64,000 nt of DNA, taken from an uncultured Clostridia bacterium (GTDB lineage: Bacteria; Bacillota; Clostridia; Oscillospirales; Ruminococcaceae). Below are positions 1-64,000 of the stretch, piece by piece; position 1 is the stretch's first letter, and each line of letters starts with the position of its first letter. A model generated the notes under the pieces. That model was not told the origin of the DNA, did not search any database, and saw only the letters and a list, made by a program, of their open reading frames with translations. The stretch is from the NCBI GenBank assembly GCA_944387885.1, contig CALXGR010000005.1, forward strand, positions 1,149-65,148, in the 5' to 3' direction. The translations under genes and the position numbers were made by a program.

Positions 1-626
1 ACAATAGGCATGACCCCTGCGCTGATGGGCAGGTCCACCCCTGCTTTCCGTGCCATGTTCAGGAACCGGTAATACTTGGCATTGTCAAAAAACAGCTGGC
101 TGACCAGATGGCTCACCCCGGCCTCCTGCTTTACTTTCAGCATGGCCACATCCTGGGCCAGAGAGGGGCTTTCGGTGTGTCCCTCCGGGTAGCAGGCTCC
201 GGAAAGGCCGAAGCTGCCGTATTTTCCCCGGATGTAGGCGGACAGGTCGCTGGCGTGGGGGAATTCCCGGCTCAGAGGAAGATTGGGATTCTTATCTCCC
301 CGCAGGGCCAGCACATTCCGGATACCAGCCCCGAACAGCTGGTCCAGCACCTGGTCCACCTTCTGGGGGTCTGCCCCCATACAGGTCAGGTGAGCCAAAG
401 GCTCAATGCCCAGCTCATTCTTGATAAAGGAAGCAATCTGACAGGTGGAGATGCCTCCCGGGGCAGTACCTCCCGCCCCATAGGTCACGCTGATGTAGTC
501 GGGAGCCAGTTCCTTCATCTCCCGCAGGGTCTGCTGCATTTTGGGATAGTTATCCGCCACCTTGGGGGGAAAACATTCAATGGAAAAAACACAGGGTTTC
601 TGGGCAAACAGTTGGCGGATATACAT
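1..626 (-). CDS. metF: 5,10-methylenetetrahydrofolate reductase, N-terminal ~208 aa (3' end lies beyond the window start)
   Basis: Absent from the ORF track because no stop lies inside the window. My translation of the minus strand from the ATG at 626-624 gives MYIRQLFAQKPCVFSIECFPPK...YISVTYGAGGTAPGG...AHLTCMG...NVLALRGD...ACYPEGH, which carries MetF/MTHFR signatures. A GAGGT Shine-Dalgarno lies just upstream. Confidence 0.85.
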   Translation of the reverse strand, partial: MYIRQLFAQKPCVFSIECFPPKVADNYPKMQQTLREMKELAPDYISVTYGAGGTAPGGISTCQIASFIKNELGIEPLAHLTCMGADPQKVDQVLDQLFGAGIRNVLALRGDKNPNLPLSREFPHASDLSAYIRGKYGSFGLSGACYPEGHTESPSLAQDVAMLKVKQEAGVSHLVSQLFFDNAKYYRFLNMARKAGVDLPISAGVMPI

Positions 627-644
627 TTTCTTTTACCTCATTTA

Positions 645-3368
645 TCAAAAGGGAATTTCACTGGGGTCAGGGCCCTGGTTGTCGGCGGAGAGCTTCCGCT
701 CTGCCCACTGCTGCTTGGTCAACAGCACCTTCCGGGGCTTGGCTCCCTCAAAGGGACCAATCACCCCTTCCTGCTCCATCTCGTCCATGATCCGGGCAGC
801 CCGGGCATAGCCCAGCTTGCACCGGCGCTGGAGCAGGCTGGTGCTGGCCATGCCGGCATCAATGACCGCCTCCACGGCGGACTCAAACATGGGGTCGTGG
901 GAGGCCCCGCCCTCCTGGTCGTCATCCGAGCCGGAGCCGCCGTTCTTCCCGTTAGAACTCTGAGCGGCGATTCGCTCCACCTCGCTGATAAGCGCTTCAT
1001 CGTACTGGGCCTGGCCGCTCTCCTTGATAAAGTTCAGGCAGGCTTCGATTTCCTCGTCCTTCACAAAAGCGCCCTGTACCCGGACCGGCTTGTTGGCGCC
1101 GATGGGCATAAAGAGCATATCACCCATGCCCAGCAGCTTTTCCGCACCGGCGCCGTCCAGGATGGTGCGGCTGTCCACCTGGCTGGACACAGCGAAAGCG
1201 ATACGGCTGGGGATGTTGGCCTTGATCAGGCCGGTTACCACATCCACGCTGGGACGCTGGGTGGCTACAATCAGGTGCATGCCGGCGGCACGGGCTTTCT
1301 GGGCGATCCGGCAGATGTAATCTTCCACCTCTTTGCCGGACACCATCATCAGGTCTGCCAGCTCGTCAATGACAATGGCAATGTAGGGCATCTTCTCCAT
1401 GCCGGGAGTGGCTGCCGCTTTCCGGTTGTAGCTCTTGATTTCCCGGACATTGTTTTCCGCAAACTCCTTGTACCGCCGCTCCATCTCGGCTACGGCAGCG
1501 CCCAGGGCACCGGCAGCCTTCTTGGGCTCGGTGACCACCGGCATAAGCAGGTGAGGAATCCCGTTGTACTCGGCCAGCTCTACCACCTTGGGGTCAATGA
1601 GGATCAGCTTTACATCTTCAGGGCTGGACTTGTAAAGGAAGCTGATCAAGATGCTGTTGACACAGACAGACTTACCGCTGCCGGTAGAGCCCGCAATCAG
1701 CAAGTGGGGCATTCTGCAAAGATCTGCCACCTGGGCACTGCCTGCAATGTCCCGGCCCAGAGCCATGGTCAGAGGACTGGTGGACTTGGTAAAGTTCTGG
1801 CTTTCCAGAAGTCCCCGGATTCCCACAGGGGTCTTGACCCGGTTGGGGATCTCAATGCCCACGGCAGGCTTGCCGGGGATAGGCGCCTCGATACGGACTC
1901 CGGAGGCGGCCAGGTTAAGGGCAATGTCATCGGCCAGGCTGGTGATCCGGCTGATTTTTACTCCGGCCTGGGGCTGAAGCTCATACCGGGTCACAGAGGG
2001 ACCCCGGCAGATATCCAGAATCCGGGTCTTGACTCCGAAGCTGTCCAGGGTGTTGACCAGAACTTCTGCATTGTGGTTCATTTCCTGGGCAGCCCGGCTG
2101 TCATCCACTTCCTTGTTCACCTCAAAGAGGTCCAGGGGGGGATACCGGTAGGAGTTCACCTTCTGCTGGGTCTGGCTGGCAGTATCAGCGCTGTTCATGG
2201 CTGCGGTGTCCACCGCCTTCTGGACCAGGCTGGCGATTTCCGGGTCAGCCTTCTGGGCAGGCTGTTCCGGGACCGGAGCGGTTGCAGGGGCCGGGGCCGC
2301 CGGAGCAGGCTGAGCCACCGGAGAACGGGCCGCCATCATCTCGGCCATGGTGGGGGTTCTCATTTCCATGAGTTCCGCCATGGTTGCGGTCTCCTCCTGC
2401 TGCTCCTTGCCCACCTCCACTTCAAACTCCTGAGAGTGGCTGAGAGGATTCATTCCGAAGGTGCCGCCGGGGCCGATCTGGACCGGCTCCATCTCCTGGG
2501 TCCCGTCGGGCAGAGGGGCATCCACGTCATAAATGGCAATGGCATCATGGATGGGCATATCTTGAGGCCGCATTCCTTCCTGATGCTCCGGCTGAGGTTC
2601 CGGGTCGGGGCCCAGGTCCACATCAAAGCTGGCCCGGCGGCGCATATCCGCCGACTTCTGCCGCTGGGCAGCCAGCTGGCGCCGCCGCTCCATGGCTTCC
2701 TCCCGGGCCTGAGCCCGGCGGACATTGGCACTGGCATGGCGCTCCTCCCAGTTTTCCTGGGCGGGGCGTCCCTCCCCTTCCTCGGGGTCTCCCATAAAGC
2801 TGCGGCAGAACTCCCAAAGGTCAGCGGGGGTAATGGTGAAAATAATCATCAGGGCAATCACTGCCAGCAATGCCAGAATCAGGTTGGCCACCGGCCGCCC
2901 GCAAAGGGAAACCAGGCTGCCGCCCAGCACCGCACCGGCCACACCGCCGGACCACCAGGTTTCTCCGCCCTGCTGGAACAGGAGGGTGATGACCTCCCAG
3001 GCATTCTTAGCAGTCAGGTCCAGCCGGGAGAAAACGGTGGGGATAGCGCAGCAGGACAGCACTCCCAGAACCGCTTTTCCCACGGTTTTTCCAATGGGCC
3101 GCTTGCCTGCAATAAGATAGGCTATGTATACCAGGGCAATGGCCAGAGGGTAAAGTCCCAGACCCACCAGACCGAAGATCCATCCCCGCAGGGTGGCCCA
3201 GCCGGAATCTCCCTGGATAAAACCCATGGCCAGAAGAAGGAGTGCCAGCCCGAACAGGGGGATGCTCCAAATCTCTGAGATCTGACTTTTCCGGGCAGAT
3301 TTCTTCCTGGTGGAGGACCTGCTTCTTCCGGTCGTGGTCGTAGTTTTTTTCTTTGCTCTTGCCGCCAT
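645..3368 (-). CDS. ftsK: DNA translocase FtsK/SpoIIIE
   Basis: 907 aa ORF with N-terminal TM helices, a low-complexity linker and a C-terminal motor. Walker A is [12 protein letters not shown], followed by [30 protein letters not shown] and a winged-helix gamma domain ([21 protein letters not shown]). Confidence 0.95.
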
Positions 3369-3510
3369 CTTCCTTAAACTCCTTGTGCACTCTATCTTGA
3401 AAAGCCCCGGCCATTTGGCAACAGGGCATATGAAACCATTTTAACTTATCAAGTATATCACAAACTTTTCCGGTTGTAAAACCTTCCCCACCCATTGTTT
3501 CTATAATGTA

Positions 3511-3541
3511 ATTTAAAAAGGGAAGGTCAACCCTTCCCTTT
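3511..3541 (-). terminator. intrinsic terminator of tepA, overlapping its stop codon
   Basis: On the minus strand AAAGGGAAGG-GUUGA-CCUUCCCUUU is followed by UUUAAAU. Confidence 0.6.
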
Positions 3542-4255
3542 CCCTTCTGCCTTCTGCCGCTTGGCGATTTCTTTGTGAAGGTACTCCAGGGCATCGTTTA
3601 CACTGCCCAGCCGGTCTATGAGTCCCTCCTTTACTGCCTGTTCTCCCCCCAGCACGGTTCCCATATCCATTACCAGTTCCCCGGTATGGAGCATCAGTTC
3701 CCGGTACCTCTTGGCAGAAATACCGCTGTGCCGGACCACAAACCCGGTGATTCGTTCCTGCATCTGGTCAAAGTACCGCATGGTCTGGGGCACTCCCAAT
3801 ACCAGCCCACTGTGCCGGACCGGATGAACGGTCATGGTGGCAGTGGGGACAATAAAGCTTCTGTGAGCGCTCACCGCCAGGGGGATTCCAATGGAGTGTC
3901 CTCCTCCCAGCACCAGGCTGGCACTGGGCTTGTTCACCCCGGCAATCAGTTCGGCCAGGGCAAGCCCTGCCTCCACATCTCCCCCCACCGTGTTCAGGAT
4001 GACCAGCAGCCCCTGGATTTCCGGGTCCTCCTGGATGTCAATGATCTGGGGGATGACATGCTCATACTTGGTGGCCTTCTGGCCCTGAGGCGCTGCCGTA
4101 TGCCCCTCTATCTGACCGATGACGGTCAGGCAGTGGATGGAATGTCTTCCCTTGGTCCGGATCAGACTGCCCGTATCCAGCAAAAATTCCTGTTCCAGCC
4201 GTTCCTGCTCCACCTGAGCATCGGTAAGGTCAAGTTCTGCTTTGGTTCGATTCAT
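3527..4255 (-). CDS. tepA: ClpP-fold translocation-enhancing protein TepA
   Basis: 242 aa. The ClpP/crotonase-like core reads LTVIGQIEGH...ILNTVGGDVEAGLALAELI...GGGHSIGIPLAVS...MTVHPVR. Its position beside ftsK/spoIIIE matches Bacillus. Confidence 0.8.
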   Translation of the reverse strand: MNRTKAELDLTDAQVEQERLEQEFLLDTGSLIRTKGRHSIHCLTVIGQIEGHTAAPQGQKATKYEHVIPQIIDIQEDPEIQGLLVILNTVGGDVEAGLALAELIAGVNKPSASLVLGGGHSIGIPLAVSAHRSFIVPTATMTVHPVRHSGLVLGVPQTMRYFDQMQERITGFVVRHSGISAKRYRELMLHTGELVMDMGTVLGGEQAVKEGLIDRLGSVNDALEYLHKEIAKRQKAEGKGKG

Positions 4256-4334
4256 CTTTTTCCCTCCTTCTTCTGTTCAGTATGCCCCGCCAAAATCCTT
4301 TTACACCCTTTCCACAGACATCTTTGACAAACAT

Positions 4335-4362
4335 TTGACAAATATGGGCAGGATGTTATAAT
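4335..4362 (+). promoter_or_regulatory. sigma-A-like promoter of rex (TTGACA-16-TATAAT, TG at -15)
   Basis: TTGACA at 4335-4340 and TATAAT at 4357-4362. A second TTGACAA copy lies 11 nt upstream (4324-4330). Confidence 0.55.
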
Positions 4363-4428
4363 TAAAAGGAAGACAACGGGAAAGGCATTTCCCTTTTATT
4401 AGATTTTAAGAAAGACAGGTGTCGTCCC

Positions 4429-5064
4429 ATGACCTCCTCCAACAAGCCCGCTTTGCCGGTGATTCGCCGTCTGCCCAAATATTATCGGTATCTCATCAAT
4501 ATGCAGCAGGCGGGAAAGAAAAATGTATCTTCCAGTGAGCTGTCCCGAATTATGGGCACCACCGCCAGCCAGGTCCGCCAGGATTTCAACTCCTTTGGCG
4601 GATTCGGCCAGCAGGGCATCGGATACAAGGTGGACACCCTGGTCACCGAGATTCGCCATCTCCTTTTTGGAGACGGTCAGCCCCTGCCCACCATCCTGAT
4701 TGGTGCCGGACGGCTGGGTACTGCGGTCAGCCAGTTCCTGGTCCGGGATGCCAACGGCTACAGCCTTCTGGCTGCCTTCGACAATAACCCGGAACTGGTG
4801 GGGAAAACCCTGGGCGGCATTCCCATCCGTCACGTGGATGAACTGCGCAGCTTCTGCAGCCAGTACCACCCCCAGGTGGCAGTCCTCTGCCTTCCCCGGG
4901 AAGGTGCCACCCAGCTCAGCTCCACACTGGTAGAGATGGGGGTCAAGGGATTCTGGAACTTCAGTCATTACGATCTTTCCGTAGATTATCCTCAGGTCAT
5001 GGTGGAAAATGTTCACCTGGGAGACAGCCTGATGAGCCTGGGCTACCACATGCGGAATCTGTAA
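4429..5064 (+). CDS. rex: redox-sensing transcriptional repressor Rex
   Basis: 211 aa. N-terminal winged helix reads IRRLPKYYRYL...SSELS...TASQVRQDFNSFGGFGQQGIGY, followed by the Rossmann motif LIGAGRLG. Confidence 0.92.
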   Translation: MTSSNKPALPVIRRLPKYYRYLINMQQAGKKNVSSSELSRIMGTTASQVRQDFNSFGGFGQQGIGYKVDTLVTEIRHLLFGDGQPLPTILIGAGRLGTAVSQFLVRDANGYSLLAAFDNNPELVGKTLGGIPIRHVDELRSFCSQYHPQVAVLCLPREGATQLSSTLVEMGVKGFWNFSHYDLSVDYPQVMVENVHLGDSLMSLGYHMRNL

Positions 5065-5074
5065 AGGAGTAAAA

Positions 5075-5668
5075 ATGGCAAAGCTTTATTTCCGATACGG
5101 GGCCATGAACAGCGGCAAAAGCACCGCCCTCATGCAGGTGGCCTACAATTACGAGGAGCGGGGGCTTCGGGTCCTGATCCTCAAACCCAGCGTTGACACC
5201 AAAGGGGATGATTGCCTGGTCAGCCGACTGGGGGTCACCCGAAAGGTAGACCACCTTGTCACCCCTCAGGACAACATTCTTTTCCTGGTGGCCGAGCAGG
5301 CTGCCAAGGGCCCCAAGCTGGCTTGCGTTCTCTGCGACGAAAGCCAGTTCTTCACCGCTGAACAGGCAGAGCAGCTGTTTATGGTCACAGTGGACCTGGG
5401 GATCCCGGTCATCTGCTATGGCCTGCGCACCGACTTTGCCATGCGGGGCTTTCCCGGCTCCACCCGGCTTCTGGAACTGGCCCACACCATTGAGGAGATG
5501 AAAACCATCTGCACCTGCGGGCGGAAAGCCACCTGCAACGCCCGGAAGGTGGGCGGCAGATTCATCTTTGAGGGAGCCCAGGTAGCCATCGACATGGAGA
5601 ACAGCGTGGAGTATCAGAGTCTCTGTCCCCAGTGTTACTTTGAGGAACGGCGAAAAGCCCGCAAATAA
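5075..5668 (+). CDS. tdk: thymidine kinase
   Basis: 197 aa. P-loop GAMNSGKST, a DESQFF-type motif (CDESQFF) and a C-terminal zinc ribbon CTCGRKA...CPQC. Confidence 0.95.
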   Translation: MAKLYFRYGAMNSGKSTALMQVAYNYEERGLRVLILKPSVDTKGDDCLVSRLGVTRKVDHLVTPQDNILFLVAEQAAKGPKLACVLCDESQFFTAEQAEQLFMVTVDLGIPVICYGLRTDFAMRGFPGSTRLLELAHTIEEMKTICTCGRKATCNARKVGGRFIFEGAQVAIDMENSVEYQSLCPQCYFEERRKARK

Positions 5669-5680
5669 GACAATTCACTC

Positions 5681-5707
5681 AAGGACCGGTTTTCCGGTCC
5701 TTTTTTC
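5681..5707 (+). terminator. intrinsic terminator after tdk
   Basis: GGACCGG-tttt-CCGGTCC is followed by TTTTTT. Confidence 0.85.
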
Positions 5708-5710
5708 TTT

Positions 5711-5731
5711 GCAAAATAGCACATATTTTGC
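5711..5731. promoter_or_regulatory. perfect palindrome GCAAAATA-gcaca-TATTTTGC, candidate operator; shares a 16-mer with 10339-10354
   Basis: 8-bp inverted arms read directly from the sequence. ATAGCACATATTTTGC (5716-5731) is identical to 10339-10354, and GCACAAATTTTG at 5864-5875 is a 1-mismatch copy of the core. Confidence 0.4.
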
Positions 5732-6065
5732 GCTTCCAACAAAGTAAACGCTCAAAAATTGTTTTTTGTCAAGATTGCCTATTATTTTCCACAATTCAGC
5801 TCTTAATGTCGGGTTATTGCCTTTTTCTCTCCTTTTTGAGCCGTTTTTTCAATTTGTCAACATGCACAAATTTTGTTTTTAGGGGTGGTAAAAAGTGACG
5901 GGTTGCCCAATTTGACCTTCAAAACTAAGGCAAAAAATGTTCGTTTTTTATGGCAATCGTTCGTTTTGGAACTTTTTGTTTACGGGTGGCTTTGGTATTA
6001 TAAACTCATAGGAAACTGTTTCGGTATGTTTCCATTTCTATTTACATTTATAGGAGGAAAACACA

Positions 6066-7391
6066 ATGAAAAAACTGCTTGCATTGCTGCTGGCTTTGGT
6101 CATGTGCTGCGGTCTGCTGGCTGGCTGCGGAAGCATGACCCAGGGAACCGGCGGTCCTGCTGACAGCGAGACTGCTGATACCGGCAGCACCGAGCCCGTG
6201 ACCTACGAGCTGTCCGAGACCCCCGTTACCCTGAGCATCAGCTGGTGGGGCGGCGACTCCCGCCACACCGCTTACCAGGAGGCCATTGCCGCTTTCGTAG
6301 AGGCAACCCCCAGCGTTGAGGAAGTCACCGTTGACTTCGGCGCCTGGTCCGGCTGGGAAGACAAGATGTCCACCTACTTTGCTTCCGGCACTGCTGCTGA
6401 CGTCTGCCAGGTCAACTGGAACTGGCTGACCAGCTACTCCAGCAACGGCCAGACCTTCATGGATCTGAACGATCTGTCCGAGTTCCTGGACCTGACCCAG
6501 TTTGATGAGAACGCTCTGGCTCAGTGCACCGTTGCCGGCGCTCTCCAGTGCGTGCCCGCCGCCATGACCGGCCGTATCTTCTACTGGAACTCCGAGACCT
6601 TCGAGAAGGTCGGCGTGGAGATCCCCACCAGCTACGAAGAGCTGATTGCCGCCGGCCAGGCTTTTGCCGAGTTTGAAGATGGCAGCTACTACCCCACCGC
6701 CCTGGGCGAGTATGACCGGATGATCCTGATGGTCTACTACCTGGAAAGCATCTACGGCAAGGACTGGGTAGTTGACGGTGCTCTCAACTATTCCGAGGAA
6801 GAGATCATCGAAGGGCTGGAGTTCATCCAGACCCTGGAAGACAACCATGTTACCCCCACCATCCAGCAGATTCTGGGCGACGGCGCCGAGTCTCTGGACA
6901 AGAACCCCAAGTGGATGGACGGCCGTTACGCCGGCATCTTTGAGTGGGATTCTTCCGCTTCCAAGTTCCATGGTGCTCTGAACAACCCCGACGCCTTTGT
7001 TGTAGGCGACGAGCTGGGCACCGGCGGCTTCACCAAGGTCGCCCTGGGTCTGGCCATTACCAAGACCTGTGAGCATCCCGCCGAGGCTGCTCTCCTCATC
7101 GATTACCTGCTGAACGGCGAAGGCGCTGCCATCATGGGCAGCCAGCTGGGTATTCCCCTGTCCAAGTCCGGTCTGGAAGCTGCCGGCGATGCTGTTGATG
7201 CGCTCACCGCTGAGGCCAACAGCAAGGTTCTGGCTTCCTGCACCAACTCTCTGGATCCCAAGTTCGAGGATTCTGCCCTCAAGGCTTCTGACGGCGTCTA
7301 CTACGACGTTATGGCCGGCCTGAGCTACGGCGACTACTCTGTCGAGGAAGCTGCCGGCATCCTCATTGACGGCATCGAAGGCGTTCTGTAA
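6066..7391 (+). CDS. extracellular solute-binding lipoprotein of a CUT1-type carbohydrate ABC importer
   Basis: 441 aa. Signal peptide with lipobox LLAGC-GS and a family-1 SBP-like body. It is followed by two MalF/MalG-type permeases. RBS is AGGAGGAAAA. Confidence 0.85.
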   Translation: MKKLLALLLALVMCCGLLAGCGSMTQGTGGPADSETADTGSTEPVTYELSETPVTLSISWWGGDSRHTAYQEAIAAFVEATPSVEEVTVDFGAWSGWEDKMSTYFASGTAADVCQVNWNWLTSYSSNGQTFMDLNDLSEFLDLTQFDENALAQCTVAGALQCVPAAMTGRIFYWNSETFEKVGVEIPTSYEELIAAGQAFAEFEDGSYYPTALGEYDRMILMVYYLESIYGKDWVVDGALNYSEEEIIEGLEFIQTLEDNHVTPTIQQILGDGAESLDKNPKWMDGRYAGIFEWDSSASKFHGALNNPDAFVVGDELGTGGFTKVALGLAITKTCEHPAEAALLIDYLLNGEGAAIMGSQLGIPLSKSGLEAAGDAVDALTAEANSKVLASCTNSLDPKFEDSALKASDGVYYDVMAGLSYGDYSVEEAAGILIDGIEGVL

Positions 7392-7508
7392 CCCTTTCGA
7401 GAAGATAACCTGACGGTTTAAAATTGGCGGCCGGGCTTGCCGCGTGGCCTCCGGGCTCACTGCTTTCCCGGCTGCCTTTTTTAGAAAAAGAAAGAGGAGG
7501 ATAACAGA

Positions 7509-8426
7509 ATGAAGAATTCTGTACCCCAGGTGCAGGGCCGTTCTGCCGCCCGCAAGTGGCTGGACAACAATCTCGGCTTGCTCTACATCCTGCCCTGGAT
7601 CATCGGTTTCTTAGTATTCAAGGCCTACCCCTTCGGGCTGTCTCTGTTCTACAGCTTTACTGATATGAACCTGTTCAACGGGATCAGCGAATACGGCCTG
7701 ATGAACTATATTGAGATTTTCAACACTGCCAAGATCACCAAGGCTCTGATTGTTACCGCTAAATATTCCTTCATCACCGTTCCCCTGAAACTGGCCTTTG
7801 CCTTGTTCATCGCTTACATTCTGAACTTCAACATCAAGTTCGTGAATGCCTTCCGTACTGCTTACTATGTACCTTCCATCCTGGGCGGCTCCGTTGCAAT
7901 TGCCGTGCTCTGGAAGGCTCTGTTCCGTGACGAAGGCATGGTCAATACCCTGCTGAGCTACTTTGGGGTCACCGGTCCCAGCTGGCTTTCCGACCCGGAC
8001 TATGCCCTGTTCATCATCTGCTTTTTGCGTGTCTGGCAGTTTGGTTCCGCCATGGTGCTGTTCCTGGCTGCTCTGAAGGGCGTTCCCGCAGACGTGTATG
8101 AAGCCGCCACCATTGACGGCGCCGGAAAGTGGAAGCAGTTCTTCAGCATCACTGTTCCCATGATCACCCCCGTTATCTTCTACAACCTGGTCACTCAGAT
8201 CTGCCAGGCTTTCCAGGAATTCAACGGGCCTTACATCATTACCAACGGCGGTCCCCGCGGTTCCACCACTCTGGTTTCTCTGCTGGTTTACCAGTACGCT
8301 TTCAAGCAGCAGGAGATGGGTATGGCTTCTGCCATCGCCTGGGTCATGTTCATCATCTGCGCTGTACTGACCATCGTTGCCTTCACCAGCCAGAAGAAGT
8401 GGGTCTACTACTCTGACGAAAGGTAA
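7509..8426 (+). CDS. carbohydrate ABC transporter permease (MalF/UgpA-like)
   Basis: 305 aa, 6 predicted TM helices, with an EAA-type loop (YEAATIDGAGKWKQFFSITVP). Confidence 0.9.
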   Translation: MKNSVPQVQGRSAARKWLDNNLGLLYILPWIIGFLVFKAYPFGLSLFYSFTDMNLFNGISEYGLMNYIEIFNTAKITKALIVTAKYSFITVPLKLAFALFIAYILNFNIKFVNAFRTAYYVPSILGGSVAIAVLWKALFRDEGMVNTLLSYFGVTGPSWLSDPDYALFIICFLRVWQFGSAMVLFLAALKGVPADVYEAATIDGAGKWKQFFSITVPMITPVIFYNLVTQICQAFQEFNGPYIITNGGPRGSTTLVSLLVYQYAFKQQEMGMASAIAWVMFIICAVLTIVAFTSQKKWVYYSDER

Positions 8427-8431
8427 GGTGA

Positions 8432-9295
8432 ATGAGTATGGGAATGAAAGCACAAAATCGCATTGCTACCTTCTTCAAATACTTTGTTCTCCTGCTGGTA
8501 GGCCTGATTATGATCTATCCTCTGCTCTGGATGGTCAGCGCCACCTTCAAAGAGAACAATGAGATTTTTGCCGGAATCGGTCTGTGGGTCAAGAACCCCA
8601 CTCTCCAGGGCTACAAGGACGCCCTGAATAACTACGGCGGTTCCATCAATATCATCACCGCCATGCTGAACACCTACAGCTATGTTATCCCTAAGGTGAT
8701 CTGCACCGTGGTTTCCTCCGCCATTGCCGCTTACGGTTTTGGCCGGTTCAACTTTGTAGGCAAGAAGGTTCTGTTCGGCATTATGATCTCCACCCTCTTC
8801 CTGCCCCAGGTAGTTCTGAACGTACCTCAGTTCATGCTCTACAATGCTCTGGGCTGGGTGGACAGCCCCTTCTATCTGGCAATCTGGTTCCATACCCTCT
8901 TTGCCACCGAAACTTACTTTGTATATCAGCTGATTCAGTTCATGCGTTCCATCCCTGTGGACCTGGACGAGGCCGCCAAGATCGACGGCTGCGGCAGTTT
9001 CAAGATTCTGTACAAGATCATCTGCCCCATGCTGATGCCCGCTCTGGTCAGCTGTGCGCTGTTCCAGTTCATGTGGTCCTGCAACGACTTTATGGGTCCC
9101 CTGCTCTATGTGGCCACTCCCACCAAATACCCCATGTCCCTCTTCGTCAAGCTGTCCATGGACGCTGACGTGGGCTTCTCCTGGAACCGGGTTCTGGCTC
9201 TCAGCCTGATCTCCATCCTGCCTCAGCTCATCGTCTTCTTCTGCGCTCAGGACCAGTTTGTAGAAGGCATCTCCGCCGGCGGCGTCAAGGGTTAA
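8432..9295 (+). CDS. carbohydrate ABC transporter permease (MalG/UgpE-like)
   Basis: 287 aa with EAA loop DLDEAAKIDGCGSFKILYKIICP. The start is 5 nt after the upstream permease stop. Confidence 0.9.
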   Translation: MSMGMKAQNRIATFFKYFVLLLVGLIMIYPLLWMVSATFKENNEIFAGIGLWVKNPTLQGYKDALNNYGGSINIITAMLNTYSYVIPKVICTVVSSAIAAYGFGRFNFVGKKVLFGIMISTLFLPQVVLNVPQFMLYNALGWVDSPFYLAIWFHTLFATETYFVYQLIQFMRSIPVDLDEAAKIDGCGSFKILYKIICPMLMPALVSCALFQFMWSCNDFMGPLLYVATPTKYPMSLFVKLSMDADVGFSWNRVLALSLISILPQLIVFFCAQDQFVEGISAGGVKG

Positions 9296-9323
9296 GCAAC
9301 GCCCCGCCATTGGCATCTGATTG

Positions 9324-9372
9324 AAAAGCAGCTGCCCCGTACCTGTTCGGGGGTACGGGGCAGCAATTTTTT
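9324..9372. terminator. bidirectional intrinsic terminator between the permease and the convergent AraC gene
   Basis: 13-bp stem GCTGCCCCGTACC / GGTACGGGGCAGC, flanked by an A-run upstream and TTTTTT downstream. Confidence 0.85.
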
Positions 9373-9435
9373 ATCTGTGTTTTTTGTTTTTCCCATTTCA
9401 TCAGTTTTTTCTGGCGGGATGGGAAAAGGGAAAAA

Positions 9436-10296
9436 TCAATTCTCTTGTTTCTTTTGTTCCTTTACATTTTTCCGATAACTCTGAGGGTTGATTCCGGTGG
9501 CCTCCTTGAAGACCCGCCGGAAATGCGCCGCCGTGGCGAAGCCTGTTTTCTCCGCCACGTCCGAGATTTTTACCTCCCCTGCCTCCAGCAGGTTCTGGGC
9601 CGCCTTGATTCGGACGCCGTTCACATACTCCACCAGAGAAAGGTTGACGGTTTTCTTGAACAGTCTGCTCAGATAATAGGGGCTGATATAAAACTGCGCT
9701 GCCAGCCCTTTCAGGGTTATGGGCTCCGCATAGTGGAGAGATATGTAACTCTGGATGCTGTCCACCAGGGTGTTGGTCACCTTCCGGGATTCTTCCGCCT
9801 TCTGCTTTGTCCGGAGAGCTTCCAGGAAAAGCAGAAGACAGGCCAGCTGCATTTTACAGAAAGCCTGGGATTCCGGAGTATCATCCTTGGCGCTGGAAAT
9901 CATCTGGTTCAAACTGTGGTATACTTGAGATTGATCCTTGACACTCAGTTTCAGAACTCTTGCATCTCCCTGGAACAATCCTGTAAAATTTACCTGAGGG
10001 AACATTTCCCGCAGTTCTTTCAGATAATGTTCATCGAAATTGCAAACGATTCGGCTGTTGCTGTCGTTGTTGACGGCACTGGTTTTGTGGATCTGATTTT
10101 TGTTGATCAGCACCACATCCCCTGCGTTGACCAGGTATGCGCCGTCCTCAATGAAATACCTCCGGGTCCCCTCGATCTCATAGTATATTTCATACTGATC
10201 GTGAATATGGAAGCTGGCCATACTGTATCCTTCGGTACGGTTCATACGGTCAATATAGAAACCCTGGTGATTGGACCATTCTGCATCTATCCGCAT
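9436..10296 (-). CDS. AraC family transcriptional regulator (N-terminal cupin sensor plus C-terminal double HTH)
   Basis: The ORF track starts at 10347. I prefer the ATG at 10296 (MRIDAEW...), which is preceded by GGGGAGAGGAA. The C-terminus has the AraC HTH (AEKTGFATAAHFRRVFKEATGINPQSYRK). The gene is visibly AT-rich: 24/60 G+C in one line I counted. Confidence 0.85.
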   Translation of the reverse strand: MRIDAEWSNHQGFYIDRMNRTEGYSMASFHIHDQYEIYYEIEGTRRYFIEDGAYLVNAGDVVLINKNQIHKTSAVNNDSNSRIVCNFDEHYLKELREMFPQVNFTGLFQGDARVLKLSVKDQSQVYHSLNQMISSAKDDTPESQAFCKMQLACLLLFLEALRTKQKAEESRKVTNTLVDSIQSYISLHYAEPITLKGLAAQFYISPYYLSRLFKKTVNLSLVEYVNGVRIKAAQNLLEAGEVKISDVAEKTGFATAAHFRRVFKEATGINPQSYRKNVKEQKKQEN

Positions 10297-10338
10297 ATTC
10301 CTCTCCCCCTTCAGTATTGAATTTTTCATTCTTTTATT

Positions 10339-10354
10339 ATAGCACATATTTTGC
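10339..10354. promoter_or_regulatory. second copy of the 16-mer ATAGCACATATTTTGC in the AraC / GH28 divergent intergenic region
   Basis: Exact match to 5716-5731. The palindrome TTTGCGCAAA follows about 15 nt downstream. Confidence 0.4.
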
Positions 10355-10406
10355 AGTATTGCATCATCATTTGCGCAAAATTGATTCGTTTTTCAAGGAG
10401 GCACCT

Positions 10407-11963
10407 ATGTCCGTAACCCTGATCCGTTCTATGAGCCGCAGTGCTGTGTTTGAACTGGTCAACACCACCTGCTATTATTCCCCGGAACCTTTTGATGTTT
10501 TTCTCAACGGTTCTCCCGTTCTTACCGGCCAGACCACCAATGTGTTCAGTCTGTATGGTCTGGAACCTTCCTCCCGGTACTCTCTGGAAGTAAAAGGTTC
10601 CGGAATATCCGGCAATCTGGAATTCACCACTGCCGGGGAAAGCTTCTTTCTGGATGTAAAGCGGTTTGGGGCTGTGGGAGACGGAATCACCGACGACACC
10701 TCCAAACTCCAGGCCGCCCTTTCCTCCTGCCCTGCCGGAGGAACCGTCTACCTGGGCGCAGGCACCTACCGTTGTACCAGCCTGTTTTTGAAAAGCGGCA
10801 CCACCTTCTATCTGGACAAAGGGGCCACTATTCTAGGCGAGACTGACCGGACCAAATACCCTGTCCTGCCCGGGGTACTGCCCAGCGCCAACGAGGAAGA
10901 TGAATTCTACCTTACCGGCTGGGAGGGCAATCCCCTGGACAGCTTTGCCAGCCTGATCAATGTGATTGGCTGTGAGGATGTGGTCATCACCGGTCAGGGC
11001 GTTCTGGACGCCAATGCTCAGAATGGAGACTGGTGGGTAAATCCCAAGGTGAAGAACATTGCCTGGCGTCCCCGCACCTTTGCCACCAACACCAGCCGGC
11101 GGGTGGTGCTCCAGGGTGTGACCATTCAGAACAGCTACAGCTGGACCTGCCACCCCATGTACACCGACGACCTGGAAATTCTGGATATCAAGATCCGGAA
11201 CCATTCACAAAGCCCTAATACCGATGGAATCGACCCGGAGTCCTGCCGGAATGTAAAAATCATTGGTGCCGATATCCATGTGGGTGACGACTGCATTGCC
11301 CTGAAAAGCGGCAAGGTTTTCCTGGGCATGCGGTTAAAGCAACCTTGTGAGGAGGTAATTATCCGAAACTGCCTGCTGGACCGGGGCCATGGAAGTCTGG
11401 TCATTGGCAGCGAAATGAGCGGCGGAGTGAGAAATGTCACCGTCAGCCAGTGTTATATGAACCATACTGACCGGGGCCTGCGGATCAAGACCCGCCGCGG
11501 TCGGGGCAAGACCGCCATCATCGATGGGCTTATTTTCCGGAATGTGGTAATGGACCATGTGCTCACCCCCTTTGTCATCAATATGTTCTATTTCTGTGAC
11601 CCGGACGGCCACAGCGATTATGTCCAGTGCCATTCTCCTCTGCCGGTGGACGATTACACTCCCCGGCTGGGGACCCTGACCGTGCAGGATACGGTCTGCA
11701 CCGGGGCACAGTATGCTGGCTGCTTCTTCGCCGGGCTGCCTGAAATGCCGGTGGAGAAGGTAGTTCTGGAGAATGTGTCCATCGACTTTGACCCGGACGC
11801 CAAGCCCGGCTGTGCCGCCATGATGGATGGTCTGGAGGACATGAAAAAGGTGGCCCTTATGGCCGAGAATGTAAACTCCATTCATCTGAAAAATGTATCT
11901 ATCACCGGTTATGAGGGAGAAAAATACCGTCTTACCGATGTACCTGATTTTAAGGAGGATTAA
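10407..11963 (+). CDS. glycoside hydrolase family 28 (exo-polygalacturonase-like), no signal peptide
   Basis: Start moved to the ATG at 10407 (AGGAGG 7 nt upstream). GH28 catalytic motifs are present: NTDGIDP, GDDCIALKSG, RGHGSLVIG, RGLRIKT. A pectate-lyase-type beta-helix N-cap reads FGAVGDGITDDT. Confidence 0.9.
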   Translation: MSVTLIRSMSRSAVFELVNTTCYYSPEPFDVFLNGSPVLTGQTTNVFSLYGLEPSSRYSLEVKGSGISGNLEFTTAGESFFLDVKRFGAVGDGITDDTSKLQAALSSCPAGGTVYLGAGTYRCTSLFLKSGTTFYLDKGATILGETDRTKYPVLPGVLPSANEEDEFYLTGWEGNPLDSFASLINVIGCEDVVITGQGVLDANAQNGDWWVNPKVKNIAWRPRTFATNTSRRVVLQGVTIQNSYSWTCHPMYTDDLEILDIKIRNHSQSPNTDGIDPESCRNVKIIGADIHVGDDCIALKSGKVFLGMRLKQPCEEVIIRNCLLDRGHGSLVIGSEMSGGVRNVTVSQCYMNHTDRGLRIKTRRGRGKTAIIDGLIFRNVVMDHVLTPFVINMFYFCDPDGHSDYVQCHSPLPVDDYTPRLGTLTVQDTVCTGAQYAGCFFAGLPEMPVEKVVLENVSIDFDPDAKPGCAAMMDGLEDMKKVALMAENVNSIHLKNVSITGYEGEKYRLTDVPDFKED

Positions 11964-11966
11964 CCT

Positions 11967-13115
11967 ATGACACACCAGGAAATTCTGACCTTGCTGGGGG
12001 AGTATGTGGACTACCTCATTGCCAACTCCACCGCAGCCGCCCCCCTCTGGAATATTGAAAAGGTCCGCAGCGGCAGCCCCAACAAATGGAACTACATTGA
12101 CGGCTGCATGATCACCGCCTGCCTCAGCCTTTACAAGACCACCGGTGACAAGAAGTATCTGGACTTCAGCAAGGAGTTCATGGATTACTTTGTGAAAGAG
12201 GGCGGAGTCATTGAGACCTATGACCCCAAGGAATACAACCTGGACAATGTAAACCAGGGCAAAAACCTTTTCACCCTCTATGACCTGACCGGGGAGCAGA
12301 AATACCGGGATGCCATCGAGACCATTTACGGTCAGCTTCTCACCCATCCCCGGACCAAGGAGGGGAATTTCTGGCACAAGGACATCTACCCCTGGCAGGT
12401 CTGGCTGGACGGCACCTATATGGCCCAGCCCTTCTACATGGAGTATGAGACCCGGTTCAACAACATGAAGAACTGCATTGACAGCTACAAGCAGTTCATG
12501 AATGTGCGGAAGTATATGCGGGACTCCAAGACCGGCCTGTACTACCACGGCTATGACGAGAGCCGTCAGATGTACTGGGCCGACCCGGTCACCGGATGCA
12601 GCCCCAACTTCTGGCTCCGGGCCATGGGCTGGTTCCTGGTAGCCATGGTGGATGTGCTGGAGCGGATGGACGAGCAGATGTACAACGAGTACCGGGAGAT
12701 TCAGGCCATGCTGAAAGAAGCCGTGGAGGCCATGCTCCCCTGGCAGGATGAAGCCACCGGCATGTTCTGGCAGGTCATTGACAAACCCGGTATTGAAGGA
12801 AATTACCTGGAAGCCAGCGGTACCGCCCTCTTTGCATACGCTGTTCTCAAGGGGGTGCGGCTGGGTCTGCTGCCCAAGCGGATGGCTGTTTACGGGGAGA
12901 AGGCCTTCTATGGGGACTGTGACAAGTACCTGAGCAAAAACCCGGACGGCAGCCTGCAGCTGGACGGGATCTGCCTGGTAGCCGGCCTTGGCGGCAAGGA
13001 CCACCGGGACGGCAGCCTGGAATACTATTTCAGCGAGCCCATTGTCTGCAATGACGCCAAGGGTGTAGGCCCCCTGCTCCTGGCCTACACTGAAATCATC
13101 CAGCAGCAGAAATGA
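11967..13115 (+). CDS. GH105/GH88-type unsaturated rhamnogalacturonyl/glucuronyl hydrolase (YteR/YesR-like)
   Basis: 382 aa. Matches the alpha/alpha-barrel family by NKWNYIDGCMI...GNFWHKDIYPWQVWLDGTYMAQPF...NFWLRAMGW. The start is 3 nt after the GH28 stop. Confidence 0.85.
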   Translation: MTHQEILTLLGEYVDYLIANSTAAAPLWNIEKVRSGSPNKWNYIDGCMITACLSLYKTTGDKKYLDFSKEFMDYFVKEGGVIETYDPKEYNLDNVNQGKNLFTLYDLTGEQKYRDAIETIYGQLLTHPRTKEGNFWHKDIYPWQVWLDGTYMAQPFYMEYETRFNNMKNCIDSYKQFMNVRKYMRDSKTGLYYHGYDESRQMYWADPVTGCSPNFWLRAMGWFLVAMVDVLERMDEQMYNEYREIQAMLKEAVEAMLPWQDEATGMFWQVIDKPGIEGNYLEASGTALFAYAVLKGVRLGLLPKRMAVYGEKAFYGDCDKYLSKNPDGSLQLDGICLVAGLGGKDHRDGSLEYYFSEPIVCNDAKGVGPLLLAYTEIIQQQK

Positions 13116-14068
13116 GAGCGATCATATCCCCTTCTGGCCAGGGAGACTTTACCAGCCTTTCCCAGGCAGCCGCCGCCCTAAAGGACTGCAAGGAGCCTTT
13201 GGAACTGTATCTGGAAAACGGCCTTTATGAAGAACGGGTGTTCCTGGAATGGGAGGACTATACCCTGACTGGGGAAAGCCGGGACGGAGTGATTCTCACC
13301 GCCGGAGTGGGGGCTTACTATCCCCACCCCCAGGGCGGGAAAACCGGGACCTTCCGCACTGCCACCGCCTTCTTAGGGGGAGGCCGGTGCCGGGTGCAAA
13401 ACATGGCCATCCGGAACACAGCCGGGGACGGTGCCCAGGCAGGGCAGGCCCTGGCGGTCTATGCAGATGCCGCCCAGGTGTATATGGAGAATGTGGCGCT
13501 GCTGGGGAATCAGGACACCCTTTTTACCGCTCCCCTCCCCTTGCGGGAGCGGATTCCCGGCGGGTTCACCGGTCCCCGGAAGGACGCTCCCCGGCGGCCC
13601 TCCCGGCAGCTTTACCGGAACTGCCTGATTGCAGGCAATATTGATTTTATTTTCGGCGGGGCGGACAGCGTGTTCCAATGCTGTACCCTCCGTCCCCTGG
13701 CTCACCAGGAGGGGGTCTGCTACATAACCGCCCCCTCCACTCCCCAGGGCCAGGAGTTCGGGTATCTTTTTGACCGTTGCCGGGTGGACGGGAACTGCGT
13801 TCCCGGCCAGGTGTTTCTGGCCCGGCCCTGGCGGCGGTACGGCGCCGCCGGATTCCTGGACTGCACCTTCAGCAAAGAGGTCCATTCCCAGGTCTTCGAC
13901 CCCTGGGGTGACCCGGAGAACCGCCAGACCAGCCGGTTCTTCCTCTGGAACTGCACCGGGCCGGAGGGCAGTCTTTCCCCTGCCTTTGGACTGGAACCGG
14001 ATGAACGCCTGATTCAGTCCGCCCGGGAGCATATTGCCCGGCGGCTGGAATTGTTCCAGGTAAAATAA
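13112..14068 (+). CDS. pectinesterase (CE8), no signal peptide
   Basis: 318 aa. CE8 motifs are present: GQALAVYADA, LLGNQDTLF, IDFIFGG, LARPWR. The start overlaps the GH105 stop (ATGA). Confidence 0.9.
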   Translation: MRAIISPSGQGDFTSLSQAAAALKDCKEPLELYLENGLYEERVFLEWEDYTLTGESRDGVILTAGVGAYYPHPQGGKTGTFRTATAFLGGGRCRVQNMAIRNTAGDGAQAGQALAVYADAAQVYMENVALLGNQDTLFTAPLPLRERIPGGFTGPRKDAPRRPSRQLYRNCLIAGNIDFIFGGADSVFQCCTLRPLAHQEGVCYITAPSTPQGQEFGYLFDRCRVDGNCVPGQVFLARPWRRYGAAGFLDCTFSKEVHSQVFDPWGDPENRQTSRFFLWNCTGPEGSLSPAFGLEPDERLIQSAREHIARRLELFQVK

Positions 14069-14079
14069 TTCTGATTATA

Positions 14080-14125
14080 AAAAGAGCCCCCGCCCGGGTA
14101 ACCCGGACAGGGGCTCTTTTCTTTT
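14080..14125. terminator. bidirectional terminator between the pectinesterase gene and yccF
   Basis: AGAGCCCC...GGGGCTCT stem with an inner CCCGG/CCGGG stem. An A-run precedes it and TTTTCTTTTG follows. Confidence 0.75.
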
Positions 14126-14127
14126 GT

Positions 14128-14505
14128 TTATAAGTAGGGTTCCACCACCCTGGCCCCAAAGGGACAGAGGGCCAGCCGGGCGATTTTGAAGCACTGGAGC
14201 CCGAAGGGAATTCCAATGATGGTGCAGCAGAGGACCACACCGTTTACCAGAGCGGTAAGTGCCAGAGGAATTCCGCTGAGGATCATCCAGAACAGGTTTG
14301 CCACAAAGGAAAGCCCGTCCGGGGCAGGGTCATAATAGATTTCCTTCCCAAAGGGGAAAAAGATCAGCCCCGCCAGCTTAAAGCACTGCCGACCAATGGG
14401 GATTCCGATAATGGTGATGGACCAAAGGCAGCCCGCCACAAGCCAGGCCAGTCCCTGCCACAAACCTCCACAGATAAACCAGATAATATTTCCAAGACAA
14501 CCCAT
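14128..14505 (-). CDS. yccF: YccF-domain inner membrane protein
   Basis: Only the C-terminal 125 aa of the 263-aa track ORF look real. Start is the ATG at 14505 (MGCLGNIIWFICGG...), preceded by GGAAGGGGAGG. The duplicated YccF motif is present (IIGIPIGRQCFKLA and IIGIPFGLQCFKIA). Confidence 0.85.
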   Translation of the reverse strand: MGCLGNIIWFICGGLWQGLAWLVAGCLWSITIIGIPIGRQCFKLAGLIFFPFGKEIYYDPAPDGLSFVANLFWMILSGIPLALTALVNGVVLCCTIIGIPFGLQCFKIARLALCPFGARVVEPYL

Positions 14506-14624
14506 CTTTGATACCTCCCCTTCCTCTCTCAGGTTTTGTGATTCTACCATAAAACGAGAAAGCTGAGAAGAGCCTTTATCAAAAATTAAGAAAAATTCCA
14601 AAAAATGCAAGACATTTTTTACGC

Positions 14625-14652
14625 ACGGCGGATTTTTTGCCAGCTTCAAGTC
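14625..14652 (+). repeat. 28-nt direct repeat, copy 1 (ACGGCGGATTTTTTGCCAGCTTCAAGTC)
   Basis: 26/28 identical to 14795-14822. It is preceded by a small AT hairpin plus a T-run. Confidence 0.8.
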
Positions 14653-14689
14653 TTGGGAACGCTCGGCCGTCAGGTACAGAAAGAGGCCG

Positions 14690-14705
14690 GGATGAAGGGA
14701 CTTGA
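14690..14705 (-). repeat. direct partial copy of the tRNA-Leu 3' end (GGATGAAGGGACTTGA on the plus strand)
   Basis: Exact 16-nt match to 14881-14896 inside the intact tRNA-Leu, in the same orientation. Confidence 0.8.
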
Positions 14706-14794
14706 GAAATCTTTTGCTTCGCAAAAGCTTTCGTCTTTCGGGCACAGCCCTCAAGACACTCCGCCTAAAAACAGTCCACTGGACTGTTTTATTA

Positions 14795-14828
14795 ACGGCG
14801 GATTCTTTACCAGCTTCAAGTCCCTTCA
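14795..14828 (+). repeat. 28-nt direct repeat copy 2, ending in an inverted 14-nt copy of the tRNA-Leu T-arm/acceptor segment
   Basis: 14795-14822 matches 14625-14652. TTCAAGTCCCTTCA (14815-14828) is the reverse complement of 14884-14897. Confidence 0.8.
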
Positions 14829-14836
14829 AACCAACG

Positions 14837-14870
14837 AAAAGAGCCGGTCCCATAGGACCGGCTCTTTTCG
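14837..14870 (-). terminator. intrinsic terminator downstream of tRNA-Leu (symmetric, could act in both directions)
   Basis: GAGCCGGTCC-cata-GGACCGGCTC with AAAA/TTTT flanks. Confidence 0.8.
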
Positions 14871-14874
14871 TTGT

Positions 14875-14962
14875 TGGTGCGGATGAAGGGACTTGAACCC
14901 CCACGGCTTTAAGGGCCACTAGAACCTGAATCTAGCGCGTCTGCCAATTCCGCCACATCCGC
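14875..14962 (-). tRNA. tRNA-Leu (anticodon CAG), class II with long variable arm and encoded CCA
   Basis: The reverse complement reads GCGGATGTGGCGGAATTGGCAGACGCGCTAGATTCAGGTTCTAGTGGCCCTTAAAGCCGTGGGGGTTCAAGTCCCTTCATCCGCACCA. The acceptor stem GCGGATG/CATCCGC, the anticodon stem CTAGA/TCTAG with loop TTCAGGT, and the T-loop TTCAAGT were all folded by eye. Confidence 0.9.
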
Positions 14963-14998
14963 AGAACAGTATTTATTATAACCCAAATCCAGAAAATG

Positions 14999-16507
14999 TC
15001 AAGCCGTTTGAGAAGATTTTTTTGATTTTTTTATTTCTCCTACTGCCTTCCCTACCCCCATCACCCATACCAGGGGCAGATACAGGGCGCACCCCGCCCC
15101 GTACACAGCGATTTCTTCCCACAGGCTGGCAGGTTGGAGTTCCCTTGCCAGCAGCCAGGCGGCCAGCATGGAAACGCCCAGGCAAAATACAGGCCGGAAC
15201 ACCCAGTTCCACCACTCCATCCTCATCCGGGACACCACCAGCATGCGGTGAACATTGAGATAGCAGGTCATGCAATTGCTGGCCGCCATCATTACCAGGA
15301 AGCCCTTCATTCCAAACCGGGGCAGCAGCAATCCCACACAGATGATTCGGAGGATGCTGTCAATCAGGCTGTACCGGAACCCTGCCGCCTGCTCCCCCAG
15401 TCCGTTGAGGATTCCGTCAATCATCCCTTCCAGATACATAAAGGGGATCATGGGTCCCAGCGCCATAAGATAAATTCCCACCTGCGGGTCGTTGTAGAGC
15501 AGCTCTCCCACCTGTCTGCCGCAGAGGGTACAGGCTCCCCCTGCCAGAATACTGATGGCGCAGGTAAGTACCATGGTCCGGGAAATCAGCCGTTGGATGG
15601 TCCCATACTGCCGCCGGGTATAAGCCGCCGTGATTTCGGGCAGTAGCAAAGTGGACAGAGCCGCCAGAAAGCTGAAGGGAAACAGCACCACCGGCATAGC
15701 CATTCCCCTCAAGGCCCCGTACTCCCCTATGGCCTGGGTCCGGCTGCCCAGATAAAGGGTCAGGCAGATGGGCACCAGGGCGTTTTCCGCCGCATGAAGG
15801 GCGCTGGACAGGCACCGGTCCCCCTGCAAAGGGAGGATGATTTTCCAAATTTCCCGGTCATATTGGGCGGTTGGCTTCTCCCTGTAAGGCTGGTTCTTCC
15901 GGTAGCAAAGATACATGATACCACAGCTTATCCCTTCGCTGAGGCTGTTCCCCAGCATAACCCCTCCGCAGGCCACCCCCAGCCCCAGGGGAACAAGACG
16001 GTCCAGCAGCCAGAACACAACTCCCATCCGCAGAAGCTGCTCCACCATCTGGCTGAGCACATTGGGGACCACCTCCCGCCGTGCCAGAAAATACCCCCGC
16101 CAGACCGCCGCCATCCCCATAAAGGGAAGGCTGGGGGCCAGCAGCCGCAGGGAGAGGGCCGCTCTGGGGTCTCCCAGCCAGTATTCCGCCGCCGGTCCCG
16201 CCAGGGTCAGCTGGAGCAGTCCTGCCAGACTGCCCAGCCCCAGGCCAAAGAGGGTGATTCGTCCCACAGCACCGGTAGGGTTTGTCTCCTGGTTTATAAG
16301 CCGGGCGGTCAGCCCTGCCGCCGCCACGCTCAGCCCCGCAGTAGCCAGGGAAACGCTCACATTGTAGAGGGTCAGCACCAGCTGGTAGACGCCCATTCCC
16401 TGGCTGCCCAGCTTGGCCGCCAGCACCACCCGGAACACCATACCCAAGGCCCGCAGAGCCAGTCCTGACCCGGTCAGCAGCAGGGCGTTTTTAAAGTATC
16501 GGTTCAT
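14999..16507 (-). CDS. spoVB: MOP-superfamily polysaccharide/lipid II flippase, SpoVB-like
   Basis: About 502 aa and about 14 TM helices. The N-terminus NRYFKNALLLTGSGLALRALGMVFRVVLAAKLGSQGMGVYQL is typical of SpoVB/MurJ-like proteins. I prefer the ATG at 16507 (AGGGGG 7 nt upstream) over the GTG at 16513. Confidence 0.75.
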   Translation of the reverse strand: MNRYFKNALLLTGSGLALRALGMVFRVVLAAKLGSQGMGVYQLVLTLYNVSVSLATAGLSVAAAGLTARLINQETNPTGAVGRITLFGLGLGSLAGLLQLTLAGPAAEYWLGDPRAALSLRLLAPSLPFMGMAAVWRGYFLARREVVPNVLSQMVEQLLRMGVVFWLLDRLVPLGLGVACGGVMLGNSLSEGISCGIMYLCYRKNQPYREKPTAQYDREIWKIILPLQGDRCLSSALHAAENALVPICLTLYLGSRTQAIGEYGALRGMAMPVVLFPFSFLAALSTLLLPEITAAYTRRQYGTIQRLISRTMVLTCAISILAGGACTLCGRQVGELLYNDPQVGIYLMALGPMIPFMYLEGMIDGILNGLGEQAAGFRYSLIDSILRIICVGLLLPRFGMKGFLVMMAASNCMTCYLNVHRMLVVSRMRMEWWNWVFRPVFCLGVSMLAAWLLARELQPASLWEEIAVYGAGCALYLPLVWVMGVGKAVGEIKKSKKSSQTA

Positions 16508-16564
16508 TTGCACACCCCCTGTTTTTCCATACAGCCTATGCGGTTCAACCGGTCAATTATACGG

Positions 16565-16593
16565 TTGTATCCAGGAGAAAATTGTGATACAAT
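16565..16593 (+). promoter_or_regulatory. sigma-A-like promoter of the mrp-mscL unit (TTGTAT-17-TACAAT with TG extension)
   Basis: TTGTAT at 16565-16570 and TGaTACAAT ending at 16593. Confidence 0.5.
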
Positions 16594-16651
16594 GAGGATT
16601 GCGAATGGAATCGCAGCCCCATACGGGGTTCATGCGAAAGGAGATAGAAGA

Positions 16652-17482
16652 ATGAGTCAAGAATGTAATCACGATTGCAGCAGCTGCTCTGCCAACTGCT
16701 CCAGCCGTACCTCCGGCGCTCCCGCCAAGGAAGCTCCTCACGCCAAGAGCCGTATCAGCAAGGTCATCGGAGTTGTTTCCGGCAAGGGCGGTGTCGGCAA
16801 GAGCATGACCAGCGCCATGCTGGCTGTTGCCATGCGCCGCAAGGGCTACTCTGTAGGCATCCTGGACGGGGATATTACCGGTCCCAGCATTCCCAAGCTG
16901 TTTGGCATCCACGGCAAGGCCATGGCTGACCAGGACGGGATCTGGCCCATCCAGAGCCGCACCGGAATCCAGGTCATGAGCATCAACCTGCTGCTGGACA
17001 ATGAGGAGGACCCCGTTGTATGGCGCGGTCCCGTCATTGCCGGGGCAGTCAAGCAGTTCTGGCAGGATGTTATCTGGCAGGATGTGGATTTCATGTTTGT
17101 GGATATGCCTCCGGGAACCGGCGATGTTCCCCTGACCGTATTCCAGAGCCTGCCGGTTGACGGGATCATTGTGGTTGCCAGCCCTCAGGAACTGGTCAGC
17201 ATGATCGTTTCCAAGGCCGTCAACATGGCCCAGATGATGAACGTGCCTATTCTGGGCATTGTGGAGAACATGAGCTACTTCACCTGCCCTGACTGCGGCA
17301 AAAAGATTCAGATTTTCGGCGAGAGCCATGTGGACGAAATCGCTGCCAGCCACGGTTTGGAAGTTCTGGCCAAGGTTCCCATGGACCCCGCACTGGCCCA
17401 GGCTGCAGACACTGGCATGATCGAGACCTACCCTGCCGAGCCTCTGGCCCAGGCTGCGGACAAGATTGCCACCCTACTGTAA
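16652..17482 (+). CDS. Mrp/NBP35/ApbC family Fe-S cluster carrier ATPase
   Basis: Start moved to the ATG at 16652 (AAAGGAG upstream). Cys-rich N-terminus CNHDCSSCSANC, deviant Walker A GKGGVGKS, and a CPDC motif. Confidence 0.9.
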   Translation: MSQECNHDCSSCSANCSSRTSGAPAKEAPHAKSRISKVIGVVSGKGGVGKSMTSAMLAVAMRRKGYSVGILDGDITGPSIPKLFGIHGKAMADQDGIWPIQSRTGIQVMSINLLLDNEEDPVVWRGPVIAGAVKQFWQDVIWQDVDFMFVDMPPGTGDVPLTVFQSLPVDGIIVVASPQELVSMIVSKAVNMAQMMNVPILGIVENMSYFTCPDCGKKIQIFGESHVDEIAASHGLEVLAKVPMDPALAQAADTGMIETYPAEPLAQAADKIATLL

Positions 17483-17494
17483 GGAAATCCCGTT

Positions 17495-17905
17495 ATGAAA
17501 AGTTTTATGAATGAATTCAAGAAGTTTGCTCTCCGGGGCAATCTTCTGGACATGGCCGTAGGCGTTGTGGTGGGCGGTGCCTTTACCAGCATTGCCAACA
17601 GCCTGGTAGCCGACATTCTCATGCCCCTCATCGGTCTGTTTACCGGGGGAATCGACTTTACCAGCTTTTCCATCACCCTGGGGCTGGGAGAGAATGCCGC
17701 CCAGATCACCTACGGCAACTTCCTGCAGAATGTGATCACTTTCCTGATCACCGCCTTTGCAGTATTTCTCATGGTCAAGGCCATCAATAAATTCCAGGAA
17801 GCCGCCCGCCGGGACAAGGCCGCAGAGGCCGCCAAAGCCGCTCCCAAAGGCCCCACCACCGAGCAGCTTCTCACCGAGATTCTGGCCGAGCTCAAGCGCC
17901 GGTAA
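17495..17905 (+). CDS. mscL: large-conductance mechanosensitive channel
   Basis: 136 aa. FKKFALRGNLLDMAVGVVVGGAFTSIANSLVADILMPLIG is the canonical MscL TM1 region. Confidence 0.95.
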   Translation: MKSFMNEFKKFALRGNLLDMAVGVVVGGAFTSIANSLVADILMPLIGLFTGGIDFTSFSITLGLGENAAQITYGNFLQNVITFLITAFAVFLMVKAINKFQEAARRDKAAEAAKAAPKGPTTEQLLTEILAELKRR

Positions 17906-17922
17906 GGTGCAAACTTTTCCGG

Positions 17923-17951
17923 TTGCATTTCCGGGGAATATATAGTATACT
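17923..17951 (+). promoter_or_regulatory. sigma-A-like promoter of gltBD (TTGCAT-17-TATACT)
   Basis: TTGCAT at 17923-17928 and TATACT at 17946-17951. Confidence 0.5.
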
Positions 17952-17968
17952 GAATCTGTTGGAACAAT

Positions 17969-18020
17969 GGCGTTCCCGGACCGTGCGGAGTCTGTCTCCC
18001 GGCCTGGGAGCGCCTTTTTT
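17969..18020 (+). terminator. terminator-like hairpin plus T6 inside the predicted gltB 5' leader (candidate attenuator; alternatively the mscL terminator)
   Basis: GGCGTTCCCGG (17969-17979) pairs with CCTGGGAGCGCC (18003-18014) and is followed by TTTTTT. It lies 29 nt before the gltB ATG and downstream of the predicted promoter. Confidence 0.5.
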
Positions 18021-18048
18021 CATTACATACGAAACGAGGGATAAGGCT

Positions 18049-21000
18049 ATGGAAAACTTTACCCAGCGCAGTTCCCCTGCGGGACTGTACGAATCTCGGT
18101 TTGAGCATGACAACTGCGGCATTGGTGCCGTTGTAGATGTGAAGGGACGGAAATCCCATCAGACCGTTACGGATGCTCTCCACATTGTGGAGCATCTGGA
18201 ACACCGGGCCGGCAAGGATGCCGAAGGCAAAACCGGCGACGGTGTCGGCATTCTTCTCCAAATCAGCCACAAGTTCTTCTCCAAGGAAGCCGCCCGGATG
18301 GGCCTGGAACTTCCTGCGGAGCGGGATTACGGGGTCGGCATGTTCTTCTTTGACCAGGACGAACACCGCCGGACCCAGGCCATGAAGATGTTTGAAATCA
18401 TCTGCAAAAAAGAGGAAGTGGAATTTCTGGCCTGGCGGCAGGTGCCGGTACAGGCAGAAATTTTGGGCCAGAAGGCAAAGGACTGCATGCCCAGCATCTG
18501 GCAGTGCTTTGTAAAAAAGCCCCGGCACTGCGCCCGGGGCCTGGACTTTGACCGGAAGCTGTACATCATCCGCCGGGTGTTCGAGCAGAGCAACAACGGC
18601 AGCTATGTGTGCAGCCTTTCCAGCCGTACCATTGTGTACAAGGGCATGTTCCTGGTGGGCGAGCTTCGCAATTTCTACCTGGACCTGCAGGACGAGGACT
18701 ACGAAAGCGCCATCGGAATGGTCCACAGCCGTTTCTCCACCAACACCAGCCCCAGCTGGAAGCGGGCTCATCCCAACCGGTTCATCCTCCACAACGGCGA
18801 GATCAACACCATCCGGGGCAACGCCGATACCATGCTGGCCCGGGAGGAGACCATCAGCAGCGATCTGCTGAAAGAGGACATGATGAAGGTGCTTCCCATC
18901 ATCAACCAGGAGGGCAGCGACAGCGCCATGCTGGACAACACCCTGGAATTCCTGGTCATGAGCGGGATGCCCCTGCCCCTGGCTGTCATGGTGACCATCC
19001 CCGAGCCCTGGAGCAACGACAAGAGCATGGACCGGAAGAAGCGGGACTTCTACCAGTACTATGCCACCATGCTGGAGCCCTGGGACGGCCCTGCCGCCAT
19101 CCTGTTCAGCGACGGCGATGTGATGGGTGCGGTGCTGGACCGGAACGGTCTGCGTCCCAGCCGGTACTATATCACCGCCGATGGACGGGTGATTCTGTCC
19201 AGCGAGGTAGGTGTCCTGGATATTCCCCAAGACCAGATCGTAAAGAAGGACCGGCTCCGTCCTGGAAAAATGCTCCTCATTGACACCGTCAAGGGAGAGA
19301 TTCTGGACGATGAGGCCCTGAAAATGGATTACGCTTCCCGCCAGCCCTACGGGGAATGGATCGACCGGAACCTGGTAAACCTGGCCGATTTGAAGATTCC
19401 CAACCGGAAGATTCAGAGCTACTCCCACGAGGAACTGGTCCGGCTCCAGAAAACCTTTGGGTACGACTACGGGGATGTATCCTCCGGCATCCTGCCCATG
19501 GCCAAGACCGGTCTGGAGCCCACCAACGCCATGGGTGTGGATACTCCCCTGGCCTGCCTCAGTGTCCACCGGCCTCCCCTTTTCAACTACTTCAAGCAGA
19601 TGTTTGCCCAGGTCACCAACCCGCCCATTGACGCGTTGCGGGAGAAGGTGGTCACCAGCACTACCGTCTATGTGGGCAGCCACGGCAACCTTCTGGAGGA
19701 GAAGGCGGACAACTGCAAGGTCCTGAAAATCGACAACCCCATCCTCACCGAGACCGACCTTCTGAAAATCAAGGGGATGAATGTTCCCGGGTTCAAGGTA
19801 GCGGTCCTTCCCATCACCTACTACATGGGAACCACCCTGGAGCAGGCCATTGACCGGCTCTTTATTGAGGTGGACCGGGCCTATCGGGACGGGGCCAACA
19901 TTCTCATTCTTTCCGACCGGGAAATCGACGAGTATCATCTGCCCATCCCCAGCCTGCTGGCGGTGAGCGCAGTCTCCAAGCACCTGGTCCGGACCAAGAA
20001 AAAGACCGCCGTGGCCCTGATTCTGGAAAGCGGCGAGCCCCGTGAAGTCCACGACTTTGCCACCCTGCTGGGGTATGGCGCCTGCGCCATCAACCCCTAC
20101 CTGGCCCAGGAGACCATCGGGGAACTGATCGAGCAGGGTCTGCTGGACAAAGATTTCTATGCTGCCGTGGAGGACTACGACAAAGCCATTCTGGGCGGCA
20201 TTGTAAAGATTGCCGGCAAGATGGGTATTTCCACCATCCAGAGCTACCAGGGCAGCCAGATTTTTGAGGCGGTGGGTATCAGCACCCCGGTCATTGAAAA
20301 ATACTTTACCAACACGGTCAGCCGGGTGGAGGGTATCACCCTGGAAGATATCCAGGCAGACATGGAGGCCAAACATCAGCAAGCCTTTGACCCCATGGGC
20401 CTGGGAATCAGCCTGGAACTGGACAGCGTAGGATTCAAGAAATTCCGTTCTGGGAAAGAAGAACACCTGTACAATCCCCAGACCATCCATCTGCTGCAGC
20501 AGGCCACCTGGACCGGGAACTATGACCTGTTCAAGGAGTACACCTCCGCCGTGGAGAACGCCACCACCGACGGCGCTCACCTCCGGAGCCTGCTGGAGTT
20601 CAATTACCCCGAGGAAGGGATTCCTCTGGAGGAAGTGGAACCGGCCAGCGAGATCGTCAAGCGGTTCAAGACCGGCGCCATGAGCTACGGAGCCCTCAGC
20701 AAGGAAGCCCACGAGTGTATGGCCATTGCCATGAACCGGCTGGGCGGCAAGAGCAACTGCGGCGAGGGCGGCGAGGACGAGGAGCGGTACGGCACCCTCT
20801 CCAACAGCGCCATCAAGCAGGTGGCCAGCGCCCGGTTTGGTGTAACCAGCAAGTACCTGGTTTCCGCCAAGGAAATCCAGATCAAGCTGGCCCAGGGCGC
20901 CAAGCCCGGCGAGGGCGGACAGCTGCCCGGCAACAAGGTCTACCCCTGGGTAGCCAAGACCCGGCACAGCACCACCGGTGTAGGGCTTATCAGTCCCCCG

Positions 21001-22584
21001 CCCCACCACGACATCTATTCCATTGAGGACCTGGCCCAGCTGATTTACGATTTGAAATGCTCCAACCGGAGTGCCGACATCAATGTAAAGCTGGTGTCCG
21101 AAGCCGGGGTAGGCACCATTGCCAGCGGTGTAGCCAAGGCCGGCGCCCAGGTCATCCTGATTTCCGGGTATGACGGAGGCACCGGAGCCGCTCCCACCAA
21201 CAGCATCCGGAATGCAGGCCTGCCCTGGGAGCTGGGTCTGGCAGAGACCCACCAAAGCCTGATTATGAACGGGCTCCGCTCCCGGGTCCGGCTGGAGGTG
21301 GACTCCAAGCTGATGGACGGCCGGGATGTAGCCATCGCCGCCATCCTGGGCGCCGAGGAATTCGGCTTTGCCACCGCTCCCCTGGTGACCATGGGCTGTG
21401 TCATGATGCGGGTCTGCAACCTGGATACCTGCCCTGTGGGTATCTGCACCCAGAACCCGGAACTGCGGAAGAACTTCAAGGGCAAACCGGAGTATGTTAT
21501 GAACTTCATGCTCTTCATTGCCCAGGAACTGCGGGAGTATATGGCCAAGCTGGGAGTCCGGACCATCAACGAGCTGGTGGGCCGTACCGACCTGCTCCGG
21601 ATGAAGACCAACATCCAGGGGACCCGGGCTGCTCATCTCAACCTGGACCGGCTCCTCCACAATCCTCTGGTAGAGGACAGCTCCATCCATTTCCAGCCCG
21701 GTGACAGCTATGACTTCCAGCTGGAAGAGACCAAGGATATGCAGGTCCTGATGAAGAAGTTCAAGCCCGCCTTTGAGAAGGGCACTCCCAAGACCATTGA
21801 GGTGAAGGTAGGCAATACTGACCGGGCCTTCGGCACCATTTTCGGCAGCGAAATCACCCGGAAATACGGCAACACCCTGCCCGAAGATACCTTTGTGGTC
21901 AAGTGTACCGGCAGCGGCGGCCAGAGCTTCGGCAGCTTTATCCCCCAGGGTCTCACCCTGGAACTGACCGGAGACTGCAACGACTATCTGGGCAAGGGTC
22001 TCAGCGGCGGCAAGCTGATCGTCCGTCCCGATTCCCGTGTCACCTTCAAACCGGAAGAAAACATCATCATCGGAAATGTAGCCCTCTACGGCGCTACCCA
22101 GGGCAAGGCCTTCATCAACGGCGTGGCCGGTGAGCGGTTCTGCGTCCGGAACAGCGGCGCTGTGGCCGTGGTAGAAGGCGTGGGCGACCACGGCTGTGAG
22201 TATATGACCGGGGGCACTGTGGTGGTCCTGGGTCCCACCGGGAAGAATTTTGCCGCCGGCATGAGCGGCGGTATCGCCTATGTTCTGGATGAAAACTGGG
22301 ACTTCTACCAGCGGGTAAACAAGGACATGGTAAGCCTGGAGCCGGTGGAGCACAAGCATGATGTGGCCACCCTGAAAGAGCTGATCAAGGCTCATGTGGA
22401 AGCCACCGGCAGCCCCCGTGGAAAGGCCATTCTGGAAGACTTCGGCAGCTATCTGCCCAAGTTCAAGAAGGTTCTCCCCCACGACTATGACCGGATGCTC
22501 CGGCTCATTGCCCAGGCTGAGGAAAAAGGTCTGGACAGCGAACAGGCCCAGATCGAGGCATTCTATGCCCAGAAAACCAAGTAA
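18049..22584 (+). CDS. gltB: glutamate synthase large subunit
   Basis: Start moved to the ATG at 18049 (MENFTQRS...). Ntn amidotransferase Cys in FEHDNCGIGAV. FMN/Fe-S and GXGXG C-terminal domains are present throughout (for example CNLDTCPVGICTQ). Confidence 0.95.
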   Translation: MENFTQRSSPAGLYESRFEHDNCGIGAVVDVKGRKSHQTVTDALHIVEHLEHRAGKDAEGKTGDGVGILLQISHKFFSKEAARMGLELPAERDYGVGMFFFDQDEHRRTQAMKMFEIICKKEEVEFLAWRQVPVQAEILGQKAKDCMPSIWQCFVKKPRHCARGLDFDRKLYIIRRVFEQSNNGSYVCSLSSRTIVYKGMFLVGELRNFYLDLQDEDYESAIGMVHSRFSTNTSPSWKRAHPNRFILHNGEINTIRGNADTMLAREETISSDLLKEDMMKVLPIINQEGSDSAMLDNTLEFLVMSGMPLPLAVMVTIPEPWSNDKSMDRKKRDFYQYYATMLEPWDGPAAILFSDGDVMGAVLDRNGLRPSRYYITADGRVILSSEVGVLDIPQDQIVKKDRLRPGKMLLIDTVKGEILDDEALKMDYASRQPYGEWIDRNLVNLADLKIPNRKIQSYSHEELVRLQKTFGYDYGDVSSGILPMAKTGLEPTNAMGVDTPLACLSVHRPPLFNYFKQMFAQVTNPPIDALREKVVTSTTVYVGSHGNLLEEKADNCKVLKIDNPILTETDLLKIKGMNVPGFKVAVLPITYYMGTTLEQAIDRLFIEVDRAYRDGANILILSDREIDEYHLPIPSLLAVSAVSKHLVRTKKKTAVALILESGEPREVHDFATLLGYGACAINPYLAQETIGELIEQGLLDKDFYAAVEDYDKAILGGIVKIAGKMGISTIQSYQGSQIFEAVGISTPVIEKYFTNTVSRVEGITLEDIQADMEAKHQQAFDPMGLGISLELDSVGFKKFRSGKEEHLYNPQTIHLLQQATWTGNYDLFKEYTSAVENATTDGAHLRSLLEFNYPEEGIPLEEVEPASEIVKRFKTGAMSYGALSKEAHECMAIAMNRLGGKSNCGEGGEDEERYGTLSNSAIKQVASARFGVTSKYLVSAKEIQIKLAQGAKPGEGGQLPGNKVYPWVAKTRHSTTGVGLISPPPHHDIYSIEDLAQLIYDLKCSNRSADINVKLVSEAGVGTIASGVAKAGAQVILISGYDGGTGAAPTNSIRNAGLPWELGLAETHQSLIMNGLRSRVRLEVDSKLMDGRDVAIAAILGAEEFGFATAPLVTMGCVMMRVCNLDTCPVGICTQNPELRKNFKGKPEYVMNFMLFIAQELREYMAKLGVRTINELVGRTDLLRMKTNIQGTRAAHLNLDRLLHNPLVEDSSIHFQPGDSYDFQLEETKDMQVLMKKFKPAFEKGTPKTIEVKVGNTDRAFGTIFGSEITRKYGNTLPEDTFVVKCTGSGGQSFGSFIPQGLTLELTGDCNDYLGKGLSGGKLIVRPDSRVTFKPEENIIIGNVALYGATQGKAFINGVAGERFCVRNSGAVAVVEGVGDHGCEYMTGGTVVVLGPTGKNFAAGMSGGIAYVLDENWDFYQRVNKDMVSLEPVEHKHDVATLKELIKAHVEATGSPRGKAILEDFGSYLPKFKKVLPHDYDRMLRLIAQAEEKGLDSEQAQIEAFYAQKTK

Positions 22585-22598
22585 GGAGGAACACCAAG

Positions 22599-24077
22599 AT
22601 GGGAAAACCCACCGGTTTTATGGAATTTGACCGCAAGCTGAGTACCGAGGTGCCTGCTTACGAGAGAATCCAGAATTTCAATGAATTTCACATTCCTCTC
22701 TCCCGGGAGGAGCAGAGGAACCAGGGTGCCCGCTGTATGGAATGCGGGGTCCCCTTCTGCCAAAGCGGGATGACATTGGGCGGAATGACCAGCGGTTGTC
22801 CTCTCAACAACCTGATTCCCGAATGGAATGACCTGGTCTACCAGGGTCGGTGGGAGCTGGCGCTCCACCGTCTCTGGGCCACCAACCGGTTCCCGGAGTT
22901 TACCAGCCGGGTCTGTCCCGCTCTCTGTGAGGCGGCCTGCACCTGCGGCATGGCTACCGGGGACCCGGTCTCGGTGAAAGAAAACGAGTATGCCATTGTG
23001 GAAACCGCCTATGAAAAGGGTTGGATTCGTCCCTGCCCTCCCCCTACCCGCACCGGAAAGTCGGTAGCCGTGGTGGGAAGCGGCCCTGCAGGACTGGCTG
23101 CCGCCGACCTCCTCAACAAGCGGGGCCACAGCGTTACCGTCTATGAGCGGGATGACCGGGTCGGGGGCCTGCTCATGTACGGAATCCCCAACATGAAGCT
23201 GGAAAAGCAGATCATTGACCGCCGGGTAAACATTATGAAAGAGGAAGGGGTCCGGTTCATCACCAGTTGTGATGTAGGCCGGGACATTCCCGCCCAGGAG
23301 TTGCTGGACCAGTATGACGCCGTTGTCCTGGCCTGCGGGGCCAAGGAGCCCCGGGACCTGGCAGTGGAGGGCCGGGATGCAGGAGAAATCTACTTTGCCG
23401 TGGATTTCCTCTCTGCCGTCACCAAGAGCCTGCTGGACTCCGGTTTGACCGACGGCGCCTGCCCCACCGCCAAGGATAAAGATGTTCTGATCATTGGGGG
23501 CGGCGACACCGGCAACGACTGTGTAGGCACTGCCATCCGCCAGGGCTGTTCCAGCGTTACCCAGCTGGAAATGATGCCCTGTCCCCCCACCCAGCGGGCC
23601 TCCGGCAATGACTGGCCCCAGTGGCCCCGGGTGTTGAAGGTGGACTACGGTCAGCAGGAAAGCATTGCCGTGTTCGGGAAAGACCCCCGGGAATACCAGA
23701 CCACCGTCAAAGCCTTCTACAAGGACGAAAACGGTAAGGTCTCCGGTGCCCGAATTGCCCGGCTGGCCCCCCAGAAGGATGAAGCCACCGGCCGGACCAT
23801 GATGGTCCCCACCGGGGAGGAGTACGACCTTCCCTGCCAGATGGTACTGATTGCAGCCGGATTCACCGGCTGTGAGGAGTATCTTCCCCAGGCTTTTGGT
23901 CTGGAGAAAACCGCCCGGGGCACCCTGGCAGACCAGGATTACGCCACCGCACTTTCCAAGGTGTTCACCTGCGGAGATATGCGCCGGGGCCAGAGCCTGG
24001 TAGTCTGGGCCCTGCGTGAGGGCGCCGAGGCCGCCGCCCAGGTGGACCGGTATCTCATGGGCTACACCAACCTGTAA
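22599..24077 (+). CDS. gltD: glutamate synthase small subunit (NADPH-dependent)
   Basis: 492 aa. Fe-S cysteines RCMECGVPFC and CPALCEAAC. Dinucleotide folds VAVVGSGPAGLAAA and VLIIGGGDTGNDC. Confidence 0.95.
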   Translation: MGKPTGFMEFDRKLSTEVPAYERIQNFNEFHIPLSREEQRNQGARCMECGVPFCQSGMTLGGMTSGCPLNNLIPEWNDLVYQGRWELALHRLWATNRFPEFTSRVCPALCEAACTCGMATGDPVSVKENEYAIVETAYEKGWIRPCPPPTRTGKSVAVVGSGPAGLAAADLLNKRGHSVTVYERDDRVGGLLMYGIPNMKLEKQIIDRRVNIMKEEGVRFITSCDVGRDIPAQELLDQYDAVVLACGAKEPRDLAVEGRDAGEIYFAVDFLSAVTKSLLDSGLTDGACPTAKDKDVLIIGGGDTGNDCVGTAIRQGCSSVTQLEMMPCPPTQRASGNDWPQWPRVLKVDYGQQESIAVFGKDPREYQTTVKAFYKDENGKVSGARIARLAPQKDEATGRTMMVPTGEEYDLPCQMVLIAAGFTGCEEYLPQAFGLEKTARGTLADQDYATALSKVFTCGDMRRGQSLVVWALREGAEAAAQVDRYLMGYTNL

Positions 24078-24085
24078 ACAAAAAA

Positions 24086-24122
24086 GGAGCGCAGTTCCCT
24101 TGGGGACTGCGCTTCTTTTTTA
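24086..24122. terminator. bidirectional terminator between gltD and the convergent ABC permease gene
   Basis: AGCGCAGTTCCC/GGGGACTGCGCT stem, with an A-run before it and TTCTTTTTT after it. Confidence 0.8.
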
Positions 24123-24123
24123 A

Positions 24124-25950
24124 TCAAAATGCGAATTTCTGTTCCAGAACTTCCCGGGTGCGGGGGGTGTATTCCCGGTTGATCCGTACAGGATAGCTCC
24201 CGCCCTGTGCGTTCAGTTTCTGGGTGTCTCCCGCTCCATAATCAGGCGTAAGTTCCAGGGTTATTTTCTGTTCCCAGAAGGGGTCCTGCTCCAACAGGCT
24301 GCAGGTCCAGCCGCCTTCCCGCAGGTCCTCTGCCAACGCCAGAACCAGTTCCTGGTTCCGTGCGCCCGACTCATACTGGATTCCATCCTCATAGAAGTAA
24401 ACTTCCAGATAGGGTGCCCAGCTTTCCAGAATCTCCGGCATATCCACTCCGGCCAGCAGCCGTGCCATCTGACCGTCCGGGCTGGTGGGGTCTCCCACTT
24501 CCTGCCGGGAAGTAGTCACGCCGTACTGACGGCTGAGAGTTGCGCCATTATTCAGCGTGTAGCTGATTCGAATATTGCTGTAATTATATCCGGTCCCGTA
24601 AGACCATGTCTGGTCATAAGTATTTTCTTGAGTATTCACTGTCTCATTATCAGACAGCTGTCCCATCTTTTCATCGGGATAGTTTGGATTCTGAAGAAGC
24701 TGCTGACTGTATTCCCGGTGCCACTGGCAGAGCTGTTCGATTTGTTCCGGATCCTCCAGAACCAGGTTACTCCAGGACATTTCCACCGGGCCGCAGTAGA
24801 TGCTGCCGTTTACAGTAAAAGAAACACTCTTTACCTGTTCCGGCTGGGGCACCCTGGTCACGTATCCCAGGCCGCCGGTGTTCAGAATCACCATCAAAAG
24901 CCCCAGGGCAGCGGCTACTCCTCCGTATTCTCCCATCAGCCGTAAGTTGATTACATGGAAGGATTTCAGTTCCAGCATTCTGGTTCCCAGCAGGCCTACC
25001 CCTCCACAGATAATCATGAGGATATAGACTGCGATAGCCGAATCACTGACACCCAGCAGAAGCTGGAAGAAGGCGCTGCCAAACAGTGCAGCACAAAGGG
25101 CAACTCCCAGCCGGAAAACCACCCGGGCCGGGCGGTGGATGATCAGTTCTCCGGCCCGTTCCAGGGGACGGCGCCGGTAAAGCTGGTAAGCGGCCACCAT
25201 AAGTAGAGCTCCTGCCAGGCCATAAATCAGCATGGTTCTCCAGCTGTCAAAACGCCCATTATTCCAGCTTGCGTCCATCCCCATGGAAAACCAGGGAGAG
25301 AACCACCGTCCCAGATCTCCCAGCAGATTTCCGGGAGCATAGCCCGGGAGAAATTTTCGGAACATGCTGTCCAGCAGGCTGTACAAGCTGATAGAAAGGA
25401 AACTGAATACCGTGTAAAGGACCGGAACCATAATCAGCTGACCGGTGAGCATTCCGCAGAATAAAGCAAAGCCAAATGCCCAAAGGTATGCCAGCCAGCT
25501 GGCTCCCATAAAGTCGACCATAGCCCAGAATCCCAGCACCAGGTCAGAGCCGCTGCCCATAAAGCGGGCGGTGCCATAGAGAGCCAGTGCCAGAGTGGGG
25601 ATGGCATTCAACACCACCCCACTGATGAGATGGGCGGCAAAGAGCTGCTTCCGGTCCACCGGCAAAGCGTGGATGGCCAGAGCACTCCGGCTGTGAAAAA
25701 GCCCTCTCAGCAGCCAGACTGCAACCACACAGCCATAGACCTGCACTGCAAAGGAAATTGCCAGATTGGTGCAGCCCTCCCAGAACCGGGACATTTGGAG
25801 CCGGTTTTCCTGAATGGTATAGTAGTTGGTCGCTATAAAGCTGGCAGCTACCAGCCAGAACAAGGTGTATCCCGCCCAGACAGGCCAGCTATTATGGAGA
25901 TTCAGCCTCAAAGCCGCCTTATTAAACCAGGATTTCTTTGATTCCATCAT
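24124..25950 (-). CDS. ABC-2-type transporter permease with a roughly 200-aa C-terminal extracytoplasmic domain
   Basis: I prefer the start at 25950 (ATGATG preceded by GGGAGG). About 10 TM helices are followed by a soluble tail. It overlaps the upstream ATPase gene. The C-terminal part is AT-rich: 23/60 G+C in one line I counted. Confidence 0.7.
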   Translation of the reverse strand: MMESKKSWFNKAALRLNLHNSWPVWAGYTLFWLVAASFIATNYYTIQENRLQMSRFWEGCTNLAISFAVQVYGCVVAVWLLRGLFHSRSALAIHALPVDRKQLFAAHLISGVVLNAIPTLALALYGTARFMGSGSDLVLGFWAMVDFMGASWLAYLWAFGFALFCGMLTGQLIMVPVLYTVFSFLSISLYSLLDSMFRKFLPGYAPGNLLGDLGRWFSPWFSMGMDASWNNGRFDSWRTMLIYGLAGALLMVAAYQLYRRRPLERAGELIIHRPARVVFRLGVALCAALFGSAFFQLLLGVSDSAIAVYILMIICGGVGLLGTRMLELKSFHVINLRLMGEYGGVAAALGLLMVILNTGGLGYVTRVPQPEQVKSVSFTVNGSIYCGPVEMSWSNLVLEDPEQIEQLCQWHREYSQQLLQNPNYPDEKMGQLSDNETVNTQENTYDQTWSYGTGYNYSNIRISYTLNNGATLSRQYGVTTSRQEVGDPTSPDGQMARLLAGVDMPEILESWAPYLEVYFYEDGIQYESGARNQELVLALAEDLREGGWTCSLLEQDPFWEQKITLELTPDYGAGDTQKLNAQGGSYPVRINREYTPRTREVLEQKFAF

Positions 25951-26827
25951 CCTGACCTCCCAACTCATAAATGAAGATTTCTTCCAGGGACAAGGGCAAC
26001 AGGTCCAGCACTACCGGGTTCCGGGCTGCCAGGGTCTGACGAATCTTCTCCTGCTCTCCCCGTACAATGAGGGTGTGTACCCGGCCCAGAGTAGTCTGGT
26101 GAAGAAGGGTAAACTCCTGGGACAGCGGCTCCAGCTCCTGGTCCGGCCCCATGGCGATCTGCACCTTCACGATATTGTTCTGCAATTCATCCAGGCTCCG
26201 CTCCAGCAGCATCTTTCCCTTGTAGAGAATGCCCACATGGTCGCATACATCCTCCAGCTCCCGCAGGTTATGGCTGCTGACCAGGACGGTGGTCCCGTTT
26301 TCCGCCACATCCAAGAGCAGTATACTCCACACCTGCCGGCGCATGACCGGGTCCAGGCCGTCCACCGGTTCGTCCAGGATGAGCACCTGGGGCCGGCAGC
26401 TCATGACCAGCCAGAAAGCCGCCTGCTTCTGCATGCCCTTGGAAAAGCTGCGGATAGGCTTTTTCCGGTCGATGGAGGTAAATATTTCTGCCAGCTTCTC
26501 AAACCGCTGCCCGTCAAAAGCAGGATAAAAGCTCTGGTAATGCTTTTTCATCTCGTTCATATCCGCAGAGATGGGGAAATAAAAATCATCCGGAATGTTT
26601 CCCATAATGGCTTTCACCCCGGGATTTTCCCACACCGGCTGTCCTGCCACCTCCACAGTTCCTTCATCCGGGATATAGCTGCCCAGAATATGGCGGATGA
26701 CCGTAGACTTACCTGAGCCGTTGGGGCCTACCAACCCATATACTGTCCCTTTGGGCACGTGCAGGTTCAGGCTGTCCAGTGCCTTGAATCCGTCAAAGGT
26801 TTTGGTCAGATTCTTTACCTGAATCAT
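25922..26827 (-). CDS. ABC transporter ATP-binding protein (YtrB-like)
   Basis: 301 aa. Walker A GPNGSGKST, signature variant FSKGMQKQ, Walker B LILDEP. Confidence 0.9.
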   Translation of the reverse strand: MIQVKNLTKTFDGFKALDSLNLHVPKGTVYGLVGPNGSGKSTVIRHILGSYIPDEGTVEVAGQPVWENPGVKAIMGNIPDDFYFPISADMNEMKKHYQSFYPAFDGQRFEKLAEIFTSIDRKKPIRSFSKGMQKQAAFWLVMSCRPQVLILDEPVDGLDPVMRRQVWSILLLDVAENGTTVLVSSHNLRELEDVCDHVGILYKGKMLLERSLDELQNNIVKVQIAMGPDQELEPLSQEFTLLHQTTLGRVHTLIVRGEQEKIRQTLAARNPVVLDLLPLSLEEIFIYELGGQDDGIKEILV

Positions 26828-27189
26828 AGTTCCTCTCCCTCCTTCTCCAGCCGGGCGGCCAGTTCCGCCCTGGACACCCCCAGCTGTACCAGTTCCTCTG
26901 CAATCTCGTCCAATTTTTCCAGCAGTTCCTGCTGCCGGTGAGCCCGGGTCTCCTTGCTGGGGGCTACAAAGCTCCCTTTTCCCGGATAGCTTTCCAGATA
27001 CCCTTCCGCCTCCAGCTGTGCATAAGCCCGCTGGATGGTATTGGGATTGATGGCCAGGCTGGCTGCCAGCTGCCGCACCGAAGGCATTTTATCCCCCTGC
27101 TCCAGCACCCCTGACAGGATCAGCCGCCGGAATCCATCCCGTATCTGTTCATGGATAGGCCGATGATCTCTGGGGTTCAGTTGTATCAC
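26824..27189 (-). CDS. GntR family transcriptional regulator, YtrA subfamily
   Basis: I prefer the GTG at 27189 (AAGGGGTGGA upstream), giving about 121 aa. Winged helix reads PIHEQIRDGFRRLILSGVLEQGDKMPSVRQLAASLAINPNTIQRAYAQLEAEGYL, and the short helical C-terminus is typical of YtrA. The stop overlaps the ATPase start. Confidence 0.85.
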   Translation of the reverse strand: MIQLNPRDHRPIHEQIRDGFRRLILSGVLEQGDKMPSVRQLAASLAINPNTIQRAYAQLEAEGYLESYPGKGSFVAPSKETRAHRQQELLEKLDEIAEELVQLGVSRAELAARLEKEGEEL

Positions 27190-27211
27190 AGGCTTCCACC
27201 CCTTCCGTATT

Positions 27212-27264
27212 AACTGTATTAGTTCGTTTGGTACAGTTATATCACAGTGTTTTCTTTTTGTCAA
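27212..27264 (-). promoter_or_regulatory. promoter (TTGACA-17-TATAAC, TG-extended) with a 7-bp inverted repeat AACTGTA-N13-TACAGTT over the -10/TSS; candidate YtrA operator
   Basis: -35 at 27264-27259 and -10 at 27241-27236. Inverted-repeat arms are at 27212-27218 and 27232-27238. Confidence 0.5.
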
Positions 27265-27272
27265 CAGGCAAT

Positions 27273-27301
27273 AAAAAACCGGCGCCCCGAAAGGCACCGG
27301 T
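27273..27301 (-). terminator. intrinsic terminator of potD
   Basis: On the minus strand ACCGGUGCC-uuucgg-GGCGCCGGU is followed by UUUUUU. Confidence 0.85.
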
Positions 27302-27312
27302 GAAAAGATATT

Positions 27313-28545
27313 TCAGTAATCGTTTCTCAGGTTTTTTCGCATACGCCGCCAGATATTGAATCCGGTCAGGGCCAGGGCCAGCACCAGGAGCACCGGCACC
27401 ATCCAGCCGCTTCCCCCTTCGTCGTAGCTCTTCATGTCGCTCCAGGCCATATCCATGGCGCTGTTGATTTCGTCAGGAAGGGTGACAAATACTTCCGTAT
27501 TGGCCATAACCTCATCACTGGGGTAAGCAATGGGACTGTACTTCATCTCATCATCCAGACGCTCCCACACCTCCTTAATGGGGGTGGAGTACCCGATGAA
27601 GTCAATGTTGGCCAGGCCTACATCCGGCTCGCACATATAGTTGATGAAGATTTCCGCTGCCTCCTTGTTCTTGGCATTGGCAGGAATGCACATGGCATCC
27701 ACAAAGTAGTTGGTTCCTTCCTCCGGGATCACAAAGTCCAGCTGGGGAGATTCGTCGATCATGGTGATTGCGTCCCCTGCGTAGTAGGGAGCCATGGCAG
27801 CTTCCCCGCCCGACATTTTGTCGAAAATCTCGTCCATTACATAGGCCTGGACTACATTTTTCTGGGCTTTCAGCTCCTGGGCAATGATTTCCACTTCCTC
27901 CACAGTCTGAGGGTTCAGGCTCATGCCCAGCTTCTTGGCGCCAATGGCAAAGGCATCCCGGCTGTTGTTGAACATGAGGATGTTTCCCGCATACTCTACA
28001 TCCCAGAGGGCATCCCAGCTGGTGGGGGCCTCCTCCACCATTTCGGTGTTGTAGATGATTCCCACGGTGCCCCAGGTGTAAGGTACGCTGTACTCATCCT
28101 GGGGGTCATAGGCCATGCCGGTGTAGCTCTCCCCGATTTTGGAGAAGTTGGGGATGTTCTCCTTATTCAAAGGGGCCAGCATCCCCTCCTGAATCATCTT
28201 TCCGATCATGTAATCGGAGGGAACGATCACATCGTAGGTGGCGCCGCCGCTTTTCAGCTTGGCATAAAGGCTCTCGTTGCTGTCAAAGGTGGTGTAATTC
28301 ACCTTGATTCCGGTAAGGTCCTCAAAGGCGGAGAGAACGTCGATGCTGTCATCGCTGCCGTCCGAAATATAGAGACCCCAGTTATACACATAAAGGGTGA
28401 TATTCTGGTCGGCCAGCCGGTCCCAGTCATAATCTGCGGACACGCTGATATCATCGGTGACCTGAATCATCTCCTGAGCGCTGGCGCCCAGAGCCAGGGT
28501 CAGAGCCACCATTGTCCAGACGACTACTGCAAAAAGTTTTTTCAT
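27313..28545 (-). CDS. potD: spermidine/putrescine ABC transporter substrate-binding protein with an N-terminal signal peptide and a C-terminal TM anchor
   Basis: 410 aa. The PotD-like body includes YDVIVPSDYMIGKMI. There is no lipobox cysteine. The C-terminus reads WMVPVLLVLALALTGFNIW followed by RRMRKNLR. Confidence 0.85.
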   Translation of the reverse strand: MKKLFAVVVWTMVALTLALGASAQEMIQVTDDISVSADYDWDRLADQNITLYVYNWGLYISDGSDDSIDVLSAFEDLTGIKVNYTTFDSNESLYAKLKSGGATYDVIVPSDYMIGKMIQEGMLAPLNKENIPNFSKIGESYTGMAYDPQDEYSVPYTWGTVGIIYNTEMVEEAPTSWDALWDVEYAGNILMFNNSRDAFAIGAKKLGMSLNPQTVEEVEIIAQELKAQKNVVQAYVMDEIFDKMSGGEAAMAPYYAGDAITMIDESPQLDFVIPEEGTNYFVDAMCIPANAKNKEAAEIFINYMCEPDVGLANIDFIGYSTPIKEVWERLDDEMKYSPIAYPSDEVMANTEVFVTLPDEINSAMDMAWSDMKSYDEGGSGWMVPVLLVLALALTGFNIWRRMRKNLRNDY

Positions 28546-28557
28546 CCTCTTCCCTCC

Positions 28558-29400
28558 TTAAATCCGGCGCTGATCCCGCTTGTACTGCCGGGACTCTCTG
28601 GCATTGCTGATAAGGATAATGCTCAGAATCACCAGGAACATAATGGCGGACAGGGCATTGATTTCAGGGCTGACCTTTTTCCGGGTCATGCTGTAAATGG
28701 CAATGGGGAGGGTCTGCAAAGTGCCGCAGTTAAAGTAGGAGATGATGAAATCATCAATGGAGTAGGTAATGCAGATAAGGAATGCGGAAAGGATGGCCGG
28801 GGTAAGCTGAGGCATGACCACCTTGAAGAAGGCCTGCCGGTGGTCACAGCCCAGGTCCAGGGCCGCCTCGTAGATACGGGTGTCCAGCTGCCGCAGTTTG
28901 GGGCTTACATTGAAAATCACATAGGGCAGGTTGAAGGTGATATGACTGATAAGGAGGGTGGGCATTCCGAACAGGCTGTCAGGCAGAGGAATCCCCATTC
29001 CGTTGAGAACGGTGACCGCAGTATTGTAGCCCACAAACAGAAGCATAAGGGAAACGCCGGTGATGATTTCCGGGTTGACTACCGGAATATAGCTGATGTT
29101 CTCAATGACCAGCCGGCTTTTCTTTCCCATGCCGTTGATTCCGATGGCTGCCATGGTTCCCAGAACCGTAGCCACCACGCTGGAAATCACAGCCACCAGA
29201 AGGCTGAGGGCCAGAGCCTCCAGAATCATCTCATTGCTGAACAGGCTTTTGTACCAGCTCAGGGTAAAACCGGTAAAATTGGAGCGGCTTTTGCTTTCGT
29301 TAAAGCTGAAAGCGATCATCACTCCGATGGGCAGATACATGAATCCCATCAGAAGAATCACATAGGCCCGCTGCAGGGTGCGCCAATGTTTGGTTTTCAT
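28558..29400 (-). CDS. potC: spermidine/putrescine ABC transporter permease
   Basis: 280 aa, 6 TM helices, EAA loop YEAALDLGCDHRQAFFKVVMP. Confidence 0.88.
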   Translation of the reverse strand: MKTKHWRTLQRAYVILLMGFMYLPIGVMIAFSFNESKSRSNFTGFTLSWYKSLFSNEMILEALALSLLVAVISSVVATVLGTMAAIGINGMGKKSRLVIENISYIPVVNPEIITGVSLMLLFVGYNTAVTVLNGMGIPLPDSLFGMPTLLISHITFNLPYVIFNVSPKLRQLDTRIYEAALDLGCDHRQAFFKVVMPQLTPAILSAFLICITYSIDDFIISYFNCGTLQTLPIAIYSMTRKKVSPEINALSAIMFLVILSIILISNARESRQYKRDQRRI

Positions 29401-30215
29401 TACATGGCCCCCCCTTCCAGTCCTTCTTCATCGAAGGTGTTGGTAAAGCTCATGCAGAGCAGAACGATCACCATAAGAACCAGGCTCATGGCTGCGCCCA
29501 GGTTGAAGTTATAGCTGTTCCCCAGGAACTGAAGTTCGATCAGGTCGCCAATGAGCAGGTTGGAACCGCCGCCCAGCATCCGGCTGATAATGAAGGTAGA
29601 CACGCTGGGCACAAAAACCATGGTGATTCCAGTGGCAATGCCGGGAGAAGCCATGGGGATAAGCACCTTGGTCAGGGTTCCCCAGCTGGAAGCTCCCAGA
29701 TCCTGGGCTGCCTCAATGACACTGTCCTCGATTTTGGTCATGGCAGTGTAGAGAGGAAGAATCATGTAGGGCAGGTAGTTATACACCATGCCCAGCACCA
29801 CAGCCCCCGAGGTGTTGATCATATTGAAGGGGCCAATTCCAAACAGTCCCAGAAATTTATTGATGAGGCCGTTGTTTTCCAGAAGGCTCATCCAGGCGTA
29901 GGTCCGGAGCAGGAAGTTCATCCACATGGGCAGCATGATCAGCATCAGCATGGTATGCTGCTTGGAGGAACGGAGCCGGCTGAGGAAATATCCCAGAGGA
30001 AACGCCAGAATCAGGCAGATAACGGTAGCCTCGGCCGCCAGAATCAGGCTTCGGGCAAAGACGCTGCTGTACCGGCCGATGGTGGTCAGGTTGGAGAGGG
30101 TGAAAGCACCGGATTTATCGGTGAGGGCATACCCAATCACAATAAGGAGGGGCACCACCATAAAGATGACCATCCAGACCAGATAAGGGGCCGCCAGAGA
30201 TTTCTTCTTGATCAT
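29400..30215 (-). CDS. potB: spermidine/putrescine ABC transporter permease
   Basis: 271 aa, EAA loop IEAAQDLGASSWGTLTKVLIP. It overlaps potC by 1 nt. Confidence 0.88.
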   Translation of the reverse strand: MIKKKSLAAPYLVWMVIFMVVPLLIVIGYALTDKSGAFTLSNLTTIGRYSSVFARSLILAAEATVICLILAFPLGYFLSRLRSSKQHTMLMLIMLPMWMNFLLRTYAWMSLLENNGLINKFLGLFGIGPFNMINTSGAVVLGMVYNYLPYMILPLYTAMTKIEDSVIEAAQDLGASSWGTLTKVLIPMASPGIATGITMVFVPSVSTFIISRMLGGGSNLLIGDLIELQFLGNSYNFNLGAAMSLVLMVIVLLCMSFTNTFDEEGLEGGAM

Positions 30216-30218
30216 CCC

Positions 30219-31277
30219 TCAGCCCTCCTGACGCTCCATTATATGGATCTCGTCGGGGCCAATGCACATGCCGATGAGCTCTCCCGGCTGGCTGGCCTGG
30301 GTAGAATGAATGAGCCATTCCCGGCCTTCCACATCCACCCGCATTTCAAAGTGAACGCCCTTGAAGATGACTTCCTTTACCAGGCCGGCAATCTGGCCCT
30401 GGACCATGGGGACCACCTTCACATCCTCGGGGCGGACCACCACCTGCACGGGGGTGTTGGGCTTGAAGCCCTTATCCACGCAGCTGAATTCTTTGCCTGC
30501 AAACTCCACCAGGAAGTCCCGGATCATAATGCCGTCCAGAATGTTGGAGGCGCCGATAAAGTCGGCTACAAAGGCATTCTTAGGCTCGTTGTAAATATCC
30601 TCCGGGCTGCCGATCTGCTGGATATTGCCCTCGTTCATGACCACCACGGTGTCCGACATGGTGAGGGCTTCCTCCTGGTCATGGGTGACATACACAAAGG
30701 TAATATTCATTTCCCGCTGGAGCCGCTTCAGTTCCAGCTGCATTTCTTTCCGGAGTTTCAGGTCAAGGGCACCCAGGGGCTCGTCCAGCAGCAAAATCTT
30801 GGGCTGGTTTACCAGGCCCCGGGCAATGGCCACCCGCTGCTGCTGACCGCCGGACATGGTGGCGATATTCCGCCGCTCATATCCTTTCAGACCCACTACC
30901 TCCAGCATTTCCAATACCTTGGAACGGATCTCGTTCTCGGGCAGCTTTTTCAGCCGGAGACCAAAGGCCACATTTTCAAACACATTAAGATGGGGGAACA
31001 GGGCGTATTTCTGGAACACGGTGTTCACCTGCCGCTTGTAAGGCGGCAGCCCTGCAATGTCCTTCCCATCAAAAAAGATATTGCCCGATTTCGGCTCGAT
31101 AAATCCGGCAATGACCCGGAGTGTGGTGGTTTTCCCGCAGCCGGAGGGCCCCAGGAAGGTCACAAACTCCTTGTCGTGGATATCGAGGCTGAGCCCATCC
31201 AGAATCCGGGCCCCGTCGAAATCGACTACAATGTCTTTCAGCGAAACGATTACATTATTTTCCATATTATTATGCAT
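30219..31277 (-). CDS. potA: spermidine/putrescine ABC transporter ATP-binding protein
   Basis: 352 aa. Walker [10 protein letters not shown], signature MSGGQQQRV, Walker B LLLDEP, and a TOBE-like C-terminus. An alternative start is the ATG at 31265 (MENNVIV). Confidence 0.92.
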
Positions 31278-31442
31278 CCCCTTTGCGGAAATTTCCCGTG
31301 GCTCTTACCCACGAGTCAGCGCCTATTATGCCACCCCGCAAAGGTTTGTTACACTCTTCCCCAGAGGGAACAGCTACAGCGGCACATACAACGCCAATGT
31401 GTAAGAGGCAGGCTATTGCCTGCCTCTTAGATGCAACACACA
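31278..31442 (-). promoter_or_regulatory. structured 5' leader of potABCD with a long-range helix that sequesters the Shine-Dalgarno
   Basis: On the minus-strand RNA there is a 12-bp hairpin (plus coordinates 31402-31429). CCUUUGCGG (plus 31344-31336) then pairs with CCGCAAAGG (plus 31288-31280), which overlaps the AAAGGGG SD directly in front of the start codon. Confidence 0.45.
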
Positions 31443-31448
31443 GAGTAT

Positions 31449-31478
31449 ACTATAAAGGATACTGCCCCTTCCCGTCAA
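31449..31478 (-). promoter_or_regulatory. sigma-A-like promoter of potABCD (TTGACG-18-TATAGT)
   Basis: -35 at 31478-31473 and -10 at 31454-31449 on the minus strand. Confidence 0.5.
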
Positions 31479-31523
31479 TAGTTCAGGGGAAAAACAATAC
31501 GGTTTTTACTGAGATTTTATTTT

Positions 31524-32657
31524 TTATACCTCAGCGTAAAATTTCAGTACCGATTCAATCACCTTGTCCTGGTCCTTGGCATCCAGCTTATAGTACAAAG
31601 GCAGCCGGACCAGCCGCTCGCTTTCAGCGGTGGTGTACCGGTCCTCCCCATGGAACCGGCCGAACTTGAGACCGGCAGGGGCAGAGTGAAGGGGTACATA
31701 ATGGAATACCGCCAGAACCCCCTGCTCTTTCAGATAGGAGATCAGGGCAGTCCGCTCCTGAAGATTCTTGCACTTCAGATAGTACATGTGAGCATTATGG
31801 ACACAGCCCTCGGGAATGGTGGGCAGTTCTGCCTTCCCTGCCTGTTTCAGGCTCTGGAATGCCTGGTTATACCGGTTCCAGCTGTTCAGACGGTCCTGGT
31901 TGATTTGGTCTGCCATCTCCAGTTGGGCATAGAGATAAGCCGCATTCAGTTCGCTGGGAAGGTAGCTGTCTCCAAAGTCCACCCAGGTGTACTTGTCCAC
32001 CTGTCCCCGGAAGAACTTGGACCGGTTGGTTCCCTTCTCCCGAAGGATCTCTGCCCGCTCGTTGTAGGCGGGGTTGTTGATGATCAGTGCGCCGCCCTCG
32101 CCCATAGAGTAGTTTTTGGTCTCATGGAAGGAGTAGCATCCAAAGTCACCGATGGTTCCAAGAGGCTTGCCCTTATAGCTGCTCATAACGCCCTGGGCCG
32201 CATCCTCCACCACCATAAGCCCATGGCGGCGAGCAATGTCCATAATGGTGTCCATCTCACAGGCAACACCGGCGTAATGCATGGCAATGATCACCTTGGT
32301 CTTGGGGGTAATGGCCTCCTCGATTTTGGTCTCATCGATGTTCATGGTATCCGGGCGGATGTCCACAAAGACCAGTCTGGCCCCAGCCAGCACAGCGGCG
32401 GTGGCCGTGCTGCTGAAAGTATAGCTGGGCAGGATCACTTCGTCCCCCGGCTTAAGGTCACACAACAGCATGGCCATATCCAGAGCAGTAGTGCCGCTGG
32501 TGGTCAGCAGAGCTTTCTGTGCGTGAAAGTTTTCCTCCAACCAAGCATTGCACTTTTTAGTAAAAGGACCATCCCCACAGATTTTCCGGTTTTCTACCGC
32601 CTGTTTCATGTAGTCCATTTCTTTTCCCACATAGGGAGGCACATTGAAAGCAATCAT
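31524..32657 (-). CDS. wecE: DegT/DnrJ/EryC1-family aminotransferase, WecE-like dTDP-4-amino-4,6-dideoxyhexose transaminase
   Basis: 377 aa. The N-terminus MIAFNVPPYVGKEMDYMKQAVENRKICGDGPFTKKCNAWLEE...GDEVILPSYTFSSTATA...VFVDIRPDTMNIDE closely parallels E. coli WecE/RffA as I recall it. Confidence 0.8.
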   Translation of the reverse strand: MIAFNVPPYVGKEMDYMKQAVENRKICGDGPFTKKCNAWLEENFHAQKALLTTSGTTALDMAMLLCDLKPGDEVILPSYTFSSTATAAVLAGARLVFVDIRPDTMNIDETKIEEAITPKTKVIIAMHYAGVACEMDTIMDIARRHGLMVVEDAAQGVMSSYKGKPLGTIGDFGCYSFHETKNYSMGEGGALIINNPAYNERAEILREKGTNRSKFFRGQVDKYTWVDFGDSYLPSELNAAYLYAQLEMADQINQDRLNSWNRYNQAFQSLKQAGKAELPTIPEGCVHNAHMYYLKCKNLQERTALISYLKEQGVLAVFHYVPLHSAPAGLKFGRFHGEDRYTTAESERLVRLPLYYKLDAKDQDKVIESVLKFYAEV

Positions 32658-32728
32658 TTTTTATCCTCTTTTCCGCTTATGTTCACCATAGCATGGTGAT
32701 TTTAAATAGGGTCAAGCGCTCTCCTGCA

Positions 32729-34795
32729 TCAAAGGCGCTGTGCTATGACTTTCAGCTTTCCTTCCTGCCGGAACAGGATCTGGGCCTGTACTTTGTTCCA
32801 ATGATAGTCCTCCACCGGGATTCCCACCTGGAACTCCACCGCCCCGTTCTTATATTCAGGAAGGATTTTGAAGCATTCTGTATTTCCGTTTTCATCAAAC
32901 AGTCTGAGGTAATAGCCCCCGTCTCCGAAGTCCTGTTCCCAGGTTCCGCTCAGCCAGACCAGGTCTTCTTCTGCAGGATACATTTCCCAAATGTCCAAGG
33001 CTATGGCGTTTTCCTGAGGAGCCTCCACATTCAGGGAATCATCTGCAAATCCAATGAGATATCCATACCATCCTATCCGGGTACAGATAGACCAGTTGGA
33101 GCGGTTCATTTCCTCCGAATAAAGATTTTCCAGGTATTGGAATGTATCTCCTGTTCTGTACTGGTCCATTAAAAACAGTTTATCATGGGTGAACAAGTCA
33201 TGGTAAAGGTCTTGAATTCCTGCGTTTTCCAGCTGTTGCAGATAAACAGGATGATTGATCAGCCATCCTCCTGTATAGATAAATCTGCTCATGCTTTCTG
33301 CCGGAAGGGTATTCAATCCCTCAAACCCCAGGTAGAGCATCAAATAATTATTGCAGCATATATCGGTGAGATAATAGTAATTTTTCTCTCCCAATGCCTG
33401 CAGATCCGCTTCTGTTTCCAGCCCTTCCACAAAATCCTCATAATCCAGGCTGGCCTGGTATTCCTTATTTCCAACAAACAAAAAGTACAGTTCGCGGTTT
33501 TGGATCCCAACCAGAAGGACTGACCACACCAAAATTGCACAGCAAATCAAAACCGGTCTTTTTGACTTTCGGTCTGAAGCTGCCCAAAGCAGGTAGAGCG
33601 CTGCCACTGTGCAGATAGATTCCATTACCCGCTCCGGATTTCTTCCCCCAAAGGCAAGGTACCAGTTAAGCCCCAACAACATTCCAACCTGCCAGAGTAT
33701 CAGGAACCATCGTCTCTTTTTTGGCAAAACCAGCGCCAGCAGCAGGCAGATCAGTGCATTGCCGAAAGTACGGTTCTCCACAAGGAGTTCCAAAGTCTGG
33801 CGAAAGCTCTCCCCATTAAATGTTTGCAGGGCGCCTTTACTGCTTTGAGTGTCATCTGTCTTCTGGCTCCGCTGTACACTATACATTTCCTGGATCGTTT
33901 CCAGGCCCAGATAATTTGGGTCATAGTACCCCATCTGTTTGGTAAAAACTTCATAAGCCCAAGGCGAGATTCCAATGTCACTCAGTTCATCTTCTATTTT
34001 ACTTTTATCATCAGCAGGGTAGTCTACTACCGCTCCCCGTAAGCTGTTGAACTGTTCATAATACTGATTCTGGGGAGAATCCACCATATAGTCTATGGAT
34101 GCCAGTTCCAGAAGCAGCACTCCCAGGAACATAGCGCCAAACATCAGGAAATAATGTCTTTTACTTTTGAACAGTTCTCTCAATCCAAAGAATTTTTGTT
34201 TCCAGTCATGTCCTGCCAGCAATTCTGCCAGCCCCAGGCCTCCTGCCAGAGCGGTGACCATCCACCAGCTCATTCCCCGGATCATATATCCCATCCAGCA
34301 CAAGAGGATTCCGAATCCGGCGCCCACCCAGCGTTTCTCCGAAGCAGCCCAGGTCAGGAGCAGGTATCCCGCTCCTGCTGCAATGGCTGCCACCCGGGTA
34401 AAGTTGACCTCGACATAGAAAGAATACCCAAACATGACCGTAAAAGCCAGCCACAGCAGAGTTCCCTTTATCCAACCGCCTTTTTCTTTCAACGCCCAAA
34501 GAGCTGCTGCAAAAGAGAAAAGGACCGTCAGTTCCCAAACCACACCGATCCAGGAGGTTCCCGGATAGCTGTTGTACAGAGCCTGAAGGAGTTTTCCCAC
34601 AAAGTGGTGTACAAAGACCAGATACTCTGTGGATTCTCCAAAAACACCTGCCGCCAGGTTTCCCATGCTGAAATCATCATTGGTTTCCCACGCCGGAGGA
34701 AACAAAGTAGCGATGGCCGACGCCGCCAGAAAACTGATGGCGAGAACCGCCACTATCTCGAGCAGATTTTTTACAATTGAAGTTTCTTTTTTCAT
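32729..34795 (-). CDS. large polytopic membrane protein of unknown function; possible GT-C-fold glycosyltransferase or polymerase
   Basis: 688 aa. There are about 11-13 hydrophobic helices in two blocks, separated by a roughly 110-aa soluble loop, and a roughly 230-aa C-terminal soluble domain. An acidic motif (WETNDDF) follows TM1. Composition is AT-rich: 26/60 and 27/60 G+C in two lines I counted, against 38/60 in a neighbouring GT2 gene. Confidence 0.6.
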   Translation of the reverse strand: MKKETSIVKNLLEIVAVLAISFLAASAIATLFPPAWETNDDFSMGNLAAGVFGESTEYLVFVHHFVGKLLQALYNSYPGTSWIGVVWELTVLFSFAAALWALKEKGGWIKGTLLWLAFTVMFGYSFYVEVNFTRVAAIAAGAGYLLLTWAASEKRWVGAGFGILLCWMGYMIRGMSWWMVTALAGGLGLAELLAGHDWKQKFFGLRELFKSKRHYFLMFGAMFLGVLLLELASIDYMVDSPQNQYYEQFNSLRGAVVDYPADDKSKIEDELSDIGISPWAYEVFTKQMGYYDPNYLGLETIQEMYSVQRSQKTDDTQSSKGALQTFNGESFRQTLELLVENRTFGNALICLLLALVLPKKRRWFLILWQVGMLLGLNWYLAFGGRNPERVMESICTVAALYLLWAASDRKSKRPVLICCAILVWSVLLVGIQNRELYFLFVGNKEYQASLDYEDFVEGLETEADLQALGEKNYYYLTDICCNNYLMLYLGFEGLNTLPAESMSRFIYTGGWLINHPVYLQQLENAGIQDLYHDLFTHDKLFLMDQYRTGDTFQYLENLYSEEMNRSNWSICTRIGWYGYLIGFADDSLNVEAPQENAIALDIWEMYPAEEDLVWLSGTWEQDFGDGGYYLRLFDENGNTECFKILPEYKNGAVEFQVGIPVEDYHWNKVQAQILFRQEGKLKVIAQRL

Positions 34796-34811
34796 CTGGG
34801 CTTCTGACCCC

Positions 34812-36260
34812 TTACTTTTTCTTCTTATAGATAAAACCCTTTATCCATTCTGCCGGGAAATCGGGAAGCAGGGACAGATTTTTCCGATAGGCAAAAAGTT
34901 TGTATACATCATTATTCAAATCCAGACGTTCCAGATACTCCTTCCGGAAGCGGCTGGTATCTGCATAGGGTGCATCCAGGTGGAAGTCGGTGGTCTGCGT
35001 TTGGACCAGCTGCTTCAGCTGCTGCACATACCGCTCCCAGGTAATGACGCTGTCCACCATCACCTGCTCCCGACCGGCCCGATAGTCCGGGTCAGTGAGA
35101 AGGCGGTCTGCCTCTTTGAGCAGCTCTTCCGGGGTGTCAAACTCCACATTCAGCTTGTCCTGATTGAAAAGCATTCCGTCGGCTTCATGGTCATGCTTCA
35201 AAGTCAGGGGAGGCCGTCCCGCCAGAGCGGCATAGTTCATCATCATACCCCCGAACATGGGATAGGTATTCAGGTAGATGGTACAGGCCCGCAATACCTG
35301 GAACAGGTCCTTCCGTTCCGGAATGTGGTATACCCGGTCCGGATATTCCTGAGCCACTTTTTTCAGTTCGCTGTCATCTCCCCTGCCCGCATACAGGAAT
35401 ATGGTATCCGGGTGATTTTTCAAGAGCTCACGGACCATCCTGTAATAGGTAAGCTCCGGATCTCCCAGGGTCTTGTAAAGGTCGCCTCCGCTGAAAATCA
35501 CCTTTCGTCCCTCTGTTGGGAACGGAAATCCCTCAAAGGGGATGGTCTTGTCCACAGGTGAGCAGAAAGGCAGGGTAAGGATTCTCTCCTTGGGGATATC
35601 CCTGTAGTGCACCTCCACAGAGGCGGCTATTTCTCTGCCGGAGATACAGTAGTCCAGAGCATATCTGCCCAGCCAGAAAGCATGGTCCGTCAGGTCCATC
35701 TGATACCGGAGGACCCTGCCTTCCCAGCGGTCGAAAACCATGGTTCCCTCCACGTCATAAGGAAGAGTATAGAAGAAGGCTGCCTGAGGCCGATGGTCAC
35801 GGAAGGCCTGGTCCAGGGCCAGAAGACTGGCCAGCCGTCCCTTTTCTGTGGGCAGATAAACCCACTCCACATCTTTTCCCTGGACTGCTGCCGAAAGGCG
35901 GGGCTGCTGTCCCCGGGCATGACCCACGGTAACATAAGTCACCTGAAAGCCCGCTTCCGCCAAAGCCTTCATCAGGACCAGCACCAGCCCCCGGCCATCG
36001 AATCCATAACCATCGTAAAACAGGACCCGGTGAATTTCCTCTTTATCCTTTTCTGCAGCAGGAGGGTCAGGCAGTGCCTTTTTAGCCAACTCCAGCGCCA
36101 TATCCTCCAGCTCCCGGTCCAGGTAGATCTGGTTGGTGTGATAGAGGATCTCTGCTGCCACTGAGATAGCCGCCATGGATTTTTCAATATTTCCCTTTTT
36201 CATGGCCTGTGCCGCCGTTTTTTTCAGACGGCTCACCACCGGCATTTCCGTGTAGTTCAT
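34812..36260 (-). CDS. hypothetical protein, probable GT-B-fold glycosyltransferase (GT41/SPINDLY-like C-terminal half)
   Basis: I prefer the ATG at 36260 (AGGAAGGA 6 nt upstream) over the TTG at 36278. The C-terminal half (RKVIFSGGDLYKTLGDPELTYYRMVRELLKNHPDTIFLYAGRG...YLNTYPMFGGMMMNYAAL) resembles the acceptor/donor halves of COG3914-type transferases. This is a weak call. Confidence 0.5.
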   Translation of the reverse strand: MNYTEMPVVSRLKKTAAQAMKKGNIEKSMAAISVAAEILYHTNQIYLDRELEDMALELAKKALPDPPAAEKDKEEIHRVLFYDGYGFDGRGLVLVLMKALAEAGFQVTYVTVGHARGQQPRLSAAVQGKDVEWVYLPTEKGRLASLLALDQAFRDHRPQAAFFYTLPYDVEGTMVFDRWEGRVLRYQMDLTDHAFWLGRYALDYCISGREIAASVEVHYRDIPKERILTLPFCSPVDKTIPFEGFPFPTEGRKVIFSGGDLYKTLGDPELTYYRMVRELLKNHPDTIFLYAGRGDDSELKKVAQEYPDRVYHIPERKDLFQVLRACTIYLNTYPMFGGMMMNYAALAGRPPLTLKHDHEADGMLFNQDKLNVEFDTPEELLKEADRLLTDPDYRAGREQVMVDSVITWERYVQQLKQLVQTQTTDFHLDAPYADTSRFRKEYLERLDLNNDVYKLFAYRKNLSLLPDFPAEWIKGFIYKKKK

Positions 36261-36286
36261 GGTTTTTCCTTCCTGCAATAAAAGAT

Positions 36287-37765
36287 TTACACCCGTTTCA
36301 GTTTTGCCTTCAGCTTTCGCAGAACCGGCAGAATCTGTTCCAGATAGAATTCATGTTTCATCAAAGCCAGCGCAGCAAAGTAAATCAATCCGCTGCCGGC
36401 AATGGCCAGTCCGGTCTTAAGGTAGAGATTTTCCACTACAGCCTTGCAAAGAGAACACCAGAGGAAGATCCCGGCGCCGCCCATAAGGGGTGCCTTCAAA
36501 AGCTGTCCCATCCTCTCAAACCGGATCTCCTTTTCGATTTTCCAGGTGGTGATCACCAGAATCACCAGGGTGGAAACGATGGTAGCCAGAGCTGCGCCCT
36601 CACTGCCGAATTCCGGAATAAGCAGATAGTTGGCAATTCCATTAAAGACAGAAGCCGCAATGCAGGCAATCATAAATTGCGCTTCCCGTCCTGAAGGCAG
36701 GAGGATCATGTTTCCATAAATACCTGTGGCAAATCCCATCACCATGGAAATGGTCAGAAGGAAAAGAGTGCTGGCTGCGGCTGCGTACTCCTTTCCGCCC
36801 GCAATTTCCAGAATTTCCCGAGGAATAGACATAAGTCCCACCGCACAGGGAATTCCCACCACAGCCGTGAACATGGCTGCGCCCCGAAGGAGCTGGTTTA
36901 CCTTGGCATAGTCTCTTCTGGCAAACTGCTCACTGAGGCCCGGCATGACCACCCAGGCAATGGAAGCCACCATCTGGCTGACAATGTTTTTGATTTTCAG
37001 GGCAGCTCCGTAAAGGCCTACCTGATAGTCTCCCTGGAGAAGCCCCAGCATAGTGGTGTCCAGACTGTTCAGAATGGTCTGGGAGAGCATCATGGCAAAA
37101 AGCAGGATGATGGGGGGCAAGTGCCGCCGCCAATTCATCTGAAAAGTAAAGCGGACCCGGCAGTATCTCCGGCGGTAAAAAATGTTTACCAGGTTGGCCC
37201 CGCTGGAAGAGATCACGCCGGTGATGGCGTAAATCATATAATGCTCCGGCCTCTTTACGCAGAGGAAGAGCATGGCCAGGGCCAGTATCTGGAACAGACA
37301 GGTCCGGATGGTAATATACCGGAAATCCTCCATGGCTGTGTTCAGCCAGTCCATTCCCAGAGTGGCGAACAGGATGGAGATACTTTGAATCCAAATCAGG
37401 GTCCGGTAGCTTTCCAGGGACTGAGAAACTGCCAGACAGACCGCCAGCGCCAGATAAGCTATGACGGTAGTGCACATATTGATGGAATGAATCTGGCTGG
37501 CCACTTTCCCCAGCTCATCCCGGTCATTCCGGACCCGGCTGCATTCCCGCACGGCATAGGCCGTAACTCCCAGGGTAGCCATCATGTTAAAGTAGCTGAT
37601 GATGGAGTTACCGAAGGTGACCCGTCCCAGGCTGGCAGCGCCCAGCACCCGGGAAGTATAGGGGAACACGATCAGCGGGTACAGAATACTGGACCCTGTC
37701 TTGATAAGATTAAAAACTGTATTTTTCTGAATGCTGTTCTTTCTGGCAGCAGGTTTATTTTCCAA
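36287..37765 (-). CDS. wzx: Wzx-type oligosaccharide flippase (MOP superfamily)
   Basis: 492 aa and about 14 TM helices. The N-terminus reads KNTVFNLIKTGSSILYPLIVFPYTSRVLGAASLGRVTFGNSIISYF. Confidence 0.8.
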   Translation of the reverse strand: MENKPAARKNSIQKNTVFNLIKTGSSILYPLIVFPYTSRVLGAASLGRVTFGNSIISYFNMMATLGVTAYAVRECSRVRNDRDELGKVASQIHSINMCTTVIAYLALAVCLAVSQSLESYRTLIWIQSISILFATLGMDWLNTAMEDFRYITIRTCLFQILALAMLFLCVKRPEHYMIYAITGVISSSGANLVNIFYRRRYCRVRFTFQMNWRRHLPPIILLFAMMLSQTILNSLDTTMLGLLQGDYQVGLYGAALKIKNIVSQMVASIAWVVMPGLSEQFARRDYAKVNQLLRGAAMFTAVVGIPCAVGLMSIPREILEIAGGKEYAAAASTLFLLTISMVMGFATGIYGNMILLPSGREAQFMIACIAASVFNGIANYLLIPEFGSEGAALATIVSTLVILVITTWKIEKEIRFERMGQLLKAPLMGGAGIFLWCSLCKAVVENLYLKTGLAIAGSGLIYFAALALMKHEFYLEQILPVLRKLKAKLKRV

Positions 37766-37789
37766 TGGATTTTATCCTCCCAGTTTCAC

Positions 37790-38581
37790 TCAGCCTGCCT
37801 GAATGGCATCGTACAACCGCTGCGCAATGGCAGTCATTCCCGCATCTCCGGGATGAATGGAAACCCCCTGATGTTCAATGGCATGCTGGGTGCCGTCCAG
37901 TCCCTCCACCATGGTGCCCATTCCGGCCTTGTATTCGGGGGTGTTCAGTCCGTCCAGGCTGACCCAAATCACAGACTCGCCGTCGCAGGCTGCCTGCTTG
38001 GCAGCATCGGTTGCCTCATCCGGCCAGAAATTGCCCACCACATAAATCTTTACATCCTGCAGGCTCTGGATGTATTCCACCAGATCTTCAAAATCAGTTT
38101 GAATGGTGGCATCCTCCGCAGGGACATTTTCTCCCAGCTGGATCACCACCAGGTCATACTCATTCTTCATTTCGCTGTTCAGCAGCTGAAGTCCCTCGTG
38201 GCGGTCATGACCCATGATTTCCCACTGAGACAGCTGCGAGAGGGAGAAAGACACATCGTACTCTTTGCTCAGCATATCTGCCAGCTGGTGAACGTAATCC
38301 ATCTCCCGGCTGGAGGCAGCCATCCCCCAGTCTCCCCACCAGTAGTCACAGGTGGCGTGCTGAGTGATGGAGTTTCCTACGTACAGCACCCGCAGTTCGC
38401 CCTTGCTCTCCCCTTCCCCGCTGTAGGGAACGGTTTCATCATACTGATGGGTGTAAGGCTCCTGCTCTACCGTGTACTGAACAACCGTCTGCCGGTGAGT
38501 ATAAAGGTATACGTTTCCTCCCAGGCTGACACAGAGCATCAGTGCCAGCACTGTAATGATCCAATTTTTTCCGTTCTTCAT
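37790..38581 (-). CDS. SGNH/GDSL-family hydrolase with an N-terminal membrane anchor
   Basis: 263 aa. Block I is LYVGNSIT, with later blocks VVIQLGEN and a C-terminal HPGD-type motif. Confidence 0.7.
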   Translation of the reverse strand: MKNGKNWIITVLALMLCVSLGGNVYLYTHRQTVVQYTVEQEPYTHQYDETVPYSGEGESKGELRVLYVGNSITQHATCDYWWGDWGMAASSREMDYVHQLADMLSKEYDVSFSLSQLSQWEIMGHDRHEGLQLLNSEMKNEYDLVVIQLGENVPAEDATIQTDFEDLVEYIQSLQDVKIYVVGNFWPDEATDAAKQAACDGESVIWVSLDGLNTPEYKAGMGTMVEGLDGTQHAIEHQGVSIHPGDAGMTAIAQRLYDAIQAG

Positions 38582-39199
38582 TTATTTATGCTCCTTTACA
38601 GGCAGCCAATCCAACGAGGTATCCTCATCCACCGGCTGATACAGCTGGTCCAGATGTTCCCGGACTGTTTCAGGGTCCAGTCGGGAGAAGTCCACCTGTT
38701 CCAGCTTTTTGCATGTCTCAGGGGAAAAGCGGTACCGGATGACCTTGGCCGGAACGCCTCCCACCACTGCATAGGGGGGCACATTCCGGGAAACCACTGC
38801 CCCGGCGGCTACCACGGCCCCCTGACCGATGGTCACCCCGGACAGGATGGTCGCCCCGGCTCCCAGCCAGACATCATCCTCCACCCGGATATCCCCCTTG
38901 GAAACTCCTTCCGTGGGGGCGGTGTGGGTACACCACACCTTGAAGGGAAAGGTGCTGATCCGGTCCAGGTGATGGTCTGCCGACAGGATGAACTTGACCC
39001 CCGGTCCGATGGAACAGCAATGCCCCACCCAGAGCCGGGCATCCCGGTTGAAGGTCAGCACCTCCAGCCCGCCATAGGTCATATTCCCCACCTTGACCAG
39101 GTCCTGGTCAAATTCATTGACTATGACCGTATTGTTATGGGGATTTTTCTCCCGCCAGGCTTTCCGAAGCCGGCGAAACCGCAATTTCTCTTTCAGCAT
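38582..39199 (-). CDS. hexapeptide-repeat (left-handed beta-helix) acetyltransferase, Vat/CatB-like
   Basis: 205 aa. [23 protein letters not shown]...[53 protein letters not shown]. Confidence 0.85.
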
Positions 39200-39202
39200 A
39201 AT

Positions 39203-40333
39203 TTATCCTTTCAGGCCGTCCCGGACTGCCTCCAGGCAGCTGTACCCATACTTTTCGTCGGGTTCCAGGTAGCAGCCCTCGCCCCATTCATTCCAGGCGT
39301 TGATAAAAATAACATTGGCCTGGGAAGAACTGCGGACCTTCTTGACCAGCCGGGCAAAATATTCCCGGAATTTTTCAGGAGCCCAGTTCCGGTAGGCAAG
39401 GCCCGCCTTGTTCCGGGGGGTGTTGTCCCAGTTCACAAATGCACCCCAGAGGAATTTATCCGAGGGGAATTTCCGGCTCAGAATGGTCTTCCAGGTCTTG
39501 TCATAGTCGGGCAGTTCTAGGGTCTTTTCCTGGTGGCGGGCCTCCACCACCTTCTGGGACAATCCCTTTCCCAGAAGTTTCTTTACCAGATTTTTGGTTC
39601 TCATCCAGGGGTCGTTGGGGTCCATCCAGGTATAGGCCGGTTCAAAGGCAATATAATGGTCGCAGAAATCAGGATTGTATTCCGGAGTGTAAAGGTAAGA
39701 CGGATGCTGGAACATGATTTCCAGGCCGCCGAATCCTTCTTCCTCTCCCCGGCGGCGGAAGAAGTTCAGCATCTCTTCCAGTCGTGGAATGATTTCGGGG
39801 CGGTAGATCACCAGCACAGGCCGGCCGTCCCAGGTAATATACCGGGGGTCCCGGAAAAACCGGGCCAGGTACTGGAAATGCTTTTCCCAGTCCTCCTCTT
39901 CCCCGTAGTCCTGCTCCATAATGATTTCCTTGTTTCCTCCGTCCCACCTTCTGGCCCAGTTCTCATTGGCCCAACAGAAGCAGAAGGGAGTTTCCGCACC
40001 GGGTTCTTCCAGCATCATCTCTGCCGGTTTTTCCAGCAGCTTTTTCCCGTCCTTGAACCAGTAGTGGTAGTAACAGAATCCCCATACGCCGTACTTTTTG
40101 GCCAGGTCGGACTGCCACTGGCGGACCTGGGGATCCAGAAGGCAGTAGTAATTCTCATTGAGGGGGGTCTTGGGCTGGTAGTGCCCCTCAAAAAGGGGAA
40201 CTGCCTTTTTGGTATTGGTCCACTCTGTAAAGCCTTTGCCCCAGCTTTTATCATTTTCAGGGATGGCATGGTATTGAGGCAGGTAGAAGGCAACCACCTT
40301 TACCTGGTCCTTGTTCTGATTCAGCTCTGCCAT
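39203..40333 (-). CDS. WbsX-family glycosyl transferase/hydrolase-like polysaccharide biosynthesis protein
   Basis: 376 aa. VVAFYLPQYHAIPENDKSWGKGFTEWTNTKKA...FCYYHYWF is the hallmark N-terminus of the WbsX (PF14307-type) family. Confidence 0.75.
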   Translation of the reverse strand: MAELNQNKDQVKVVAFYLPQYHAIPENDKSWGKGFTEWTNTKKAVPLFEGHYQPKTPLNENYYCLLDPQVRQWQSDLAKKYGVWGFCYYHYWFKDGKKLLEKPAEMMLEEPGAETPFCFCWANENWARRWDGGNKEIIMEQDYGEEEDWEKHFQYLARFFRDPRYITWDGRPVLVIYRPEIIPRLEEMLNFFRRRGEEEGFGGLEIMFQHPSYLYTPEYNPDFCDHYIAFEPAYTWMDPNDPWMRTKNLVKKLLGKGLSQKVVEARHQEKTLELPDYDKTWKTILSRKFPSDKFLWGAFVNWDNTPRNKAGLAYRNWAPEKFREYFARLVKKVRSSSQANVIFINAWNEWGEGCYLEPDEKYGYSCLEAVRDGLKG

Positions 40334-40351
40334 AGTCGTCCTCTTTCCTGT

Positions 40352-41224
40352 TTAATAGCCTTTCCAGCTTTTCACCAGCTTGACCAGAATAATCATAATC
40401 GAAAGGTCAGGGTTCTTCAAAGCCAGAAGCAGCTTTTTTCCCCGGCTGGCCTTGTACCGGGCCGACTTGATTTTTCTGCGCCGTACAAAGGTCCTCATCT
40501 GGGCCGGAGTAATGGAGGTATATTCCCGCAGGGTATCGCAGCCTTCCAGGGCGGAATTTGCCATCTGCCTGAAATCATAGGAGGTATTGTGGCCGGTGTC
40601 CATGTGCCAGTAAACCACCTTGGGGTTGATGGCAAACCGCCGGCCTTCCAGCAGCATCATGACCCAGAGCAGCTCATCATCTGCACCGTTTATCTTCAAA
40701 GGCCGTTCCAGCCAGCCTTTTGGGAAGGCTTCCTTCCGGATAATGCACTGTCCCGGAGACATCACCGTGTCCCCGTAGGCCAGCAGCAACGGCAGCCGGT
40801 TGATCCAGCTCTGATACAGCCGGTTCCGGTAGATAATCTCCTGCCGGTCCGGGTATTTCATATAGCCGTTTCCCAGCACTGCATCTGCCTCTCCCAGTGT
40901 CTCCATATTGGAAAGTATCCCGTCCGGTTCCAGCAGGTCATCCTGGTCCAGCATGAGAATATATTCTCCCCGGGCCACTTCCAACCCGTGGATGCGGGAG
41001 GCATGGATGCCGCTGTTCTGGGCATTCTCCAAGGTGGTCAGCTGAAAGTCCCACTGGCCCTGAGGTATCTTCATCTCCACCCCGGGGCTGTCATTGACCA
41101 GCACCAGTTCCACCTGAATATCATGGGGCTGGCAGGTCAGGGCATTTTCCTGAATGGAACGGAACAGTCCCCGCATATGTTCGTTTCCCTTATAAAAAGG
41201 GGTAATCACCGATACTGTTTTCAT
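40352..41224 (-). CDS. family 2 glycosyltransferase
   Basis: Start moved to the ATG at 41224 (MKTVSVITPFYKGNEH...) so that it does not overlap the upstream gene. The DXD region is MLDQDDLL. Confidence 0.8.
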   Translation of the reverse strand: MKTVSVITPFYKGNEHMRGLFRSIQENALTCQPHDIQVELVLVNDSPGVEMKIPQGQWDFQLTTLENAQNSGIHASRIHGLEVARGEYILMLDQDDLLEPDGILSNMETLGEADAVLGNGYMKYPDRQEIIYRNRLYQSWINRLPLLLAYGDTVMSPGQCIIRKEAFPKGWLERPLKINGADDELLWVMMLLEGRRFAINPKVVYWHMDTGHNTSYDFRQMANSALEGCDTLREYTSITPAQMRTFVRRRKIKSARYKASRGKKLLLALKNPDLSIMIILVKLVKSWKGY

Positions 41225-41237
41225 AATGCTTCTCTTT

Positions 41238-42200
41238 TCAACCGCAGACCCGGGCATAGATTTTTCCAAAAGTGCCGCACCCCAGCAGGGTCAGAAGGGC
41301 TGCGATTCGATTCTTCACTCTGGTCCTGGGATTTTTGGCCACCTGCCACCGGTCCCGGCAGATCTGGTCCCAGAGGGCTTTCCGCTCTGCCTGGTATCCT
41401 TCCACTCCGGCCATCCGTCCAATCACCTGACAATAGGCGCTGAACCGGCGGCTCACCGCTGCCGGGAGGATTTGGGGATACCGCTCCTCCACAAAGGCAT
41501 ACAGTTCATCTGCGCTGGTCTTGTGGTCAAAGGCCCGGGGAGAAAAACTGCACCGCATGGTGCTTTTCTTGGTCTGGATATAACAGTAGAGCACACTGGG
41601 CCCGTATACCACTTTTTCCGCCCGGGCCAGCAGTTTATAGATGGTCCCCAGGTCCTCATAAATCCGTCCTGTGGGGAAAGGGGTCTCCTGAAGCCACCGG
41701 GTGGGATAAAGTTTGCAGCAGGGGGAGGTGGTAAAACTCCGCTGATAGAGCATGGTTTCCAAAGCCTGGGATGCAGTCATTACCTGGACTTCCCGGCTTT
41801 CCACCGGATGCCACTCCTGCCCCGGCTCACATTCCGAGAGGGTGCAGATCCCTATCTGGGCGCCGGTCTCTTCCATCAGTCCCGCCATATAGGAGATATA
41901 ATTGGGGGCCACATAGTCATCACTGTCAATGAATGCGGTGTACTCTCCCCGGGCCGCCGCCACCCCATGGTTCCGGGCAGCAGCCTGCCCCTGATTTTCC
42001 TGGTGCAACACCCGCACCCGGGAATCCCGGGCAGCATATTCATCGCAGAGAGCGCCGCTCCCGTCGGAGGAGCCATCGTCCACCAGAAGAATCTCCAGGC
42101 TGGGATAATCCTGGGCCAGAAGGCTGTTCAGGCTGGGAGCCAGATACTCTCCCACATTGTAAACCGGCACCACTACCGAAATCAAAGGCTTTTCCTTCAT
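41238..42200 (-). CDS. family 2 glycosyltransferase
   Basis: 320 aa. ISVVVPVYNVGEYL...LLVDDGSSDGS...ARNHGV...FIDSDD. Confidence 0.9.
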   Translation of the reverse strand: MKEKPLISVVVPVYNVGEYLAPSLNSLLAQDYPSLEILLVDDGSSDGSGALCDEYAARDSRVRVLHQENQGQAAARNHGVAAARGEYTAFIDSDDYVAPNYISYMAGLMEETGAQIGICTLSECEPGQEWHPVESREVQVMTASQALETMLYQRSFTTSPCCKLYPTRWLQETPFPTGRIYEDLGTIYKLLARAEKVVYGPSVLYCYIQTKKSTMRCSFSPRAFDHKTSADELYAFVEERYPQILPAAVSRRFSAYCQVIGRMAGVEGYQAERKALWDQICRDRWQVAKNPRTRVKNRIAALLTLLGCGTFGKIYARVCG

Positions 42201-42206
42201 AGGGTC

Positions 42207-43319
42207 TCAACCTTTCCTTACTTCTTGATACCACCGGGCCAGCTCTGCTGCCGCCGGGCGGATGGAAAGCCGGGGCGGCAAAGGTTTTCCCGGAGCCCTG
42301 GGCAGGGCCAGATGTTTTTCTGCCTGGTCCGCCCAGTCTTTCAGGGCCTTTTCCCCTTCCACTTTCAGCTGGCAGCCGTTGGTCTCATCCAGCACCTCGG
42401 GGGATACCTGCTCCGAGCAGATGCAGGGCAGTCCCGCAGCCCGGGCTTCCAGCGCCGCCAGACCGAATCCTTCATAAAAGCTGGGCAGACAGAACAGGTC
42501 CATGGCCCAGTAATAGGGAGCCACATTTTTCTGGACCCCGGCAAAAATCACCTGATTTTCCAGGTCCAGGGCTGCGGCTTCCTGACGGATTTTTTCTTCC
42601 AGTTCTCCTTCCCCCACCAAAAGCAGGGCGACCTGATGGCCCCGCTTTTTCAAAAGGGCGGTCAGATGAAGAAGAAAGTCATGGTTTTTGGTATATGTGA
42701 GCCGTCCCACATTTCCCAGCACCCAGGTTTCGGGGGCAATTCCCAGCTTCTGACGAAGCGCTTCCCTCTCCCGGGGCTGATACTGATAGGTTTCCTCCAA
42801 AATGGCGTTGGGAAGGATTTTCACCCGGCCTGCCTCCATATCCCGGCGGCCGAACATCCATTTTCCTGCCTGATTGCTGCAGGCAAAATAATGGGTGGCA
42901 AACCATTTGTTGAAGGGGCGGAGGATATATTTCAGAAGGGTCTTTTTCCCTTCCCCCCAGTGGGCGGTGGCGTGGTTATGACAAATCCGCACCGGCACAC
43001 CGGCCCGCCATGCGGCAAAAAGGGGGAACACCGACATGGTATTCAGGTGTGCATGGACCACGTCATACCCTTCCTCCCGGAAAGCCCTGGTCAGGACCCG
43101 CTGATACTCCCCCACATGGGTATAGGGAGGAATCAACCGGACCGGAATATTCAATTTTTCCAGTTCTTCTTTCTGGGGGAAGCTGCTGTCCCGGCAGGCA
43201 TACAGATCAAACTGTACCTGCCCGGAGGGCATATGCCGGCAATAGTTCATGACTACCGCTTCTATTCCGCCGCTGTCCATGCGGTTAAGCACCAGAGCGA
43301 CCCGGACCGGATTCGTCAT
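42207..43319 (-). CDS. family 4 (GT-B) glycosyltransferase
   Basis: Start moved to the ATG at 43319 (GGAGGAACAGGAG upstream). N-terminus VALVLNRMDSGGIE and C-terminal EGFGLAALEARAAGLP (EX7E motif). Confidence 0.88.
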   Translation of the reverse strand: MTNPVRVALVLNRMDSGGIEAVVMNYCRHMPSGQVQFDLYACRDSSFPQKEELEKLNIPVRLIPPYTHVGEYQRVLTRAFREEGYDVVHAHLNTMSVFPLFAAWRAGVPVRICHNHATAHWGEGKKTLLKYILRPFNKWFATHYFACSNQAGKWMFGRRDMEAGRVKILPNAILEETYQYQPREREALRQKLGIAPETWVLGNVGRLTYTKNHDFLLHLTALLKKRGHQVALLLVGEGELEEKIRQEAAALDLENQVIFAGVQKNVAPYYWAMDLFCLPSFYEGFGLAALEARAAGLPCICSEQVSPEVLDETNGCQLKVEGEKALKDWADQAEKHLALPRAPGKPLPPRLSIRPAAAELARWYQEVRKG

Positions 43320-43445
43320 CTCCTGTTCCTCCAAATGGTCATAATTACACACCATCCAGTATACCGCACAAGGCCTTCTTTTTCAATACTGGCAGAAAAA
43401 AGGCCGCCGCCTTTAACCAAGGCAGCGGCCTTATAATACATTTTA

Positions 43446-44828
43446 TCAAACCTTTTCGCTGTTGATCATTCCTCCGAAGGCAGTTTTCCAGAGGATTTTC
43501 AGTTCCAGGCCTAGACTCCAGTTTTCAATATACCAGATATCGTACTTTACCCGTTCCTCAATGCTGGTGTCTCCCCGCAGCCCGTTCACCTGGGCCCATC
43601 CGGTAATTCCCGGGCGAACCTGCTGACGGACCAGGTAAAGAGGAATTTCCTCCTTAAAATGGTTCACATGGAAAGGCACTTCCGGTCGGGGACCGATAAG
43701 GCTCATTTCCCCTTTCAGCACATTGAAAAACTGGGGCAGTTCGTCCAGGCTGCATTTCCGGATAAAGCTCCCGAACTTGGTCTTCCGGGGGTCCCGGTCG
43801 GTGCTCCAGCCGGTGTCCTCGGTACCGGTGATCCGCATGCTCCGGAACTTCATCATCTTGAAAACCTTCTTGTTCCGGCCTACCCGTTCCTGACAGAACA
43901 GGATGGGACCCGGGCTGCTCAGCTTTACCCCGATGGCTACGGCAAGCATAATGGGGCTGGTGAGGATGATCAGCACCAGGGACCCTACAATGTCCATGGT
44001 CCGCTTGAGAAGCGCATTCCCTGCCCGGTCCAGAGGGGTAGCCCGCATATTGATGACCCGGCTGTTTCCCACCGCCTCAATGGTGGGGTGCGGGGGAATA
44101 TAGTCATTATAAAAAGGTACAATGCTCAGCCGGATTCCTTCCTTGTCCGCAGCGGCAATGGTGGGCTGCATAAACCGGATCTCCTCCGGCTCCAGGGCCA
44201 CGATCAATTCGTCCACCTGATTTTCTGCCAGGATCTGTTCCAGCTTTTCATACTCACCCAGGCTTTTGCCCATCTGGGGGCGGCTGCTCCGGCCCACATA
44301 GCCGTCCACCACCACGCCGTAGTGGGGGTTTTCCCGGATGTCATCCACATACTGCTGGGCAAGGTGTCCGCAGCCTACCACCACCACATGGCGCTGGTTG
44401 TAGCCCTTGGCTCTGAACCGGTGGAGCATTCCTTTGACGATCCATCTTTTGGCCCCCACCAGCACGGTGGAAATAAGCCAGAAGAGGAATACGGCCATAC
44501 GGGAGATCTGCTCCATCCTGAAAATGTACAGGAAGGACATGAGGATGAGGGCGCCCACCCCGTTGATGACGGCCACCCGGACCAGTTCCTTTTCTATATG
44601 GTTGAACCGGAAGGACTCATAGAGCTGGCAAAGGTAAAAGGCCACCACCAGGGCCAGGCTGTAAACCCCGGCAGCCAATACGGCCTGAAGAGTCCAAAGG
44701 TTAAATTCCGTCATTATTCCGTCCAGCCAGACAAACCGGACCTGGAGTGCCAGAAAATAAGAGGCAAAGACGAGTATTCCATCTGAAAGGACCTGGAACA
44801 GGGTCAACCCCTTTTGATTATTTTGCAT
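43446..44828 (-). CDS. polyprenyl-phosphate glycosyl-1-phosphate transferase (WbaP/WcaJ-like priming enzyme)
   Basis: 460 aa with N-terminal TM helices, a central Rossmann-like domain, and the C-terminal bacterial sugar transferase motifs KRTMDIVGSL...KFRSM...DELPQFFNVLKGEMSLIGPRPE. Confidence 0.9.
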   Translation of the reverse strand: MQNNQKGLTLFQVLSDGILVFASYFLALQVRFVWLDGIMTEFNLWTLQAVLAAGVYSLALVVAFYLCQLYESFRFNHIEKELVRVAVINGVGALILMSFLYIFRMEQISRMAVFLFWLISTVLVGAKRWIVKGMLHRFRAKGYNQRHVVVVGCGHLAQQYVDDIRENPHYGVVVDGYVGRSSRPQMGKSLGEYEKLEQILAENQVDELIVALEPEEIRFMQPTIAAADKEGIRLSIVPFYNDYIPPHPTIEAVGNSRVINMRATPLDRAGNALLKRTMDIVGSLVLIILTSPIMLAVAIGVKLSSPGPILFCQERVGRNKKVFKMMKFRSMRITGTEDTGWSTDRDPRKTKFGSFIRKCSLDELPQFFNVLKGEMSLIGPRPEVPFHVNHFKEEIPLYLVRQQVRPGITGWAQVNGLRGDTSIEERVKYDIWYIENWSLGLELKILWKTAFGGMINSEKV

Positions 44829-44899
44829 CCTTGATGTTCTCCTTCATGGGCTTTATCTTGGTTCACCGGTCTGACCGGGCGGCTTTCCATTCTCTGGTT

Positions 44900-44928
44900 A
44901 TTATACCTTCCTCCCGGTTGAAATACAA
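44900..44928 (-). promoter_or_regulatory. sigma-A-like promoter of the polysaccharide operon (TTGTAT-17-TATAAT)
   Basis: -35 at 44928-44923 and -10 at 44905-44900 on the minus strand. Confidence 0.5.
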
Positions 44929-44948
44929 GTGCAGCCCCGGCTGGCTCC

Positions 44949-44977
44949 TTGATTATTTCCGTTTCTCCCTGTATACT
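44949..44977 (+). promoter_or_regulatory. sigma-A-like promoter of the divergent Wzy-like gene (TTGATT-17-TATACT)
   Basis: TTGATT at 44949-44954 and TATACT at 44972-44977. Confidence 0.5.
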
Positions 44978-45007
44978 GAAAAGGAATTCAAGTAAGGGAG
45001 TATGACC

Positions 45008-46291
45008 ATGTATTTCACCTACTGCAACCTGCTGCTGGCAGGGCTTGGGCTGGCTACCGCCCTGTTCCTGATCACAGCCTTTTTCCGCAAAACCGGTTTG
45101 AAGGAGTTGGCTTCCTATTCATCTCCCCAGCAGATGCTCTGGGTAGACCAAGGAGCCCCGCTGCGCCGGAAATGCGGAATATTTCTCTACGCTTTGGCTC
45201 TGGTAGCTCTGCTGGCAGAAGTCACCTTTTTCAACACACAGTTCCGGCTGGTTTTCCCTGAATTTTCCGACTGGGCCAACATCCAGCTGGACCGTATCAT
45301 TTTCTGGGCCCTCATTCTCAAAACCCTTTTCTTTACCAGATACAATTTTGCCCAGCTTTTGGTCACTGATATGGTTTACTTTGCCCTGCGCTGGGTCTTT
45401 TTCAACAATCACAACCCCTGGCTGGTCTTTGCCATCTTCTTTGTCATTGCCGCCAAGGACCTGAAAATGGAAGAAATTTGTCTTCCCTACGCCCTGGCCA
45501 GCGCCCTGGGCACCGGAGTCACCATTCTTTTCTCCCTTTTTGGGGTCTGGGGGTACACGGTTCTCCAGGAACACTACAACATTACCGTCCGCCGCTGGTT
45601 TGGTTTTACCTTTCACAACACTTTAGGCGGAGTGCTGTTCGGTCTTTGCTCTGCCTGGCTTCTCTACCGGCAGGCCAAAGCCCGATGGACTGACTGGCTG
45701 GCCGTCTTTGCTGTAGGCTGCTTTACCATGTTCGGGGTGGCCAGCCGTACCGCCGGGCTCTGCATTTTCTTTTTGGTGATTGCCTCCCTCTGCGGCCGGT
45801 ATCTGGAGTTTCTCCTGAAAATGAAGCCCATCCAGGTGCTTCTTTCGGTGATTCCCCTTATCTTTGCGGCGGCCAACTTTCTGCTTCCCCGGCTTTACAG
45901 CTATACCGGGGACAACGCCCTGCTTCTGGCTCTGCCGGACAAGCTGAACAGCCTTCTCAACGGCCGCCTGTACTATGGATGGATGGCGCTCCAGAACTAC
46001 ACCACCAGCATTGCAGGGCAGCCCACCTATGGGGACTATCCGGTGGACAGCGCCTATCTCAGTTCCTGGTTCTTCTATGGTCCGGTCCTCTTTGCTCTTA
46101 TCTGGGTGGGCGCCTGCCTGGTCATCTGGCAGCTTCTTAAGCGGCAGCGGTACGCTTCCACCATGGTATTTCTGGTGGCTTGTGTCTACGCCTGGTTCGA
46201 GATTCAGTTCTTCCATGTCAGTTCCAGCCCGGCCATTCTTCTCTACACTGCCGCCCTCTATCCGGACCAGTACAATTTATCCGAAACATAA
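45008..46291 (+). CDS. polytopic membrane protein, probable Wzy-type polymerase / O-antigen-ligase-like
   Basis: About 427 aa and about 11-12 TM helices. It sits divergently next to the priming transferase in a locus that has Wzx but no other polymerase candidate. I prefer the ATG at 45008 (GGGAG 7 nt upstream). Confidence 0.6.
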   Translation: MYFTYCNLLLAGLGLATALFLITAFFRKTGLKELASYSSPQQMLWVDQGAPLRRKCGIFLYALALVALLAEVTFFNTQFRLVFPEFSDWANIQLDRIIFWALILKTLFFTRYNFAQLLVTDMVYFALRWVFFNNHNPWLVFAIFFVIAAKDLKMEEICLPYALASALGTGVTILFSLFGVWGYTVLQEHYNITVRRWFGFTFHNTLGGVLFGLCSAWLLYRQAKARWTDWLAVFAVGCFTMFGVASRTAGLCIFFLVIASLCGRYLEFLLKMKPIQVLLSVIPLIFAAANFLLPRLYSYTGDNALLLALPDKLNSLLNGRLYYGWMALQNYTTSIAGQPTYGDYPVDSAYLSSWFFYGPVLFALIWVGACLVIWQLLKRQRYASTMVFLVACVYAWFEIQFFHVSSSPAILLYTAALYPDQYNLSET

Positions 46292-46296
46292 ACTTA

Positions 46297-46330
46297 AAGC
46301 GGAAGCCCGGTTGCTTCCGCTTTTCTTTTT
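46297..46330 (+). terminator. intrinsic terminator after the Wzy-like gene
   Basis: AAGCGGAAGC-ccggtt-GCTTCCGCTT is followed by TTCTTTTT. Confidence 0.85.
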
Positions 46331-46375
46331 CCTGTGTTATAGTAGAGTCAAATCATCTTGAAAGGAGGAGTACCC

Positions 46376-47734
46376 GTGGAGACAGAATCCACTCTTTTGG
46401 CCGCCATTCCCTCTGCCGCCCTGGCCGTTCTGGATAAGCTGGAAGCTGCAGGATACAAAGCCAACCTGGTGGGCGGCTGTGTCCGGGACCTCCTTTTGGG
46501 GACTCCTCCCCAGGACTGGGACATCTGCACCAGCGCCCGGCCCCAGGAGGTGATTGAGGTTTTCGGAAAAGACCAGGTCCGGCTCACCGGAATACGGCAG
46601 GGCACAGTCTCAGTCCGGTTGGCCGGTCAGTGGTTTGAGGTGACCACCTACCGGCTGGAAGGCGATTACCAGGACGGCAGGCACCCTTCCCGGGTATCCT
46701 TCACCGCGGATTTGGAGAAGGACCTGGCCCGGCGGGATTTCACCATCAACGCCATGGCCCTGGACCGAAAGGGCTGTCTTACCGACCCCTTTGGAGGGCA
46801 GGCGGATTTGAAAAACCAGTCACTCCGGTGCGTGGGAGACCCGGTCCTCCGGTTTCAGGAGGATGCCCTTCGGATTCTCCGGGCCCTTCGGTTCCGCTCC
46901 CGGCTGGGCTTCGAGATAGAAAAGCGGACCGCAGAAGCCATGGCCCAGGAAAAAGACCGGATGACCCTTCTCTCCGCCGAGCGGGTGGGAAGCGAAGTTC
47001 TGGGGATTCTTGCCGGGCTTTATGCCGGGGATACCCTGGACCGGTACCGGGATGTTTTTCTAGCCGCCGTTCCCCTTTTGGCTCCCACCCTGGAATGCAG
47101 CCAGAACTGTCCCTACCATTACGGCACCGTCTACCAGCACACGGTGGACGCCCTGAAACAGCTGGACTGGGAAAAGGCTGATTCAGCCACCGCCCTGGCC
47201 ATTCTTTTTCACGACATAGGAAAGCCCCAGGTCAAAACCACCGACTCCCAGGGCCGGGACCATTTTTACGACCACGCCCCTGCCGGTGCAGAGCTGACCC
47301 GTCAGGCACTCTCCGCCCTGCGGTACAGTAAAAAGCTCCAGGAAGAAGTGTGCCAGCTGGTGGCCTTTCATTCTCTCCAGGCCACCCCCTCCAAAGCCAG
47401 TGTCCGACGGCTTCTCAACAAGCTGGGGGAGGAACAGCTTCGCCGGCTGATAGAGGTGATCCGGTGCGACACCCTGGCCCACACCTCCCTGGCTCTGCCC
47501 CGCTTGCAAACTCTGGAGGAATTTTCGAAACTGCTGGAAGAGACCTTGCAGGAAAAATCCGCCTTTTCTCTGAAACAGCTGGCCGTCAACGGGAAAGACC
47601 TTACGGCTCTGGGGATTTCTCCCGGGCCCGAGATGGGAGTCATCCTCCATACTCTTTTAGAAGAGGTAATCTCGGGCAGCGAAAATGATCGGGATGCCCT
47701 TCTTGCCCGGGCCCGGCAGCTGGCCCGGAAATAA
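46376..47734 (+). CDS. cca: CCA-adding tRNA nucleotidyltransferase with an HD domain
   Basis: LVGGCVRDLLLGTPPQDWDICT, RDFTINAMA, and the HD motif LFHDIGKP. I prefer the GTG at 46376 (AAAGGAGG 7 nt upstream) over the TTG at 46358. Confidence 0.9.
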   Translation: METESTLLAAIPSAALAVLDKLEAAGYKANLVGGCVRDLLLGTPPQDWDICTSARPQEVIEVFGKDQVRLTGIRQGTVSVRLAGQWFEVTTYRLEGDYQDGRHPSRVSFTADLEKDLARRDFTINAMALDRKGCLTDPFGGQADLKNQSLRCVGDPVLRFQEDALRILRALRFRSRLGFEIEKRTAEAMAQEKDRMTLLSAERVGSEVLGILAGLYAGDTLDRYRDVFLAAVPLLAPTLECSQNCPYHYGTVYQHTVDALKQLDWEKADSATALAILFHDIGKPQVKTTDSQGRDHFYDHAPAGAELTRQALSALRYSKKLQEEVCQLVAFHSLQATPSKASVRRLLNKLGEEQLRRLIEVIRCDTLAHTSLALPRLQTLEEFSKLLEETLQEKSAFSLKQLAVNGKDLTALGISPGPEMGVILHTLLEEVISGSENDRDALLARARQLARK

Positions 47735-47771
47735 TCTTTATTTATTGGGGCCCAAGCGCCCGGGAGTTTCC

Positions 47772-48239
47772 ATGAACACTGACCTCAACATTACTTTTCG
47801 CCCCTATCAATCAAAGGACTGCGGGCAGGTTCTCCGGCTCTTTTATGACACTGTACACCGGGTCAACGCTGCCCATTACTCCCAGGAACAGCTGGATGTC
47901 TGGGCTCCCCGCTGCCCGGACCGGGACAAGTGGAACCAGTCCCTTTTGTCCCACCATTCTATTCTGGCCTTTCAGGGCGATACCCTGGCAGGGTTCGGAG
48001 ATATGGATTCCAGAGGGTACCTGGACCGACTCTATGTCCACGCCGATTATCAGGGATTGGGAATTGCCACCGCAATCTGTGATAAACTGGAGAGAACTGT
48101 CTTGGGAGATATCACGGTTCACGCCTCCATCACCGCCCGCCCCTTCTTTGAACAGAGGGGATACCAGGTCTTCAAAGAACAGCAGGTGGAGCGGCAGGGT
48201 ATTTTTCTTACCAATTATATTATGATAAAGAAAAGGTAA
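47772..48239 (+). CDS. GNAT family N-acetyltransferase
   Basis: Start moved to the ATG at 47772 (MNTDLNITFRPYQ...). The acetyl-CoA motif is LYVHADYQGLGIATAICDKLE. Confidence 0.85.
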   Translation: MNTDLNITFRPYQSKDCGQVLRLFYDTVHRVNAAHYSQEQLDVWAPRCPDRDKWNQSLLSHHSILAFQGDTLAGFGDMDSRGYLDRLYVHADYQGLGIATAICDKLERTVLGDITVHASITARPFFEQRGYQVFKEQQVERQGIFLTNYIMIKKR

Positions 48240-48273
48240 CCCTTCACGCAGTTTTGCAATTTATTTTATAAAT

Positions 48274-48312
48274 AAAAAAGCAGCCGTTCTTCCTGGAACG
48301 ACTGCTTTTTTT
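48274..48312. terminator. bidirectional terminator between the GNAT gene and the convergent BASS transporter gene
   Basis: GCAGCCGTTC/GAACGACTGC stem with an A-run before it and TTTTTTT after it. A second hairpin (48314-48343) follows. Confidence 0.75.
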
Positions 48313-48380
48313 GTTGGGCTGTTCCCCGCACGGAACAGCCCAAGACCATATTTTCGGGGACGGTTCTTTCCCTTTGAATT

Positions 48381-49364
48381 TTATTTCGTCTTTGCAGCGG
48401 CCTTCTTCTCGGCAGCAGCGGCCATCAGGTTGGCCACAATGGAGCCGGAGATGTTATGCCACACGCTGAACAGAGCACCGGGGACGGTGGCCAGGGCCAG
48501 GTCGGGGAATACGGTGCCCGCCAGGCTGGTGGCCAGACCGCTGTTCTGCATACCCACCTCGATGGAGACGGCATTGCACTTGGCATCGCTCATGTGCAGC
48601 AGCTTGCCCACCCCGTAACCCAGGGCATAGCCCATCAGGTTATGCAGGATAACTACAGAGAGGATCAGCAGGCCGTTGGCAAACAGTTTCTCGGCGTTGG
48701 GGGCCACCACAGCGCCCACAATGGTCACAATGGCCACCACCGAAATCAGGGGCAAGATCTCCACCACGGCCTGGGTGAATTTTCCGAACAGTTTATTGAT
48801 GATGAAGCCCAATACAATGGGGATGATAACGATTTTCACAATGCTCATGAACATGTCCATCATGTTGACGGTGACTGTCTCATGGGCATACAGATAGGTC
48901 AGCGCCGGGGTGAGGAAGGGAGCCAGCACAGTGGAGCAGGCAGTCATGCCCACGCTCAGGGCCACATCCCCCTTTGCCAGGAAGGTCATAACATTGGAGG
49001 AAGTGCCTCCCGGGCAGGTTCCTACCAGAATGACGCCTACTGCCAGTTCAGGGCTCAGGTTAAAAATCTTGGTGAGAAGAAATGCCAGCAGAGGCATAAT
49101 GACGAACTGGGATGCACAGCCCACCAGCACATCCTTGGGCCGGGAGAAAACGATTTTGAAGTCCTCCAGCTTCAGGGTCAGGCCCATGCCGAACATAACC
49201 ACCATGAGCAGGTTGTTCACCGTGACCAGGCGGGTAAAGAGGTTATAGTCCTTGCCCACCCACAAAAAGCTTTCCGGCACAAAGAAAGCCAGCACAGCAA
49301 CAATAAGCACAATAATCGCCATGTAACGCCCCGCAAATTTACTTACCTTTTTTAGTACTTCCAT
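48381..49364 (-). CDS. bile acid:sodium symporter (BASS/SBF) family transporter
   Basis: Start moved to the ATG at 49364 (GGAAGGAG 8 nt upstream); the upstream part of the track ORF is the T-box leader. Family motifs are FGMGLTLKLEDF, GTCPGGTSSNVMTFLAKGD and EVGMQNSGLA. Confidence 0.88.
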   Translation of the reverse strand: MEVLKKVSKFAGRYMAIIVLIVAVLAFFVPESFLWVGKDYNLFTRLVTVNNLLMVVMFGMGLTLKLEDFKIVFSRPKDVLVGCASQFVIMPLLAFLLTKIFNLSPELAVGVILVGTCPGGTSSNVMTFLAKGDVALSVGMTACSTVLAPFLTPALTYLYAHETVTVNMMDMFMSIVKIVIIPIVLGFIINKLFGKFTQAVVEILPLISVVAIVTIVGAVVAPNAEKLFANGLLILSVVILHNLMGYALGYGVGKLLHMSDAKCNAVSIEVGMQNSGLATSLAGTVFPDLALATVPGALFSVWHNISGSIVANLMAAAAEKKAAAKTK

Positions 49365-49429
49365 AAGAAATGCTCCTTCCACAAATCTATTCTGAAACCG
49401 GCCCTGCGGGGGTGCGGTGTCAGTCAAAT

Positions 49430-49745
49430 AAAAAAGACCTTTGCCTCCTGTAAGAGACAAAGGTCTATAACGACACTCTGCGGTACCACTCTTATTGCCC
49501 GGATTTTTCCGGACCACTCTGACTCCGCACAAAGGCTTTCACCTGACGGAGCGGCAGGATAACGGCTGCCAGCCGGCACAGCTTACTTGAGTTCCCGGAC
49601 GGGAACGGTTAGGCCTGCTGCTCGGAGGGGATTTTTCTCCGTGAGTTCATCCCTGTCTCGCACCAACCGACAGTTCTCTGTGACAAATCTTCCCGGATAC
49701 TTGGACCTCGTCAACGCTTTACCGTGATAAATCATTTAAGTATAG
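49430..49745 (-). promoter_or_regulatory. T-box riboswitch leader (tRNA-sensing transcription attenuator) controlling the BASS transporter
   Basis: The minus-strand RNA carries every canonical element. K-turn: GCGUUGACGAGG (49717-49706) with CCUCCGAGC (49628-49620). S-turn: AGUA/GAA. AG bulge: AGAGA (49679-49675). Distal loop: GGUUGGUGCGA (49668-49658). F-box: CCGUUA (49565-49560). Stem III is present. T-box: AAUAAGAGUGGUACCGCA (core 49490-49478). Antiterminator pairing: UAAGAG (49494-49489) with CUCUUA (49456-49451). Terminator plus U6: 49466-49430. Confidence 0.85.
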
Positions 49746-49749
49746 ACAC

Positions 49750-49777
49750 ATTATACCCCTTCTTCCGAAAAAGTCAA
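49750..49777 (-). promoter_or_regulatory. sigma-A-like promoter of the T-box leader (TTGACT-16-TATAAT)
   Basis: -35 at 49777-49772 and -10 at 49755-49750 on the minus strand. Confidence 0.6.
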
Positions 49778-49903
49778 CGGCTTTTTTCAAAAAATATTTT
49801 CCCGGGATTTTGGCTGAAATTCATCGCATATATGCAGAATGTCTTTCTCCTGTTTCCTTTTCCGAGCCCTTCCCGATTATTTTTTTACAGCCAATTCAAA
49901 CAT

Positions 49904-49935
49904 GACAATCTGTTGTCCTGTTCCTGTGGTATAAT
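49904..49935 (+). promoter_or_regulatory. extended -10 promoter (TGgTATAAT) of the WYL operon, with the palindrome GACAAtctgTTGTC in the -35 region
   Basis: Palindrome at 49904-49917 and TATAAT at 49930-49935. A further inverted repeat, ATGACCA (49934-49940) / TGGTCAT (49968-49974), lies in the leader. Confidence 0.45.
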
Positions 49936-50039
49936 GACCATAGAGCAGGAAGCTCCCCATTTTTACTTGGTCATCCTTATCCCGTTTTCCACGGGCGGCG
50001 GACAAATATCACAACTCCAGACGAAGGGAGACGGACGGT

Positions 50040-50951
50040 ATGAAGCTGGATCGGCTGATAGGCATTCTTTCCATTCTGCTTCAGCGGGAACAGGTCACAG
50101 CGCCGGAACTGGCGGAGCAGTTTGAGGTCTCTCGCCGCACCATCCAGCGGGATATTGATTCCCTCTGTCGGGCGGGGATTCCCATTGTCACCTCCCAGGG
50201 TTCCGGCGGGGGGATCTCCATTCCGGATGGATACCGGGTGGACCGGACCCTCCTCACCGCCCCGGAAATGCAGGCGATTCTGGCCGGGCTTCGCAGTCTG
50301 GACAGCGTCAGCGGCACCAAGCGGTATGCCCAGCTTATGGAGAAGCTATCCGCCGGGAACAGCAGCCTGCTGGCTGGGAATGCCCAGATGCTCATTGACC
50401 TTTCCTCCTGGTACAAGACCAGCCTGGCCCCCAAAATCGAAATCATACAGAGCGCCATCCAGCAGCACAGTATGGTTCGTTTCACCTATCATTCCCCCAA
50501 GGGAACCCTGACAAGGATGGCCGAACCTTATTATCTGGTGTTTCGGTGGTCCTCCTGGTATTTGTGGGGCTGGTGCCGTTCTCGTCAGGACTTTCGTCTC
50601 TTTAAGCTCAACCGAATGACCGACCTTGCCCCGGGAGAAACTTTTTCGCCCCGTCCGTCTCCCCTGCCTGACCTGACTCCCCAACGGATTTTCCCTGCAA
50701 ATTACCGGGTCACTGTCCTTTTTGACCCGTCCTGTTCCTGGCGGCTGGTGGAGGAGTACGGTGCAGACAGTTTCACCCCTCAGCCGGACGGCAGGCTGCT
50801 CTTTCGCTGGGGTTTTCCCGACAAAGAAAGTGTCATCAGCTGGATCCTCACCTTCGGAGACAGCGCTGAATTACTTGAGCCTGCCCAGCTCCGGACTGAA
50901 CTGGGGGACCTTATCCGACGAATGGCAGAACAGTATAAGGAACGGAGGTAA
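50040..50951 (+). CDS. YafY-family transcriptional regulator (HTH plus WYL domain plus C-terminal WCX-like domain)
   Basis: 303 aa. HTH reads LSILLQREQVTAPELAEQFEVSRRTIQRDIDSLCRAGIPI. The WYL domain reads VRFTYHSPKGTLTRMAEPYYLVFRWSSWYLWGWC...FRLFKLNRM. Confidence 0.88.
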   Translation: MKLDRLIGILSILLQREQVTAPELAEQFEVSRRTIQRDIDSLCRAGIPIVTSQGSGGGISIPDGYRVDRTLLTAPEMQAILAGLRSLDSVSGTKRYAQLMEKLSAGNSSLLAGNAQMLIDLSSWYKTSLAPKIEIIQSAIQQHSMVRFTYHSPKGTLTRMAEPYYLVFRWSSWYLWGWCRSRQDFRLFKLNRMTDLAPGETFSPRPSPLPDLTPQRIFPANYRVTVLFDPSCSWRLVEEYGADSFTPQPDGRLLFRWGFPDKESVISWILTFGDSAELLEPAQLRTELGDLIRRMAEQYKERR

Positions 50952-50953
50952 TC

Positions 50954-51268
50954 ATGGCTTCTCATCCTGATTTTGTGGAATATGTGACAGAGCAGCTGCG
51001 TGGTGCCGGGCATATCCGGGCCCGCAAAATGTTCGGAGAATACGGTCTTTACTGCGATGGTATCTTTTTCGGGGTCATCTGTGATGACCAGTTGTTTATT
51101 AAAATCACGCCCCAGGGAGAAGCCGCCTTCCCGCATCTGCCCAAGGCTCCGCCCTACGAAGGGGCAAGAGATTCCTTTCTGGTGGAGGAAGTGGATGACC
51201 CCGCCGCTGCCGTCCAATTGACCCGAATTACCTGTCAGTCCCTGGCAGCTCAAAAACGGAGGAAATGA
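50954..51268 (+). CDS. TfoX N-terminal domain protein
   Basis: 104 aa. FVEYVTEQL...RARKMFGEYGLYCDGIFFGVICDDQLFIK is the TfoX_N pattern. Confidence 0.75.
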   Translation: MASHPDFVEYVTEQLRGAGHIRARKMFGEYGLYCDGIFFGVICDDQLFIKITPQGEAAFPHLPKAPPYEGARDSFLVEEVDDPAAAVQLTRITCQSLAAQKRRK

Positions 51269-51270
51269 TC

Positions 51271-51912
51271 ATGGCATTCGATTACAAGAAAGAATACAAG
51301 GAATTTTATCTGCCGCCCAGAACTCCCGGAATCGTCAAAGTCCCCGCCATGAACTTTCTGGCAGTGCGGGGACAGGGCGACCCCAACCAGGAAGAGGGCG
51401 CCTATAAACAGGCCATCGGCCTTTTGTATGGGGTAGCCTACACCATCAAAATGAGCAAGATGGGCAGCCACAAAATGAAGGGCTATTTTGATTTTGTAGT
51501 CCCCCCTTTGGAGGGGCTTTGGTGGCAGGAAGGGGTTCAGGGGGTAGACTATGCCCGGAAAGAGGACTTCTCCTGGATTTCTCTCATACGGCTGCCCGAC
51601 TTTGTCACCAAAGCAGAATTTGATTGGGCAGTACCGGAAGCCTCCCGGAAAAAAGGTCTGGACTGCTCCCCGGTAGAGTTTTTTACCTGGGAGGAAGGGC
51701 TCTGCGTTCAGTGCATGCACATAGGCCCCTACGATACGGAGCCTGCCACCGTGGCTGCCATGGAGGAGTATGCCAAATCCCAGGGTTATCTGGAGGATTT
51801 TGGAGAGAGCCGTTTCCACCATGAAATTTATTTGAGTGATGTCCGCCGGTGCAAACCCGAAAGTTTGAAAACAGTAATACGCCACCCGGTGCGAAAGGCA
51901 GGTCAGCCATGA
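51271..51912 (+). CDS. GyrI-like small-molecule-binding domain protein
   Basis: About 213 aa. FDYKKEYKEFYLPPRTPGIVKVPAMNFLAVRGQGDPN...PLEGLWW...HHEIYLSD is typical of the GyrI-like/SbmC-fold family. I prefer the ATG at 51271 (GGAGG 8 nt upstream). Confidence 0.75.
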   Translation: MAFDYKKEYKEFYLPPRTPGIVKVPAMNFLAVRGQGDPNQEEGAYKQAIGLLYGVAYTIKMSKMGSHKMKGYFDFVVPPLEGLWWQEGVQGVDYARKEDFSWISLIRLPDFVTKAEFDWAVPEASRKKGLDCSPVEFFTWEEGLCVQCMHIGPYDTEPATVAAMEEYAKSQGYLEDFGESRFHHEIYLSDVRRCKPESLKTVIRHPVRKAGQP

Positions 51913-52448
51913 AAGGATTCACAAGGGAATACACCCAGTTCAGTCTCTGCGGCCTGAACTGCCTGCTCTGCCCCATGCAGGTGGGCGGTTACTGCCCCGG
52001 CTGCGGCGGCGGACCCGGCAACCAGAGCTGCGCCATTGCCCGGTGTTCCCTGGACCGGGGCGGGTACGCCTTTTGCAGCCAATGTCCCTCCTACCCCTGC
52101 TCCCGATATGAGGATTTTGACAGCGGGGACTCCTTTGTTCCCCACAGCCGTCGGGCAGCCGACCTGGCCCGGGCCGGAGAAGCGGGATTGGATTTTTACC
52201 TTTCCGAACTGCGAACCAAGCGGGAGATTTTGGACAAGCTGCTGGCCCACTATAATGACGGCCGCCGTAAGACGCTCTACTGTGCTGCAGTGTATCTGCT
52301 CCCTCTGGAGGATTTGCAAACCGCAATGGCCGAACTGGAAAGCCGGCAGGAACTTTCCCTGAAGGAGCGTGCTGCGGCTGCGGCAGAACTCCTGCAAGCG
52401 GCAGCTGACAGCCGGGGCATCAGTCTCAAACTGAACAAGAAAAAGTGA
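51909..52448 (+). CDS. DUF3795-type cysteine-rich protein
   Basis: Start at the ATG at 51909, overlapping the upstream stop (ATGA). Cys pattern is CGLNCLLCP...GYCPGCGGG...CAIARC...CSQCPSYPCSRY. Confidence 0.75.
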   Translation: MKGFTREYTQFSLCGLNCLLCPMQVGGYCPGCGGGPGNQSCAIARCSLDRGGYAFCSQCPSYPCSRYEDFDSGDSFVPHSRRAADLARAGEAGLDFYLSELRTKREILDKLLAHYNDGRRKTLYCAAVYLLPLEDLQTAMAELESRQELSLKERAAAAAELLQAAADSRGISLKLNKKK

Positions 52449-52474
52449 AAGTCTGTACAAAAGGAGTTTTTCCC

Positions 52475-52909
52475 ATGCCAACCGTTTTGATCGATGCCGA
52501 CGGCTGCCCGGTGGTGGACCTGACCATCCGGATCTGCCGCAGCCGCCAGATTCCCGTCCTGATTCTCTGCGACACTGCCCACCAGATTCAGCGGGATGGC
52601 GCCCAGACCCTGGTATTTGACAAAGGCGCCGACAGTGTTGACTTTGCCCTGGTCAACCGGGTCTGCCCCGGAGATATTGTGGTCACCCAGGACTACGGCC
52701 TGGCCAGCATGTGCCTGGCCCGCCGGGCCCGGGTCCTGAATCAGAACGGCCTGGAGTACACCGGGGAAAACATTGATTTTCTTCTGGTCCGCCGCCATGA
52801 AAACAAAAAACTTCTCCGGAGCGGAAAACATCCCAAAGGACCTGCCAAGCGCACCCGGGAACAGGATAACGCTTTCGCCCAGACACTGGAAAAAATGCTG
52901 ACCCCTTAA
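52475..52909 (+). CDS. YaiI/YqxD family protein (UPF0178/DUF188)
   Basis: Start moved to the ATG at 52475 (AAGGAG upstream). VLIDADGCPV...ADSVDFALVNRVCPGDIVVTQDYGLASMCLARRARVLNQNG. Confidence 0.8.
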   Translation: MPTVLIDADGCPVVDLTIRICRSRQIPVLILCDTAHQIQRDGAQTLVFDKGADSVDFALVNRVCPGDIVVTQDYGLASMCLARRARVLNQNGLEYTGENIDFLLVRRHENKKLLRSGKHPKGPAKRTREQDNAFAQTLEKMLTP

Positions 52910-52921
52910 GGAGGAAACACC

Positions 52922-53632
52922 ATGTTCAAAAACAAAGTTGCCGTCGTCACCGGTGGTGCGAAAGGCATCGGAAAGGCCATTGCACAGGAATTCCGAAAAG
53001 CCGGAGCCGCCGTATACATCATCGACCTTCTGCCCAACGACTGCTTTACCGGGGACATTGCCGACCCGGCAGTATTGGAAGCCTTTTCCCGGAAGGTGAT
53101 TGAGGAGCAGGGCCATGTAGATTATCTGGTCAACAATGCCCTCCCTCTTATGAAGGGCATCGACGATTGCAGCTGGGAGGAATTCAACTACGCTCTGCAG
53201 GTGGGAGTGGCTGCACCTTTCTATCTGACCAAGCTATTTGCTCCCTATTTTGCACCGGGTGCTGCCATTGTGAACATCTCTTCCTCCCGGGACCGGATGA
53301 GCCAGCCCCAGACCGAGAGCTACACAGCCGCAAAGGGCGGCATCTCCGCCCTGACCCACGCCCTGGCGGTAAGTCTGGCGGGAAAGGTCCGGGTGAATAG
53401 TATCTCCCCCGGCTGGATCGAAACCGGAGACTCTGTCTGGACCGGCCCGGATGCTGCCCAGCACCCTGCAGGCCGGGTGGGCAATCCCCAGGACATTGCC
53501 CAGATGGCCCTGTTCCTCTGCTCGGACAAGGCCGGGTTCATCACCGGTGAAAATATCTGCATAGACGGCGGCATGACCCGGCAGATGATTTACCACAATG
53601 ACTATGGATGGAATTTACAGGATAATCCCTGA
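52922..53632 (+). CDS. short-chain dehydrogenase/reductase (SDR) family oxidoreductase
   Basis: 236 aa. Cofactor motif VVTGGAKGIGKAI, NNA, and catalytic YTAAKGG (YxxxK). Confidence 0.9.
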   Translation: MFKNKVAVVTGGAKGIGKAIAQEFRKAGAAVYIIDLLPNDCFTGDIADPAVLEAFSRKVIEEQGHVDYLVNNALPLMKGIDDCSWEEFNYALQVGVAAPFYLTKLFAPYFAPGAAIVNISSSRDRMSQPQTESYTAAKGGISALTHALAVSLAGKVRVNSISPGWIETGDSVWTGPDAAQHPAGRVGNPQDIAQMALFLCSDKAGFITGENICIDGGMTRQMIYHNDYGWNLQDNP

Positions 53633-53635
53633 CAG

Positions 53636-53676
53636 AAGAAGGACCGGAGAGGCTTCTCTCCGGTCCTTCTTTTCTT
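53636..53676. terminator. bidirectional terminator between the SDR gene and the convergent ECF/ABC operon
   Basis: 14-bp stem GAAGGACCGGAGAG/CTCTCCGGTCCTTC with loop GCTT, followed by TTTTCTTT. Confidence 0.85.
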
Positions 53677-54878
53677 TATAAAAGTTCTTTCCTCTTTGTT
53701 TTTCGGCAGGCGGCAATGCAAAGCACTGCGCTGACCGTCACAAAAATCAGTATTGCCGCCAGTTCGGTCCCCTTTGGCAGCCACAGGCTGACACTCTTTC
53801 GGAAATAAAAAGGCCAGTCCAGCAGCCAGCTTCCAAACAGGGAACCAGCCCCCACAAAAAGCGGCAATGCTTTCAGGAGCATGGCAATGTAGTTGCCGCT
53901 GTACTGGGAGAGGAAGAGGGTCATTCCCGCCGCCCCCAGGGAGAGAGCCAGAATCAGCCCCACGAGTACCACAAGATATTCCCCATAGGTCCAGTCGAAC
54001 CAGAAGTCAAACCCAAAATCAATTCCCGGCAGGCGGCACTGGGCAAAGTGAAGGGCTCCCTTTCTCAAAAAGGGGATTGCATAGGCTGTCAGGTTTACCA
54101 GTGTAAGGATAAGGGCAGAAATCAGCCCCGCCCACATTTGCACCGGTAAAGTGGCTCTGCCCCGCCGGGAACTCCATTGCATGGCTTTGGTCCGGTGCAG
54201 GCTGTCCCGCACCAGAGTGGGAGAGAGAAGAATCACCACAGACAGAACGCTCCATACTCCCAGGTCCATGGTGTAATCCCGTGTGTTCTGTCGGACGGTC
54301 TCAGGCATCAGTCCCCAGGCATTTTCCGGCTGGTTCAGCTGCCGGGTCCGCTCAATCACGGCCTGAGGGGCCCCGTCCTCTATCCGGCTCTCCACCAGCA
54401 GGGCGCCCTGTTCGGCACTTTCATCATAGAGCCTCATAATGTCCGTCAGGTACTCAATCCCATACCAGTTGGAGCCGTTATAGATTCGATGACTTAGCCT
54501 TTCCAGTTCCATATCTGCCTGGCTGTCCTGGGCCAGCGCCTCTTCATAATAGGACTGCATAAAAGCATCAAAACTGTCGTAGTCGGTCAGATTCAGCGCT
54601 GCGGCTTCCGGAATCCGGGCAAGAACCGCCTGAAACTGTTCCTTCTCCTCTTCCAGCCAGCCGTCCAGCTCCGTCCGCTCCTCCGGCTCCAGGGTGGGGC
54701 CGTACCATTCCACCAGTTCCCAGGCTGCCCGGTATCCATCCTCCCCAATACCGTTATAGCCGAAAGTCTGGATATCAAAAAGCGGAAACATCCAGTAATA
54801 CATCAGCCCCAAAACCAGCAGAGCGGCCAGAATGACCGGATTCCAGATTTTCCGCATCTCCCATTTCAGCAGGTTCAT
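53676..54878 (-). CDS. ABC-2-type permease-like membrane protein with a large extracytoplasmic loop after TM1
   Basis: Start moved to the ATG at 54878 (MNLLKWEMRKIW...), which overlaps the upstream stop as ATGA. TM1 is followed by a soluble loop of about 200 aa and then about 5 TM helices. Confidence 0.65.
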   Translation of the reverse strand: MNLLKWEMRKIWNPVILAALLVLGLMYYWMFPLFDIQTFGYNGIGEDGYRAAWELVEWYGPTLEPEERTELDGWLEEEKEQFQAVLARIPEAAALNLTDYDSFDAFMQSYYEEALAQDSQADMELERLSHRIYNGSNWYGIEYLTDIMRLYDESAEQGALLVESRIEDGAPQAVIERTRQLNQPENAWGLMPETVRQNTRDYTMDLGVWSVLSVVILLSPTLVRDSLHRTKAMQWSSRRGRATLPVQMWAGLISALILTLVNLTAYAIPFLRKGALHFAQCRLPGIDFGFDFWFDWTYGEYLVVLVGLILALSLGAAGMTLFLSQYSGNYIAMLLKALPLFVGAGSLFGSWLLDWPFYFRKSVSLWLPKGTELAAILIFVTVSAVLCIAACRKTKRKELL

Positions 54879-56023
54879 GCTGCCACATCCTTTCTTGAAA
54901 AGCGCTTCAAAGCCCCGGCAGTCCCTGCCTCCAGCACCAGAAGGTTGAATATCACCGTCACCGTTTCCTGCCAGGGAAGGACGGCACTGCTTCCCAGTTC
55001 TGTAAACCAGGCGTTGGAGCAGAGCCAGACTGCGGGCAGCTGAAACAGGGCCAGGTCGTAAGCCACCCATAAATGCATTTCGCCCAGCACGGAAGCCGCC
55101 ATCAGCCCTCCTACACAGAACCCGCCCAAGGCCAGGGCCGCCAGGTAGGGGTTAGGGCATAAGGTTCCGCAAAGGGCGGCCAGAAGGGTGAATCCTGCCG
55201 TCAGGAAAATGCCCAGAACCAGCACTGCTCCCAGATACTGCCCCACCGTGAAATCTCCCCAGGTGATAAAGGGCCGGGAGAAAAGCAGGTCGGTGAGATA
55301 ATTGAACTGACTGGAAACGCTGGCCTGCCATATTCCCCGGTAATCCATCCGGAGGAAGTAGACGGCCAGGGCAGGCAGAGCGGCCAAGGCAAACAAAACC
55401 GGAACCGCCAGCAGGGCCGCCCTCACCTTAATCCTGAGAAGTTTTCGCCCGGTATGGGTGGTATAAAGGGTATCGGCGGTCCTGTGAATTCTCTCGTACC
55501 CCATAAGATAGAGAGTCCCCAGCATGGCTGCCACTGCCGCCTGTGCCAGGATGGAGCGGATCATGGTTCCAAACAAGAACTGGTGGACTTCCTGAGTCAC
55601 CGGACCGGCATACAAATCCATGGCCGCATCTTTTTGGGCCAGCTGCTCCACCCTTTTGGACAAAAGGTCGTATTTCCAGCCCGCCCAGGAAGCTGCCAGG
55701 GGGGAGCTTCCCATCACCGACTGATAAAACGTCTTGAGGTCGTCGGTGTCATAGGTTTCAAAGATGTCCTCCATTCCTTCCGCCGTTGCCCATATCAGTT
55801 CTTTGTTGGGGTCAGCGGGCAGATTTTCCAGCCGTTCCATAAAATCAGCATCCACCCGCTGTCCCAACTGGGCGGTGCAGGCGGAGATTCCATTGAAAAT
55901 ACTCCGCTGATTTTCAGACTGGCCAAAGATAAATCCCAGGTTGAGAAGAAATCCGAGAGCCAGGAATCCCCACAAGGCGGGCAGGGAGAACAGCTTTTTC
56001 CACTCCCAGAAAATCAGCCTCAT
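54875..56023 (-). CDS. ABC-2-type permease-like membrane protein
   Basis: 382 aa. The architecture is the same: TM1, then a loop of about 140 aa, then about 5 TM helices. The start is 2 nt after the ATPase stop. Confidence 0.65.
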   Translation of the reverse strand: MRLIFWEWKKLFSLPALWGFLALGFLLNLGFIFGQSENQRSIFNGISACTAQLGQRVDADFMERLENLPADPNKELIWATAEGMEDIFETYDTDDLKTFYQSVMGSSPLAASWAGWKYDLLSKRVEQLAQKDAAMDLYAGPVTQEVHQFLFGTMIRSILAQAAVAAMLGTLYLMGYERIHRTADTLYTTHTGRKLLRIKVRAALLAVPVLFALAALPALAVYFLRMDYRGIWQASVSSQFNYLTDLLFSRPFITWGDFTVGQYLGAVLVLGIFLTAGFTLLAALCGTLCPNPYLAALALGGFCVGGLMAASVLGEMHLWVAYDLALFQLPAVWLCSNAWFTELGSSAVLPWQETVTVIFNLLVLEAGTAGALKRFSRKDVAA

Positions 56024-56025
56024 GG

Positions 56026-56871
56026 TTACTCCTCCCCATAGATAGCCAGGAAGGCGTCTTCCAGCCCCGGCTGGACCGCCACTGCCCCGGCAGGAGGATT
56101 CTCTGTCAGAATACGGAGCACCGCTCCCTCTTCTCCCTGGGCCTCGCTGAGTATCCTCTGCCCTGCCGTCAGAGGGGTGTCTGCCGGGACCTGGAACACC
56201 CGCCCATTGAACCGGGCGCAGATACTGCCGGGGGTATCACAGCAGAAAAGCCGATGGTTCCGGAACATGATCACCTGGTCGGCAATGGTCTGCACATCCG
56301 ACACAATGTGGGTGGAAAGAAGAACAATTCGGTCCTGAGCCAGGGAGTGAAGCAGATTCCGGAACCGAACCCGCTCCCTGGGGTCCAGACCAGCGGTAGG
56401 CTCGTCCAGCACCAAAAGTTTGGGGTCGTTGAGGATGGCGCAGGCAATCCCCACCCGCTGAATCATTCCACCCGAAAACTTTTTCAGTTTCCAGTCCTGT
56501 TTATCCTCCAGCCCCACCAGGGTCAGAAGCTGGCGGATTCTCTTTTCCCCTTCCCTTTCGGGGATTCCCTGAAGTGCGGCGGCGTACCTCAGAAACTGCC
56601 GGGGCGTGTAGCCGGGATAGTACCCAAACTGCTGGGGCAGATAGCCCAGGATTCCCCGGTAATCTGCCCCCAGGGAGAAGATATCCTCCCCATTCCAGAG
56701 GATTTGGCCTTTCGTGGGGAAAAGCAGGGTGGCGATCATCTTCATCAGGGTGGTTTTTCCGGCCCCGTTGGGTCCCAGCAAGCCGTACACTCCCGGGGTA
56801 AGGGTGAGGGTAATATCTTCCAGGGCAGTAAAATCCCCGTATCGTTTGGTCACATGTTCAACCGAAAGCAT
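56026..56871 (-). CDS. ABC transporter ATP-binding protein
   Basis: 281 aa. Walker A GPNGAGKTT, signature FSGGMIQRV, Walker B LVLDEP. Confidence 0.92.
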   Translation of the reverse strand: MLSVEHVTKRYGDFTALEDITLTLTPGVYGLLGPNGAGKTTLMKMIATLLFPTKGQILWNGEDIFSLGADYRGILGYLPQQFGYYPGYTPRQFLRYAAALQGIPEREGEKRIRQLLTLVGLEDKQDWKLKKFSGGMIQRVGIACAILNDPKLLVLDEPTAGLDPRERVRFRNLLHSLAQDRIVLLSTHIVSDVQTIADQVIMFRNHRLFCCDTPGSICARFNGRVFQVPADTPLTAGQRILSEAQGEEGAVLRILTENPPAGAVAVQPGLEDAFLAIYGEE

Positions 56872-57616
56872 GATGTTTTCCTCCTATTCTGCGCCGGCAG
56901 TACCGGCCCAGTTCCATCAGATACAATCCTGCCGCCCCTGCTGTAATCAGGCAGAAAACCGCCGCCGGAATGTGATAAATTACCTGGGCAGCTTTTTCCC
57001 ACACCAGGGGCAAACCAGCCAGAAGGGCCCAAGCTGCCGGGGCTGCAGCCAGCCCTGCCGTTCCCTCCAGCCGCAGGCAGTAGAGGGAGAGCACCCCATA
57101 AAGGCAGACCCCCGAGACCGAAATGGCAATGGTCCAGAGGAGGGATTGTTCCCGCCCGGTCAGTTCCCAAAGAAGAACACTGCCGGGGACTGACACGGTC
57201 ACCGCTGCCCCTCCGAATACCAGCATCCGCAGGGCGGTGACAGCCCTGTGAGAAACCCGGCAGGTCCGCAGCCATTCCAGTGTTCCGGACTGGAACTCCT
57301 TCCAGCTGGTGAAAAAGCTGAGCGCCCCGTACAAAGCCGGGGAGAAAAGAAAGGCCGCCGGGCCGATCCCGGTTTGCCGGGAAGCCCCCCATACGGGAAC
57401 AAGGCAAAGCAAGGCGACCAGCACCGAAAGGAAAATGCAGTCTGCCGCCCCAAAGAAAAGCCCCTGCCATCCTATCGTCCGGAGGGTCTCTTCCAGTGTC
57501 TGCCAAAGGGTCTCCTCCGTGGGGATTCCCTGGTCCAGAATCAGGGCTATCTGCCGGTCTTTTTCTTCTTGGGAGGGAATGGGGATCTGGTTCCAATCAT
57601 CAAACATGAGGGTCAA
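56858..57616 (-). CDS. polytopic membrane protein encoded immediately after the ECF sigma gene; candidate non-canonical anti-sigma factor
   Basis: 252 aa. A cytoplasmic N-terminus of about 50 aa is followed by about 6 TM helices. I saw no zinc-finger (HxxxCxxC) anti-sigma motif. It overlaps both the sigma gene stop (ATGA) and the ATPase start. Confidence 0.6.
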   Translation of the reverse strand: MTLMFDDWNQIPIPSQEEKDRQIALILDQGIPTEETLWQTLEETLRTIGWQGLFFGAADCIFLSVLVALLCLVPVWGASRQTGIGPAAFLFSPALYGALSFFTSWKEFQSGTLEWLRTCRVSHRAVTALRMLVFGGAAVTVSVPGSVLLWELTGREQSLLWTIAISVSGVCLYGVLSLYCLRLEGTAGLAAAPAAWALLAGLPLVWEKAAQVIYHIPAAVFCLITAGAAGLYLMELGRYCRRRIGGKHHAFG

Positions 57617-58131
57617 AACTCCTTTCTCAGCTTACTCAGCAGCCGATAGTACCGGGTTTTCACGGTGGCCTCCGGTTCTCCCAGGGCCGCTGCAATTTCC
57701 TGGAAGGACCGTTCTCCATACAGCCGCAGCCGGAACACCGCCTGGAGCTGCGGATCCAGGCCCGAGACATAGTCCTCGATCTGGGCAAGCTGGCTTCTGT
57801 CTTGTATCTGCAAGGAAAAATCTTCCCGGTCCGGTATCTCCACTTCCTCCAGGGGAAGAAATTCCAGCCGCTTTTTCCGCCTCGCATCAATAACTTTGTT
57901 GGTTGCGATCCGGTACAGCCAGGTGCGGAAGGCAGCCTTTTCCGGCTGATATCCGGGCAAGGCACGGAGCATGGCCAGGAAAACAGACTGGGTCAGGTCC
58001 ATGGCATCCTCTTTCTGTCCCGTCTGCCGGTAGACAAAGCGGTATATTTCATCATAGTAGGCCCTGATGAGGCTGTCCGCCGCCTTGCGGGAACCCTTGC
58101 GCTGTATTTCCCGTATCCATTGCTGCTCCAC
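57613..58131 (-). CDS. ECF-type RNA polymerase sigma-70 family factor
   Basis: 172 aa with a GTG start at 58131. Region 2 reads YYDEIYRFVYRQTGQKEDAMDLTQSVFLAML...FRTWLYRIATNKVIDARRK. Region 4 reads FRLRLYGERSFQEIAAALGEPEATVKTRYYRLLSKL. Confidence 0.9.
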   Translation of the reverse strand: MEQQWIREIQRKGSRKAADSLIRAYYDEIYRFVYRQTGQKEDAMDLTQSVFLAMLRALPGYQPEKAAFRTWLYRIATNKVIDARRKKRLEFLPLEEVEIPDREDFSLQIQDRSQLAQIEDYVSGLDPQLQAVFRLRLYGERSFQEIAAALGEPEATVKTRYYRLLSKLRKEF

Positions 58132-58368
58132 CGTCTCACCTCTCTCAACTATATATTCGTATCATACCACACCGGAGTTTCAGGAAATTGCAAAAATCAT
58201 CACTCACCCCAAGTAAATCACGGAAATTCGATACTTTTCTTTTCATTTTTTCAGTCAATTTAAATGAAAACAGGTCTTAATATTCATTCATCTATGCCAT
58301 TTACTGATTTTTCTCCCGGGTGTACCATGAGGATGGAATAAACTTTTTAACGGCAGGAGGGTATATAT

Positions 58369-59394
58369 ATGAACCGTCAGGTAAAATCTCTGTTACCGGT
58401 AATTCCGTTGCTGGCATTCCTTTTGGCCGGCTGCGTTTCCTCCGGGGATTTTTCCTCCCCTGCACAGCCCCAGACCCCTTCCCCCTCTTCCACAGAGGAG
58501 ACCGCCGCCTTTGAACCTGTAACCCTGGAAGAATGGATAGAAACCTTTCCCGTGGAGTGCCCGGGGTATCTCTTTTCTCCGGTCGAATCCCTTTTGGACG
58601 GAGATATTGCCTGGTCGGAGGAAGGGGTGACTCTGAAGTTGGGAAGCTGGAAAGGCTCCCTCCAGGAGCTGGCCGACACTTTAGGTATGCCCCTGGAAGA
58701 ACTGGAAGCCCTCAACCCGGAGCCCCGCACTTCCTCTTCCGGCGACACCTACTACCAGCTTGTGATTCAGGAAGATTCCTACCTTCTCCCCAAAATTCCC
58801 ATGCAGAAGGTGTCCCTGGATTTTCCGGATCTTGACGCCCGATTTAAGGATGTCTATTCTTACCCTGTTCCCCAGGCCCTGGATGAACAGGGGGCGGCAG
58901 CGCTTGCCACCGCATACCACTTTTTGCTGGAACACCATGGTCCCCACTGGGGAATCGATCCTTCCATTTATAATGAGGAGGGCGGCTACTCCACCTCCAC
59001 TGAAGGTGCCCTTTGCACCACCTATACCCAGTTGGAAGAGTATCTTGCCTGTATCTTCACCCCGGAATACTACCAAACCATGCTGGGCGGTCCCCTGCCG
59101 GAAGGGGATCTGAAACACGGTCTCTTTTATCAGGGAGAGGACGACACCATCAATTTCATTATGGGGGACGCCGGCAGCTACATTACCCACTGCGGCACCC
59201 TCTTCACCCAGCCTGAGACCCAGCCGGACGGGAGCATCTTGTTCTGGCAGCTTTCCCTCTACCTGGACGAGGCGGAATTCTCGGGCTATGGCCAGGGAAT
59301 CATCTATACTCCGGTGGAAGCCACTGCCTCCCCCGTTCGAATGGTTCCCACCCAGTCCGGCTGGCGGGTTGCGGAGCTTTCTCCCTCCTACTAA
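58369..59394 (+). CDS. lipoprotein of unknown function
   Basis: 341 aa. Lipobox LLAGC-VSS and RBS GGAGGG. No family recognised. Confidence 0.7.
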   Translation: MNRQVKSLLPVIPLLAFLLAGCVSSGDFSSPAQPQTPSPSSTEETAAFEPVTLEEWIETFPVECPGYLFSPVESLLDGDIAWSEEGVTLKLGSWKGSLQELADTLGMPLEELEALNPEPRTSSSGDTYYQLVIQEDSYLLPKIPMQKVSLDFPDLDARFKDVYSYPVPQALDEQGAAALATAYHFLLEHHGPHWGIDPSIYNEEGGYSTSTEGALCTTYTQLEEYLACIFTPEYYQTMLGGPLPEGDLKHGLFYQGEDDTINFIMGDAGSYITHCGTLFTQPETQPDGSILFWQLSLYLDEAEFSGYGQGIIYTPVEATASPVRMVPTQSGWRVAELSPSY

Positions 59395-59482
59395 AGGTTT
59401 CTCTCCTTTCTTGGGTTCCTCGGATACACTGCGGTTACGAAAAAGCGGTATTATTATCCTTATCCGAAGGGAGGATACCACT

Positions 59483-60280
59483 ATGAAACAGAAATGTATC
59501 AAGGCTGTTCTGGCTGTTTTCCTGTGCAGTTGTCTCTTGGCTGGCTGCTCCAGCCAGACCCATACGGAGGCAGAGCCCACTGCTTCTCCTGCGGCTGAAG
59601 CGGCGGTCCAGTCCACGGCGGCTCCCGTCCCCGAAGTCGCACCGGAAGAGTTGGATTTAGAGGACCAGATCGTATTAAGCCCTCCTATGTCCCAGCAAGA
59701 CCTTGAAGTCCCGGTCCCTGACTTTTTACCGGAGGAATTGCAGCAGCTTTACCTTCGTGCTTACAAAATGTACTGGATTCGTGTGGGAACCTACGCCATT
59801 GACAGCCCGGACCTGTTTCCCACAGATACCCCCGACACCACCAAAACCTATCAGGATGAGGTAGAAATAGAAGAGGAAATCTATCATCCGGCAGTAAACT
59901 ATTTTCAAAACTGGAATCTTTTTTACGGAACTTTGCAGGACATCTTCACCCAGGAGCTTCTGGAAAATGAATACCTTACCTCCAACGGAATGGTTTACTT
60001 CCGTCCCGTGGAAGGTCGGCTTTACTATATGGCCACCGAAAGAGGGATGGACCCTCTCTATAATGAAGATACCACCGTTATGGAATTCTCTCTGTTGAGC
60101 CAGACGGATACGGAAATCAAAGTTCAGGTCACTGCCCGCTATGCTGTGGACGAACGGGCTTCTCCCGCCATGCAGGAGGCTTTTGCTCAAGGGCTGGTCT
60201 CAGATACCCGCACCTATGAGATTGCCCTGGAGCAGGGAGAGAACGGCTGGCGTTTTTCTGCATTTGATGTTCCCTTCTGA
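59483..60280 (+). CDS. lipoprotein of unknown function, distant paralogue of the preceding gene
   Basis: Start moved to the ATG at 59483 (GAAGGGAGGA upstream). Lipobox LLAGC-SSQ. It shares IFT(P/Q)E... and a C-terminal GWR(V/F) motif with the upstream lipoprotein. Confidence 0.7.
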   Translation: MKQKCIKAVLAVFLCSCLLAGCSSQTHTEAEPTASPAAEAAVQSTAAPVPEVAPEELDLEDQIVLSPPMSQQDLEVPVPDFLPEELQQLYLRAYKMYWIRVGTYAIDSPDLFPTDTPDTTKTYQDEVEIEEEIYHPAVNYFQNWNLFYGTLQDIFTQELLENEYLTSNGMVYFRPVEGRLYYMATERGMDPLYNEDTTVMEFSLLSQTDTEIKVQVTARYAVDERASPAMQEAFAQGLVSDTRTYEIALEQGENGWRFSAFDVPF

Positions 60281-60288
60281 CAGAATTT

Positions 60289-60329
60289 AAGAGGACCGGC
60301 TTTTACCATGAAAGCCGGTCCTCTTTTTC
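60289..60329 (+). terminator. intrinsic terminator after the lipoprotein pair
   Basis: GAGGACCGGCTTT/AAAGCCGGTCCTC stem followed by TTTTT. Confidence 0.85.
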
Positions 60330-60422
60330 AATATTTCAACAGATGGACGAAGAAACGGCAGGTATGGTATAATATCTTCCAGCGATGTATTTGCCACAAG
60401 CAGCAGATACCAGTACAAAGGA

Positions 60423-60827
60423 ATGGCGGCGGTTTTCATGACAGAAGTAGTGGCGGCCCTGATTTGGAACCAGGATAGATTTATGATTTGCCAGCGCCCG
60501 GCAAACAAGGCCCGGGGGCTTCTCTGGGAGTTTGTAGGCGGCAAGGTGGAGCCGGGCGAGACCATGGAGCAAGCCCTTGTCCGGGAATGTCAGGAGGAAC
60601 TGGCAGTCACTGTTGGGGTAAAGGATGTGTTCATGGATGTGGTCCATGAATATTCCGACCTGACGGTGCATCTGACCCTGTTCAACGCCTTTATCCGGGA
60701 GGGAACGCCCCAAAAGCTGGAACATGTGGACATCCGCTGGATCAAGATAGAGGAAATAGACCAGTACTCCTTCTGCCCTGCGGATGAGGAAATCCTCAAA
60801 AAGCTGAAACAGACCGGCAACTCATAA
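60423..60827 (+). CDS. NUDIX hydrolase (MutT/NudG-like)
   Basis: 134 aa. The Nudix box is GGKVEPGETMEQALVRECQEELAV. Confidence 0.88.
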   Translation: MAAVFMTEVVAALIWNQDRFMICQRPANKARGLLWEFVGGKVEPGETMEQALVRECQEELAVTVGVKDVFMDVVHEYSDLTVHLTLFNAFIREGTPQKLEHVDIRWIKIEEIDQYSFCPADEEILKKLKQTGNS

Positions 60828-60845
60828 AAACCGGGAGGTGTCTTT

Positions 60846-61838
60846 ATGCCCCTTCAAATCGTTCGGAACGATATCACCACCATGAAGGTGGATGCCATTG
60901 TCAATGCGGCCAATGAAAGCCTGCTGGGAGGCGGCGGAGTGGATGGAGCCATCCACCGGGCTGCCGGTCCCCAGCTTCTGGAAGAATGCCGCACCCTTAG
61001 GGGATGCAAAACCGGTCAGGCCAAAATCACCAAGGGTTACCGCCTGCCTGCCAGGTATGTGATTCACACGGTAGGCCCGGTCTGGCGGGGAGGAAGCCAC
61101 GAGGAGAAGTCCCTGCTGGTGTCGGCCTACCGCTCCTCCCTGGAACTGGCCGCAGCTCACCACTGTGAGTCCCTGGCTTTTCCCCTGATCTCCTCCGGGG
61201 TGTACGGCTATCCCAAGGACCAGGCCCTCCAGGTGGCGGTGGATACCATCCGGGACTTTCTGCAAAGCCACGACCTTATGGTCTACCTGGTGATTTTTGA
61301 CCGGGCCTCCTACACCATAGGCGGAAAGCTGTTCCAGGAGATTGCCGCTTACATTGATGACCGGTATGTGGAAGCCCATACCTCCCCCTACGAGTCGGAG
61401 CGCCGCCGGATGACAGCTGCCTCCGCTCCCATGAGCGCTCCTGCTCCTGCCATGTTCAGCAGCCTACTGGGGGAACTGGACCAGGCCCTGGGTCAGCTGG
61501 ACGAAAGTTTCTCCCAGATGCTGCTGCGGAAAATTGATGAAAGCGGCATGACTGATGCCCAGTGCTATAAAAAAGCCAACATCGACCGGAAGCTCTTTTC
61601 CAAGATTCGTTCCGATGTCCATTACAAGCCTTCCAAGGCCACTGCCATGGCCTTTGCGGTGGCGCTGGAACTGCCTTTGGACCAGGCCCGGGAGCTGTTG
61701 AAAAAAGCCGGTTACGCCTTCTCCCCTGCCAGCAAGTTTGATATTATCGTGGAATATTTCATCACCCACAAAAATTACGATATCTTCCAGATCAACCAGG
61801 CCCTCTTTGCTTTTGACCAAAGTCTGCTGGGGGGCTGA
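60846..61838 (+). CDS. Macro-domain protein (O-acetyl-ADP-ribose deacetylase / ADP-ribosylhydrolase-like) fused to a C-terminal helix-turn-helix-like domain
   Basis: 330 aa. The Macro core is [26 protein letters not shown]...[18 protein letters not shown]...[15 protein letters not shown]. After an Ala/Pro-rich linker, the C-terminus ([35 protein letters not shown]...) looks like an XRE-type HTH. Confidence 0.85.
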
Positions 61839-61891
61839 GTGCTGAAATCATTTGTCGCTTCCCAGGCGACCACAAGGCGAAAAAATCCCTC

Positions 61892-61923
61892 TATACTGTG
61901 ATTGTAAACCAAACCACACAGTA
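61892..61923 (+). promoter_or_regulatory. candidate promoter (-10 TATACT) overlapped by the 7-bp inverted repeat TACTGTG-N16-CACAGTA, upstream of the vWA gene
   Basis: TATACT at 61892-61897. Inverted-repeat arms are at 61894-61900 and 61917-61923. Confidence 0.35.
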
Positions 61924-61938
61924 CAGGGGGATTTTATT

Positions 61939-62589
61939 ATGAAAAAGAATTTGACAGAACTGGTTTTCATTCTGGACCGGAGCGGCTCCATGCAGGGGCT
62001 GGAGGCCGACACCATCGGCGGTTTTAACGCCATGCTGGAAAAGCAGAAGAAAGAACCGGGGCGAGCCTATGTTTCCACCCTTCTCTTTGACGACCAGACC
62101 CAGGTGATTCATGACCGGGTGCCTCTGGACCGGGTGAAGCCCATGACCGAGAAGGATTACTATGTGCGGGGATGCACTGCCCTGCTGGATGCGGTAGGGG
62201 GAGCCATCCACCACATCGGGAACATCCACAAATACGCCCGGCCTGAAGATGTGCCGGAACACACCCTGGTGGTAATCACCACCGACGGGATGGAAAACGC
62301 CAGCCGCCGGTATTCCCTGCCCCAGGTGAAGAGGATGATCCAGCGGCAGAAGGAGCGGTATGGGTGGGAGTTCATCTTCCTGGGGGCCAATATTGATGCG
62401 GTGGAAGCCGCAGGCCAGCTGGGAATCGACCCGGACCGGGCGGCCAACTATCACAGCGACAGCGCCGGAACCCGGCTTACCTTCCAGTCCATTTCCTGTG
62501 CCGTCAGTGCCATGCGCTCCAGCGCACCCTTGGGCAGTCAGTGGAAAAGCGATATTGACCGGGATTTCCGCAGCAGGAAGAAGAAATAA
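61939..62589 (+). CDS. stand-alone von Willebrand factor type A (vWA) domain protein
   Basis: Start moved to the ATG at 61939. MIDAS motif LVFILDRSGSM, then GCTALLDA and VITTDGMEN. Confidence 0.85.
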   Translation: MKKNLTELVFILDRSGSMQGLEADTIGGFNAMLEKQKKEPGRAYVSTLLFDDQTQVIHDRVPLDRVKPMTEKDYYVRGCTALLDAVGGAIHHIGNIHKYARPEDVPEHTLVVITTDGMENASRRYSLPQVKRMIQRQKERYGWEFIFLGANIDAVEAAGQLGIDPDRAANYHSDSAGTRLTFQSISCAVSAMRSSAPLGSQWKSDIDRDFRSRKKK

Positions 62590-62598
62590 TTTCACCTA

Positions 62599-62631
62599 CA
62601 AGGGCAGGAAAAACCTGCCCTTGCTTTTTTA
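62599..62631 (+). terminator. intrinsic terminator after the vWA gene
   Basis: AAGGGCAGG-aaaaa-CCTGCCCTT is followed by GCTTTTTT. Confidence 0.8.
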
Positions 62632-62681
62632 TAGAGCCCATAATACAATGAATGAAAAGAAGTAAAAAGGAGGTGTATGTC

Positions 62682-63146
62682 ATGAAAAATTCCTGGTGGA
62701 AGGTTCCCCTCTACTGCATGGCTGCAGGCTGGATCTGCTTCCAGCTGGAAATCCGATGGCTGGGACAATGGGCCATTGTCACCCTGCCCGACGGCACCAT
62801 TACCTCCGATACTACCCGGTGGATGATTCTATCGGCAGGGCTTTTCCTGGCAGTAGTCCTCATAGGCGGGCTTCTCTTTTTCCGGAAAATGACCCGGAAA
62901 GAGATTCTTTTCTCCGCCTCTGTCCTGGCCATCCTGAATGTTGTGTTGGGGCTCTTGGCTAATCTGATTCAGCATAGTCTCCCCTACCTGACGATACTCT
63001 GGGCGGAGATGAACGAATGGAGCAGTGTCTTCACCCAGATTCTCCTCCAGCTGGGAGTAAATTCCTGGGTCAGCGCTTTCCTGGTATGGATTCTGCCCCC
63101 TTACATTTTCCTTCTCTTCGGGAAGAAAGAAATCAATAACCAATAA
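62682..63146 (+). CDS. small membrane protein of unknown function (about 4 TM helices)
   Basis: I prefer the ATG at 62682 (AAAGGAGG 8 nt upstream). The sequence is hydrophobic throughout and no family was recognised. Confidence 0.6.
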   Translation: MKNSWWKVPLYCMAAGWICFQLEIRWLGQWAIVTLPDGTITSDTTRWMILSAGLFLAVVLIGGLLFFRKMTRKEILFSASVLAILNVVLGLLANLIQHSLPYLTILWAEMNEWSSVFTQILLQLGVNSWVSAFLVWILPPYIFLLFGKKEINNQ

Positions 63147-63147
63147 T

Positions 63148-63196
63148 AAAAAAAGACGGGAACACCCGGAAAGATGTTCCCGTCTTTTTATTTTTT
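63148..63196. terminator. bidirectional terminator
   Basis: AAGACGGGAACA/TGTTCCCGTCTT stem with an A-run before it and TTTTTATTTTTT after it. Confidence 0.85.
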
Positions 63197-63217
63197 GCAG
63201 TATTTGAAACGGACCGA

Positions 63218-63673
63218 TTACAGGCCGTTCTCCTCCACGCAGACCAGACCGTCCTCCTTGACAGTGATGGTCATGCCGTCCCGGACATAGCCAAGGAACT
63301 CTTCTCCCAGGCAGTCCACTACCGGCATCTGGATATCCTCCAGCCAGACAGCGGCCAGCACCGATCCGGCGGCGGCCAGAGAGTCGATGGGGTTGGAGAA
63401 AAGCAGGCAGGCGGGCTGCCGGTTCATGGAGCAGGCGCAGTAGAGTACCAGCCCCCCGGTGGTAGAGCCGATGGTCTGGGGCAGGCAGAGGGCCTTTCCC
63501 GCCATGGGCTTACCGTAAAGGTCAGGGTTATTCTGATCCCCGCAGGTGGCGTTTTTGTCTCCGAACTGGAGCGCCTTCTGGAAGGAGGCCAGGGTGTTCA
63601 GTCCCCCGTGGGAGACAAGAGCAGGTGCGCTCACGGTACCGGGAGCCACCACACGTCCTTTGAATTCTTTCAT
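63218..63673 (-). CDS. aconitase X swivel-domain protein (DUF126, AcnX small subunit)
   Basis: 151 aa. GRVVAPGTVSAPALVSHGGLNTLASF...GKALCLPQTIGSTTGGLVL is the DUF126 pattern. The start overlaps the upstream gene stop. Confidence 0.75.
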   Translation of the reverse strand: MKEFKGRVVAPGTVSAPALVSHGGLNTLASFQKALQFGDKNATCGDQNNPDLYGKPMAGKALCLPQTIGSTTGGLVLYCACSMNRQPACLLFSNPIDSLAAAGSVLAAVWLEDIQMPVVDCLGEEFLGYVRDGMTITVKEDGLVCVEENGL

Positions 63674-64000
63674 TTCCGGGCTTCTCCTTTCGTGATCTTT
63701 TCCAGAATCTCCGCCTCGGTGTAGTACCGGGCGGTGGTGTAGGTGCGCAGCTTGTTGGAGCAGGTAATCACCGGCATAGGCCCGCAGAGGGGGTTATTCA
63801 TGTACATAAGGGGGCAGATGCAGGAGAGAATGACCCCAGTAGCGGCCAGCCGTTTCCCGTACTCGGTGGCTTCAAAAGCCTTTTTCACTCCGGGAGCGGT
63901 GGTAAATACAGTGGGCACACAGACCTTTTTCCGTCCGGCGGCTTTCAGGCTTTCCTCCAGACGAAGGGTCCAGTCTTCCAGCTGCTGCAGACTGAGATGG
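63670..64000 (-). CDS. aconitase X catalytic-domain protein (DUF521, AcnX large subunit), C-terminal fragment; the 5' end is beyond the window
   Basis: The frame stays open to the window edge (...LSLQQLEDWTLRLEESLKAAGRKKVCVPTVFTTAPGV...CICPLMYMN...SNKLRTYT). It is paired with DUF126 as in known AcnX operons. Confidence 0.65.
   Translation of the reverse strand, partial: HLSLQQLEDWTLRLEESLKAAGRKKVCVPTVFTTAPGVKKAFEATEYGKRLAATGVILSCICPLMYMNNPLCGPMPVITCSNKLRTYTTARYYTEAEILEKITKGEARK

Follow-up and report, generated by a model that had tools for sequence, protein, structure and literature searches.

An isoleucine-type T-box leader precedes a BASS-family transporter gene in gut Clostridia and points to probable uptake of an isoleucine precursor

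Introduction

T-box leaders that read isoleucine codons are described for ileS and for the ilv-leu operons of Bacillus and Clostridium. Against isoleucine shortage, uncharged branched-chain tRNA also induces secondary transporters, the BrnQ/LIVCS and BcaP carriers. The T-box regulon catalogues of Wels 2008 (PMC2494555) and Sun 2013 (PMC3766115), the second of which lists 29 transporter orthologues, hold no BASS target, and we found no association of a T-box with bile acid, symporter or BASS in the literature; an earlier TBDB entry is possible.

The BASS / SBF family corresponds to Pfam PF01758 and TC 2.A.28. To our knowledge, the physiological substrates of its bacterial members are mostly unknown, PanS with pantoate being the only experimentally based case, and no member is known to transport an alpha-amino acid. 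ASBT_NM of Neisseria meningitidis (PDB 3ZUX, 3ZUY, 8OYF) binds pantoate and rejects ketopantoate, its Asn265 disfavouring a 2-keto group, and is itself thought to be no physiological bile-acid carrier (PMC10645422).

Here we analyse a BASS gene and its leader in a 64-kb stretch of DNA from an uncultured Clostridia bacterium (the window, meaning the whole stretch), and compare both with orthologous loci and with these described systems.

Results

The transporter gene and its leader

The features of the locus are as follows.

48274 to 48305, both strands: bidirectional terminator-like hairpin GCAGUCGUUCC...GGAACGGCUGC with A-/T-run flanks (plus orientation from a scan, minus orientation by inspection)
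48381 to 49364, minus strand: BASS/SBF-family Na+-coupled transporter gene, 327 aa, monocistronic (PF01758, E 8e-52)
49373 to 49380, minus strand: ribosome-binding site GGAAGGAG, 9 nt before ATG 49364 (direct reading)
49429 to 49466, minus strand: intrinsic terminator and U-run; 14-bp stem 49466-49435, overlapping the antiterminator 3' strand
49450 to 49723, minus strand: T-box leader, full length (RF00230, cmscan)
49451 to 49494, minus strand: antiterminator, UAAGAG 49494-49489 pairing with CUCUUA 49456-49451 (covariance model, folding, RNAalifold)
49620 to 49717, minus strand: Stem I, with K-turn, specifier loop, AGAGA bulge and GGUUGGUGCGA distal loop (covariance-model alignment)
49630 to 49632, minus strand: specifier codon AUC (Ile), invariant in 19 lineages and adjoining a covarying helix
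49750 to 49777, minus strand: sigma-70-type promoter TTGACT-16-TATAAT (11/12 consensus positions)

The window protein matches PF01758 at 176.1 bits, against a gathering score of 24.3, and its start codon (ATG 49364) agrees with the N-termini of homologues. The leader lies directly upstream, as the sequence-only reading of this DNA had proposed in placing a BASS-family gene under T-box control. Downstream, a terminator-like hairpin would stop transcription of BASS as well as of the GNAT gene that converges on it; its plus orientation was flagged by the terminator scan at 48285-48300, and its minus orientation is absent from the scan list.

We assigned a leader to the T-box family when its covariance-model alignment covered the full model and scored no lower than the curated gathering score. 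For the window leader, cmscan gave 95.6 bits (E 1e-19) against the RF00230 gathering score of 93, a margin of 2.6 bits only, and the alignment spans the whole model (positions 1-219 of 219). In this alignment Stem I holds a K-turn (GC-GUU-GA ... GA-GC) and a specifier loop with an AGUA/GAA S-turn, besides the AGAGA bulge and the GGUUGGUGCGA distal loop; Stem II with AGUA, CCGUUA (the F-box), Stem III and AAUAAGAGUGGUACCGCA come next, and the leader contains the antiterminator-forming T-box sequence AAGAGUGGUACCGCAGAG. Minimum-free-energy folding of Stem I alone did not recover the canonical structure (z +1.6), as is expected because its motifs are non-canonical; the structure was therefore taken from the covariance-model alignment and from RNAalifold covariation. 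In the alignment of orthologous leaders, 28 of the 49 RNAalifold pairs show compensatory changes, and the Stem I helices are recovered with such changes.

The antiterminator (-13.4 kcal/mol) consists of UAAGAG/CUCUUA and GCAGAG/CUUUGU around a 7-nt UGGUACC bulge, in which UGGU occupies 49488-49485 of the minus strand. The terminator folds at -25.1 kcal/mol (z -3.8), a value equalled by none of 200 shuffles, and because the CUUUGUCUCUU strand is common to both, the two folds are mutually exclusive. The promoter is kept as TTGACA ... TATAAT in the orthologue whose protein is 95% identical (L091), and a 12/12 match precedes the T-box in two further lineages, L001 and L085. These results bear out the proposal of a canonical leader behind a TTGACT-16-TATAAT promoter (49777-49750), with all its motifs in place and with antiterminator and terminator competing; judged from its sequence, the leader is a genuine canonical class-I transcriptional T-box riboswitch.

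Conservation of the leader and its specifier codon

An equivalent leader precedes orthologous BASS genes in 19 independent Clostridia lineages. Upstream of BASS or ilvD-BASS, RF00230 reaches at least its gathering score in 17 lineages besides the window, with scores of 93.4-137 bits. The L091 leader falls below the gathering score; in a pairwise alignment it is intact and colinear with the window leader, so that the window/L091 pair merely scores close to the threshold. Distant homologues, at about 50% identity, have no T-box.

The 3' side of the specifier loop had been read as GAA-AAA-UCC, and its 9 nt are confirmed as GAAAAAUCC. From this single sequence the register is undecidable; comparative alignment settles it. 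The loop is laid out as GAA (49637-49635), AA, AUC and C (49629), followed by the helix CCUC (49628-49625), with AUC at positions 2-4 counted from the loop 3' end. The arrangement GAA-N(1-2)-AUC-N directly before the lower helix recurs in 19/19 lineages, and the helix itself covaries (GAGG/CCUC, GGGG/CCCC, AAGG/CCUU, GAGA/UCUC). The flanking loop positions vary while AUC is invariant; the window loop exceeds that of most orthologues by 1 nt, and the base following AUC is always A or C (C, not the usual purine, in 8 lineages). TBDB counts specifier frames -1, +0 and +1 from the loop 3' end, of which AUC occupies +0, and AUC makes up 99% of Ile specifiers (PMC7778990).

The T-box thus very probably reads tRNA-Ile, and AUC, which the sequence-only reading had listed as an alternative to AAA (Lys), becomes the preferred specifier. 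UGGU is invariant across all orthologous leaders. The discriminator of bacterial tRNA-Ile is A73, complementary to the U of UGGU, and the earlier prediction from UGGU of an A73 tRNA, favouring Lys or Ile over Ser or Asn, fits what the comparison of orthologues shows. The sole tRNA gene in the 64-kb window is Leu-CAG and none is for tRNA-Ile, and the match of anticodon and discriminator is therefore predicted from bacterial tRNA-Ile in general.

Moving to the +1 frame would turn the leader into a serine-specific T-box (the window codon would be UCC, that of orthologues UCA or UCC), which we hold to be highly improbable. Bacterial tRNA-Ser has the discriminator G73, with which UGGU would need wobble pairing, and the frame leaves zero loop nucleotides separating codon and helix. 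Since A or C always follows AUC, the two Ser codons are also "conserved", and UCC is the commonest Ser specifier; UCA, however, needed in 11 lineages, accounts for 6% of Ser specifiers (PMC7778990). The invariance of the preceding A in 19/19 lineages is also left unexplained by a Ser codon, and together with the missing spacer nucleotide and the linkage to ilvD described below, which favours Ile, it led us to reject this register. As for a lysine-specific T-box with AAA right after the S-turn GAA, serving a transporter of lysine or a lysine precursor, it is scarcely credible: the window loop does read GAA-AAA-UCC and UGGU is compatible with tRNA-Lys, whose discriminator is A73, but the triplet after GAA is AAA, AUA (already in L091), CAA, CAU, AAU, UAU or GAU among the 19 lineages, AAA lies outside the three TBDB frames, and relatives pair BASS in its operon with ilvD and with no lysine gene. 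The Asn register (AAU) was rejected along with it.

Compared with the Ile T-box leaders of ileS and the ilv-leu operons, the window leader matches in Stems I, II and III and the F-box, and is alike in its IIA/B region with F-box, in the 7-nt UGGUACC bulge, in the competing terminator and in having AUC plus one loop nucleotide. It differs in the C, not a purine, after the codon, and its clade controls a BASS transporter, alone or after ilvD.

The transporter protein

The window protein is 51% identical to ASBT_NM over its full length (3ZUY/8OYF, E 3e-88). In ASBT_NM numbering, the Na1/Na2 residues Q77, S114, N115, S128, T132, E260, V261, M263 and Q264 are identical, and the side-chain contacts to pantoate (T112, N265, G267, H294, N295 and I203) are all kept; the roles of these residues are those given for ASBT_NM (PMC10645422). 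By homology the protein is a 10-TM, two-Na+-site, elevator-type BASS of the PanS/ASBT_NM branch, and with the Na+ sites and the hydroxy-carboxylate site at the cross-over helix conserved, it is expected to move a small alpha-hydroxy acid by Na+-coupled elevator symport. Similarity to human NTCP/ASBT is remote (E ~1e-25), and we set aside a role as bile-acid transporter.

The best NCBIfam match is the PanS equivalog NF047939 at 287.9 bits; as the cutoff is 400, we did not file the protein as PanS. The TIGR00841 "bass" subfamily model gave 277.7 bits, below its cutoff of 326.3. Among the binding-site columns, the T-box, panC-linked and other clades differ at A113S, I47V and F15M alone, none of them exclusive to the T-box clade, and since the pocket is near-identical across the family, sequence cannot tell a dihydroxy acid from pantoate.

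The window protein is therefore like ASBT_NM and PanS of Salmonella in both Na+ sites and in the hydroxy-carboxylate site, and unlike them in A113S, I47V, F15M and the sub-cutoff PanS score, in standing under a predicted tRNA-Ile sensor, in belonging to a clade linked to ilvD and not to pan genes, and in its predicted cargo, a 2,3-dihydroxy branched acid in place of pantoate (2,4-dihydroxy).

Linkage to ilvD and panC

The window and 11 further lineages carry BASS as a single gene. In 7 lineages (L001, L081, L085, L088, L094, L096 and L098) ilvD and BASS, in this order, form a two-gene operon under T-box control, with a spacing of 22-59 nt and transporters 70-84% identical; these pairs lie in at least 5 differing flanking contexts. 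The ilvD products checked, those of L001, L085 and L088, score about 800 bits against the TIGR00110 equivalog cutoff of 618, and in L001 and L085 an intergenic terminator is absent between ilvD and BASS, with a strong terminator after BASS. A tblastn search of the window and 80 loci, with IlvD as query, found ilvD beside BASS in L001 only; the further linkage was seen after individual retrieval of relatives at 70-84% identity. IlvD is the sole recurrent operon partner of the T-box-clade BASS, and ilvE, ilvA, ilvB and ilvC were never its operon partner at the loci examined. Because the same search found no ilvD in the 64 kb of the window, the window gene is tied to ilvD by homology to its relatives only. 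One copy of the ilvD-BASS module is carried by an element that also bears a recombinase and disrupts spoIVA.

A second association was found outside the T-box clade: three BASS homologues of Blautia and Lachnospiraceae (L073, L075, L077) are preceded, at a distance of 4 nt, by panC (PF02569, E 1e-112). These transporters belong to the same protein family as the window BASS, and like those paired with ilvD they adjoin the enzyme that would use up the hydroxy acid taken in; they differ in having no T-box, in their identity of about 50% and in a partner from the CoA pathway instead of the Ile pathway. Among 52 genes directly flanking homologues that lack a T-box, surveyed with Pfam, panC (3 loci) was the only recurrent partner, and ilv and bile-acid genes were absent. 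No pantothenate/CoA gene is associated with BASS in the window or the T-box clade.

The probable substrate

A transporter induced under isoleucine limitation only would most likely serve to import a precursor of isoleucine, and we consider it probable that the protein takes up a precursor of the Ile pathway rather than an amino acid. The ilvD-BASS operons of 7 lineages lead us to prefer the IlvD substrate as cargo; the retention of the ASBT_NM hydroxy-acid site and the constancy of IlvD as partner make a dihydroxy acid a better guess than a 2-keto or amino acid. Our tentative candidate is (2R,3R)-2,3-dihydroxy-3-methylvalerate, and 2,3-dihydroxyisovalerate is probably carried too. 2,3-Dihydroxy-3-methylvalerate shares the formula C6H12O4 with its isomer pantoate and is, like it, an alpha-hydroxy acid. 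Here we infer both the direction of transport and the identity of the substrate. Dihydroxyisovalerate accumulates extracellularly in engineered yeast (PMC5678825). The uptake function suggested earlier, for an amino acid or a keto-acid precursor, gains support from the ilvD-BASS operons as regards a precursor; the chemical class proposed is refined, a dihydroxy acid now being favoured.

The Ile T-box could also control a carrier of isoleucine, 2-keto-3-methylvalerate or another 2-oxo/2-hydroxy acid (2-oxobutanoate, pyruvate, 2-hydroxy-3-methylvalerate), with ilvD merely co-regulated, which we find rather unlikely. Plant BASS proteins also carry 2-keto acids, and BASS occurs alone, without ilvD, in 12 lineages; no BASS protein, however, is known to transport an alpha-amino acid, as isoleucine would require. 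T-box-regulated transporters described are amino-acid transporters (PMC2494555, PMC3766115), and plant BASS proteins move pyruvate and glycolate (PMC10645422). Against this stand the conserved Asn265 and the position of IlvD as sole recurrent partner, since an imported keto acid or Ile needs no IlvD.

It is improbable that the protein is an ordinary PanS-type importer of pantoate or ketopantoate for CoA, with its Ile control reflecting competition for 2-ketoisovalerate or being incidental. Its closest NCBIfam model is that of PanS, yet the score lies well under the cutoff; half of its residues are those of pantoate-binding ASBT_NM, side-chain contacts included, and panC-linked homologues occur in the same family, but that clade is only distantly related and has no T-boxes. 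Moreover, an Ile-tRNA sensor in 19 lineages and ilvD in the operon are unexpected for an importer of a vitamin precursor.

Discussion

Taken as a whole, we think it likely that the locus encodes an isoleucine-starvation-induced, Na+-coupled BASS importer of an isoleucine precursor. Transcription would begin at the TTGACT/TATAAT promoter, and Stem I would dock tRNA-Ile(GAU) via AUC (49632-49630) and the platform of distal loop and AG bulge. The free NCCA end of an uncharged tRNA-Ile (A73) would pair with UGGU in the antiterminator bulge, and this pairing would stabilise the antiterminator, the weaker fold at -13 kcal/mol, in its competition with the terminator at -25 kcal/mol and allow readthrough into BASS; with charged tRNA-Ile, which makes no UGGU contact, transcription would stop at the U-run. 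Readthrough is thus predicted, from the leader's architecture, to depend on uncharged tRNA-Ile. The imported dihydroxy acid would then be converted to isoleucine via IlvD and a transaminase.

This scheme resembles that of the BrnQ/LIVCS and BcaP carriers, where a secondary transporter is likewise induced by uncharged branched-chain tRNA; those carriers, however, are of unrelated fold and family and move amino acids, whereas here a pathway intermediate is likelier. The T-box-clade BASS may be a dedicated Na+-coupled importer of 2,3-dihydroxy-3-methylvalerate and 2,3-dihydroxyisovalerate that forms with IlvD a compact, horizontally mobile salvage module, a proposal which we put forward tentatively.

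The very probable tRNA-Ile sensor in 19 lineages and the recurrent ilvD-BASS pair tie a large BASS clade that is common in gut Clostridia to isoleucine supply and nominate dihydroxy-methylvalerate, an isomer of pantoate, as a testable cargo. If the proposal is true, the automatic annotation "bile acid:sodium symporter" would be corrected and bacterial BASS transporters would gain a new class of physiological substrate. The T-box regulon would extend past synthetases, biosynthetic enzymes and amino-acid carriers, to what would be, as far as we have found, its first member importing a pathway intermediate and not an amino acid. Salvage of intermediates would be added to the routes by which gut anaerobes obtain branched-chain amino acids, and dihydroxy acids that neighbouring cells leak would serve gut Clostridia as a source of isoleucine.

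A T-box leader precedes the BASS gene

In a search with the Rfam T-box model RF00230, the leader of the BASS gene was matched end to end at 49450-49723 on the minus strand (95.6 bits, above the gathering score of 93; E 1e-19). All the landmarks named by the sequence-only reading, which had proposed a T-box here, are present in the alignment:

Elements of the leader (minus strand; from the RF00230 alignment unless coordinates are given)
49777-49750 (-): sigma-70-type promoter TTGACT-16-TATAAT, 11/12 positions matching
K-turn: GC/GUU/GA ... GA/GC
Specifier loop: AGUA on the 5' side, GAA on the 3' side
AGAGA bulge
Distal loop: GGUUGGUGCGA
Stem II, with its own AGUA
F-box: CCGUUA
Stem III
T-box sequence: AAUAAGAGUGGUACCGCA
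49466-49435 (-): terminator from a terminator scan, 14-bp stem then a T-run

The terminator folds at -25.1 kcal/mol, a stability equalled by 0 of 200 shuffles, and the antiterminator at -13.4 kcal/mol, with UAAGAG/CUCUUA and GCAGAG/CUUUGU flanking a 7-nt bulge, UGGUACC. The strand CUUUGUCUCUU is common to both structures; their competition is the usual T-box layout, where the antiterminator wins only with the tRNA acceptor end. Stem I, Stem III and the bulged antiterminator were recovered independently by RNAalifold from 11 leaders, with compensatory changes at 28 of 49 pairs.

The BASS ORF starts at ATG 49364, with GGAAGGAG upstream of the start codon, and encodes a 327-aa SBF/BASS protein (PF01758, E 8e-52). 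A longer TTG-started ORF extends back into the leader and was rejected as the BASS gene. Since the neighbouring genes (convergent GNAT, CCA-adding enzyme, divergent HTH-WYL-WCX regulator, TfoX_N, GyrI-like and exopolysaccharide genes) are unrelated to BASS, leader and transporter form an autonomous monocistronic unit; ilvD is absent from the whole 64-kb window.

Several features of this neighbourhood were also recorded. A CCA-adding enzyme/poly(A) polymerase-family ORF with an HD domain (46358-47734, +) is convergent with the BASS gene, as is a GNAT acetyltransferase ORF (47685-48239, +) whose listed coordinates overlap it by 50 nt, and a hairpin resembling a bidirectional terminator, near 48274-48305, is common to both sides. 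Divergent from the T-box promoter, in the region 50040-51912 (+), lies a PafC-like HTH-WYL-WCX regulator gene. Behind it come two more genes, one for a protein with a TfoX_N domain and one for a GyrI-like small-molecule-binding protein; the group may be a small operon concerned with regulation or stress. Five ORFs of 279-799 aa (37121-39520, 41226-43433, 45002-46291, 52277-53116 and 53676-55070) lack Pfam hits at an E-value of 1e-5 or below; some of them adjoin sugar-transferase and glycosyltransferase genes, and these may be part of an exopolysaccharide locus.

Comparison of orthologous leaders settles the specifier

In the window, GAAAAAUCC makes up the 3' side of the specifier loop, just ahead of the helix strand CCUC, and by itself permits AAA, AAU, AUC or UCC as specifier. 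BASS homologues from GTDB genomes and assemblies were scanned with Rfam for an upstream T-box, and a full-length one was found directly upstream of BASS or its operon at loci L001, L002, L006, L009, L012, L016, L018, L019, L020, L024, L081, L085, L088, L094, L096, L098 and L100. At L029 a T-box core is interrupted by the contig end, and the L091 leader (95% identical protein) is colinear with that of the window and scores just below the gathering score.

All compared leaders share the loop pattern GAA, 1-2 variable nt, AUC, A or C, then the helix. The lower helix covaries (GAGG/CCUC, GGGG/CCCC, AAGG/CCUU, GAGA/UCUC) and therefore fixes the register; as the helix-anchored pattern is constant, AUC falls at positions 2-4 from the 3' end of the loop. 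This is the '+0' frame of the T-box database TBDB, in which AUC makes up 99% of Ile specifiers (PMC7778990). The UGGU of the antiterminator bulge is invariant among the compared leaders. Bacterial tRNA-Ile has A73 as discriminator, which pairs with a U of UGGU.

A Ser register fares worse: UCA/UCC is formally conserved among the leaders, but it would leave zero nt between codon and helix, leaves the invariant A unexplained and fits UGGU more poorly. The Lys register fails because the triplet after GAA differs among lineages (AAA, AUA, CAA, CAU, AAU, UAU or GAU). Thus AAA (Lys), listed first in the sequence-only reading, is a varying triplet, while its alternative AUC (Ile) is constant; the comparison of leaders settles the predicted specifier as AUC (Ile), conserved together with the T-box in the compared orthologues. 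The window carries no tRNA-Ile gene, its sole tRNA gene being tRNA-Leu(CAG) at 14875-14962 (-).

ilvD and BASS form a conserved unit in close relatives

Across 80 genome loci of BASS homologues from Firmicutes, Bacteroidota, Spirochaetota and other phyla, T-boxes were confined to Clostridia-type loci at least 63% identical to the query. In the closest relatives the T-box is followed by a 552-561-aa gene and, 22-59 nt further on, by BASS:

Loci with the order T-box-ilvD-BASS (identity to the window protein)
L081, Allofournierella: 84%
L001, Gemmiger sp. An50: 82%
L085, Pygmaiobacter: 81%
L088: 79%
L094: 77%
L096: 70-72%
L098: 70-72%

The upstream gene encodes a dihydroxy-acid dehydratase (PF00920 and PF24877); three copies, those of L001, L085 and L088, were compared with NCBIfam and reach about 800 bits for the TIGR00110 ilvD equivalog (cutoff 618). 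At L001 and L085 a 12/12 promoter lies ahead of the T-box, ilvD leads on to BASS with no terminator in between, and BASS is followed by a strong one. Because flanking genes vary between lineages, the ilvD-BASS pair itself is the conserved unit. BASS alone lies under the same Ile T-box at L091, L100 and Lachnospiraceae, Hungatella, Clostridium and Faecalibacterium loci, so the transporter itself, and not ilvD alone, is under selection for Ile-tRNA control.

At L096 (425-7072), as at L097, L098 and L099, the T-box-ilvD-BASS cassette and a large serine recombinase (549 aa at L096; PF00239, PF07508, PF13408) are flanked on one side by the N-terminal 413 codons of spoIVA (PF09547, PF20438) and on the other by a separate 91-codon SpoIVA_C ORF. 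The L096 junctions bear similar cores, TACACATGATATG and TACATATGATGG; joined there, the halves would read ...APSIHMMAANITTEV... The arrangement looks like a skin-like intervening element of ~5.1 kb that interrupts spoIVA, with metabolic cargo. BASS genes with 63-66% identity to the Clostridia type also occur in bins that bear the names Prevotella, Bacteroidaceae, Duodenibacillus, Bacteroides and Alistipes (L003, L008, L014, L029, L035; the 'Bacteroides' bin, L029, has its T-box core at the contig start), which suggests mis-binned contigs or horizontal transfer.

Among homologues without a T-box, the neighbour survey gave one recurrent partner, PanC (pantoate-beta-alanine ligase), whose gene ends 4 nt before BASS:

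panC genes beside BASS
L073, 1646-2485: PF02569, E 1e-112
L075, 658-1497
L077, 1646-2485

These BASS proteins are ~50% identical to the window protein, and panC-BASS in Blautia and Lachnospiraceae is likely a pantoate-salvage pair. Other Rfam elements near T-box-less BASS genes are FMN riboswitches on the opposite strand at two Treponema loci (L010 896-1019, -; L011 602-725, -), a downstream glycine riboswitch in Erysipelotrichaceae (L032 4151-4243, +), a group II intron fragment (L004 4415-4665, -) and a DUF3800-XI RNA (L028 1756-1806, -), none placed to control BASS.

The transporter and its candidate cargo

The best solved relative is the Neisseria meningitidis protein ASBT_NM (3ZUY, 8OYF; E 3e-88, 51% identity over the full length). 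According to Becker et al. 2023 (PMC10645422), it binds pantoate, to which T112, A113 and G267 contribute main-chain NH groups and N265, H294 and N295 their side chains; I203 and I47 are close by, and neither ketopantoate nor pantothenate is bound. The window protein retains T112, N265, G267, H294, N295, I203 and every Na1/Na2 ligand, but has S at A113 and V at I47. Scoring 288 against the NCBI PanS equivalog cutoff of 400, it is a BASS member of the PanS/ASBT_NM branch and not a PanS equivalog.

As sequence and comparison show, an Ile-type T-box with rival terminator and antiterminator controls the gene of a BASS protein with intact Na+ sites and a hydroxy-carboxylate pocket. Under Ile limitation, uncharged tRNA-Ile would stabilise the antiterminator and the transporter would be made, which would take up an Ile precursor together with Na+. 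Taking into consideration that: (i) IlvD is the sole recurrent operon partner of T-box BASS, (ii) PanC and pantoate show a like logic of enzyme plus transporter in the family, and (iii) ASBT_NM selects for an alpha-hydroxy acid and against its alpha-keto counterpart; we favour 2,3-dihydroxy-3-methylvalerate as the candidate cargo, probably with 2,3-dihydroxyisovalerate. Pantoate and 2,3-dihydroxy-3-methylvalerate are constitutional isomers. Dihydroxyisovalerate is reported to accumulate extracellularly in engineered yeast (PMC5678825). The keto acid, Ile itself, 2-hydroxy-3-methylvalerate and pantoate are alternative candidate cargoes, since the pocket residues fail to discriminate among the candidates.

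The RNA is an ordinary RF00230 member of the Ile class. The catalogues of T-box transporters compared here (PMC2494555, PMC3766115) cover the ABC, APC, LIVCS, MFS, NhaC, NSS and DAACS families and name 29 orthologues, with BASS absent from them; full-text literature on T-box with bile acid or symporter gave nothing relevant, though a bare listing in TBDB tables or reviews may exist. The T-box-BASS association thus appears new. As a riboswitch the leader is routine, but the conserved module of Ile T-box, ilvD and BASS offers a concrete and testable approach to what bacterial 'bile-acid' symporters carry physiologically, a long-unclear matter.
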